Shown: positions 1 to 26,829 of the stretch, piece after piece
Layout of the letters: every line of letters begins with the position of its first letter
How positions within the stretch are numbered: the first letter of the stretch is position 1
Virus record (IMG/VR): IMGVR_UViG_3300010376_000114
Span: 1-26,829 of that record
From: a virus
Taxonomy: Duplodnaviria > Caudoviricetes
Direction: 5' to 3' (one strand)
Length of the DNA stretch: 26,829 nt
Program-made: the position numbers and the translations under genes
Notes under the pieces: generated by a model
Database searches by the model: none
Told to the model about the DNA's origin: nothing
Seen by the model: the letters and a program-made list of their open reading frames with translations, nothing else

Positions 1-2
1 AG

Positions 3-710
3 GATCACCGCGACGAGGTGACCATCAGCTATCCGCAGGCGGTGCATGAGTTCATCCGGGAGGAAGTCCCCAAATGGGAGGCGCGCTGCCGCGCGGCTTT
101 GGAAAACTTCGATCTGCTCTCCCCCGACAGCGCCGGCGCGCTCGTCTCGCTCGCCTATAACCGCGGGGTCGGCGGCTTCCACTCCTCGCTGCCGCGCTAT
201 GCCGAGATGCGCAAGATCACCGACCTGATGGCGGCGGCCCAGTATGCGCTGATCCCGACTGAGATCGCCGCCATGGCGCGGCTGTGGCCAAACGAAACCG
301 GGCTGCAGGTGCGTCGCCGTCAGGAGGCGGCGCTGTTTGCCAAAGGCGTCAAGGATTGCAAGCAACCCGGATCGGTTGTAGTAGCAACCGCGCCGCCACC
401 GCCGGCCACGCCGGCCAAACCCCAGGAGAGACCCGTGACCGTGACGCCCGTGACCACCCATCCCGACGTTGTAGCGGAGATCGAGGCCGCGCTTGAGGCC
501 GCGGAAAACGAGCTGCCGCAGCTTCTGTCGGTGCTGTCGATCTTCATCCCGGGGCTCAATGCGCTGCGCCCGTTCCTGTCGCTTCTGCCGGTGGCGATCG
601 AGGCGGTCAAGACTATCCACACCATCGAGGGGCAGGGGACCCAGTCCGCCGTCGCTTCGGTGGTGCAGACGCTTACCCCGGGGCAGCCGGGGGCACCCTC
701 GCTCAACTAA
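3..710 (+). CDS. Endolysin, T4-lysozyme-like (GH24/pesticin-type muramidase) C-terminal lobe plus Pro/Thr linker and hydrophobic tail; 5'-truncated by the window edge
   Basis: Frame is open from base 3. GALVSLAYNRG and GLQVRRRQEAALF match the lysozyme-fold ALvSfxyNxG ... GLxxRRxxExxLF motifs. The catalytic N-terminal part is not in the window. Confidence 0.8.
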   Translation, partial: DHRDEVTISYPQAVHEFIREEVPKWEARCRAALENFDLLSPDSAGALVSLAYNRGVGGFHSSLPRYAEMRKITDLMAAAQYALIPTEIAAMARLWPNETGLQVRRRQEAALFAKGVKDCKQPGSVVVATAPPPPATPAKPQERPVTVTPVTTHPDVVAEIEAALEAAENELPQLLSVLSIFIPGLNALRPFLSLLPVAIEAVKTIHTIEGQGTQSAVASVVQTLTPGQPGAPSLN

Positions 711-723
711 ATGGCCGGAAAGA

Positions 724-763
724 GCAAGGCGCGAGGGTCGGAAAACCGACCCTTGCCTTGTTT
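724..763 (+). terminator. Strong hairpin, probable intrinsic terminator after the endolysin
   Basis: AGGGTCGG(734-741)-AAAA-CCGACCCT(746-753), extended by GCAAGGC(724-730)/GCCTTGT(755-761). Only a short T tail (TTGTTT) follows. Confidence 0.55.
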
Positions 764-790
764 GGGAAATTACGTTTACCTTCTCGCCCC

Positions 791-1129
791 ATGGCGACCG
801 AGCCTGGACTTACGACCTTTGAGTTGCTGACCATCATCGGCTCAGTCATGGTCGGCACCGGCGCGGTGGTGGCGGCGGTGTTCTCGGGCGCCAACTCGCT
901 GCGCCAGGAGCTGTGGAAGGGGATCGCCAAGGTTTCGCAGTGGCAGGTCACCCATGACCGCAAGGATGACCATCGCTTTCAAATCATCGATCAGCAATTA
1001 TCGGATATAACCTATCGCAACAGCGTCAAGGATGGGGTGAAGCCGCGGCCGCATCGCCCCATCAACGACATTGTCGCCGAACTGGAGAACGGTCGCCATG
1101 GTGGCCAGGAAGAGGAGGGGGATGATTGA
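791..1129 (+). CDS. Single-TM membrane protein with soluble helical C-terminus (holin/antiholin-like candidate)
   Basis: ATG 791; hydrophobic LLTIIGSVMVGTGAVVAAVF; adjacent to the endolysin. Function is inferred from position only. Confidence 0.55.
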   Translation: MATEPGLTTFELLTIIGSVMVGTGAVVAAVFSGANSLRQELWKGIAKVSQWQVTHDRKDDHRFQIIDQQLSDITYRNSVKDGVKPRPHRPINDIVAELENGRHGGQEEEGDD

Positions 1130-1373
1130 TCTGCCGCGGTTTCACCGCGCGCAGGCGGAGCCGCTCGCCGAGGCCGATCTCACTCCCACCGCCATCGATC
1201 TGCCGGCGCGCGAGGTGATCGAGGCCGGGGTCAGCAAGTTCTTTGAGATGGCCAACCTCTACTGGCCGGCCAAGGGCGGGGTGATCTCCTTCGACCCGCG
1301 CAACAAGGCGCAGCTACGCATGGCACTGGGGCTGGTGTACATGGCGATGAAGGAGATCGACGATGCCGATTAA
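1122..1373 (+). CDS. Hypothetical protein (83 aa)
   Basis: ATG 1122 preceded by GAGGAGGGGG; overlaps upstream stop and downstream start; GC3-rich codons. Confidence 0.7.
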   Translation: MIDLPRFHRAQAEPLAEADLTPTAIDLPAREVIEAGVSKFFEMANLYWPAKGGVISFDPRNKAQLRMALGLVYMAMKEIDDAD

Positions 1374-1770
1374 CGTCCAGGACCCGCCCGCAATCTATGA
1401 TCACATGCCCTCCAAACCGATCGTGCGCCAGCAGCTGCCGCTGGAGAAGGTCAACAAGATTTGCCGCGAGCTGATCACCCACCCGGAGCTGGTGCCCGCC
1501 GGGCAGACCATCTTTGCCTGCACCACGCAGGGCACCGAGGCCTGCTTCACCTTGATGGCGAAGATCGACTACAAGGTGATCGACCCCAATGACCAGATGC
1601 GGATCGTCCGCCACGAGAACGCCCATTGCAATGGCTGGACCCCTGATCACCCGGGCGCCTCGCCCTACCGGGTGATCCAGGTGCCGGCCGACGAGGTGAA
1701 GGCGCTGCGCGCCGCCACCATCCCCACCGTCAAGCTCGGGATCGGCGACTATGAGGAGATCAGCCGATGA
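1363..1770 (+). CDS. Small HExxH (zincin-motif) protein, putative metallopeptidase
   Basis: RBS AAGGAG upstream; IVRHENAHCNGWTPDH motif; several Cys. Confidence 0.6.
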   Translation: MPINVQDPPAIYDHMPSKPIVRQQLPLEKVNKICRELITHPELVPAGQTIFACTTQGTEACFTLMAKIDYKVIDPNDQMRIVRHENAHCNGWTPDHPGASPYRVIQVPADEVKALRAATIPTVKLGIGDYEEISR

Positions 1771-1955
1771 GGCTCTCCGATTACGTCATCGGCGCGATGA
1801 TTGGACTTGTGATGCTGATGCTGGTATTCACCTTCACCGCCGAAGTCCACTTCGTCCTGAAATACTGGAACTATGAGCCTCCTGGAGCAGGTTCGTCAGA
1901 TACCGCCCGCGCGCGCCGCCCCCTTTCCGCGCGCGAGGTTTCTGGAGTTCCTTAA
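1767..1955 (+). CDS. Small single-TM protein
   Basis: ATGA overlap with upstream gene, RBS GAGGAG, hydrophobic VIGAMIGLVMLMLVFTF; 3' end overlaps TerL by 83 nt. Confidence 0.55.
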   Translation: MRLSDYVIGAMIGLVMLMLVFTFTAEVHFVLKYWNYEPPGAGSSDTARARRPLSAREVSGVP

Positions 1956-3714
1956 GGTCCTGCGCATCCAGACCAAGGACTTCGGCATGGTGTCGATGGC
2001 CGACAACATGCTGGGCACCCAGACCTATGTGCTCGATCAGCTGTGCGAAGGCATCGAGCGTGGGATCACCAAGTTCCTGATCCTCAAGGCCCGCCAGCTG
2101 GGCATGACCACGTTCTTCATCGCGCTCGACCTGTTCTGGGCGATGGAGCACGCTGGTCTGCTCGGCGCCTTCGTCTCCCATACCGATCAGGCCAAGGCGC
2201 TGTTCCGCAACGTCATCAAGGTGTTCTTCTCGCACCTTCCCAAGTCCCACAAGATCAAATGGGATTTGGAAAATCGCGAGATGATCGTGCTCAAGAACGG
2301 GTCGGTGCTGCAATATCTGGTGGCCGGCACCAAGGAGAAGGCCAAGGGCGGGCTGGGGCGATCCTCGGCCAACAACTTTTTACATAAGACCGAGGTGGCG
2401 TTCTGGGGCTCGCCCGATGATCTCAACGAGATCAGCGCCACCATGTCGAAACTCTACCCGCACCGGCTCGATATCGAGGAGACGACCGCCAATGGCTTCA
2501 ACTTCTGGGAGGAGCGCTGGCGCGACGGCAAGGACGATCCCACCATCGCCTGCATCTTCGTCGGCTGGTGGCGTCATGACCATTATACGCTTGCTGATGA
2601 CCACCCGTGGTTCCCCCTCTACATGCCCAAGGGGCACGCGACGCCTCTCACGCGCCTGGAGCGCTCTCGAATGCTGGCGGTGCAGAAGCGCTATGGCGTC
2701 ACCGTCACGCACAACCAGATTGCTTGGTATCGCCACCACCTGGAGTCTGAGGTGGGCGGCGATCAGGCGAAGATGGACGAGCAGTTTCCCTGGCTGGAGG
2801 AGGATGCCTTCGTCGCCACCGGCAGCCAGTTCTTCGTCGCCCAGTTCCTGACCGAGGCGGCCAAGCGGGCGCGCGCGATCCCGTTCATGCCGTTCAAATA
2901 CGAGATGGGCGAGCACTGGTCGCAGACCCAGGTATTCTCGACCCGCGACCAGCGCCGTGCCGAGTTGAAGGTGTGGGAGGAGGCCGATCCCAATGGACGA
3001 TACGTCATCGGATGCGATCCCGCCTATGGAAGCTCTGAAACAGCAGACAGAGCGGTTATCAATGTCTCTCGATGCTTTAGCGACAGACTTGTCCAAGTTG
3101 CGGAGTTTGTTAGCCCAACCGTCTCCACCTATCAATGCGCGTGGGCGCTCTGCCACCTCGCTGGCTACTACCGCAATGTCATGGTTAATCTCGAAATCAA
3201 CGGCCCTGGGGAAGCGGTTTTCAACGAAATAAACGCGCTCCGGCGCGAGACCGCCAACATGTGGGACAAGACCGAGGCGCGCAGCTACGACCTGCGCTAC
3301 GTCTTGACCATGATGCGGCATTTCCTCTATGGCCGCTCCGACTCGATGCAGCAGACGCTCGCCTATCAGTGGCGCACCTCCGGCAACAACAAGCCGCCGA
3401 TGCTCTCCTCCTTCAAGGACGCTTTCGAGCTGCACCGGTATCTCCTCAACTCGATGGCGCTCTTGGAGGAGATGAAAACGATCGTGATCGATGGTGGCTC
3501 GATCCAGGCCGAGACCGGCAAAAAGGACGACCGGGTGATGGCTGCCGCGCTCGCGCATGAGGCGTGGCGGCGCTGGCGCCAGCCCGAGCTGGTCGCTCTT
3601 GGCTTGACCTATGCCGAGGCCTATAAGGAGCGGGCCAACAATGCCTCCGCCCAGGCCGAGCGGATGGCGATCAACTACCTGCACGCCATGAAAATCGGGG
3701 TTCCCGGGCAATGA
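1873..3714 (+). CDS. terL: Terminase large subunit
   Basis: Walker A ILKARQLGMTT, Walker B-like FLHKTEVAFW, coupling motif EETTANG, RNase H-like nuclease motifs IGCDPAYG, LEINGPG and KKDDRVMAAALA. Confidence 0.95.
   Translation: MSLLEQVRQIPPARAAPFPRARFLEFLKVLRIQTKDFGMVSMADNMLGTQTYVLDQLCEGIERGITKFLILKARQLGMTTFFIALDLFWAMEHAGLLGAFVSHTDQAKALFRNVIKVFFSHLPKSHKIKWDLENREMIVLKNGSVLQYLVAGTKEKAKGGLGRSSANNFLHKTEVAFWGSPDDLNEISATMSKLYPHRLDIEETTANGFNFWEERWRDGKDDPTIACIFVGWWRHDHYTLADDHPWFPLYMPKGHATPLTRLERSRMLAVQKRYGVTVTHNQIAWYRHHLESEVGGDQAKMDEQFPWLEEDAFVATGSQFFVAQFLTEAAKRARAIPFMPFKYEMGEHWSQTQVFSTRDQRRAELKVWEEADPNGRYVIGCDPAYGSSETADRAVINVSRCFSDRLVQVAEFVSPTVSTYQCAWALCHLAGYYRNVMVNLEINGPGEAVFNEINALRRETANMWDKTEARSYDLRYVLTMMRHFLYGRSDSMQQTLAYQWRTSGNNKPPMLSSFKDAFELHRYLLNSMALLEEMKTIVIDGGSIQAETGKKDDRVMAAALAHEAWRRWRQPELVALGLTYAEAYKERANNASAQAERMAINYLHAMKIGVPGQ
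2993..3232 (+). CDS. Candidate overprinted gene (+1 frame inside terL), 79 aa, coiled-coil-like
   Basis: AGGAGG at 2978-2983, 9 nt before ATG 2993; terL third-position GC drops over this interval; heptad-like MEALKQQTERLSMSLDALATDLSKLRSLL. Confidence 0.5.
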   Translation: MDDTSSDAIPPMEALKQQTERLSMSLDALATDLSKLRSLLAQPSPPINARGRSATSLATTAMSWLISKSTALGKRFSTK

Positions 3715-4160
3715 CATACGAGCAGGGCCACCGGCGCGGGGGCCTGCGCCCGCGCGGCGCCAAAAAGATGACACCGACCACGTTCGAGGAGATGGGCGAT
3801 CCGCTGCGCCCGCCGCTGCCGCGCTATTCCCCGCAGCAGCGGGTGGTGCCGCAGAACGTGTTGCGCGAGAAGGATGACCAGGACGATCCGCGCAAGGGCG
3901 ACCCGGCGGCAACGCTTGCCGACTATGTCGAGAACTACTGGGTGCAGCAGCTGCAAGCGATCAGGCTGCGCTGCTGGCGCTGCAAGAAGGACTCGCCGGT
4001 GATCTTCGTGCGGGTCGGCTCGTTGTTGTTCGGCGCCCGTCCCAAGCCCTGGCAGATCGACACCACCAAATCGACGATCGAGGAGTGCGCCAAGGTCGGC
4101 TGGAAGCTGCAGCTGCGCGCCGCCTATTGTCCCGAGTGCAAGAACCTGGGGTCGGTGTAG
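3711..4160 (+). CDS. Zn-ribbon protein (CxxC...CxxC)
   Basis: ATGA overlap with terL stop (alternative start 3768); CWRC and CPEC pairs. Confidence 0.7.
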   Translation: MTYEQGHRRGGLRPRGAKKMTPTTFEEMGDPLRPPLPRYSPQQRVVPQNVLREKDDQDDPRKGDPAATLADYVENYWVQQLQAIRLRCWRCKKDSPVIFVRVGSLLFGARPKPWQIDTTKSTIEECAKVGWKLQLRAAYCPECKNLGSV

Positions 4161-4168
4161 GGGGGTCA

Positions 4169-4510
4169 TTGACGCATGATGAAGTAGTCAGGTGGTTTCG
4201 TAGGTTCAAGCACGATCCGGCGTTCCGCAACGAGCGCGGAGCCCGCACTGTCCCGATCGCCAATCTTGCCGAGTGGGCTGGCATCCCGCGCGCCAACCTC
4301 TATGAGATTTTGCGCGGCAAGCTCGGCATCTCCAGGAACTATCACGACCGGCTGGTGGCGGCGATCGACGCCGTCAAGGCGGGGCTGCGCTGGCAGCGCA
4401 AGGGCGGCCGCTGGCAGGTCACCGATCCCTCGTTCGAGCGCCTGCCGCGCCACGTGCATCCCTATCCGCGCAATGGCCGGCTCGCCGATCGCCGGGAGGC
4501 GCAGTCGTGA
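4169..4510 (+). CDS. Cro/XRE-like helix-turn-helix protein
   Basis: Probable TTG start at 4169 after GGGGGG; VPIANLAEWAGIPRANLYEILRG fits the HTH pattern; GTGA overlap with the next gene. Confidence 0.65.
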   Translation: MTHDEVVRWFRRFKHDPAFRNERGARTVPIANLAEWAGIPRANLYEILRGKLGISRNYHDRLVAAIDAVKAGLRWQRKGGRWQVTDPSFERLPRHVHPYPRNGRLADRREAQS

Positions 4511-4992
4511 TCGTCAAGACCTGGGCCTGCCTCAATCGCAACTGCCTCAAGGTCTACGACTCGACCGCAGGCGAGTTCCCGCCCTGCCCGCGCTGCGGCA
4601 TGATCCGGGTGAAGTGGGTGCCGCGGCCGGTGGCGATCAAGAGCGAGCGCACCAAGCAGATCGATGCCACGGTCAAGGAGTTGAAGGAGACCTATGGGTA
4701 TAAAAATTACCGTTCTCCGGTACGCGGTCAAGCTGCCGCCGCCACCACCAATCGCCCAGCTGGATCGCGCGCTCAGCGCTTTGTGCCCAAGGGGTATGAA
4801 GGGTGGGGCGCCGATGTTCCCCTGGACGCGAATGGTAATTTCACCGCCCACTGTGCGCCGACCGGTGTCACGGCCAAGCTCAAGGTCGAGCAGGGACAGC
4901 GAGCTAGTACGACGCGCGTTGGCGATCGAACGATTGGGGTCGGCGGCAACGTCGAATACTCGCACCGGCCGGCTGGAGGCGTCCCCAAGTGA
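4507..4992 (+). CDS. Zn-ribbon protein (FmdB-like N-terminus)
   Basis: RBS GGGAGG, GTG start; WACLNRNC...CPRCG; coupled to the portal by GTGA. Confidence 0.7.
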   Translation: MIVKTWACLNRNCLKVYDSTAGEFPPCPRCGMIRVKWVPRPVAIKSERTKQIDATVKELKETYGYKNYRSPVRGQAAAATTNRPAGSRAQRFVPKGYEGWGADVPLDANGNFTAHCAPTGVTAKLKVEQGQRASTTRVGDRTIGVGGNVEYSHRPAGGVPK

Positions 4993-6716
4993 TCATCCCG
5001 CGCACCAAAAAGTACCGTGACAACACGATCGACGAGATCGCCGAGCTTTGCCTCGGCAGCAAGCGCGACCGTGAGGAGCTATACCTCATGCGTAAGCGCT
5101 ATTTCCACTTCGGCACTGCCGACTATAACATAGAATGCAAGTACAATCGCCTGCAGGCGCATCTCGATCTGGTCTCCTCCTTCCTGTTCGCGCCCGATCA
5201 CTGCCGCTACAACATCGCCGCCCCGCGCAACGCCGCTGATGCGATCATCGAGCAGATCGAGGCGGTGGCGGACGAGTGGAACGACACCTTCCGCGACTCC
5301 GGCCTTGCCGACCTGTTCGCCGACTCGGTGCTGTGGGCGCTGATCCTCGACTCCACCATCATCAAGCTTGGATGGAATGACGCGCGTGAAGAGTTGTTCG
5401 GGAAAATGATATTCCCGTCCGACTTCGCGGTCTATGACGAGACCGAGCCCGATCTCGACTCGCAGGAAGCCTTCGTCCACACCTACTCTCTCAACTGGGA
5501 CAACGCGGTGCAGCGCCTCAAGCGCGCCGGCAAGATCAAGGAGATCAAGCAGCTGGCCCGCTACCCCGGGCAGTACAGCGAGTTTCGCGACCAGATGCCG
5601 CCGGTGCTGGCCAATATGCTGATCTCGCAGACCGGCGGCCCCAATCTCGCGGGCGCCATGGTCGGCCGGGTGAACGTCGATTTCCAGGCCTATGCCACCT
5701 ATCAGTCGGAGTCGAACAATCCGATGGTGCGTTTCCACGAGGTGTGGGTGTGGGATGACGATACCGACGACTACGCGATCTTCACCAAGGCCGACGGGGT
5801 GGATGGGGTCCTTTCCGACAGTCGCGAAACCATCGATGCCATGCGCAAGGCCGACGAGGCGCGCGCTTCCGAGCTTTATCGGGGCTCCTCCAACCTGTTC
5901 GGGATCGAGCAGGAGCACCCGTTCGTCCACGTGTGCCCCTATCGGCTGCATGATTTCTTCTGGGGCAAGGCTCACCTTGACATTTTGATACCGCTGCAGG
6001 TGTGGACCAACGAGCGCCTGCAGCAGATCGCCGACCTACTGGAGCAGAATGTTGATCCGACCAAGATCGGATCGGGCTTCATGGGGCTCACCGATGAGAA
6101 AATGGACGCGCTCGGCGGCGCCGGGAGCTTCGTCTACGACATGATCCCGGGCGCCAAGGTTGAGTTCGAGCGGCCGCCGGTGGTTCCCGACCTGTTTGCC
6201 GAGTTCAAGGAGATCGGTACGATCTTTTTGGAGGCCTCCGGCCTCACCGAGACCATCATGGGGCGCGGCGAACAGGGTATTCGCAGCGAAAAACAGGGCA
6301 AAAGAGCGGTCGCGACCGGCTCGGGACGGCTGCGCAAGGTCGCGGTCGGGCTGGAGGCACCTCTGGTGAAGATCGGCGATGTCGGATTGAAGCTCCTGCA
6401 GCGTAACTCCAAGGAGCGGCTGATCACCGACAGCGGCGCTTTGATGGTCCCAGCCCAGCTGGCGGAGCAGAAAATCAAGATGCGGGTCTCTGGTCACTCG
6501 CATTCTCCGCTGTTTGCCGACGAGGCCAAGGAGATGGCGGCTGGTCTGTTCAAGACCCAGGCGATCGACCGCTTCAGCCTGCTCGACATGACCGATCCGC
6601 CCAACAAGGACGAACTCAAGCACCGTCTGAAAAAGCGCGTAGCGGCGGAAAAGCAGGAGAAGCAGCAGCAGGCCGCGGCGCCAACCAAGCCTTCGCGGCC
6701 GCGCGCCGCTGCCTGA
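4989..6716 (+). CDS. Portal protein
   Basis: 575 aa, between TerL and the head genes. Portal-like segments include YNRLQAHLDLVSSFLF, IIKLGW, HPFVHVCPY..FFWGK and EASGLTETIMGRGEQGIRS. Confidence 0.88.
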   Translation: MIIPRTKKYRDNTIDEIAELCLGSKRDREELYLMRKRYFHFGTADYNIECKYNRLQAHLDLVSSFLFAPDHCRYNIAAPRNAADAIIEQIEAVADEWNDTFRDSGLADLFADSVLWALILDSTIIKLGWNDAREELFGKMIFPSDFAVYDETEPDLDSQEAFVHTYSLNWDNAVQRLKRAGKIKEIKQLARYPGQYSEFRDQMPPVLANMLISQTGGPNLAGAMVGRVNVDFQAYATYQSESNNPMVRFHEVWVWDDDTDDYAIFTKADGVDGVLSDSRETIDAMRKADEARASELYRGSSNLFGIEQEHPFVHVCPYRLHDFFWGKAHLDILIPLQVWTNERLQQIADLLEQNVDPTKIGSGFMGLTDEKMDALGGAGSFVYDMIPGAKVEFERPPVVPDLFAEFKEIGTIFLEASGLTETIMGRGEQGIRSEKQGKRAVATGSGRLRKVAVGLEAPLVKIGDVGLKLLQRNSKERLITDSGALMVPAQLAEQKIKMRVSGHSHSPLFADEAKEMAAGLFKTQAIDRFSLLDMTDPPNKDELKHRLKKRVAAEKQEKQQQAAAPTKPSRPRAAA

Positions 6717-6754
6717 TGTGTCATAATTGCTTCGGAGACGATTTGTAGTAGACT
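6716..6754 (+). promoter_or_regulatory. Promoter copy 1 (ATGTGTCATAAT box; -35 TTGCTT 6727-6732; -10 TAGACT 6749-6754) upstream of the Arg-rich micropeptide
   Basis: AT-rich intergenic segment; sigma70-like TTG...16 nt...TAnnnT; degenerate duplicate of 6894-6933. Confidence 0.6.
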
Positions 6755-6793
6755 GCATCTCCGGTACCAACCCGCAACAACCAGGAGGTACAG

Positions 6794-6832
6794 ATGGCAC
6801 GTCGTCGGCGTCATCGTCGCGGTCGCCGGTAA
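6794..6832 (+). CDS. Protamine-like micropeptide MARRRRHRRGRR (12 aa)
   Basis: A/C-rich leader CCCGCAACAACC, AGGAGG at 6783-6788, 5-nt spacer, then ATG GCA CGT CGT CGG CGT CAT CGT CGC GGT CGC CGG TAA. Promoter upstream, terminator downstream. Confidence 0.8.
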   Translation: MARRRRHRRGRR

Positions 6833-6860
6833 CGGCAAAGCGACATTCACCCCCAAGCAC

Positions 6861-6891
6861 GGCCCCCGCCCAGGCGGGGGTTTTCTTTTTT
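6861..6891 (+). terminator. Rho-independent terminator
   Basis: CCCCCGC(6863-6869)-CCAG-GCGGGGG(6874-6880) followed by TTTTCTTTTTT. Confidence 0.92.
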
Positions 6892-6893
6892 CC

Positions 6894-6933
6894 ATGTGTC
6901 ATAATGTACTTCGGTAAAATTTGGGCGTAGCTT
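6894..6933 (+). promoter_or_regulatory. Promoter copy 2 (ATGTGTCATAAT box; -10 TAGCTT 6928-6933) for the head operon
   Basis: Directly after the terminator; shares ATGTGTCATAAT, CTTCGG, ATTTG and GTAG blocks with 6716-6754. Confidence 0.6.
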
Positions 6934-6941
6934 CCCGCGCC

Positions 6942-7382
6942 ATGCCGCCGTTCCCTGCAACGCCGCCGATGGCTGGTGGATCAGCGCCTCCCGCGCTATC
7001 GCTTCCAAAGTCTCCAGCCGGCGGTCCAGCCGGGCCCGGCGCATCTCCGGCACTCAGCCCCGGTAAGGGTGCTGGGGCTGAGGCCGCTGCGATGGCGACA
7101 GTCAAAGCTGTGATCCCCGCGCTCACCAAGGAGTTGAACTCCTTCCCGATCGGCGACAAGCGTCGGCAGGCCCTGATGCGCGCCGTCACCGCGCTGGAGG
7201 CTCACTTCGGCAAGTCGGAGAACGAGGCCCTGACCGGAGCCTCGATGCAGCAGATGCAACAAGCAACAAAGATGGGGCAGGGGCTCCCGACTGGAAATCC
7301 AATGCCGCCCGGGATGTCACTCGGCGGACCCTCCCCGATAGGGCCGCCTCCCGGGTTGGCAGCAATGGCAGGAGGCATGTGA
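6942..7382 (+). CDS. Pro/Gly-rich head-region protein with a central helical core
   Basis: ATG 6942 with no SD (probably leaderless); low-complexity ends, central AMATVKAVIPALTKEL...ALMRAVTALEAHFG. Confidence 0.7.
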   Translation: MPPFPATPPMAGGSAPPALSLPKSPAGGPAGPGASPALSPGKGAGAEAAAMATVKAVIPALTKELNSFPIGDKRRQALMRAVTALEAHFGKSENEALTGASMQQMQQATKMGQGLPTGNPMPPGMSLGGPSPIGPPPGLAAMAGGM

Positions 7383-7579
7383 TGCCCGAGTCAACTTATC
7401 TCAAGCCGAAGGTTGCTTCCGGCAGCATGGGCGAGCGCAAGAAAAAGAACGGCATGTTCCAGAACATCCCGTCCTACCCGCAGCTGGGTGGATTTTCCAG
7501 CTCCTCCAAGGTGCCGGAGCGCGATCGGCCGATGGCGCTGGAGAAGGGCGATCTGGTGCGCAAGGGCAAGCCGGTGTGA
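7382..7579 (+). CDS. Small basic head-region protein (65 aa)
   Basis: RBS AGGAGG at about 7370-7375, TGATG overlap (alternative GTG 7379); Lys/Arg-rich. Confidence 0.75.
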   Translation: MPESTYLKPKVASGSMGERKKKNGMFQNIPSYPQLGGFSSSSKVPERDRPMALEKGDLVRKGKPV

Positions 7580-7583
7580 TCTG

Positions 7584-7940
7584 ATGGCGCGGCGTCGGGG
7601 CAAGCAGAACAACGGTGTCGATCGGGGGCGGCGGTTCTTCGAAACCTCCTCGCCGTTCGAGACCTATGAGCCCGGCGGCGAAGCGCCTGCGACCTACAAG
7701 GGCCTCACCGACACCAGCCTCAAGGTTTCCGATCGCCTGATCGACTCGATCGCGCCGGGTGCCGTCAAGGGCATGGTTGATGCCCAGCAATACGACAATC
7801 CGCGCGGCTTTCCTGGCCTCGCCATGGTGCAGTTCGGCGACGAGAAGCCGAAAATCCCGGTGCGCAGCTCCACGCACGAGATTGCCCACCAGCTGGAAGG
7901 CCAAGCCAAGCTCGCGCCCACCGGGAGACCAGGAAAATGA
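7584..7940 (+). CDS. Hypothetical head-region protein beginning MARRRGK (118 aa)
   Basis: ATG 7584 just after the upstream stop; ATGA overlap with the next gene; GC3-rich codons. Confidence 0.75.
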   Translation: MARRRGKQNNGVDRGRRFFETSSPFETYEPGGEAPATYKGLTDTSLKVSDRLIDSIAPGAVKGMVDAQQYDNPRGFPGLAMVQFGDEKPKIPVRSSTHEIAHQLEGQAKLAPTGRPGK

Positions 7941-8449
7941 CCCAGCAAATCCACCCACAGACGGCCATGGACCTTGCCAAGCTGATGCAGCGCATGGCCG
8001 GCAACCCCAAGACCCGATCGCGGCTCCTCGGGATGGTCAAGGAAACCGACCCCGGCTATCGGCTGCCCGCGGATGTCGCGATCGAGGCATTCAAGGCCGA
8101 GCAGAAGGCCGAGCGCGAGACCGAGCGCAGCAACTGGAACAAGGCGCAGCGCGAAGCGCGCTACAAGAAACAGCGCGCGGAGGCGGTCGCGAGCCACGGC
8201 GAGGACGAGGTCAAGAAAATCGAGGATACGGTCCTCAAGCGGTACCCGCACCTGGAGCTTGAAGATGCGGTCAAGCTGCATGCCGCTGATGCGTCGCCGG
8301 CAACACCGCGCGCTCGCGAACGTTCCAACCAGTTCCGCCATGGGGAACGTTGGACCTTTCCCTCTATTCCCGGTCTGTTGGAGAACCCCGACAGGGCAGC
8401 AAATGAGATGGCGCACAAGGTCATCGATGAGTTGCGCGGGGCAGCCTAA
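7937..8449 (+). CDS. Probable capsid scaffolding protein
   Basis: Immediately upstream of the capsid gene; charged, helical/coiled-coil (EAFKAEQKAERETERSNWNKAQRE). Confidence 0.65.
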   Translation: MTQQIHPQTAMDLAKLMQRMAGNPKTRSRLLGMVKETDPGYRLPADVAIEAFKAEQKAERETERSNWNKAQREARYKKQRAEAVASHGEDEVKKIEDTVLKRYPHLELEDAVKLHAADASPATPRARERSNQFRHGERWTFPSIPGLLENPDRAANEMAHKVIDELRGAA

Positions 8450-8465
8450 CTAAGGGAGTTGAGCA

Positions 8466-9473
8466 ATGCCGCAATTTGGCCAGGGCATCATACCGGCGCA
8501 AGGCGCTATCGCGGCCGAACTGGCGGCGGTCACCCGGCGCGCGTTCCTGCCCAAGGTGTTCGTGCAGCTGTGGAAGTCAACGCCCTGGATGGCGGCGATG
8601 CTTTCGCATGCGCAGGTGGCTTCCGGCGGCTTGTCGCCGATCACCGTGCCGCTGCAGGGCAACCCGATGGTGACGATCCAGAACGTCAGCTATGACGGAT
8701 CGTTCAACCAGCCGGGCACCACGCCGGGCCTGCAGAACGCGGAGTTCAACCTTAAGGGTTACCTGACCGCGATCCCGTTCCTCGGGTTCGAGGGTCTGGT
8801 GCAGCTGGATTACTCGGTGGTGCCGCTGATCGAAGCGCGCATGAACGATGCCACCAACGTGACGCTCGATCGCTTCTCGACCGACATGTACAATAACGTG
8901 TCAAATCTCCAGTCCATGATCGGACTCCCCGCCGCTGTCGATGACGGCACCTTCGCCGCCACATACGGCGGCATCAACCGGCCGAGCAACACCTTCTGGA
9001 AATCCACCTACGTCCACAACGGCGGCCCCACCACCCCCACCCGCAATCTGATGCTCCAGTACATCGCACAGGTGACGAAGGTGACGGGCGAGATACCGAA
9101 GATGGGCCTGATGGGTTTCGGGACCTGGACAAACCTCGCTCAGGATTTTACCCCGAACGAACGTTATGTAGTCACTCCGTCCCAGCCATTCGGTGAAGGC
9201 AAAGTTGAAGCCCTGTTCCGCGCACTCGACGTAGCAGGTGTCCCCTTCTACCCAGACCCGTATTGTCCCGAAGGGACCCTCTATCTGCTCAACACCGACT
9301 ACCTTTCGCTTTACGTCCATGAGCGGGCCTCCTTCTATTTCACCGGGTTCGAGTCAACGCTCGCGAACGGCCAGTTCGGCTATATCGGTGCCCTGCTCAC
9401 GCTCCTGGAGATGGTCGACGTCAAGTGCAAGGCGCACGGCAAGTTCGACAACATTGCGTTCCTGAACATCTAA
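8466..9473 (+). CDS. Major capsid protein (HK97 fold expected)
   Basis: RBS AAGGGAG; 335 aa; follows the scaffold. Segments ELAAVTRRAFLPKVFVQL, IGLPAAVDDGT..TYGGINR..TFWKS and PDPYCPEGTLYLLNTDYL are typical of podovirus capsid proteins. Confidence 0.88.
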   Translation: MPQFGQGIIPAQGAIAAELAAVTRRAFLPKVFVQLWKSTPWMAAMLSHAQVASGGLSPITVPLQGNPMVTIQNVSYDGSFNQPGTTPGLQNAEFNLKGYLTAIPFLGFEGLVQLDYSVVPLIEARMNDATNVTLDRFSTDMYNNVSNLQSMIGLPAAVDDGTFAATYGGINRPSNTFWKSTYVHNGGPTTPTRNLMLQYIAQVTKVTGEIPKMGLMGFGTWTNLAQDFTPNERYVVTPSQPFGEGKVEALFRALDVAGVPFYPDPYCPEGTLYLLNTDYLSLYVHERASFYFTGFESTLANGQFGYIGALLTLLEMVDVKCKAHGKFDNIAFLNI

Positions 9474-9514
9474 CAGATAATCGGGAACATCTGGGCTAAA
9501 ATCGAGGTGAGACC

Positions 9515-10732
9515 ATGAGGATCGGCGGCTCAACCCCCTTCAATCCCAGCGGCGCCTTTCCGGTCGCGCTCGGCCCGGGCTCCTATTCTTATATCCCGCC
9601 GGGAAACTACCTGTGCTCGCTCGGCGCGCAAACCTGCGTGGAGTGGTGGGACCCGGTCCAGTCGGCATGGCGCGTCGTCGCGTGGCCAAACGAGCAGTTT
9701 CCGATCTCGGTGGACGGCTACAACTACCGCCTGATCAACCGCTCGGGCGTGGTGGTGGGGGCCTCGATTACCAACGCCGGCTCCGGCGGCACCAACGGCA
9801 TTGGCCCGACCCAGACCGGTGCCACCGTGTCGGTCGCCGGTCCTGGCGGCAACGGTCAGGCCGCCAAGGGCTACGCGATCGTGGGTGGCTCGCTGCCGTC
9901 GCTTTCGGTATCGAACGGCGGCTCGGGCTTTGTGGTCCCGCCGCTGATCCTGATCGACCCGCCACCGCTGGGCGGCATCCAGGCGACTGCGGTGTCGCAG
10001 ATCACCTCGGCCGGCGTGCTGACTTCGGCGACCCTGGTCAATGTCGGGGCGGGCTATACCTCGCTGCCCAACGTCTACGTGGTTCCGCAGTTTCTCGACT
10101 ATCCGGGCCAGCTGGCGCTCCCTTACACGGTGCCGACTTCGCCCACCCCGGTTGCCCCCAACTTCCCGCCCGGGCAAATCCAGAACATCCCGCCGCAAAA
10201 CTTCCAGCAGGGCCTGCAGCAGGCCTTTCCGGTCACCGGCGGCGCGCTGGTCAACTTCGGCGCTGGCGTGCTCGGCGGCTCGGGTACCCTGACCGGGCTG
10301 GTCATCACCGACTACGGCTCGCTCTACAACACCTCGGTGCCGGCGATCTCGTTTGCCGGCGGCGGCCTTGCCGGCGGCGTAGCGGCGACCGCGCTCATGA
10401 GCTGGGCCGTCACCACCGCACCGAACGTGACCTATGCCACGCTCGCGGTCGGTACCCCGCTTGAGAGCAACCTGGGCCTGCTTTCCGCCACCACCAACTT
10501 CTACAACAACGGTTTCCTGTGGGCGCGCCCCTTCCGTGGCAGGGTTCCGGCGGCCTCCACCAACCCCGCGGTGGTGGATGACGCCGGCTTCGGCTTCCAG
10601 ACCGTGCTCGGCACCGGCTCCTTCGGCTCGACGCTCAACGCTGGCGCCGCCACCTCGACCGCGACCTTCGCCGGCACGGTCATGGGCGGTATCAACGACA
10701 CCTCGATCCTGCAAGCGTTCATCAACGAGTAG
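9515..10732 (+). CDS. Virion structural protein with NGGSG-type beta repeats (decoration/collar-like)
   Basis: RBS GAGGTG; Gly/Thr/Ser/Val-rich; repeats ITNAGSG, VSNGGSGF, VNVGAGYTSLP and ITDYGSLY. Confidence 0.7.
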   Translation: MRIGGSTPFNPSGAFPVALGPGSYSYIPPGNYLCSLGAQTCVEWWDPVQSAWRVVAWPNEQFPISVDGYNYRLINRSGVVVGASITNAGSGGTNGIGPTQTGATVSVAGPGGNGQAAKGYAIVGGSLPSLSVSNGGSGFVVPPLILIDPPPLGGIQATAVSQITSAGVLTSATLVNVGAGYTSLPNVYVVPQFLDYPGQLALPYTVPTSPTPVAPNFPPGQIQNIPPQNFQQGLQQAFPVTGGALVNFGAGVLGGSGTLTGLVITDYGSLYNTSVPAISFAGGGLAGGVAATALMSWAVTTAPNVTYATLAVGTPLESNLGLLSATTNFYNNGFLWARPFRGRVPAASTNPAVVDDAGFGFQTVLGTGSFGSTLNAGAATSTATFAGTVMGGINDTSILQAFINE

Positions 10733-10736
10733 CGCC

Positions 10737-11069
10737 ATGAAGGAATGGGCTGACAAGGGCGAACTGGTTGAGCGTCTCGCGCAGGCTCGGCGCGACGCGC
10801 GCGAGACCGGACCGCGCCACGGCAATGACCACCTGGAAGCGGCGATGTTTCTGGCCATGTGCTTTGCGCTTGAAGCCGTCAATCAAGAGGCGGAGGCGCA
10901 GACAGAGCCTTCCCTGGAGACGCCCGCCGTGCTAACCGAGGCTGAGACAGATCAGCCGCAGGAGGAAGATGATGGCGAGCCCGAACCCGACCCCGAACCC
11001 GCAAGACCCGCTCGCCGTCGAGGAGCAAGAGCCGCAAGTGATGGCGGTGAGGGTGATCAACAAGAATGA
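10737..11069 (+). CDS. Hypothetical protein with acidic C-terminal tail (110 aa)
   Basis: ATG 10737, 4 nt after the upstream stop (the ORF track start at 10434 lies inside the previous gene); overlaps the next gene by 101 nt. Confidence 0.65.
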   Translation: MKEWADKGELVERLAQARRDARETGPRHGNDHLEAAMFLAMCFALEAVNQEAEAQTEPSLETPAVLTEAETDQPQEEDDGEPEPDPEPARPARRRGARAASDGGEGDQQE

Positions 11070-11406
11070 TTTCCCGATCCGGGACATGTTCGACGGCGTC
11101 CCGTATGTCTTTGAGCCAAACAAGCCGGTGAACATCCCTCCCGACGCCGCCAACCACATTTTTGCGTGGTTCCAGCCCTACGATGACGAGGATGGTCACC
11201 ACCACGAGCCTGATCCGGCAAGGATGAAGGCGCACGTGCAGAAGCGTTTCGGCTGGAACACGCCGTCGCTGGTGCAGGACAGTCGAGCGGACTTTTTCTA
11301 TCGCAATCTCGTGGTGCAGCCGATCGTCTACCGGATGGTGCCGATGGAGATCGAGGAACCGGCACCGCGGGGTCGGGCAGGGAAGGGCGCTGAAGCCAGG
11401 GCGTGA
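10969..11406 (+). CDS. Hypothetical protein
   Basis: RBS GGAGGAAG before ATGATG; globular core VRVINKNDFPIRDMFDGVPYVFEPNKPVNIP..AANHIF. Confidence 0.8.
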   Translation: MMASPNPTPNPQDPLAVEEQEPQVMAVRVINKNDFPIRDMFDGVPYVFEPNKPVNIPPDAANHIFAWFQPYDDEDGHHHEPDPARMKAHVQKRFGWNTPSLVQDSRADFFYRNLVVQPIVYRMVPMEIEEPAPRGRAGKGAEARA

Positions 11407-11412
11407 TGACTT

Positions 11413-12300
11413 GTGCAGCTCCAGGACTATCAGACCCAAGTCCAGCAGCTTATCCATGACAGCTCGGCTCTGGATTTTTCCCTGCCGGAACTGACCGCCT
11501 TCATAAATAACGCGCGCACTCGGGTCGCTCTCGACTTCGCTTGCGTGCGAACCTACTTCACCAACCTCTCCGTCATCATCAACCAGGAAACCTATCCGAT
11601 CAACGGCGGGGTCGGCGGCGCCATCATCACCAATGGCGGGGTCTATTCTTCACCACCGACCGTGACCTTCGGCGCCCCGCCCGCAGGCGGTGTCACCGCC
11701 ACCGGTGTTGCGCTGATGGGAGGCACCGGATCGTCCCAGTTCGTTCAGCAGATCGGCATGACCAACTGGGGCTCCGGCTATACTTCAACTCCGACCGTCA
11801 CCTTCGGCTCTGGTGCGGCGGCCGCCACCGCCCAGGCGCTCGTCGACGTGATCGATTTTCATGCGGTGGCCGTGCTGTTCGGCACCCAGCGTTTTACGCT
11901 GCAGTGGTGGCCGTTTGTAAGGTTCAACGCCTTCCTGCGCTCGAATACGCTAAGCGCCGGCCAGCCCGGAGTGTGGTCCAACTACACCGAGCAAAACAAG
12001 ATTTATATCTACCCGGCGCTCCCGGATCAGAACTATCCCCTGGAAGTTGACGCCTATGTGCTGCCCAACCCGCTGGTGAACACGAGCGATGCCGACGTCC
12101 AGATCAATGCGCCGATGAGTGATTGTGTGCAGTTCTATGCTTCGCATCTGGCGTTGCTGAAGGGGCAAAACTTCGATCAAGCCGACTACTATCGCAAGCG
12201 CTACGAGGGGCGCCGCGCCGAGATCGCCAACACCCGCCTGCCGGTCCGCCGGTCAAACATTTATCAAAGCTCGTGGCGACGCGTGCAGCGGGGTTGGTAG
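11413..12300 (+). CDS. Head-tail adaptor/connector with an inserted NGGSG-type domain
   Basis: N-terminal LQDYQTQVQQLIHD...LTAFINNA and C-terminal VQFYASHLALLK.QNFDQADYYRKRY helices are typical of podovirus adaptors; lies before the nozzle gene. Confidence 0.75.
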   Translation: MQLQDYQTQVQQLIHDSSALDFSLPELTAFINNARTRVALDFACVRTYFTNLSVIINQETYPINGGVGGAIITNGGVYSSPPTVTFGAPPAGGVTATGVALMGGTGSSQFVQQIGMTNWGSGYTSTPTVTFGSGAAAATAQALVDVIDFHAVAVLFGTQRFTLQWWPFVRFNAFLRSNTLSAGQPGVWSNYTEQNKIYIYPALPDQNYPLEVDAYVLPNPLVNTSDADVQINAPMSDCVQFYASHLALLKGQNFDQADYYRKRYEGRRAEIANTRLPVRRSNIYQSSWRRVQRGW

Positions 12301-14097
12301 ATGCCCACCGACGTTGCCCGCCTCCAGCAAGCTACCAAGAAATACATCTTCTATTCCGGCTTTGACACCATGGATACCCAGTCGGCGCGCGAGGCGCTGC
12401 CGACCACCAAGCTCGCATGGTGCGAAAACCTGCAGATCGTCGGCCCCAACCAGCTGGTGGCCTGCAACGGCCCGGCTGCGCCGCTGACCCAGATCGCCGG
12501 CAAGGTCATCACCTCGCAGTTCTTCGCCAACTACACGCCGCCCGGTGGCGTGCAGACCGATTTCATCATCTGCTTCACCCAGGATGGCGCCGGCTATCAG
12601 GTCAATGCCGGGACTGGCGCGCAGGTGCAGTTTGCCTTGCCCAACACGTTCTCGACCACGCCCGACATGACGGTGTGGGCCTCGCAGCGCATTCTGATCG
12701 CTGACCCGACGGCCGGATACTGCACCTGGGACGGGCACGTGTTCGTGCAGTCGGGCGGGGTCTCTCCCAATATCGTGGTCACCAACGGAGGCTCCGGCTA
12801 TGGCGCTCCCCCCACAGTCACCATCGGCGGAGGATCAGGAGCAGGCGCCACCGCTCACGCTATCATCACCGGTGGAGTGGTCACGTCCATTGTCCTCGAT
12901 AACGCCGGAACGGGCTACAAAGCAGGCGATGTTCTCACGGTCTCTTTCGCCCCCGCATCAACAACTGCTGCCACGGCTATTGTCTGGCCTTTCTTCGCCC
13001 TCACCCCGACCACTCTTGCGGTTTACGCCGGGCGCGTCTGGCTGGCGGGCGCGCGCAACCTTACATGGACGGGCACAAAGGGCTTTGATGACTCGAACCC
13101 GGCGAATGCGTCGGGGTCAACGACCATAGCCGACGCCGATCTCGCGCACTCGATCACTGCCTTGCGAGCGCTCAACAACTTCCTGTATATTTTCGGCGAT
13201 GCGGCGATCAAGCAAATTGGCACGATCACGGTCTCGGGCTCGACCACCGTATTCAATATTGTTACCCTGTCGTCAGACCAGGGTACACCGTTCCCGCGGG
13301 CGATTGCCTCCTATAATCGCCTCATCCTGTTCGCCAACAAGGTGGGTGTCTATGCGATCCTTGGTGCGTCGGTGGAAAAAGTCTCTGACCAGATGGATGG
13401 GGTGTTTTCGTCGCTGGACTATTCCCAGCCGTTTCAGGCCGCAGTCCAGGATTTGCACACGTCCCTGCACACCTTTCTACTGCTGGTGCGATACCGAGAC
13501 CCGGTGGCGGGCATCACTCGATCTCTGATCCTGTGCTTCTACAAGAACAGATGGTTTGTCGCCAACCAGGGAAACAGCATCACCGCGATCTGCACCGCCC
13601 CGATCGGCGGGTTGATCGAGACCTTCTCCTCTTCCGGAGCCGACGTCACGCAGTTGTTTCAGAGCACGACGCCGGTGCCGTTCATCCTGCGCACCTCGCT
13701 CTCGGCCAACCAGGAGGCGCAGATCGGCAAGAAAGGGCTGCGCGTCGTCATTGCCGCCTCTTCGCAGACGCTCACCACCCTCCAGGGTTCGGCTGACTCG
13801 GAAAATCTCACCCCCGGGCGACCGTTCTCGTGGTCGACCGCGATCCCGATCACGTGGGTCAATAATGCTGGCCAGCTGATCCAGTGGGTCAACAACGCCA
13901 GCCAGCCGATCCAGTGGGTGGCGACCGGCTTCCTCTATCAGCGAGCCAATATCGACTCACGCGGGGTGTTTCTCGGGGTGACCTTGACCGGCAGCGTGGC
14001 GGGCGGATCGGGCGGCGCCAACACCGGCTTCATCCTCAACGGGGTCATCCTGGAGTACCAGGACGAGACAGTATTTGCTTCGAAGAACACCGCCTAG
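12301..14097 (+). CDS. Tail nozzle / DNA-stabilisation protein (P22 gp10 / T7 gp12-like position, beta-propeller-like) with an inserted NGGSG-type domain
   Basis: 598 aa, beta-rich, propeller-like blades (LAVYAGRVWLA, LNNFLYIFGD, ILFANKVGVYAI); directly after the adaptor. Confidence 0.75.
   Translation: MPTDVARLQQATKKYIFYSGFDTMDTQSAREALPTTKLAWCENLQIVGPNQLVACNGPAAPLTQIAGKVITSQFFANYTPPGGVQTDFIICFTQDGAGYQVNAGTGAQVQFALPNTFSTTPDMTVWASQRILIADPTAGYCTWDGHVFVQSGGVSPNIVVTNGGSGYGAPPTVTIGGGSGAGATAHAIITGGVVTSIVLDNAGTGYKAGDVLTVSFAPASTTAATAIVWPFFALTPTTLAVYAGRVWLAGARNLTWTGTKGFDDSNPANASGSTTIADADLAHSITALRALNNFLYIFGDAAIKQIGTITVSGSTTVFNIVTLSSDQGTPFPRAIASYNRLILFANKVGVYAILGASVEKVSDQMDGVFSSLDYSQPFQAAVQDLHTSLHTFLLLVRYRDPVAGITRSLILCFYKNRWFVANQGNSITAICTAPIGGLIETFSSSGADVTQLFQSTTPVPFILRTSLSANQEAQIGKKGLRVVIAASSQTLTTLQGSADSENLTPGRPFSWSTAIPITWVNNAGQLIQWVNNASQPIQWVATGFLYQRANIDSRGVFLGVTLTGSVAGGSGGANTGFILNGVILEYQDETVFASKNTA
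13849..13920 (+). repeat. 30-nt period tandem repeat encoding I-x-W-V-N-N-A-x-Q-x (about 2.4 copies)
   Basis: TGGGTC/TGGGTC/TGGGTG at 13855, 13885 and 13915; ITWVNNAGQL IQWVNNASQP IQWV. Confidence 0.8.
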
Positions 14098-14165
14098 CGG
14101 CCGAACAGGTAAGAGACCCCGAGCAGAACAACAAAGACAAACAGCGTCCACTTGAGAATAGCCGC

Positions 14166-14519
14166 ATGCCACTGTTCTTTCACGATATTGTTCTCCCCAA
14201 GGATACCACTGGATTTTCGATCTGGCTGCAGGAGCATTATTTGGAGCACCAGCAGTTCGTTTCAATATTCCAGGGTCGCTCCCCGGTTATTTTTATTCCA
14301 GATTACAACTTCGCCCTATGGGGCGACGATCGCAAGGTGATCGCGGCTTGGCTGGAGGCGCATGAGGCGACGCATCAAGCGCTGCGGACACAGACCAATG
14401 TTTCTGGTATAGACCTTGCAGACGTCGATCTGAGCAAGGAGGACGAATGGTTCTCGTGGATGGACAGTCACGCATCGGAGCATGCGGACATACGATCAGC
14501 GTTGGGGATCATCATCTGA
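14166..14519 (+). CDS. His/Trp-rich hypothetical protein (117 aa)
   Basis: ATG 14166 after a 68-nt A-rich gap; three repeats of W-x3-H-x3-H (WLQEHYLEH, WLEAHEATH, WMDSHASEH). Confidence 0.8.
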   Translation: MPLFFHDIVLPKDTTGFSIWLQEHYLEHQQFVSIFQGRSPVIFIPDYNFALWGDDRKVIAAWLEAHEATHQALRTQTNVSGIDLADVDLSKEDEWFSWMDSHASEHADIRSALGIII

Positions 14520-14521
14520 GC

Positions 14522-14977
14522 GTGCAGGTCGAACCGCTGCGGCCGGATACGATCCCGGCTTGGATGTTCGGCGACCACGTCGAGGAGAGTTGCCCAAACA
14601 AGGAGGTTTTTAAGCTCAAACCTGACTGGGCCTATTACTTTCGCGAGCAGCGCGAGGGGCGCTTCTTTATGGTTAGTGCGCGCAACGAGAACTGGGACAT
14701 TGTCGGCTATGTCGGCATGTTCATCCGCCCACACCATCACTACAGCGACGTCGTCATGGCGACCGACGACCTGCACTATCTTCTCCCCGCCTACCGCGGC
14801 CAAAAGCTCGGAGCGTTCATGCTGGCGTTCGCCGAGAAGGTGGCGGCTGAGAAGGGGGCGTCGATCTTTCTGATGCGCTGCAAGGCTAATCAGCCGCACG
14901 GAAAAATCTTCGAAGATATGGGCTACAAGCTCACTGATCTCACCTACCTGAAGGATATCCGCAATGCGCGCGCGTGA
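14522..14977 (+). CDS. GNAT-family acetyltransferase
   Basis: Probable GTG start at 14522; acetyl-CoA motif A YLLPAYRGQKLGAFML, AEKVAAEKGA and C-terminal IFEDMGY. Confidence 0.85.
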   Translation: MQVEPLRPDTIPAWMFGDHVEESCPNKEVFKLKPDWAYYFREQREGRFFMVSARNENWDIVGYVGMFIRPHHHYSDVVMATDDLHYLLPAYRGQKLGAFMLAFAEKVAAEKGASIFLMRCKANQPHGKIFEDMGYKLTDLTYLKDIRNARA

Positions 14978-16670
14978 CTGGCTCGATGATCCGCTGCCGT
15001 TTTGGTTTCTGTGCTCCGCCGATGATGACGGCGACGATGATGGTGGGGGCGGCAGCTCTGACGATGACGGCGGAACGGACGGCGGCGGTAAGGATACAGG
15101 TGGTACCGACGCGGGAGGCGGTGACACCGGCGGCTCCTCCGATCCCGGTGGTGGTGATGCCGGCACCGACACGACCGATACCGGTGACACCTCGTCAGAG
15201 ACAGAGAAGGGCGACCAGAGCAGCACCAAGGGCGAGCAGACCAGCGGCTTCGGCGGCGACACAGGTAAAGACACCTCACCTGCGGCTGGTGACCGCGGCG
15301 AGCAGACCAGCGGCTTTTCCGGCAGCGACACCGCTGGTGCGGCGAGTTCGGAAACCGACAAGGGGGATCGCGGCGATACCGGCGCTCAGACCGGCGGGGT
15401 CGGCGGCGGTGGCGCCACTGATGATACTTCTCACGGTTTGGTCACCGACTCGGCACGCAGCGCGCTCGACAACGCCGGCATCGGCGATCTCGGGCCGGCG
15501 GTCGGCACCGCCTCGCCGGCATCGGCCGCAAGCGCGCAAGGCGTCGGTACCGGCGGCTTCTCCAGCGCCGCCGAAATCCTGGCGGGAGCAACGCCAAGCG
15601 TCGAGGCGTTGACAGCCAACCCGCCCGATACACCGACCGACGTGACCGACACGCCGGCCGAGGACCCGTTCGGGCAGCTGTCTGGCGGCACCCCTGGCGC
15701 ACCGACCGGCACGGTGCAGACCGAGCGGATCACGGCTCCAGGAGGCGACCAAAATCTCGCGGCTCCGCAGCCGGCCGGCGGTACAAACACAACCACGGTT
15801 GCGGAAACCCCGCTGCAGGATATCAGCGTTGCCCCCACGATAACTCCGGAGAACTTCCCGGAGGCGCAGCCGCTCATTGACCCTTCTCAATTTACTGATC
15901 CAACTTTCAGGCCGCCGACACAAGGTCAGGACAATAGTGTAAATTTCCCGGCCCCGGGTCAGGCCCCCGGCGGGCAGACCATCAACTTCCCGGGACCCTC
16001 GCCTTCGCCGGAAACAGTGGTGGTCACAACTCCGGCCAGCGCTGCTGCGCAGCAGACAACCCCTGCTCCCGGTACTACGACGCCGGCCGCCACCACCACC
16101 CCTACGGACACGTTCAGGACCGCCAAGCCTCCAGGAGAAATCGACAACACCCCGGGAGCGAAAGCGACTATTGATGCGATCAACAATAACCAGCCGGCCC
16201 CAGGAGAAACGACCCCCTCGCCGATCAGTGGCAACAATGCGCCGTCCGGTCCGGCCCCTGATGGAATATCCGATGGCGCCACCCAGGCCCTCAACAACGC
16301 TTCCACGAGTGGGGGCGGTGCCGCTCTTCCTACCGGCCCGCAGATCACCGCTGAGTCGTTGATCAACCCGATCCCGGCTGACGGCACGACGCCTAACCCG
16401 GCTCCGGATGGGGTGACGGTAGGCGGGCTTCCTGACCCTGGATCGTTTCCCGGTCCAGGCGGCACCCCTTTGGGATATTTCGACGCCCAGGGGTTCTTCA
16501 ACCCGATCCAGATGGGCGGGGCGGTGCCCCCCGGCGGCGTTCAAATCCCCGGCTTCACCCGGCAGGTTGGTAACCCGCAGCAGCAGGGTGACGGTGCCGC
16601 GCCGCTGGGATATCAGAACGTGCTCAACAACGCGATCGACACCGGGGTCGGTGACGGGGGAACAGCCTGA
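14964..16670 (+). CDS. Highly acidic, intrinsically disordered putative internal virion/ejection protein
   Basis: RBS AAGGA; short aromatic N-terminus then D/G/T/S/P-rich low complexity; first gene after the GNAT in a typical ejection-protein block. Confidence 0.7.
   Translation: MRARDWLDDPLPFWFLCSADDDGDDDGGGGSSDDDGGTDGGGKDTGGTDAGGGDTGGSSDPGGGDAGTDTTDTGDTSSETEKGDQSSTKGEQTSGFGGDTGKDTSPAAGDRGEQTSGFSGSDTAGAASSETDKGDRGDTGAQTGGVGGGGATDDTSHGLVTDSARSALDNAGIGDLGPAVGTASPASAASAQGVGTGGFSSAAEILAGATPSVEALTANPPDTPTDVTDTPAEDPFGQLSGGTPGAPTGTVQTERITAPGGDQNLAAPQPAGGTNTTTVAETPLQDISVAPTITPENFPEAQPLIDPSQFTDPTFRPPTQGQDNSVNFPAPGQAPGGQTINFPGPSPSPETVVVTTPASAAAQQTTPAPGTTTPAATTTPTDTFRTAKPPGEIDNTPGAKATIDAINNNQPAPGETTPSPISGNNAPSGPAPDGISDGATQALNNASTSGGGAALPTGPQITAESLINPIPADGTTPNPAPDGVTVGGLPDPGSFPGPGGTPLGYFDAQGFFNPIQMGGAVPPGGVQIPGFTRQVGNPQQQGDGAAPLGYQNVLNNAIDTGVGDGGTA
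15231..15316 (+). repeat. 20-nt exact direct repeat (GGCGAGCAGACCAGCGGCTT) at 15231-15250 and 15297-15316, encoding GEQTSGF
   Basis: Read directly from the sequence; internal duplication in the low-complexity protein. Confidence 0.85.
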
Positions 16671-18070
16671 TGGGTATCGGGATCGGTACTGAGGCACTGA
16701 TCGGCGCGCTGTTCGGCGGTGGCGAGGTAGCGGCCGACCTTGGCATAGCTGGCGCCGATCTCGGACTTGATGCTGCCGCTGCTGGTGCCACCGATCTTGC
16801 CGGCGCCGGAGCGATTGATGCCGCAGGGGCGGGAGCGGAAGCAATTGATGCCGCCGCAGCCGGAGGTGCTGTGGATGCCGCCGGCACGGGCGCTGCGGAG
16901 GCCGGCGCGATCGATACCGGGCTCACTGCTGCCGATGCGGCAGGCGCGGCGGGCGCTGCTGGTGCGGTTGACACACTCGCGCCTCAGAGCGCTACCCAGG
17001 CGCTTAACTTCGCTTCTGCCGCTCCTGGTGCCACCTCCACCGGTGCCACCGGAGCGCTGAACGGCGCCAATCTCGCCAGCATTGGGGAAGGGAGCGCCAA
17101 CGTTGCCTCGCTGCCGAGCTTTCAGTCGGCGTCCACCGAGCTTGCCTCCGGCAACCCGACGCTTGCGGCTGAACTCGGTCAGCTGCCGCCGGCCAATCTC
17201 AATACCGGACCAAGCGCGATCGAGGCGGTGGGCGGTTCTTCCACGCCGCTGGACATCGCCAATCTTGCCGCCGACCCCACGGCTGCGCCCGCGGCCGGGC
17301 AGGTAGCGCCGCAGAGCGCTGCCGACGCGCTCAACGGAGCCGGAGTGGCTCCCGATCGGCCGATCTTCAACAACGGCGTCGAGACCGGCATCCCCGGTGT
17401 CGGCCCGACCGCGCAGCCAGACACCGGCGGTCTTTCCGCCGGGGTGTCTAACTTCCTCAACAGTCCTTATACCAAGGCCGCCGAGCTGGCGCTGCCGGTG
17501 GGCTTCCTCGGCTATAATCTTCTCAAGGGCCCGCCGCCTCTGCCGTCGCAGGCAACTGCGGCGGTAGAGAACGCCAAGGCGAGCATCGGTCCCCTGCAGG
17601 GGCAGGCAACCCAGAATGTCCCGCTGTTCAATCAAACAGCGGCGCAGGACCTGAGCCTCGCCAATAACTTTCAGATCAGCCCGGCGCAGGCAGCCTCGAT
17701 CCAGATTTTTGTGCAGAACGCGCAAAATCAACTGCGCCAGCAGATCGCCAACCAGGGAAACCAGAACGTCGAGGCGACCAGCGAATGGGCCCAGGGCAAC
17801 CAGCAAATCCAGCAGCAGGCGCTGTCCATGCAGGTGCAGATGGTCAACCAGCTGATATCGACCGCGTTCCAGGCGGCCTCCGCCGCCAATGCCGGGGTCT
17901 CGACCGCGGTCAACGCCACCTCATCGCTCGACTCAACCTTGATGCAGGCGGCGCAAATCCAGGTGCAGCAGGACACGGCATTTCAGCAGTCGATCACCGG
18001 GGCACTGCAATCCTTCGGCATGCTCGCGGCTTTGAGTAATCTCAAGGTGACCGGCGCAACCCAGGTCTGA
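16670..18070 (+). CDS. Ala/Gly-rich, Gln-rich putative ejection/pilot protein
   Basis: TGATG coupling; hydrophobic Gly-rich N-terminus, DAAG repeats, Q-rich helical C-terminus; almost no basic residues. Confidence 0.72.
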   Translation: MGIGIGTEALIGALFGGGEVAADLGIAGADLGLDAAAAGATDLAGAGAIDAAGAGAEAIDAAAAGGAVDAAGTGAAEAGAIDTGLTAADAAGAAGAAGAVDTLAPQSATQALNFASAAPGATSTGATGALNGANLASIGEGSANVASLPSFQSASTELASGNPTLAAELGQLPPANLNTGPSAIEAVGGSSTPLDIANLAADPTAAPAAGQVAPQSAADALNGAGVAPDRPIFNNGVETGIPGVGPTAQPDTGGLSAGVSNFLNSPYTKAAELALPVGFLGYNLLKGPPPLPSQATAAVENAKASIGPLQGQATQNVPLFNQTAAQDLSLANNFQISPAQAASIQIFVQNAQNQLRQQIANQGNQNVEATSEWAQGNQQIQQQALSMQVQMVNQLISTAFQAASAANAGVSTAVNATSSLDSTLMQAAQIQVQQDTAFQQSITGALQSFGMLAALSNLKVTGATQV

Positions 18071-18072
18071 TC

Positions 18073-19647
18073 ATGGATTTCCTCCCTCAGACGATCGAAC
18101 GGCTCCTCTTTGGAGACAACCCGCCGCCGCGCCCCCTGTTCGGCGGGACGCCCAACCAGCCGCAACCGCAACCTCAGCCGGTCAGCCTGCAGGAGGCGCT
18201 CGATCGGCCGGAGAGTATCTCGTTCAGCGATATTCCCGGGCTCGCCGCTCCCGGCGGGCCGGGCTCCGGGGATGATGCACCGGAGGCGCCGACCAAAGAC
18301 CAGGAGCGGATCGCCGAGGAGCCCGCCGCCAAAGGCGATCGGCAGCCGGTCACCTCAGCCGCGGCCGGCAAGCCCGACGACGAGGATCGTATCGAGCGGC
18401 AGATCGAGCGCCTGGAGGGCGAAGGAAAAGATATCCTCAAGCGCAAAGGGGCCGCCAGCGAGAAGGCGATTGCCGACCTGCAGGGCGATATCGACAGCAT
18501 GCAGGCGCCGCCGACGCTGGAGAAGATGCCCAACGCACCGCAGAATAATATTGCGCAGGGGGCGATGGAGTGGATGCAGATCGCGACCGTGCTGGGCGCC
18601 CTGGCGGGCGGCCGCGCTCGCGGCAACACCACCGCCGCTCTCAACGCCTTCGGCGGCGCCATCAAGGGCTTCACCCAGGGCAAGAAAGAGGAGTTCAACA
18701 ACAACATAGAGGAGTGGAAGGTAGCGGCTGAGAAGGTCAAGACCGACAATCAGGCCAAGCTCGATCAGTATGATCTCATTTTCAAGAACAAGAAAATGAG
18801 TATGGACCTGAAGCTCGGCATGCTGCAGATCGCCGCCGAGCAGTACAAGGACGAGATCACCTACAACTTGGCAAGCCAGAGGAACTACACCACCCTCGCT
18901 GAGGTAAATCAGAGGGAAAAGCAGTTTCAGGCAACCCATGCGGAACGCCTGATATCGCTCCAGCTTCAGGCGGAAAGGCTGCAGGCCTCGATTAATGGCA
19001 CGCTCTCCGGCCGGTCGCAGGTGCAAGCAGCGCTCAACATGTGGATGCGCGAGTATCGAGCCCAGAACGGCCATGACCCGTCCGCGCAGGAGTATGAGAA
19101 AAAGCTGATAGACCTTACGCGTGAGACTGCAGCCGGCAGGGCGGTCGGCGGTTATCAAGCCCGGGTGTCTACTTTCTCCAACGAGTTCAACCGGATGTAC
19201 CCCACGGCCCTGACGCAGATCGCCGATTACTCGCAGGGAAAAGACAATAAATTTGTCCCTTGGAACCAGCTGCGGCAGATGTCGCAGCGACAGCTTAGCA
19301 ATCCGCAGCTGGCCTCGTTGAAGCGCTCGCTGGACGCGCTGCGAAACTCTTATATCCGCACACTCAATCCTACGGGTCAATCCCGGGTGGCGGATCGTAT
19401 CGAGGCACGCGCTGATGCCGTTCTCGACGCCGCCACCGGCCCGGCGTCGCTGGTTGCGCAGATCAAGATCATGCGGCAGGAGATCACCAATACCGAGAAC
19501 GCCCTCAAGGACTCGGTTGACAGCATCACTGACATGCAGCGCTACGATCCTCTGGAGGCGCAGGAACTTGTTGACGAGGCTTGGCTCAAGGCGCAGTCCG
19601 GAACCAAGGCCTCCCGTGACAAAATCCCATGGGAGGTGATCCGCTGA
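18073..19647 (+). CDS. Helical putative ejection (internal virion) protein
   Basis: RBS AGGT; long coiled-coil regions and a Gly/Ala hydrophobic hairpin IATVLGALAGG...AALNAFGGAIKGF. Confidence 0.72.
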   Translation: MDFLPQTIERLLFGDNPPPRPLFGGTPNQPQPQPQPVSLQEALDRPESISFSDIPGLAAPGGPGSGDDAPEAPTKDQERIAEEPAAKGDRQPVTSAAAGKPDDEDRIERQIERLEGEGKDILKRKGAASEKAIADLQGDIDSMQAPPTLEKMPNAPQNNIAQGAMEWMQIATVLGALAGGRARGNTTAALNAFGGAIKGFTQGKKEEFNNNIEEWKVAAEKVKTDNQAKLDQYDLIFKNKKMSMDLKLGMLQIAAEQYKDEITYNLASQRNYTTLAEVNQREKQFQATHAERLISLQLQAERLQASINGTLSGRSQVQAALNMWMREYRAQNGHDPSAQEYEKKLIDLTRETAAGRAVGGYQARVSTFSNEFNRMYPTALTQIADYSQGKDNKFVPWNQLRQMSQRQLSNPQLASLKRSLDALRNSYIRTLNPTGQSRVADRIEARADAVLDAATGPASLVAQIKIMRQEITNTENALKDSVDSITDMQRYDPLEAQELVDEAWLKAQSGTKASRDKIPWEVIR

Positions 19648-21329
19648 TGGCCGAGTATAAGGTTAGGGCGCCTGACGGTCATATTGTCACGTTGCGGGGT
19701 CCTGACGGCGCCAGCAACGAGGAGATCGTGGCGCAGGCGCAGCGGCTTTATCAACCGGGCGGTGGTGCTGGCGGGGACGAGGAGCCGCGCGGCGTTCTTG
19801 GGACGATCAAGGATTATACGGTCGACGCCCTCAAAGCCGTCCCGCGCAGCCTGGAGCTTGGCGCGGAGCATCTGGGTGGTTTCGCGGGCGATCTCGGCGA
19901 GTCCATGAATGCCGGCTTGGATTATCTCACCGGCGCCATCACCGGTGAGGACAGCACTTATTTCACCGACACCTCGAAAAAGTACGGCGCGCACATCCCG
20001 ACCAGCGAGAGCATCGCCGCGCAACGAGAAAAACTGACCGGAAAATACGACGAGCCCCAATACATGCCGGGTAAGTTTATCCAATCGATCGGCGAGCAGG
20101 TACTTCCCTCGCTGGCGATGGGGCCGGCAAGCCCGGGCGCGCTTGCGCCCACAGGTGTGCGGGCGGCGGCCAAGACTGCGGCGCTGAGAAGTGCGGCGGG
20201 CAAAGCTCAGATCGCCAGCATCGTCGGAGCTGGTGCCGGCGAGGAGGCAGCGGCGGAGGGCGCCGAAGCGCTGGGAGCCGATCCCAATGATCCGACAGCC
20301 CGGATGGTAGGCGGCTTTATGGGCGGCGGCATCGGTGGCGCGCGCGCGGCAAGTAGGATTGAAAAGGCCGCGCGATCGAACGTGAATACCAACCTCAAGG
20401 CCGCCTCGCAGCGAGCCTACGCCAAGCTTGAGAACGCGCCTTTCACGCTCGCCAACTTTGCCTACATGAAGCTGCCGATGCAGATGCAGCTTGCTCTGGG
20501 AAAGCATATACGCACTGTTCTCGACAGCGGTCCCAACTATCTTGGGCCCGAGATCGCAAAAAAAACCTATCAGATACTGGGAAACAGGCTCGACAATGCG
20601 CGACCTATGCGCATGTCGGAGCTACTGGGACTGCATCAGTACCTTGGCAACATCGAATACGTTAAGGGCAAGGGCGGAGACTACGTTGCCGCCCAGATCG
20701 CCCGCGGTGAAATCCGCAACTTCATGCAGGGGATCGGTCTGAGCAAGCCGCTGACACAGGCGCTCGGCAACTGGGCGATGGCGATGAAGGTCCAGGATAT
20801 CGAGAAGGCGCTGGAGGTTGCTCTCCGCCGCGCCGCTGTCAGCGGTACTGGCGCCAACGAGATCAACACAATGCGCCAGGAGATCAGGAAGATCGTGGAC
20901 CACGCGGGGCGCATCAGCGGCTATCCACCCAATGTCAAAGAGCAGATGATCAGGGTCATCGAGGGGACGTATCTGGAGAACGCCGCACGCTGGGTCGGGA
21001 AGATCGCGGCGCCCAGCGGTCTGCACGGCGTGACGGCTGCGGTCATCATCACCCAGCTTGCCCACAGCCCGTTGTTTCTCGGTCTCGCCGGGACAGGCTA
21101 TGCGGCCAAAAAGCTCGGCGACTATCTCACCCATAAGGAAATCACACGCATCGTTCATATGCTGCAGGAGAGCGCCCCGGTGAACAATGGCGTTCGCTCG
21201 ATGAACCTCAACCTGCGCCAGATCGCCGCCGACACCGGCGGGCTGCGTGGTGAGATCGCCGGCACGCTCGGCGGCTATATGAGTTCCCAGTCGGTCATGG
21301 ACAATCCCTCGGGAATACCGCTGCAGTGA
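19647..21329 (+). CDS. Putative ejection / DNA-transfer protein
   Basis: RBS GGGAGGTG, ATG 19647 overlapping TGA. N-terminal YKVRAPDGHIVTLRGPDGASNEEIVAQAQ is a motif I recognise from podovirus internal virion proteins; Gly/Ala-rich helices. Confidence 0.75.
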   Translation: MAEYKVRAPDGHIVTLRGPDGASNEEIVAQAQRLYQPGGGAGGDEEPRGVLGTIKDYTVDALKAVPRSLELGAEHLGGFAGDLGESMNAGLDYLTGAITGEDSTYFTDTSKKYGAHIPTSESIAAQREKLTGKYDEPQYMPGKFIQSIGEQVLPSLAMGPASPGALAPTGVRAAAKTAALRSAAGKAQIASIVGAGAGEEAAAEGAEALGADPNDPTARMVGGFMGGGIGGARAASRIEKAARSNVNTNLKAASQRAYAKLENAPFTLANFAYMKLPMQMQLALGKHIRTVLDSGPNYLGPEIAKKTYQILGNRLDNARPMRMSELLGLHQYLGNIEYVKGKGGDYVAAQIARGEIRNFMQGIGLSKPLTQALGNWAMAMKVQDIEKALEVALRRAAVSGTGANEINTMRQEIRKIVDHAGRISGYPPNVKEQMIRVIEGTYLENAARWVGKIAAPSGLHGVTAAVIITQLAHSPLFLGLAGTGYAAKKLGDYLTHKEITRIVHMLQESAPVNNGVRSMNLNLRQIAADTGGLRGEIAGTLGGYMSSQSVMDNPSGIPLQ

Positions 21330-21532
21330 CTGAGAAAAAGCGCACAACCAAGAGCACGCTGCTCGACACGCTGGAAACGCAGGTGCTGGAGGTTCTCAAA
21401 AACAAGGATATAACCACCGCGGAGCGGCTCAAGGCGATCGAGACCGGGGCAAAAATACTGAGCATCCGCCACAAGCTCGATGGAGAAGGACATGGCGAAG
21501 GAAGCTTCTTCGGCAGCAGCGCCGCCAAATGA
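21326..21532 (+). CDS. Small helical hypothetical protein
   Basis: GTGA overlap with the upstream stop; fills the gap; amphipathic helices. Confidence 0.7.
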   Translation: MTEKKRTTKSTLLDTLETQVLEVLKNKDITTAERLKAIETGAKILSIRHKLDGEGHGEGSFFGSSAAK

Positions 21533-21896
21533 GGCGCTGCCAGCCGGCGTCGAGGTTGAGGAACTCTATGATGGCCCGGTGCCGGGGCAGGTGGTGAGCC
21601 ATCCCGCCCAGCTGGTGCGGCCGATCCCGCAGCAGGTGCCGCCAAAGCAGGCCGACGTGTCATACACGACCCCCAAAAAGGACGAATACCCCGCCGCCGT
21701 GATGGTGGCGCTTGACGTGCTTTCCGCGCGGCTTTTGGGGCTGGTGGCGCTCGTCACCGGGTGTTTCATCTGGGGATTTGTAGTTTGGGACCCCAACCTC
21801 TGGCGCGTGATCGCGGCCAGCGCCTTCTCCGCTTTGGTGTTCCTGCCGATCATGGTAATCTACTGGAAGGCCGGTATGACAGGTGAAGGGAGTTGA
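21492..21896 (+). CDS. Two-TM membrane protein with Pro-rich N-terminus
   Basis: RBS GGAGAAGGA before ATG 21492; hydrophobic LLGLVALVTGCFIWGFVVW and VIAASAFSALVFLPIMVIYW. Confidence 0.75.
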   Translation: MAKEASSAAAPPNEALPAGVEVEELYDGPVPGQVVSHPAQLVRPIPQQVPPKQADVSYTTPKKDEYPAAVMVALDVLSARLLGLVALVTGCFIWGFVVWDPNLWRVIAASAFSALVFLPIMVIYWKAGMTGEGS

Positions 21897-21900
21897 TCAA

Positions 21901-22344
21901 ATGAAAACCTTAGAGCGCTTCCCGGGCCTTGTCGCCCTGGCTCTGGTTGCTGTGATCGTTGGCGGCTTCGCGTTGGCCGTGAAAAACGCCCCGCGCGTCG
22001 ATTTCATCAAATACGCCAACGCCCAGCCGACCATCCTCAGCCCCAACGTCTACTTCTACTCCGCCGTTACCACGGCCCAGCAGCTGATCGGCGCCAACCC
22101 GTCACGTCACGGTTTACAGATTTGCAACTCGGGCGGCACTAACGCGCTCTGGATCATGCCCAACATCGCCACCATCAATACCGGCGCGGTGGTAGCTCCC
22201 GCCGCCAACGTCGGCATCCCGGTGCCAGCCATCGCCTCGAACGTGGCCTCCTGCTTCTCGCCGCCGACCAATGCGCCTTCGGTTGGCCAAGCGTGGCAGG
22301 GCTTCTCCACCACCACACCGGTCACCGTCCTGGAGTATCCATGA
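21901..22344 (+). CDS. Signal-peptide/TM-anchored beta-sandwich protein
   Basis: RBS GGGAG, ATG 21901; hydrophobic LVALALVAVIVGGFALAV; possible ANA-Q cleavage site; domain LIGANPSRHGLQICNSG..LWI. Confidence 0.75.
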   Translation: MKTLERFPGLVALALVAVIVGGFALAVKNAPRVDFIKYANAQPTILSPNVYFYSAVTTAQQLIGANPSRHGLQICNSGGTNALWIMPNIATINTGAVVAPAANVGIPVPAIASNVASCFSPPTNAPSVGQAWQGFSTTTPVTVLEYP

Positions 22345-22382
22345 TGCGCAAGCGCAAGGGTCGGCGGGGGCGCCGCTACTGA
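22341..22382 (+). CDS. Protamine-like micropeptide MMRKRKGRRGRRY (13 aa; 12 aa if started at 22344)
   Basis: GGAG at 22332-22335; start overlaps the upstream stop (ATGATG) and stop overlaps the downstream start (TGATG), exactly filling the gap. Confidence 0.78.
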   Translation: MMRKRKGRRGRRY

Positions 22383-22531
22383 TGCCACTCGCTTCCGGGT
22401 CATCGCCCGCGGTCCGTAGCCGCAACATCCGCGAGATGATCCGCGCCGGCCATCCGCGCCGGCAGGCGGTGGCGGCGGCCTTCCGCAAGGCACGCGAGAG
22501 CAAACGGCGCGGCCGCAGGGGGCGACGATGA
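22382..22531 (+). CDS. Small basic protein (49 aa), MPLxxGSS..NIRE..xGxPxxQAVAxA type, with KRRGRRGRR tail
   Basis: TGATG and ATGA coupling at the two ends; the N-terminal pattern resembles a small basic protein family common in phage structural regions. Confidence 0.85.
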   Translation: MPLASGSSPAVRSRNIREMIRAGHPRRQAVAAAFRKARESKRRGRRGRR

Positions 22532-22938
22532 GCGCAAGGCTGGGGACACCAGGAAGTCAGGTGGTGGCGGCAATCGCTGTTACCGCTAACGGGCGTGTAA
22601 TCACTTTCTCCAAGGCGATCGTGGTGGCCTCGGTGGTGGCGGTGTGGGTCGCCAGCGGCACCGTGGGAAATCGCACCGTGCAGATGCTGGTCAAAGACGC
22701 GGCCGGAAATATCCTGCTGCGCCTGCCGCTGAACGTGGCGATCACCGCTGGCCAGACCGTAAATATTGTCTCGGTCAACGGCGCCTCGATTGCCAATTTT
22801 GCCACTACGCCGCTGATCCAGACCCTGCCGCTGCCGGCTGACATGCCTCTTGGTGATGGCGGATCGGTCACCTTCGTCGATACCGCCAACATCGATCCGA
22901 CCGACACCTGCTCGATCCAGTGCATGGTGAGCAACTGA
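22528..22938 (+). CDS. Beta-rich hypothetical (probable structural) protein
   Basis: ATGA overlap; V/T/I/A-rich strands. Confidence 0.75.
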   Translation: MSARLGTPGSQVVAAIAVTANGRVITFSKAIVVASVVAVWVASGTVGNRTVQMLVKDAAGNILLRLPLNVAITAGQTVNIVSVNGASIANFATTPLIQTLPLPADMPLGDGGSVTFVDTANIDPTDTCSIQCMVSN

Positions 22939-22946
22939 GCTAGCCC

Positions 22947-24269
22947 GTGTCCTGGCCCAATCCTCCATACCCGTTCGGCAACGCCACCTCGCCGGAGGCG
23001 ATGAACCTGCTCGACAAGATGTTCGATCAGGTCGGCGCCATGATCGAGATACCCTGCACCGCCACCGGCACCAACGCGATCTCGCTCACTCCGCAGATTA
23101 ACTGCCCGGCGCTCACCGCCATGAACAACATGGGCGGGTTCCGCTTTGTCGCTACCGCCACCTCGTCGGGAGCGGTGACGGCGCAGTACAACAATCTCGG
23201 GTTCTTCCCGGTCTATCACGCGGATGGCGCCACCCAGGCCAACATCGGCGACATCCTCACCGGGTTCGAATATGTGTTCCGGTTTTTCCAGGCGCTAACC
23301 GGCGGGCTCGGCGGCTTCCTGTTGGAGACGCCGGCCACCCCGGTGGTGACCCAGCCGTGGGGCATGCCGGGCGGGAGATTGACGCTGCAAAGCGCGATCC
23401 CGGTGATGCTCACCAACCAGCCGGCAGCGGTCACCGTCTGGTACGCGCCGTACGTTCATCAGTTCGTGCCGATTTTCAACGGCGCCAACATCCAACCTTA
23501 TCAGTTCACCTCTAGCCTTTTGGATCAGGTAGGGCTTGCGCTCAATCTCGGCAGCAACTGGGCGGCCAACACCAATTTCGACGTGTTCTCAACTCTAGTG
23601 AACGGGGTGGCGGCGCTCTGCACGATACCGTGGGCAAGCAACGTCACCCGCGCTACCGGCCTCGCAATTTTTGGCGGGTTCCTGACTAACGCTGCCCCGG
23701 CGACCGCGCGCCTCACCAACACAACGACCTTCACGCTTGGCACGGGCCTGGGAACTTTTCTTGGCACCTTCCGCACCACCGCCGTGGCCGGGCAAAGCCA
23801 GTTTATCTTTGGCGGTTCCGGCGCCGGCGGAGTTGCCGCCTTCGCCCAGATTGCTAACTACTACAATCAAGTGCTCTATCAGTTTCAGGTCAATGACAAT
23901 GCGGCGGCCTACACCTACACCAGCGCCGTTGCTCGCGCCGCTAATAATAGCACCGGCAACACCATCAACCTGCTCCAGTGCTCGGCCGAGAAAGCAATCC
24001 TGGCGTGGTATAATTTCGGTGTTACGCTCGTTGCCAATGGCGCGCAGGTGTTCCTTGGAATGTCCCTTGACGGTTCAAGTCTGGCAGAAAATTTCTTTCG
24101 CTACGTCAACCCGACCGGTGGCAGCAACTTCAACACCAACACTCCGACAATATCATTTGCGGCAAACGGGCTGCATACCCTCACCGCGAATGAGGCGAGT
24201 GACGGGGTGAATGCCAACGTGTTTAACATCAACTCCTTGAATAACCTCTCCTGCGCCGTCTGGTTGTAG
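22947..24269 (+). CDS. Tail fibre / receptor-binding protein candidate
   Basis: GTG start; N-terminal TATGTNAISLT...FRFVATATSSGAVT anchor-like segment, followed by a PGGRLTLQSAIPV domain seen in phage fibre proteins; T/N/G/A-rich. Confidence 0.7.
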   Translation: MSWPNPPYPFGNATSPEAMNLLDKMFDQVGAMIEIPCTATGTNAISLTPQINCPALTAMNNMGGFRFVATATSSGAVTAQYNNLGFFPVYHADGATQANIGDILTGFEYVFRFFQALTGGLGGFLLETPATPVVTQPWGMPGGRLTLQSAIPVMLTNQPAAVTVWYAPYVHQFVPIFNGANIQPYQFTSSLLDQVGLALNLGSNWAANTNFDVFSTLVNGVAALCTIPWASNVTRATGLAIFGGFLTNAAPATARLTNTTTFTLGTGLGTFLGTFRTTAVAGQSQFIFGGSGAGGVAAFAQIANYYNQVLYQFQVNDNAAAYTYTSAVARAANNSTGNTINLLQCSAEKAILAWYNFGVTLVANGAQVFLGMSLDGSSLAENFFRYVNPTGGSNFNTNTPTISFAANGLHTLTANEASDGVNANVFNINSLNNLSCAVWL

Positions 24270-24272
24270 CTC

Positions 24273-24710
24273 ATGGCAAAGATCAACAATCTACAACTCT
24301 ACCAGCAGACGATTGAGGCGCTGGCACCAATCGATGGAGTGGCGGCCGATGGGAGGATTTATTTCCGACCGGAGGCAACGCCTGCGCAGATCGCCGCCGC
24401 CAATGTCGCGGCCGCGACCTACACCGACGTCGCGCCGCAGATCGTGGCGATCGAGGCGCTGCTGGCGCTGATGACCGACCCGGAATACACCGCGCTCATA
24501 ACCCAGGCGCAGAGCAGGCCGGCGCTGCACCGGATCATCTTTGCGGCGCGCCGGCTCGATCTCGCGCTCCCCGCCGTGCAGACCCTGATCAACAATCTGG
24601 TGACGGCCGGCGTGTTCACGGCCCAGCGGGCGCAGGTGATCTTTGCGCCGCCGCCGGCGCATCCTGACCCGGTGGTGACGCCGGTGCCGGCGCCCACTTC
24701 AGCGCTATGA
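24273..24710 (+). CDS. Tail-fibre-associated (assembly/chaperone-like) protein
   Basis: Follows the fibre; C-terminal LDLALPAVQTLINNLVTAGVFTAQRAQVIF pattern is typical of fibre-adjacent small proteins. Confidence 0.6.
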   Translation: MAKINNLQLYQQTIEALAPIDGVAADGRIYFRPEATPAQIAAANVAAATYTDVAPQIVAIEALLALMTDPEYTALITQAQSRPALHRIIFAARRLDLALPAVQTLINNLVTAGVFTAQRAQVIFAPPPAHPDPVVTPVPAPTSAL

Positions 24711-25004
24711 GTTGAGCCCGGTCGGGCGCCACGGCATTATCGTGCCCTTGTTCTCCGCCCGCTCGGGATGGCGCCCGCAGCCGGCATCCTGCTGCACGAT
24801 CGGGAAATAGGAGTTCACCATCGGCTGCAGCTGTGTTGGCTTGCTCGGATCGACCAGAGGTCCTGGCGCGACCGGCGCCATGCCCATGAACACCGGGGTT
24901 GGCGGCCCCCAGATGCACAGCCCGGCCGGCCCCGGTACCGGCTGGTGAAAATACGCACAGGTCTTGCAGGTGCAGTTGCCGATTGCGTCCTTGGCTGGGT
25001 TCAT
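24705..25004 (-). CDS. Small Cys-rich protein (CxxC..F...G.C...PP...FP.V....CG)
   Basis: ATGA coupling to the Bet stop; CKTCAYF, GLCIWGPP, YFPIVQQDAGCGRH. Confidence 0.8.
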   Translation of the reverse strand: MNPAKDAIGNCTCKTCAYFHQPVPGPAGLCIWGPPTPVFMGMAPVAPGPLVDPSKPTQLQPMVNSYFPIVQQDAGCGRHPERAENKGTIMPWRPTGLNS

Positions 25005-26044
25005 GGGAAGTCCTCTTGGTCGGCTACGGCCTGCGCGGCGATCTCAGCGTCGGCCATCTCCATGCGCTTTTTCAGATCGCTTTCCAGCCCACGGATGATG
25101 GTGCGGCCGTTCTCATCGCTGGAAAAGCGCCGCCAGAAGGTCTGGAAGATCGCCGAGCCGCGATCGGCGGCCTCGCGCGCCTCCGCTTCAAGCGCGGCAA
25201 TCTGAGCGATTGAGCGCTTGCCGGCGGGCTTTGCTGGCGGTTTGGGCTGTGGGCGCTTGAGCGCCTCCGGGATCGGCCCCGGGTCGCCGGGCTCGTCCGG
25301 TGGCGGGCTACGCTCAGTCACGATCTCCACCGGGGGCATCGGCGGCGCGTGCTCGATCACCGGACGCATGACGTCAGGCGCAGCCACCGGCTTGTGCTCG
25401 GCCGCCTCCTCTTCCGGCATCTCCTCCTCACTCAAGAGCCCGGAGAGTTCCTGCGGGAAGGCGCGCCGCAGCGCCAATGCCTCTGCGCACTTGGCAATCA
25501 TCAGCGGCCCCATGCGCAGCCAGCTGCGGGTGAGATCGCCCTTGCTGGACTTCTGCGCATAGGTTTCCCAGTCGGCGACCGACCAGAGCGGCTCCTTGAA
25601 GTCGGAGCGCAGCACGCCAATCTTGGCGGCGATCGGGTGGTCGAACTGCTTCTCCGGCAGCCACAGGTCCTGCCAGCCGGTGTTCTTGCCATACCAGAAC
25701 GGCCCCAGCTGCCCGGCATATTTGCCGGTTCGCTCGGCGATCAACCGGAACCCATCGATCCCGGTCTGGATCGTCATCGCCCGCACGTCCTTCCACTTCC
25801 CGGTGGCCGGATCGCGCACCGACGCCCAGCGGAACACACAGTAGATTTGCTTGGCCAGAGGATCGAGCCCGGTGCGGCGGCAGTGGTATAAAAACAGCGC
25901 AAGCTCGTCGTCACTGGCGCCCGCCGCCACCTGTGACTTGATCAGCAGGACCTGATCGTTTGTGAAGTTGATAACCGACCGCCCGGGGGTCGCTGCTGGG
26001 TTTTGATGCACCACGGGCAAATCGTCGGACAATGGATAAGACAT
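25001..26044 (-). CDS. bet: Phage single-strand annealing recombinase, Bet/RecT family
   Basis: ASDDELALFLYHCRRTGLDPLAKQIY, TIQTGIDGFRLIAERTGKYAG and MIAKCAEALALRRAFPQELSGL..EEM are hallmark Bet motifs; RBS GGAGGGAGAGG before ATG 26044. Confidence 0.93.
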   Translation of the reverse strand: MSYPLSDDLPVVHQNPAATPGRSVINFTNDQVLLIKSQVAAGASDDELALFLYHCRRTGLDPLAKQIYCVFRWASVRDPATGKWKDVRAMTIQTGIDGFRLIAERTGKYAGQLGPFWYGKNTGWQDLWLPEKQFDHPIAAKIGVLRSDFKEPLWSVADWETYAQKSSKGDLTRSWLRMGPLMIAKCAEALALRRAFPQELSGLLSEEEMPEEEAAEHKPVAAPDVMRPVIEHAPPMPPVEIVTERSPPPDEPGDPGPIPEALKRPQPKPPAKPAGKRSIAQIAALEAEAREAADRGSAIFQTFWRRFSSDENGRTIIRGLESDLKKRMEMADAEIAAQAVADQEDFP

Positions 26045-26222
26045 TGTTGAGGCCTCTCCCTCCATGACAGGTTAGCGAATAGATGACGGATCGGTGAACC
26101 CCATCGAGACACACAAAGGAAGCGCATCCATGACCGCTGCCTCGCCGTGTGTGGTGGGCCTTGGGTAGGCCCATGGCGCGCAAGACCAGATCGATCTCGC
26201 GCGCCATGTTGCGGCTGCTCAC
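25911..26222 (-). CDS. HicA-like (dsRBD-fold) small protein candidate
   Basis: GTGA coupling to the upstream stop; pattern helix-G-x-RRGSGH-beta-DG-beta-S.T...RGLNN...VRR; the 3' end overlaps bet by 134 nt. Confidence 0.5.
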   Translation of the reverse strand: MSSRNMAREIDLVLRAMGLPKAHHTRRGSGHGCASFVCLDGVHRSVIYSLTCHGGRGLNNVLSIVRRFARGASKPSSDPRAVGYQLHKRSGPADQVTGGGGRQ

Positions 26223-26701
26223 AGCGGCGAATGCCCGCGCACGTTTTTCAGCACCCGCAGCGGCCGGCGCAGGCCCAGGTTTTCGTGCTTCCTGTCCCTG
26301 TGCACGCGCTTGTTGTCCGCGTAGCGGTGGGCGCGGACACCGACCCGCTGCGACTTGTAGACCCGGTGCAGCATGTACGTGCCGGCCTGGAACCCGCCGC
26401 CGCGATCGAACGAGACAAGCTCGGTCCTGAGCGGGGCGCTGGTCAGATAGCGCGTCCAGGGACCGTTCGCCTTTTTACGAACATAGACGCGGGTCATGTG
26501 GACCCGCACCTCGTGCGCGTGAACGCAACGTCGCACCGCCAGCGCCATGGCGCATGTGTCGGGTTCCTTGCGATCGGCGCGGGTGATGTCGCTATCAATC
26601 ACCGTGATATGGAGCGGGGCCTTGGCGTCGAACACCACGCCTCCCTCAAGGTCGCGCGGGCCGGCATCGGCAGTCAGTTTTGTCAGCTTGATCTTGGTCA
26701 T
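26219..26701 (-). CDS. Hypothetical phage protein with basic C-terminal tail
   Basis: RBS AAAGGA before ATG 26701; globular core (DITRADRKEPDTCAMALAVRR, WTRY, FDRGGGFQAGTYML). Confidence 0.8.
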   Translation of the reverse strand: MTKIKLTKLTADAGPRDLEGGVVFDAKAPLHITVIDSDITRADRKEPDTCAMALAVRRCVHAHEVRVHMTRVYVRKKANGPWTRYLTSAPLRTELVSFDRGGGFQAGTYMLHRVYKSQRVGVRAHRYADNKRVHRDRKHENLGLRRPLRVLKNVRGHSPL

Positions 26702-26715
26702 CGGTAGCTTTCCTT

Positions 26716-26829
26716 TCATTGATCGATCTTGACGGTGTGGGGCAGATGGTTGCGCAGGCCCTTGTTAATCGCGTGGATCAGGCCCATCGCACAGTTACGA
26801 TAGCCCTTGCCGCCGCCGTAGAGGTTGGC
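26716..26829 (-). CDS. C-terminal end of a gene truncated by the window edge (...ANLYGGGKGYRNCAMGLIHAINKGLRNHLPHTVKIDQ)
   Basis: Open frame from 26829 to TGA at 26718-26716, ending at the RBS of the next gene; GC3-rich codons. Confidence 0.65.
   Translation of the reverse strand, partial: ANLYGGGKGYRNCAMGLIHAINKGLRNHLPHTVKIDQ

Follow-up and report, generated by a model that had tools for sequence, protein, structure and literature searches.

Does the terminase gene of this phage hide a second gene in its +1 frame? The window (the whole stretch of 26,829 nucleotides that we analysed, from IMG/VR record IMGVR_UViG_3300010376_000114) has 63% GC and is the late region of an uncultured phage. The late genes run in the order endolysin, small genes, terL, small zinc-finger and HTH-like genes, a probable portal gene, and the major head and virion genes. 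A RecT-like gene lies in the same window, on the strand opposite to the late genes. The original prediction, made from the letters alone, was that a translated coiled-coil protein of 79 amino acids is encoded within the nuclease-coding part of terL. The features that bear on this question are as follows.

1873..3714, + strand: terL, terminase large subunit, 613 amino acids, the host frame (phrog_2, E = 1e-15)
2966..2968, + strand: last +1 stop (TGA) upstream of the hidden ORF; 26 of the 57 relatives with an open frame have a stop at the same codon
2978..2983, + strand: Shine-Dalgarno (SD) sequence AGGAGG, built from codons of the conserved W-E-E motif of TerL, with a 9-nt spacer to the ATG
2993..3232, + strand: putative overprinted +1-frame ORF, 79 amino acids, terL codons 374-453, from ATG (2993-2995) to TAA (3230-3232)
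3016..3195, + strand: TerL nuclease motifs beneath the hidden ORF, from D382 of CDPAYG to E441 of LEING (Terminase_6C matches weakly from residue 379 onwards; T4 gp17 can be aligned colinearly, though weakly)
3023..3115, + strand: residues 11-41 of the hidden product, a predicted helix with four leucine heptads (AlphaFold2, heptad score, Pfam)
3181..3232, + strand: lineage-specific C-terminal extension of the hidden ORF; 42 of the 57 open relatives have stopped by codon 442, most of them at 433-442

The TerL profile also matches the T4 gp17 structures 3ezk and 3cpe (E about 1e-5), and we take the residues in the region from D382 to E441 to be the catalytic residues of the nuclease. An endolysin gene precedes terL by at most 1.2 kb. 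Searches of the PHROG and Pfam families recognised no small terminase near terL. Among annotated phage records, the best match has 41% identity, and we found no cultured close relative. Two contigs from metagenome-assembled genomes hold relatives, and the ORF is absent from both. DNA contigs from runs X1 and X2 span the ORF with 1-2 letters different, so the ORF is not an assembly artefact.

A patch of A/T-ending codons in terL

Codons ending in A or T make up 49/316 of terL at 1873-2820, 4/57 at 2821-2991, 25/48 at 2995-3138, 10/31 at 3139-3232, and 20/160 at 3235-3714. The hand counts behind the original prediction (before the ATG, from 2995, and after 3232) were thus exact, and so was its placing of the AGGAGG 9 nt before the ATG and of the TAA. 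Codon positions one and two have no A/T shift in the patch. If 72/533 is taken as the terL background, codons 374-422 have a binomial p of 6e-11 and codons 423-453 one of 0.006, for a stretch that was picked post hoc. An unguided best-segment fit placed the A/T-rich segment at terL codons 372-453, which agrees with the claim that the shift is bounded by the ORF (codons 374-453).

Against a window-wide background (0.23), the terL patch has a log-likelihood ratio of 11.4; 3 of 30 other ORFs have a higher patch and one has a nearly equal patch. The chance that the +1 frame would be open in the studied sequence alone is p = 0.16. A scan for sigma-70-like promoters for the hidden ORF gave 0 sites, and the RNA structure around the ORF start is unremarkable. 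A single genome is suggestive only and does not prove a hidden gene: it is the relatives that carry the case.

Stop codons are depleted in the +1 frame of relatives

We fetched 319 loci, of which 314 spanned the region, and collapsed these to 146 sequences (the window included). Grouped by regional A/T excess, 62 were shifted, 30 were intermediate, and 54 were unshifted. The 62 shifted sequences contain 5 stops in the +1 frame, where 83.9 would be expected given the codon use of each gene, and 57 of them have open frames (14.9 expected). The 54 unshifted sequences contain 56 stops (75.3 expected). When we regrouped the sequences without using the stop-capable codons, we found 7 stops instead of 83.9, so the result is not circular. 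Across all 146 sequences, +1 stops in codons 371-430 are at 0.40-0.46 of expectation, which is the minimum for the gene; in the four other frames the ratio is 0.80-1.46.

The avoidance can be seen in individual codon choices. Codons for valine and leucine shun the choices that would make a +1 stop (xTA+A, 0/101; xTG+A, 2/101; xTA+G, 3/240), while the harmless choice xTA+T is used freely (26/80). Similarly, sites with a risk of a stop are used in 5/341 cases in the ORF tile, and the nine other tiles range from 26/194 to 94/297. These patterns support the view that selection maintains an open +1 gene, with a start of its own, in the terL family, as had been predicted.

The hidden ORF is narrower in its distribution than terL: 57 of the 146 sequences are open and shifted, 54 lack the shift, and 35 are either intermediate or shifted with a stop. 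Among the 26 relatives with at least 60% identity, 22 are open and 20 are shifted. The original prediction counted close homologues with +1 stops or without the ATG as evidence against it. L012 and L346 (the latter from outside the set of 146) are such homologues, but both the start and the codon shift are absent from them, and this strengthens the connection of the shift with the ORF. Together with L007, they are close relatives that manage without the shift or without the ORF.

Start and stop of the hidden ORF

An ATG or GTG behind an SD match of at least 4 nt is found at codons 349-377 in 36 of the 57 open-and-shifted relatives, but in just 2 of the 54 unshifted ones. This is in line with the predicted conservation of ribosome binding site and start codon, although 21 of the 57 open relatives are missing an SD plus start within these codons. 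Where ATG and ACG differ by one silent choice behind the SD, ATG is chosen in 28/33 versus 1/9 cases; further inside the ORF it is chosen in 75/170. We set aside the SD energies (median -9.8 vs -3.3) because the starts had been chosen by that energy.

Both ends of the ORF move. The start codon varies by lineage (codons 350, 353, 359, 362, 370, 372, and 374), and the stop lies anywhere from terL codon 433 to 478. The A/T excess at codons 439-449 has an observed/expected ratio of 1.31 in the 15 sequences with a late stop and 0.86 in the 31 sequences with an early stop (p = 0.008). An equivalent comparison for the 5' boundary is not significant (p = 0.11).

These counts of stops, starts, and boundaries treat the relatives as independent. 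In a tree-based control with 13 independent pairs, shift and open frame differed in the same direction in 6.8 pairs, in opposite directions in 0.6, and did not differ in 5.6 (median p = 0.039, range 0.004-0.45 over pairings).

The avoidance of stops, the start signals, and a shift that ends at each lineage's own stop make it very probable, from comparison of sequences, that an overprinted gene is translated within terL. In the claim of a 79-amino-acid coiled-coil gene, the open +1 frame under selection and its own start have stood up, but the length and the coiled coil are specific to the lineage.

Silent sites and turnover

If the ORF constrains terL, synonymous sites might be conserved beneath it, and the original prediction proposed looking for this. 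We found the reverse: silent divergence of terL in 24 pairs is 0.46 under the ORF versus 0.34 outside it, an excess that 17 unshifted pairs do not have. After correction for composition and saturation, 16 of the 24 pairs are higher inside the ORF (p = 0.018). Across clades, silent identity under the ORF is not raised (0.05-0.09 vs 0.11 elsewhere), and the silent sites under the ORF share no motif. Reduced synonymous variation is usual for overprinted genes, but it need not be seen if the product changes fast. There is modest sequence support for such fast change. We had considered strong positive selection on the ORF, but among the ten tiles of terL, the one with the ORF diverged most in only 3 of 17 close pairs, so we toned this down.

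Close pairs can have nearly identical products (L003/L006 and L080/L279), and very different, near-saturated alleles are found on nearly identical TerL proteins (L030/L046, L086/L089, and L293/L295). The latter suggests allele exchange. On the tree, the shift or the ORF changes state 12-13 times, a count that does not distinguish gains from losses. A survey of flanking genes, with crude ORF calls and short flanks, gave no clear sign of a gene that replaces the lost ORF.

The residues of TerL are more conserved beneath the ORF and those of the +1 product are not; in the relatives compared, the product has no conserved residues beyond those imposed by TerL. Within the patch, the nearest neighbours belong to the same clade. 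Given these neighbours and the greater conservation of TerL there, a low-GC donor for the patch seems unlikely. Recombination with a lower-GC phage, which had been named as a way to explain the patch away, also fits poorly with a shift of third positions only.

We tentatively suggest that the start of the nuclease domain might be a recurrent nursery for genes in this phage family. The W-E-E codons give an SD sequence and one silent change gives an ATG, so unrelated small proteins (a coiled coil, a single amphipathic helix, or a protein with two membrane helices) could arise, be exchanged, and disappear again and again on the same 60 codons in different lineages, and some of them might shield TerL from terminase-directed defences. 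The ORF is present in about 60 natural sequences and absent from about 50, which gives a comparative test bed on one host protein where starts and stops move and the products differ in physical type. The birth, turnover, and loss of overprinted genes can thus be measured in a phage gene that is among the most conserved, and in a case that screens for synonymous conservation would overlook.

The predicted product

In the studied product (which includes the peptide LSMSLDALATDLSK), the heptad pattern runs over residues 15-40, with L15, L22, L29, and L36 at d and T19, L26, L33, and L40 at a. At most 1 in 2,000 stop-free recodings of equal base make-up matches its score, so the leucine heptads that had been noticed by eye are beyond chance. 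AlphaFold2 predicts one confident helix of 31 residues (11-41; pLDDT about 80) and a weak second helix, with a pTM of 0.27, and a Pfam coiled-coil match is below threshold (E = 0.0013). As a prediction only, four heptads with apolar a and d positions in a continuous helix describe a leucine zipper or coiled coil.

A coiled coil scores above chance in only 10 of the 57 open relatives (including L003, L006, and L023). A large clade has a helix that begins L-T-E-A-Q, for which the model is confident only at residues 19-30; an HTH reading of this type of product was not supported (mean pLDDT of 52.7). Hydrophobic stretches of 19 residues are present in 7 of the 57, and five of these have two stretches (L030, L072, L157, L231, and L253), but hydrophobicity exceeds the recoding null in only 1 of 57. 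More generally, the amino-acid make-up of the +1 frame moves from rich in Arg, Ser, Ala, and Pro to rich in Leu and Ile.

The studied product has no Cys, lipobox, signal peptide, hydrophobic N-terminus, or membrane stretch. It is not an o-spanin like Rz1, as it lacks the signal peptide and the lipobox Cys, nor a class II holin, as it lacks a transmembrane helix. When compared to small terminases, it had no family match and no fold match, and the models contained just the one confident helix.

We found no homologues of the product with a word index. Family-alignment searches gave 1 match and then, in a further search, 19, of which tblastn placed 17 at terL loci (15 of them in the +1 frame, one as a fusion in the TerL frame, and one in another frame) and left 2 unmapped. 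The ten matches that we looked up are all singletons, and several have the same lineage-specific starts. Gene callers almost never report the ORF, and do so only as singleton calls. Neither the sequence searches nor the family-alignment searches found a stand-alone family. The ESM Atlas had no usable match for the product from the studied phage or from L080, Pfam and PHROG gave only sub-threshold matches to coiled-coil and HTH families, and Foldseek against viral models gave 0/13 matches at E ≤ 0.001.

Possible functions

We propose that ribosomes would initiate at the internal SD and ATG on the late terL mRNA, and that the product would appear along with TerL, translated from the same late mRNA. 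It would be a small helical accessory protein, with the predicted four-heptad coiled coil as its interaction helix in this phage, and it would bind a protein partner in phage-host conflict. The product might counter a system of the host or of a rival element, such as one that senses or blocks the terminase, and nesting in terL would couple both when it is made and how it is inherited to TerL.

We lean towards a translated helical accessory protein that acts via a partner. A role in counter-defence or a similar conflict is speculative, and we regard it as possible rather than probable; we suggest it because dispensability, turnover, and allele diversity are typical of conflict genes and because terminase is a known target. 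According to the available portion of one report, the defence protein KpAvs2 binds TerL (PMC11564622), and the accessible text of another describes terminase interference (terI and its neutralisers, RIP1; PMC12908700). The hidden ORFs thus offer small candidates for proteins that are co-inherited with a known immune trigger. No finding points directly to a partner or to counter-defence, and it is doubtful that all lineages share one function, since the products differ in type. The probability left over from the conflict role and the rivals below belongs to other functions.

If the gene is real, its product might instead modulate TerL or packaging, by recruiting, by damping the nuclease, or by standing in for a small-terminase part. 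Co-expression with TerL is built in, no small terminase was recognised nearby, and, in the part of the GndA report that is available, this out-of-frame microprotein of E. coli relocates the product of its own host gene (10.64898/2026.10.22.760973). But TerL is highly conserved under the ORF and the product is not, the three close relatives named above lack the shift or the ORF, and our crude flank survey tied no neighbouring family to loss of the ORF, so we think modulation unlikely. The products could also be accessories of lysis or of the membrane (like holins, antiholins, or membrane peptides), as the hydrophobic stretches in some relatives, the nearby endolysin gene, and the existence of nested lysis genes such as T7 18.7 in 18.5 might suggest. 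With no such stretch, signal, or lipobox in the studied product and with hydrophobicity that beat the null just once, this is improbable. Somewhere between these two in likelihood, and so also unlikely, is that the act of translation matters (for TerL output or the state of the mRNA) or that this is a weakly selected proto-gene, with the protein sequence incidental. The absence of conserved residues and of silent-site constraint would fit, as would the variable start and stop. However, translation as such would not require a codon shift over the full length to the stop, and neither idea accounts for the move towards Leu and Ile or for a heptad beyond chance in the studied phage.

Two further explanations do without a separate gene product that starts at the ATG. 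The database singleton P0126 (449 amino acids) runs from the TerL ATPase straight into the +1 product, as if a +1 ribosomal frameshift yielded an ATPase-only TerL with a helical tail. We consider this very improbable: P0126 may be an indel error or a pseudogene, ATG is selected at SD distance, in L019 a +1 stop lies two codons ahead of the ATG, and by eye the 57 sequences have no common slippery site. Or there may be no gene, and the patch may be due to chance, to a signal in the DNA or RNA, or to a low-GC segment of foreign origin. Other patches in the window score equally high, the W-E-E codons of TerL provide the SD for free, and the openness of the studied frame could be accidental (p = 0.16). 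Against this, third positions alone shift, the patch's neighbours are from the same clade, and there is neither a shared silent-site motif nor a sigma-70-like promoter. Moreover, a segment, a signal, or chance would not predict the avoidance of stops in a single frame, which leaves the absence of a gene quite improbable. An overprinted gene for a helical protein is still the reading that we prefer.

Comparison with other nested genes

That terL can contain nested ORFs was already known from T7: 19.2 and 19.3 are short ORFs that lie entirely in the +1 frame of gene 19 (NC_001604), as the hidden ORF does in our terL. T7 19.3 resembles it further in having an SD-like site and in lying within the nuclease-coding part (57 amino acids, gp19 codons 395-453). 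But the first nuclease Asp lies 31 codons upstream of the start of 19.3 and 8 codons downstream of the start of the studied ORF, and the host genes cannot be aligned (T7 gp19 did not match the profile of the studied TerL family; E = 0.076). The hidden ORF does not belong to the gp19.2 or gp19.3 families, as its product has no PHROG match and its position differs. We infer that the T7 ORFs had an independent origin (the products were compared by eye).

In the available text of one study (PMC4925675), the annotated ORFs of T7-like phages include 19.2 and 19.3, and the main text of a T7 essentiality screen, in its accessible part, does not mention them (PMC11482910). Within the open main texts of the literature that we searched, we found neither a functional study of 19.2 or 19.3 nor a prior description of the ORF of this terL family. 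Both T7 products are annotated as hypothetical, and so far the nested ORFs in T7's terL are only hypothetical genes in annotation. The present case is of special value for its natural series with and without the ORF, along with the changing product.

Among late genes, an out-of-frame gene with its own start is also found in the nested o-spanin T7 18.7 in 18.5, and lambda's Rz1, which is nested in Rz, is another out-of-frame o-spanin gene. The nested o-spanins lie within the gene for the i-spanin, whereas the studied ORF lies in terL and lacks the signal peptide and lipobox. E. coli's GndA, as described in the available part of its report, is likewise a helical, out-of-frame, internal microprotein in a conserved enzyme gene, gnd (10.64898/2026.10.22.760973). 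Unlike the studied ORF, which is known from sequence alone, GndA is cellular and acts experimentally on the product of its host gene. An overlapping inhibitor gene is antisense, in the portion of the article available (PMC11087260), instead of +1 as here, and the bypassing in a terminase that is outlined in the accessible part of another paper (PMC10732093) is a different phenomenon from a nested ORF.

Other patches and neighbouring genes

A candidate for a second overprint lies at 4694-5020 (+ strand). It is a +1 ORF of 108 amino acids with AAGGAG just upstream, and it lies in the 161-amino-acid zinc-finger gene (4507-4992) and extends into the start of the portal gene. A/T third positions jump at its ATG. 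L043, L030, and L058 have an ATG with a like rise at the same codon, and most of 75 homologues have stops.

Four other patches score like the one in terL (7416-7508, 15876-15944, 16739-17029, and 25487-25852); some may be wrong starts or repeats, and some may be further overlaps. An ORF of 62 amino acids with a hydrophobic stretch near its N-terminus (1767-1955, + strand) overlaps the start of terL by 83 nt, and this overlap is A/T-rich at third positions.

We also noticed variation in and around terL in the relatives. L080, L127, and L180 have an in-frame insert in the ATPase part (about 260 amino acids in L080), with intein-like ends. Directly upstream of terL, 11 of the 146 representatives, mostly from one clade, have a serine-recombinase-like gene (such as L133:989-1504), a label that we presume from a sequence motif. 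In one subclade (L291, L140, L295, L092, L085, L218, L091, L087, L297, L300, and L152), the portal-like gene that follows terL is encoded on the other strand, which is an unusual inversion. Finally, terL codons 146-175 (about 2308-2397) have a milder, family-wide A/T excess (O/E of 1.19) without an equal depletion of +1 stops, and this is perhaps a DNA or RNA signal.

What the first reader, a model, noticed from the sequence alone, without database searches (positions are those of the whole stretch)
6716..6891. Stand-alone expression cassette for a 12-aa protamine-like peptide (MARRRRHRRGRR) between the portal and head genes
Seen: the gap after the portal gene contains a promoter-like element, an unstructured A/C-rich leader, a perfect AGGAGG RBS, a 12-codon ORF with 8 Arg and the strongest intrinsic terminator in the window. 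Half of the Arg codons are CGT and Gly is GGT, unlike the GC3-rich neighbours. Established: short Arg-cluster peptides (fish and mammalian protamines, adenovirus core peptide mu, baculovirus P6.9) condense DNA, and CGT/GGT are favoured in highly expressed bacterial genes. Inference: the phage devotes a monocistronic, highly expressed unit to a protamine-like peptide that neutralises or condenses DNA in the capsid or during packaging. Gene callers miss ORFs this short, so it may be undescribed. An alternative is an Arg-sensing leader peptide, but I see no good antiterminator and a second promoter follows the terminator.
Basis: partly seen in the sequence, partly recalled or inferred. Interest (0 to 1): 0.93.

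Follow-up and report, generated by a model that had tools for sequence, protein, structure and literature searches.

The report
Phage micro-gene for a polycation peptide
This uncultured tailed phage and its relatives keep an unannotated 12-codon gene, with a predicted promoter and terminator of its own, for an almost pure arginine or lysine peptide that likely binds DNA as a home-made counter-ion during head assembly, a role not described for phages that pump their DNA in with a motor and not yet tested.

Summary
The gene is real. Window 6794-6832 encodes MARRRRHRRGRR behind AGGAGGT, followed by the window's strongest terminator; 0 of 200 shuffles give such an ORF. The upstream gene folds as a podophage portal.

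Of 80 distinct relatives chosen by portal alone, 73 carry such a micro-ORF within 1 kb of the portal (opposite strand: 2). Four more carry it further off or at the portal end, two with an ATA start, one extended. Eleven DNA versions encode the identical peptide. Low-GC relatives swap half the Arg for Lys at a constant charge near +8. Of 99 pattern hits in 185,579 prokaryote genomes, one was convincing, beside a portal.

An Arg-sensing attenuator is rejected: no antiterminator, and two phages carry the whole cassette inverted.

Best reading: a bulk-made nucleic-acid-binding polycation. Packaging in the head is inferred only (about 0.5). It lacks the capsid anchor of microvirus J/VP8, and full condensation would block ejection.

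My literature searches found no description, but this scan reported the same family on other genomes at least four times.

The parts
4989..6716 (+). Portal protein gene (575 aa), upstream neighbour
   Evidence: AlphaFold model pLDDT 83.8; Foldseek best hits SU10, Pan3, T7 portals, E 3.5e-16
6716..6727 (+). 12-mer ATGTGTCATAAT, repeated exactly at 6894-6905; candidate shared regulator site abutting the -35 box
   Evidence: A shared 9-14-mer at p<=0.025 was found in 5 of 22 close loci; function inferred
6727..6754 (+). Predicted sigma70-type promoter TTGCTT-16-TAGACT
   Evidence: rough matrix, 9.0 against about 1.7 for controls; not found by the stricter scan
6783..6789 (+). Shine-Dalgarno AGGAGGT after an A/C-rich leader
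   Evidence: GGAG core nearly invariant in 22 aligned cassettes
6794..6832 (+). Micro-gene MARRRRHRRGRR (12 aa, +8; 1.53 kDa if Met is removed)
   Evidence: conservation
6861..6891 (+). Intrinsic terminator, predicted constitutive
   Evidence: a terminator-like hairpin follows the ORF in most close relatives
6894..6933 (+). Second copy of the 12-mer and predicted promoter (GTACTT-16-TAGCTT) for the head operon, probably giving a leaderless transcript
   Evidence: TAnnn[T/G] lies 4-9 nt before the next start in 12 of 24 loci (background 99 of 1900) and 16 of 24 have no SD
6942..9473 (+). Head operon: Pro/Gly-rich ORF, two small basic ORFs, scaffold-like ORF (by position only) and major capsid protein (8466-9473)
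   Evidence: (phrog_9953, E 6e-26)
22341..22382 (+). Second basic micro-ORF MMRKRKGRRGRRY, overlapping both neighbours (ATGA, TGATG)
   Evidence: a like gene MRMRRGSRRGRRY with its own SD in G006; none seen at this place in 5 other genomes examined
22382..22531 (+). phrog_2423 small basic gene ending in an Arg tail (KRRGRRGRR)
   Evidence: its G001 homologue ends in RRHRRGRR, the micro-gene's own motif

Best explanation
The stretch is a self-contained gene for a 12-residue, +8 peptide that is likely made in bulk late in infection and likely acts as a sequence-independent counter-ion that partly neutralises phage DNA during head filling and in the virion. Shown: the gene exists, is under selection as protein, is confined to this phage group's virion gene block, and charge rather than Arg identity is what is kept. 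Inferred: transcription from its own sigma70-type promoter, co-regulated with the head operon through the repeated 12-mer; Met removal before Ala2 (recalled rule); DNA binding; entry into the head, either dragged in on the DNA or through shell pores. Partial screening would lower motor load and head pressure without jamming ejection. About 1,100 copies per virion would neutralise 10% of a 43-kb genome, under a tenth of the residues of a T=7 shell.
For: Conservation: 73 of 80 portal-selected loci within 1 kb, 2 of 80 on the opposite strand; the other 7 are accounted for. Eleven loci picked for the identical peptide are 11 different DNA sequences, with pairwise differences 76/0/299 at codon positions 1/2/3 and stops in another frame. 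118 peptides hold 0 Asp/Glu in 1368 residues; R/(R+K) is 0.90 in high-GC and 0.52 in low-GC phages, mean charge 8.1 and 7.6. Context-blind scans: 61 of 71 viral hits are real, 56 near portal or capsid and 5 beside tail genes; 60 of 76 metagenome hits are real, 52 with a head-gene hit; 1 convincing of 99 in GTDB genomes, beside a portal. All 14 near-complete genomes read have one on the virion strand inside the terminase-to-tail block. Copy number varies from one to arrays, as for a bulk reagent. Penta-arginine enters herpes capsids and condenses their DNA (PMC7377361, passages).
Against: No expression, proteomic or virion data. No C-terminal hydrophobic anchor like that of J/VP8 (PMC11281519) and no targeting propeptide in the typical form, so no loading route is evident. 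Motor-packaging phages are described as lacking such basic segments (PMC7096446), and polycations that condense packaged DNA jam ejection (PMC7377361). T4's basic internal proteins were assumed to bind DNA, yet IPI is an anti-restriction protein (PMC9026906). L005 and L006 have an ATA start and L007 a GTG, so lower output seems tolerated. Gene number does not rise with genome size: two genes in 35-kb G012, one in 63-kb G013. His-Arg-Arg-Gly is kept across the high-GC branch, more than charge alone would need.
Confidence: 0.5

Rival explanations
1. The peptide is a cytoplasmic or co-ejected polycation that coats phage DNA, host nucleoid or ribosomes, shielding the genome from nucleases and sensors or damping host gene expression, with no structural role in the head.
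For: Own sigma70-type promoter, TTGACA-type in many low-GC relatives, usable at any stage. The cassette is found inverted (L384, L455) and moved to the tail region. No capsid anchor. IPI precedent.
Against: In 14 of 14 genomes the convincing copies lie in the virion block, none in the replication region. The promoter motif is shared with the head operon. Near-universal retention is unlike the patchy spread usual for counter-defence genes (recalled).
Confidence: 0.25
2. The peptide is a head-assembly cofactor that binds acidic surfaces of portal, scaffold or coat rather than DNA.
For: Usually the first gene before the head operon and stays with it when the portal is on the other strand (L122, L394, L429, L432). 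Portal (72 K/R, 87 D/E) and coat (19, 25) are net acidic. Conserved HRRG core.
Against: Free Arg/Lys exchange and length variation fit no defined interface. G010 and G015 carry the array among tail genes, and G010 shows none between portal and capsid.
Confidence: 0.1
3. The peptide is an arginine-rich RNA-binding motif (lambda N, Nun or Tat type; recalled) that recognises the leader hairpin of its own mRNA or another phage RNA.
For: A 5-bp hairpin upstream of the SD covaries: 70.8% of cells paired against 57.0 shuffled, 10 double changes against 2.7, 0 of 500 shuffles.
Against: The hairpin is missing in this genome and L002 although the peptide is identical. Its loop varies. The peptide has no effector region. 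A 5' hairpin is more simply an mRNA stabiliser (inference). The helix was read off the alignment, which favours it.
Confidence: 0.07
4. The peptide is a cationic outer-membrane disruptor that helps lysis, like phiKT gp28.
For: Small and cationic; gp28 is a phage-encoded precedent (10.1101/515445, passages).
Against: gp28 is 56 aa, amphipathic and inside the lysis cassette. These peptides have about 0.4% Leu/Ile/Val/Phe and no Trp, and lie about 6 kb or more from the endolysin in the window, G001 and G005. Spanin content was not tested.
Confidence: 0.04
5. The ORF is an arginine-sensing leader peptide that controls read-through into the head operon.
For: Short Arg-run ORF followed by a terminator upstream of an operon; rare Arg codons occur (38 of 219 AGA/AGG/CGA in high-GC phages).
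Against: The terminator stays formed (P>=0.94) at all four modelled ribosome positions in 19 of 21 loci; L029 and L034 gave inconsistent values. Stop-to-stem distance ranges 15-85 nt. Lys replaces half the Arg in 50 loci. The cassette is inverted in L384 and L455 with nothing to control. The next gene has its own promoter signature.
Confidence: 0.02

Closest known systems
Microviridae DNA-binding proteins J (phiX174, G4, alpha3) and VP8 (SpV4, phiEC6098)
   Same: Small, separately encoded Arg/Lys-rich phage peptide tied to packaging (PMC11281519, passages).
   Different: SpV4 VP8 is 38 aa with a C-terminal Phe buried in the capsid, in a T=1 ssDNA phage. This peptide is 10-16 aa, has no hydrophobic anchor, and belongs to a portal-and-terminase dsDNA phage.
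Phage T4 internal proteins IPI, IPII, IPIII
   Same: Small basic phage proteins, about 300-370 copies per head, binding DNA at low salt (PMC9026906, passages).
   Different: 8-20 kDa, loaded through a 10-residue cleaved targeting sequence, poorly conserved; IPI is folded and inhibits restriction enzymes. The typical peptide here has no leader, though L100 and L254 carry a 10-11-residue non-basic leader.
Protamines, adenovirus mu/pVII, baculovirus P6.9
   Same: Arg clusters without acidic residues; DNA condensation in a particle (abstract listings for pVII and P6.9; mu and protamines recalled).
   Different: Eukaryotic and mostly longer; controlled by phosphorylation or proteolysis (recalled). 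No homology is implied, and half of the relatives here are Lys-rich.
Host polyamines used as counter-ions by tailed phages
   Same: Predicted same physical job: screening packaged DNA (spermine in lambda, PMC7377361 passage; use in vivo recalled).
   Different: Small metabolites from the host, not a ribosome-made product with its own phage gene.
phiKT gp28 disruptin
   Same: Phage-encoded cationic peptide.
   Different: 56 aa, amphipathic, membrane-bound, in the lysis cassette.

Membership tests
Microviridae J/VP8 | Small Arg/Lys-rich peptide with its own gene | tested here: met
Microviridae J/VP8 | C-terminal hydrophobic residue buried in the capsid protein | tested here: not met
   Peptides end almost always in R or K; Leu/Ile/Val/Phe about 0.4%, no Trp; feature from PMC11281519
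Microviridae J/VP8 | T=1 ssDNA microvirus context | tested here: not met
   Terminase, portal and major head protein of a tailed phage
Microviridae J/VP8 | Present inside the virion | not testable with these tools
   No cultured member found
T4 internal proteins | N-terminal 10-residue targeting propeptide removed by the head protease | tested here: not met
   The whole peptide is 12 aa and basic from residue 3; leaders seen only in L100 and L254; no head protease hit among the 26 window proteins scanned
Protamine / P6.9 / mu type condensing peptides | Arg clusters, no acidic residues | tested here: met
   8 of 12 Arg here; 0 Asp/Glu in 1368 residues
Protamine / P6.9 / mu type condensing peptides | Condenses DNA in the particle | not testable with these tools
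   Needs synthetic peptide and virions
Amino-acid-sensing attenuator leader | Antiterminator that depends on ribosome position | tested here: not met
   no switch in 19 of 21 loci
Amino-acid-sensing attenuator leader | Same strand and upstream of the controlled operon; one sensed amino acid | tested here: not met
   Inverted in L384 and L455; Arg/Lys mixed
Disruptin (phiKT gp28) | Amphipathic helix encoded in the lysis cassette | tested here: not met
Known RNA family | Rfam match at gathering score | tested here: not met
   0 matches in the window

The most novel reading that the evidence does not exclude
A large, widespread group of tailed phages encodes its own counter-ion: an 11-residue ribosome-made polycation, a genetic substitute for polyamines, packed in hundreds to thousands of copies to tune head pressure. 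The same Arg motif is reused as a tail on other small virion-module proteins, possibly as a loading tag.
Probability: 0.4. Interest if true: 0.92.

Novelty: new variant of a known kind. Interest (0 to 1): 0.78.

Why it matters
Tailed phages are described as packing DNA by motor force without basic packaging peptides (PMC7096446). A gene for a free polycation kept across a group with roughly 2,400 stored portal-matching stretches (estimate) would add a genetically encoded control over packaging force, virion stability and ejection, testable with a synthetic 11-mer. It is also among the shortest phage genes under clear selection and is invisible to gene callers and tryptic proteomics. The two GenBank relatives each carry two such genes unannotated, under spurious opposite-strand ORFs.

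Tried and rejected
RNA evidence: no RNA holder listed; no reads were laid. Sequence searches did not identify the portal; the fold did. The consensus promoter scan missed both putative promoters. A shared exact motif before both promoters was significant in only 5 of 22 close loci. The first hairpin count was one column off and showed nothing; corrected. The named phages with distant capsid, portal or terminase similarity (Jasmine, Mx9, Shocker, Hydrogenobaculum phage 1) show no convincing micro-gene of this kind in the stretches read. No host could be assigned: the only genome hit is a 40-kb contig binned in a Pseudolabrys MAG, a weak hint. L173 passed the composition filter but has no phage-gene hit and was treated as chance. 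A non-coding RNA reading was rejected on codon-position variation and Rfam. No complex prediction was run, since the peptide is under 30 residues. One search gave no hits through a bad option and was rerun. PMC10893049 (passages) and PMC11323111 (term search) added nothing. The 2022 global phage small-gene catalogue (recalled) was not held, so it and other smORF catalogues and their supplements may list these sequences.

Full report
Observation. ATG at 6794 opens MARRRRHRRGRR*, behind AGGAGGT (6783-6789), followed by a 9-pair hairpin and T run (6861-6891). That hairpin is the most stable T-tailed hairpin in the window, and no AGGAGG-led ORF of this kind appeared in 200 dinucleotide shuffles. 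The upstream 575-aa gene had no family or PDB sequence hit, but its model (pLDDT 83.8) matches podophage portals. Terminase and major head protein genes flank the region. The window is a 26.8-kb piece of a tailed phage; close relatives are 40-45 kb.

The gene is under selection. I took loci found with portal or capsid queries and two GenBank records, removed near-duplicates, and set aside 19 with under 1 kb after the portal stop (12 of these show the ORF anyway). Of the 80 left, 73 have an RBS-led or coupled 8-30-codon ORF with at least 45% Lys/Arg within 1 kb on the portal strand; 2 have one on the other strand. Of the other 7, L028, L246 and L250 have it further on and L029 at the portal end. 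L005 and L006 have the full cassette with an ATA start, and L254 has a 21-aa form. These loci are not independent: the tool returns the best 80 hits, and 50 belong to one low-GC branch. The most distant branches were reached mostly through the peptide pattern itself, so prevalence there is unknown. Eleven loci chosen for the identical peptide are 11 different DNA sequences, differing 76, 0 and 299 times at codon positions 1, 2 and 3. Length changes are whole codons and all three stops occur.

What is conserved. Among 118 peptides from 77 loci there is no Asp or Glu in 1368 residues and almost no large hydrophobic residue. Arg makes up 0.90 of the basic residues in high-GC phages and 0.52 in low-GC ones, while mean charge stays at 8.1 and 7.6 (the filter demanded 45% K/R but said nothing about acids). 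CGT is enriched over the portal genes (81 of 219 against 104 of 1203), but the window's capsid gene uses CGT in 1 of 9 Arg codons, so this is ambiguous as a sign of high expression.

It belongs to this phage group. A pattern scan blind to context gave 71 viral loci, 61 of them real micro-genes: 56 near a portal or capsid homologue and 5 beside tail-gene homologues. In metagenomes 60 of 76 were real, 52 with a head-gene hit and 8 on contigs under 2 kb. In 185,579 prokaryote genomes, 99 matches gave one convincing case, beside a portal on a 40-kb contig binned as Pseudolabrys, and one likely chance hit. All 14 near-complete genomes I read (three only to base 39,800; four found through the peptide) have a copy on the virion strand between terminase and tail genes. 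Low-GC relatives usually have two genes. One branch has chained arrays after a tail gene, and in G010 none lies between portal and capsid. Two GenBank phages from a spring carry two unannotated copies each. Four named, more distant phages show none.

The cassette stands alone. In L384 and L455 the whole unit is inverted between portal and head genes, its terminator facing the portal; in L122, L394, L429 and L432 the portal is on the other strand and the micro-gene heads the capsid block. Sigma70-like scores are higher upstream and downstream of the unit than in coding controls, with plain TTGACA boxes in many low-GC loci (weights from memory). In the window the same 12-mer precedes both putative promoters, though only 5 of 22 close loci show a significant shared word. 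The next gene often looks leaderless: a -10-like hexamer 4-9 nt before its start in 12 of 24 loci against a 5% background. A covarying hairpin sits in the leader of most close relatives but is missing here and in L002.

Attenuation is rejected. The terminator stays formed at every modelled ribosome position in 19 of 21 loci, two giving inconsistent values. The stop-to-stem distance varies, Lys substitutes for Arg, and inverted cassettes have nothing downstream to control.

Mechanism. A charge-conserved, hydrophobe-free peptide with flexible copy number, fixed in the virion block, is best read as a bulk nucleic-acid-binding polycation. Whether it works inside the head is inference. Penta-arginine does enter herpes capsids and condense DNA, but the same paper reports that condensation jams ejection, also in lambda (PMC7377361, passages), so only partial screening is plausible. 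Against packaging: no capsid anchor or targeting leader, ATA and GTG starts in three loci, no scaling with genome size, and T4 IPI as a warning that a basic head protein can do something else (PMC9026906, passages). I put the head counter-ion reading at 0.5, a cytoplasmic or co-ejected DNA shield at 0.25, an assembly cofactor at 0.1, and the rest below that.

Known relatives and novelty. It works most like microvirus J/VP8 but fails their defining anchor and context (PMC11281519, passages). A survey of capsid charge sets motor-packaging phages apart as lacking such basic segments (PMC7096446, passages); it examined capsid proteins, not unannotated micro-genes. Nine literature searches returned listings and one targeted T4; none showed this family. 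The library lacks most subscription papers and the 2022 phage small-gene catalogue, and I read no supplements. This scan's own notes report the same kind of micro-gene after the portal on other genomes (e1-2918045, e1-3754308, e1-6017123, e1-5993924). They agree with my reading but are not independent support.

Verdict. A real, conserved, apparently undescribed phage micro-gene family; function likely polycationic nucleic-acid binding, site of action open. New variant of a known kind; interest 0.78.

Noticed in passing
window 22341-22531: A second basic micro-ORF (MMRKRKGRRGRRY) is coupled to a phrog_2423 gene with an Arg tail; the G001 homologue of that gene ends in RRHRRGRR, and another small-protein family in G002 and G003 also ends in RRGRRG.
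   Followed up: partly
L005 and L006, after the portal: Complete cassettes with perfect SD, intact Arg codons and terminator but an ATA start codon, in two separate sub-lineages.
   Followed up: partly
L384:1721-1772 and L455:1049-1101: The whole promoter-ORF-terminator unit is inverted relative to portal and head genes, back to back with the head operon.
   Followed up: yes
G010:C1:21689-22310 and G015:C1:17069-17762: Chains of six or seven translationally coupled basic ORFs (11-73 aa) after a tail gene; similar in L071, L076, L082, L100.
   Followed up: partly
L100 (3421 on) and L254 (6630 on): Variants with a 10-11-residue non-basic leader ending in Asn before the Arg run (MADELEVLVKN, MIINDVLSAN), possibly a cleavable propeptide.
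   Followed up: no
window 6942-7382: The Pro/Gly-rich first gene of the head operon appears leaderless in about half of close relatives.
   Followed up: partly
window 7379-7579: A 66-aa basic ORF of no known family is as well conserved as the capsid among close relatives (60-89% identity; motif FQNxxSYPxLGGF, C-terminal RKGKP).
   Followed up: no
window 14447-14977: An acetyltransferase gene (phrog_1249) lies inside the virion block and is kept in 7 of the 14 genomes read; whether it could modify basic peptides is unexplored.
   Followed up: no
L239 and L240 (MW202825, MW202753): GenBank annotation places opposite-strand hypothetical ORFs over the two real micro-genes.
   Followed up: yes

Follow-up and report, generated by a model that had tools for sequence, protein, structure and literature searches.

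Does an open reading frame of only 13 codons, wedged between two genes of a phage late operon, encode a peptide that is under selection, and if so, what might such a peptide do? The window, i.e. the whole stretch of 26,829 nucleotides analysed, is a fragment of a tailed-phage genome with genes for an endolysin, a terminase, a major head protein, a GNAT acetyltransferase and an internal-virion-like protein, and with RecT on the opposite strand; its layout appears podovirus-like. The clues to its host conflict, phage-sized contigs being binned in an Acidobacteriaceae MAG (94% capsid identity) on the one hand and in a Pseudolabrys MAG (81%) on the other.

The locus and its junctions

The head genes lie on the + strand and include the terminase large subunit (1873..3714; phrog_2, E 1e-15), the portal protein (4989..6716) and the major capsid protein (8466..9473; phrog_9953, E 6e-26). 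The portal protein was identified by its 31% identity to portals annotated in MW202825 and MW202753; it matches no PHROG or Pfam family and has no match in any cultured phage. Two further genes lie in this region: a 65-aa protein of the head module (7382-7579) has 60-89% identity in relatives, i.e. above that of the portal, and no family match, and a 118-aa protein encoded ahead of a putative scaffold (7584-7940) begins MARRRGKQ, its homologues mostly having a variable basic N-terminal stretch followed by a conserved FYETSSPFE-like core.

The small reading frame, MMRKRKGRRGRRY (22341..22382, + strand; 12 codons if the second ATG, at 22344, is the start), is located in a late part of the + strand operon, where a variable slot separates the 21492 gene from a 440-aa gene at 22947, and comes after putative ejection genes and a two-segment membrane protein. 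The conserved 5' marker of the slot is a 134-aa protein with two hydrophobic segments (21492..21896, +); it is followed by a 147-aa protein with a hydrophobic N-terminal segment and no family match (21901..22344, +), the micro-ORF, a 49-aa basic protein (22382..22531, +) and, on the 3' side, a 136-aa protein, also with no family match (22528..22938, +). A single-protein scan of viral_contigs with the last of these gave no matches, and a 7-sequence alignment contained no stretch conserved enough to serve as a search query.

The codons of the frame are ATG ATG CGC AAG CGC AAG GGT CGG CGG GGG CGC CGC TAC TGA, giving a 1.75 kDa product that consists only of M, R, K, G and Y, with six arginines, two lysines, no acidic residue and a charge of about +7.5 at pH 7. 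The stop codon of the 147-aa gene (TGA, 22342-22344) overlaps both potential starts (ATGA at 22341, TGATG at 22344), the micro-ORF in turn ends in a TGA (22380-22382) that shares its last base with the start codon of the 49-aa gene (ATG, 22382), and a Shine-Dalgarno (SD)-like GGAG (22332..22335, +) precedes the first ATG by 5 nt and the second by 8 nt. The preliminary description was thus accurate as to the 13-codon frame, its overlaps at both ends and the upstream GGAG, and also as to the eight R/K residues in 13 and the RRGRR that is common to this peptide and to a second one, MARRRRHRRGRR, encoded 15,547 nt away at 6794-6832; its term 'protamine-like' is apt for composition and describes composition only.

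The GGAG encodes the Leu-Glu of the C-terminal VLEYP of the upstream protein, in which the Glu is invariant (7/7 aligned homologues), and so is not independent evidence for the micro-ORF; further, the CCATGA junction of the window recurs in the relative G007, where it starts an ordinary 81-aa gene. A consensus scan of 8000-26829 gave no promoter- or terminator-like site near 22341, and ARAGORN gave no tRNA genes. For 13500-23400 there is no listed RNA holder, a result with no bearing on expression.

Chance expectation for a basic frame

The null event was defined as an open frame with at least eight R/K among the 11 free codons. It occurred in 50, 97 and 166 of 2,000,000 random sequences at 63, 70 and 76% GC, respectively, and in 118 of 500,000 shuffles of the 33 nt of the ORF itself, such that the chance of eight R/K in 11 free codons is 2.5e-5 to 2.4e-4; under the dinucleotide model of the window it occurred in 5 of 300,000. 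All of these null frequencies are 2.4e-4 or lower. With a looser filter (9-30 aa, R/K at least 50%, SD-like site) the window has two real matches, compared with a mean of 0.12 and a maximum of 2 in 60 block shuffles.

It is, however, necessary to consider that there may be no gene here, but either a chance Arg-rich frame or a shadow frame of the 49-aa gene, if this is extended at its N terminus. An ORF of 86 aa that would encode such an extension does exist (22271-22531), the GGAG is explained by the upstream protein, and Arg-rich shadow frames are a feature of GC-rich genes: the six frames of the window contain 15 stretches of 11 codons with this many R/K, and 10 of them are in shadow frames of ordinary genes; one of the corresponding ORFs in relatives (L175) also partly overlaps another ORF. 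Such an origin is nonetheless highly improbable, given the null frequencies, the same length and ending of the ORFs in the same slot of G015 and L175, and the observation that the phrog_2423 match of the 49-aa protein begins at the MPL of 22382, its independently called homologues having 47-52 aa. The available evidence is that the 22341 ORF is very probably a real gene under selection.

The slot in related phages

The slot was read in 19 non-redundant relatives, after exclusion of L187 (0/801 bases different from the window), of G018, G019 and L162 (matching G017) and of L189-L192 (matching G037), and also of records without the region and of G011, G013 and G031, in which only the 3' part is present (G013 has a 59-aa basic gene there, G011 and G031 have none). 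A basic micro-ORF of 13-23 aa is present in three of the 19, two of which end GRRY: MRMRRGSRRGRRY in G015, with AGGAGG; MRKKRGKRKGRRY in L175, which is of 13 aa, or of 22 aa if read from an upstream ATG with GGAG; and MPLIVRRPMRRARRPLRRMVRRR in G037, directly upstream of a homologue of the 49-aa gene. Seven others have only a basic gene of 47-61 aa, belonging to phrog_2423 (G007, L188), phrog_16759 (G002, G012, G032) or a third family (G033, G042), and nine have no small basic gene (G008, G017, G021, G022, G025, G039, G041, G043, L174), although G008 is split at contig ends and three of the nine are read only to the end of the locus. With 16 of 19 relatives lacking a micro-ORF in the slot, the 22341 type is patchy and, on this comparison, is an accessory gene.

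Across RRGRRY, the window and G015 differ by four synonymous and no non-synonymous changes, yet the G015 copy is uncoupled, with gaps of 13 nt after the upstream stop and of 29 nt before the next start. Because G015 keeps RRGRRY through synonymous changes while uncoupled, it is the peptide that has been kept, and not the coupling; the double coupling, to which the preliminary description had attached meaning, is, as judged from this pair, incidental.

These observations bear on whether the ORF is a relay, handing ribosomes from the 147-aa to the 49-aa gene, with the peptide itself irrelevant. The two overlaps do exist, there is no GGAG, GAGG or AGGA site belonging to the 49-aa gene itself in the window, and in L134, L154, G007, G033 and L188 the codons for a terminal Arg-Arg are at the same time the GGAG(G) of the next gene, such that RR endings can reflect SD constraints. 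By contrast, G015 keeps RRGRRY with no SD in those codons, the codons of the window also contain no GGAG there, the 49-aa gene directly follows other genes in G007, L175 and L188, and a relay does not need eight basic residues in 13. A relay as the sole role is therefore very unlikely, though the passing on of ribosomes to the 49-aa gene is probably a side effect of the 22341 ORF in the window.

In a tree of the upstream membrane protein, in which 13 of 16 inner branches are unresolved, a supported clade (96/98) of eight rows includes the window, G015, G037 and the record of L175; a small basic gene is present in 8/8 rows of this clade compared with 2/11 outside it, and there is no micro-ORF outside it. 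The preliminary description had proposed that the 22341 and 6794 peptides converged independently on one motif. Since the micro-ORFs of the slot fall in one supported subclade and are part of a wider peptide family, duplication with patchy loss fits better, and paralogy appears more likely than convergence. Synteny, which had been suggested as a check, is weak: the 49-aa gene has homologues at 14 loci, and a basic micro-ORF is directly upstream in one and directly downstream in one. A scan for the ..RRGRRY-stop pattern yielded 45 of 50 loci that were out of frame or ended in TGG, and five in frame (G015 again, L121 = L135, L134 and L154). In several relatives, intergenic gaps contain inserted pentamer-like repeats (GGCAA/GGCCA type), as at L105:810-940 (G037), L103 and L038.

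Small basic proteins sharing the slot

The 49-aa protein belongs to phrog_2423 (E 1.5e-13, residues 1-44 of a 52-position profile, i.e. a match over the core), is predicted to form a two-helix hairpin and ends KRRGRRGRR; the micropeptide is equivalent only to the tail of such proteins. Homologues occur in cultured phages, and in Acinetobacter phages the family is found under prohead-protease annotations and matches a prohead protease model, as a fusion. Pfam has no family for it, sequence comparison gives no relative of solved structure, Foldseek gives no match in the PDB at E<=0.001 and the Atlas has only unnamed clusters or clusters named DUF6496 (11% of members), so that this neighbour reveals no function.

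In all, three unrelated small basic families with Arg tails occupy the slot, one of which, phrog_16759, also matches the N terminus of two 'virion structural protein' PHROGs. The phrog_2423 and phrog_16759 proteins resemble the micropeptide in being small basic phage proteins of the same slot with RRGRR-like tails, but differ from it in having a predicted folded two-helix core; in L188, the phrog_2423 protein ends KRKGKRSRRGRRY, which is the micropeptide motif as a fused tail. A basic slot protein of 59-61 aa is encoded at L087:9712-9888 (G033) and at L170 ~4467-4652, the resemblance of the 59-aa G033 protein to ChaB being sub-threshold (E 0.081).

The peptide after the portal gene

The second peptide, MARRRRHRRGRR (6794..6832, +; 12 codons), is encoded after CAACAACCAGGAGG, in the interval that separates the portal gene from the following head gene. 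Thirty-six loci were found via the capsid protein, 34 of which span the portal-to-next-gene interval; these 34 include one that is nearly the phage of the window itself and several near-duplicates, and represent 25 distinct contexts including the window. The peptide is present in 34/34, with ATG or GTG starts in 32 and ATA starts in two (L025:4588 and L028 ~8430). In both of the latter the strong SD is intact and the interval contains an insertion; the ATA may reflect down-tuning, inactivation with loss of function or an assembly error. The residues of these peptides are almost only R, H, G, A and K, with two serines in 25 post-portal peptides. Nine loci with an identical peptide have differences at 51% of third positions, a figure that is descriptive and not a dN/dS test, since the loci were chosen on identity. 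On this distribution the 6794 peptide is the core member of the family and the 22341 peptide an accessory one.

The 6794 ORF is preceded by an A-rich stretch and a GGAG-type site, i.e. a strong ribosome-binding site, and is followed by a hairpin and U-run resembling an intrinsic terminator (6861..6892, +), with such a hairpin being present, by a heuristic definition, in 20 of the 25 distinct contexts. CGT, a preferred Arg codon, makes up 65 of 187 Arg codons in the 6794-type peptides vs 17 of 178 in seven long genes. The ribosome-binding site, terminator and CGT use together suggest high expression. The 22341 copy has no terminator, no copy of the repeat motif described below and no CGT codon, so for it high expression is not indicated.

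The repeat motif is a 10-mer, TGTGTCATAA (6717..6726, +), with an exact repeat at 6895-6904, such that one copy precedes the 6794 unit and the other follows the terminator. At up to one mismatch there are two matches vs 0.42 expected, and 6 of 100 shuffles reach two; a generic sigma-70 scan gave no site at the repeats. We infer that the two copies might be promoters. A short motif, different in each phage, is repeated in this way before the micropeptide unit and after the terminator in the window (6717-6790 and 6895-6940) and in L024, L030, L040, L042 and L044, often with a small GC hairpin ahead of the A-rich ribosome-binding site; these repeated motifs look like paired late promoters.

The terminator also raises the issue of whether the ORFs are regulatory leaders, i.e. 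arginine-sensing or stalling attenuators that control read-through, as its presence in 20/25 contexts would fit, and as uORF-controlled attenuation is known in alphaproteobacteria (PMC12218461). We consider this scarcely tenable. A run of sensed codons with a terminator/antiterminator pair is not seen; Lys freely replaces Arg; there is no terminator after the 22341, G015 and L175 copies; the folding of RNA from 22310-22410 is no better than that of shuffles (z +1.48), and an Rfam gathering scan of the window gave no matches; arrays of up to six ORFs, as described below, are unsuited to a single switch; and the motif repeat after the terminator suggests a fresh start rather than read-through.

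Selection on charge, and the wider family

The preliminary description had argued that the peptide is under selection and that its arginines are not a chance product of GC-rich codons. This argument gains support from the same-slot ORFs in G015 and L175, from the retention of the 6794 peptide and from relatives of lower GC content. MW202825 (flagged unverified) and MW202753 have 55-56% capsid identity to the window and 49% and 44% GC, respectively, over the stretches read; each has two unannotated post-portal ORFs of 13 aa with GGAG (L280:8277 and 8396 in MW202825; L281:4758 and 4878 in MW202753), all four having 4 R + 4 K. In both GenBank records minus-strand hypothetical proteins are annotated over part of the interval. 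Among the 12-13-codon copies, Arg and Lys interchange at a constant 7-9 basic residues. Since the relatives of lower GC content use Lys for Arg, it is charge that is selected, and not GC-rich codons; the Lys-rich ORFs of MW202825 and MW202753 remove the readings as a GC artefact and as an arginine sensor.

Applied to 517,840 bases (11 relatives and the window), the looser filter gives 16 matches on the late strand vs three on the opposite strand. A pattern scan of viral_contigs gave 78 loci, many from near-identical phages, with 42 short basic ORFs representing 24 distinct peptides. A window-like virion gene is within 3 kb of 37 of the 42, compared with 1 of the 36 other loci; four of the remaining five basic ORFs are by head genes (assigned by PHROGs) of other phage types, L269 being judged by its ORF layout, which is identical to that of L256. 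L241 and L256/L269, phages with portal families other than that of the window, also have a basic ORF of 12 aa in the portal-to-head interval (MARRKKRSRRRR; MARRKSSNRRSR), a hint that the habit of basic micro-ORFs extends beyond this clade. No such ORF is present in the stretches read of Mx9 and Jasmine, two cultured phages that are distant but have a related capsid protein.

In distant relatives, small basic ORFs are arranged in tandem arrays of 3-6; there are 15 loci with such an array, and at 14 of these it is beside the g12301-like tail gene. The ORFs are often chained by TGATG or TAATG and have recurring non-basic cores (MVLVPASR, LKQTRRARRIRAR, GPRSRVDPAG); in these chained arrays the codons for the terminal Arg-Arg often serve also as the SD of the following ORF, which places a second constraint on them that is absent in the window and G015. 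The array loci are L134/L224, L154/L253, L197, L211, L218 (G036), L234, L235, L240, L255, L257, L265-L268 and L270, with ORFs of 13-63 aa after the tail gene and with further sub-families of the types MARRRR.. and ..AARRNLRKAR... A 25-aa array peptide gave no match in the 'phages' set with the low-complexity filter on.

Possible roles of the peptides

Non-specific binding of DNA by oligo-Arg/Lys would be expected from the physics of polycations. We propose, with a probability of roughly one in two, that the peptides of 10-17 residues are late, non-specific nucleic-acid-binding polycations, which likely neutralise DNA in the head as a polyamine substitute. The 22341 peptide would be translated by coupling to the upstream gene and the G015 copy from its own ribosome-binding site; a high copy number would apply to the 6794 peptide, from its ribosome-binding site, terminator and CGT use, and not to the 22341 peptide. 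For both, charge alone would account for binding to nucleic acid, and both would enter the head together with the DNA, there replacing or supplementing polyamines, with the benefit of lower electrostatic repulsion or a more stable particle. To neutralise 10% of a 43-kb genome would, by calculation, take about 1,100 copies of a +8 peptide. The basis of the proposal in the sequences is the ORFs, the conservation of their amino acids, the constant charge and the position among head and tail genes; that the basic families sharing the slot match or are fused to virion proteins also supports a virion role. A GNAT acetyltransferase is encoded among the virion genes (14447-14977) and found in only part of the relatives; that it modifies the basic peptides or ejection proteins is speculation.

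There are precedents and also objections. Small basic proteins or polyamines are described as neutralising or condensing viral genomes (PMC6163548). Against the proposal, motor-packaging phages are regarded as packing DNA that is essentially naked and are said generally to lack basic capsid segments, the charge being described as balanced by Mg2+/counter-ions and polyamines (PMC7096446), and the adenovirus protein VII is reported to be dispensable for packaging (PMC5491326). The micropeptide, on inspection, has no visible capsid-targeting sequence. Strongly condensing polycations can reportedly stall the phi29 packaging motor, which also counts against a packaged role.

The late peptides might instead act in the cytoplasm and not be packaged, coating or condensing host or phage nucleic acid, or binding an acidic protein, e.g. 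the scaffold; host shut-off, compaction of concatemers, or shielding from nucleases or DNA-sensing defences would be possible roles. All of the evidence for selection on charge fits this equally, as does the lack of a targeting signal; the conserved non-basic cores of the array members suggest specific partners, and an RNA binder is known among the small Arg-rich proteins of the DUF1127 type that occur in alpha- and gammaproteobacteria (PMC12218461). By contrast, the ORFs are almost always positioned among head and tail genes, not early or host-takeover genes, and the neighbouring basic families have their links to virion proteins. A cytoplasmic role is thus doubtful, though of all the alternatives it deserves the most weight.

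Membrane-active cationic helpers, acting in lysis or in DNA entry together with ejected internal proteins, would suit a slot that follows putative ejection genes and a two-segment membrane protein, and the cationic phage peptide gp28 of phiKT is reportedly needed for outer-membrane disruption. However, peptides of 12-13 aa without V, I, L, F or W would form no amphipathic helix, the endolysin is encoded away from the slot (18-710) and the core copy is in the head module, making such a role very unlikely.

Returning to polycations that neutralise DNA in the head, a broader and more tentative proposal, possible rather than probable, is that this is a whole lineage of motor-packaged tailed phages with 'protamines' of their own. 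These would be free-standing, one to several per genome and too short for gene callers; they would be produced in large amounts late in infection and would take the place of host polyamines in the head, in thousands of copies. The gain, chaining or loss of ORFs such as that at 22341 would then adjust the dosage. If so, there would be a genetically encoded route to charge balance, beside metal ions and host polyamines. It would also mean that annotation overlooks some of the shortest conserved genes of phages, of 10-17 codons, there being no calls for them in either GenBank relative. On its own the 22341 copy would be an accessory paralogue; it is of value because it brings the family to light and demonstrates turnover of dosage or of the slot.

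Comparison with known systems

The search of the literature, which covered neither supplements nor subscription journals and so does not establish absence from print, yielded no report of tailed-phage micropeptides that are basic and free-standing; in the available part of a review of phage small proteins (PMC11323111), the words 'arginine', 'basic' and 'capsid' do not occur.

A precedent for a packaged role in a tailed phage is provided by the internal proteins of T4 (IPI, IPII and IPIII), which are packaged with the DNA at ~1000 molecules, their lysines contacting DNA phosphates (PMC3012670). They differ in being larger (mature IPI* is a folded nuclease inhibitor of 76 residues) and in having a capsid-targeting sequence and proteolytic maturation; inspection of the 12-13-aa product reveals neither an N-terminal capsid-targeting sequence nor a folded body.

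The J/VP8 proteins of the Microviridae, including J of phiX174, are small basic phage proteins that lie inside the capsid and act in DNA packaging (PMC11945456, PMC7096446). The likeness is one of description, and J belongs to ssDNA T=1 phages, in which it is present in 60 copies with icosahedral order. By contrast, the phage of the window has dsDNA and is terminase-packaged, its peptides have 10-17 aa and no hydrophobic anchor, and in place of the microvirus setting (ssDNA, T=1, beside F/VP1) the window has a terminase, a portal and a tailed-phage head protein.

Baculovirus P6.9 and adenovirus X/mu are similar to the phage peptides in their very high Arg/Lys content, their late genes among structural genes and their proposed role in charge neutralisation (PMC6163548, PMC5491326). 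The micropeptide shares with them small size, richness in Arg/Lys (8/13) and lack of acidic residues. Both are, however, from eukaryotic viruses; P6.9 (6.9 kDa) is Ser-rich and switched by phosphorylation, and mu is cut from the precursor pre-X by a viral protease (PMC5491326). The phage peptides, by contrast, are free-standing ORFs with almost no Ser, in one to several copies per genome, and with no Ser or Thr in either the 22341 or the 6794 peptide there is neither a phosphorylation switch nor release from a precursor. By composition and position, the micropeptide would work like P6.9, mu and J, while belonging to none of them.
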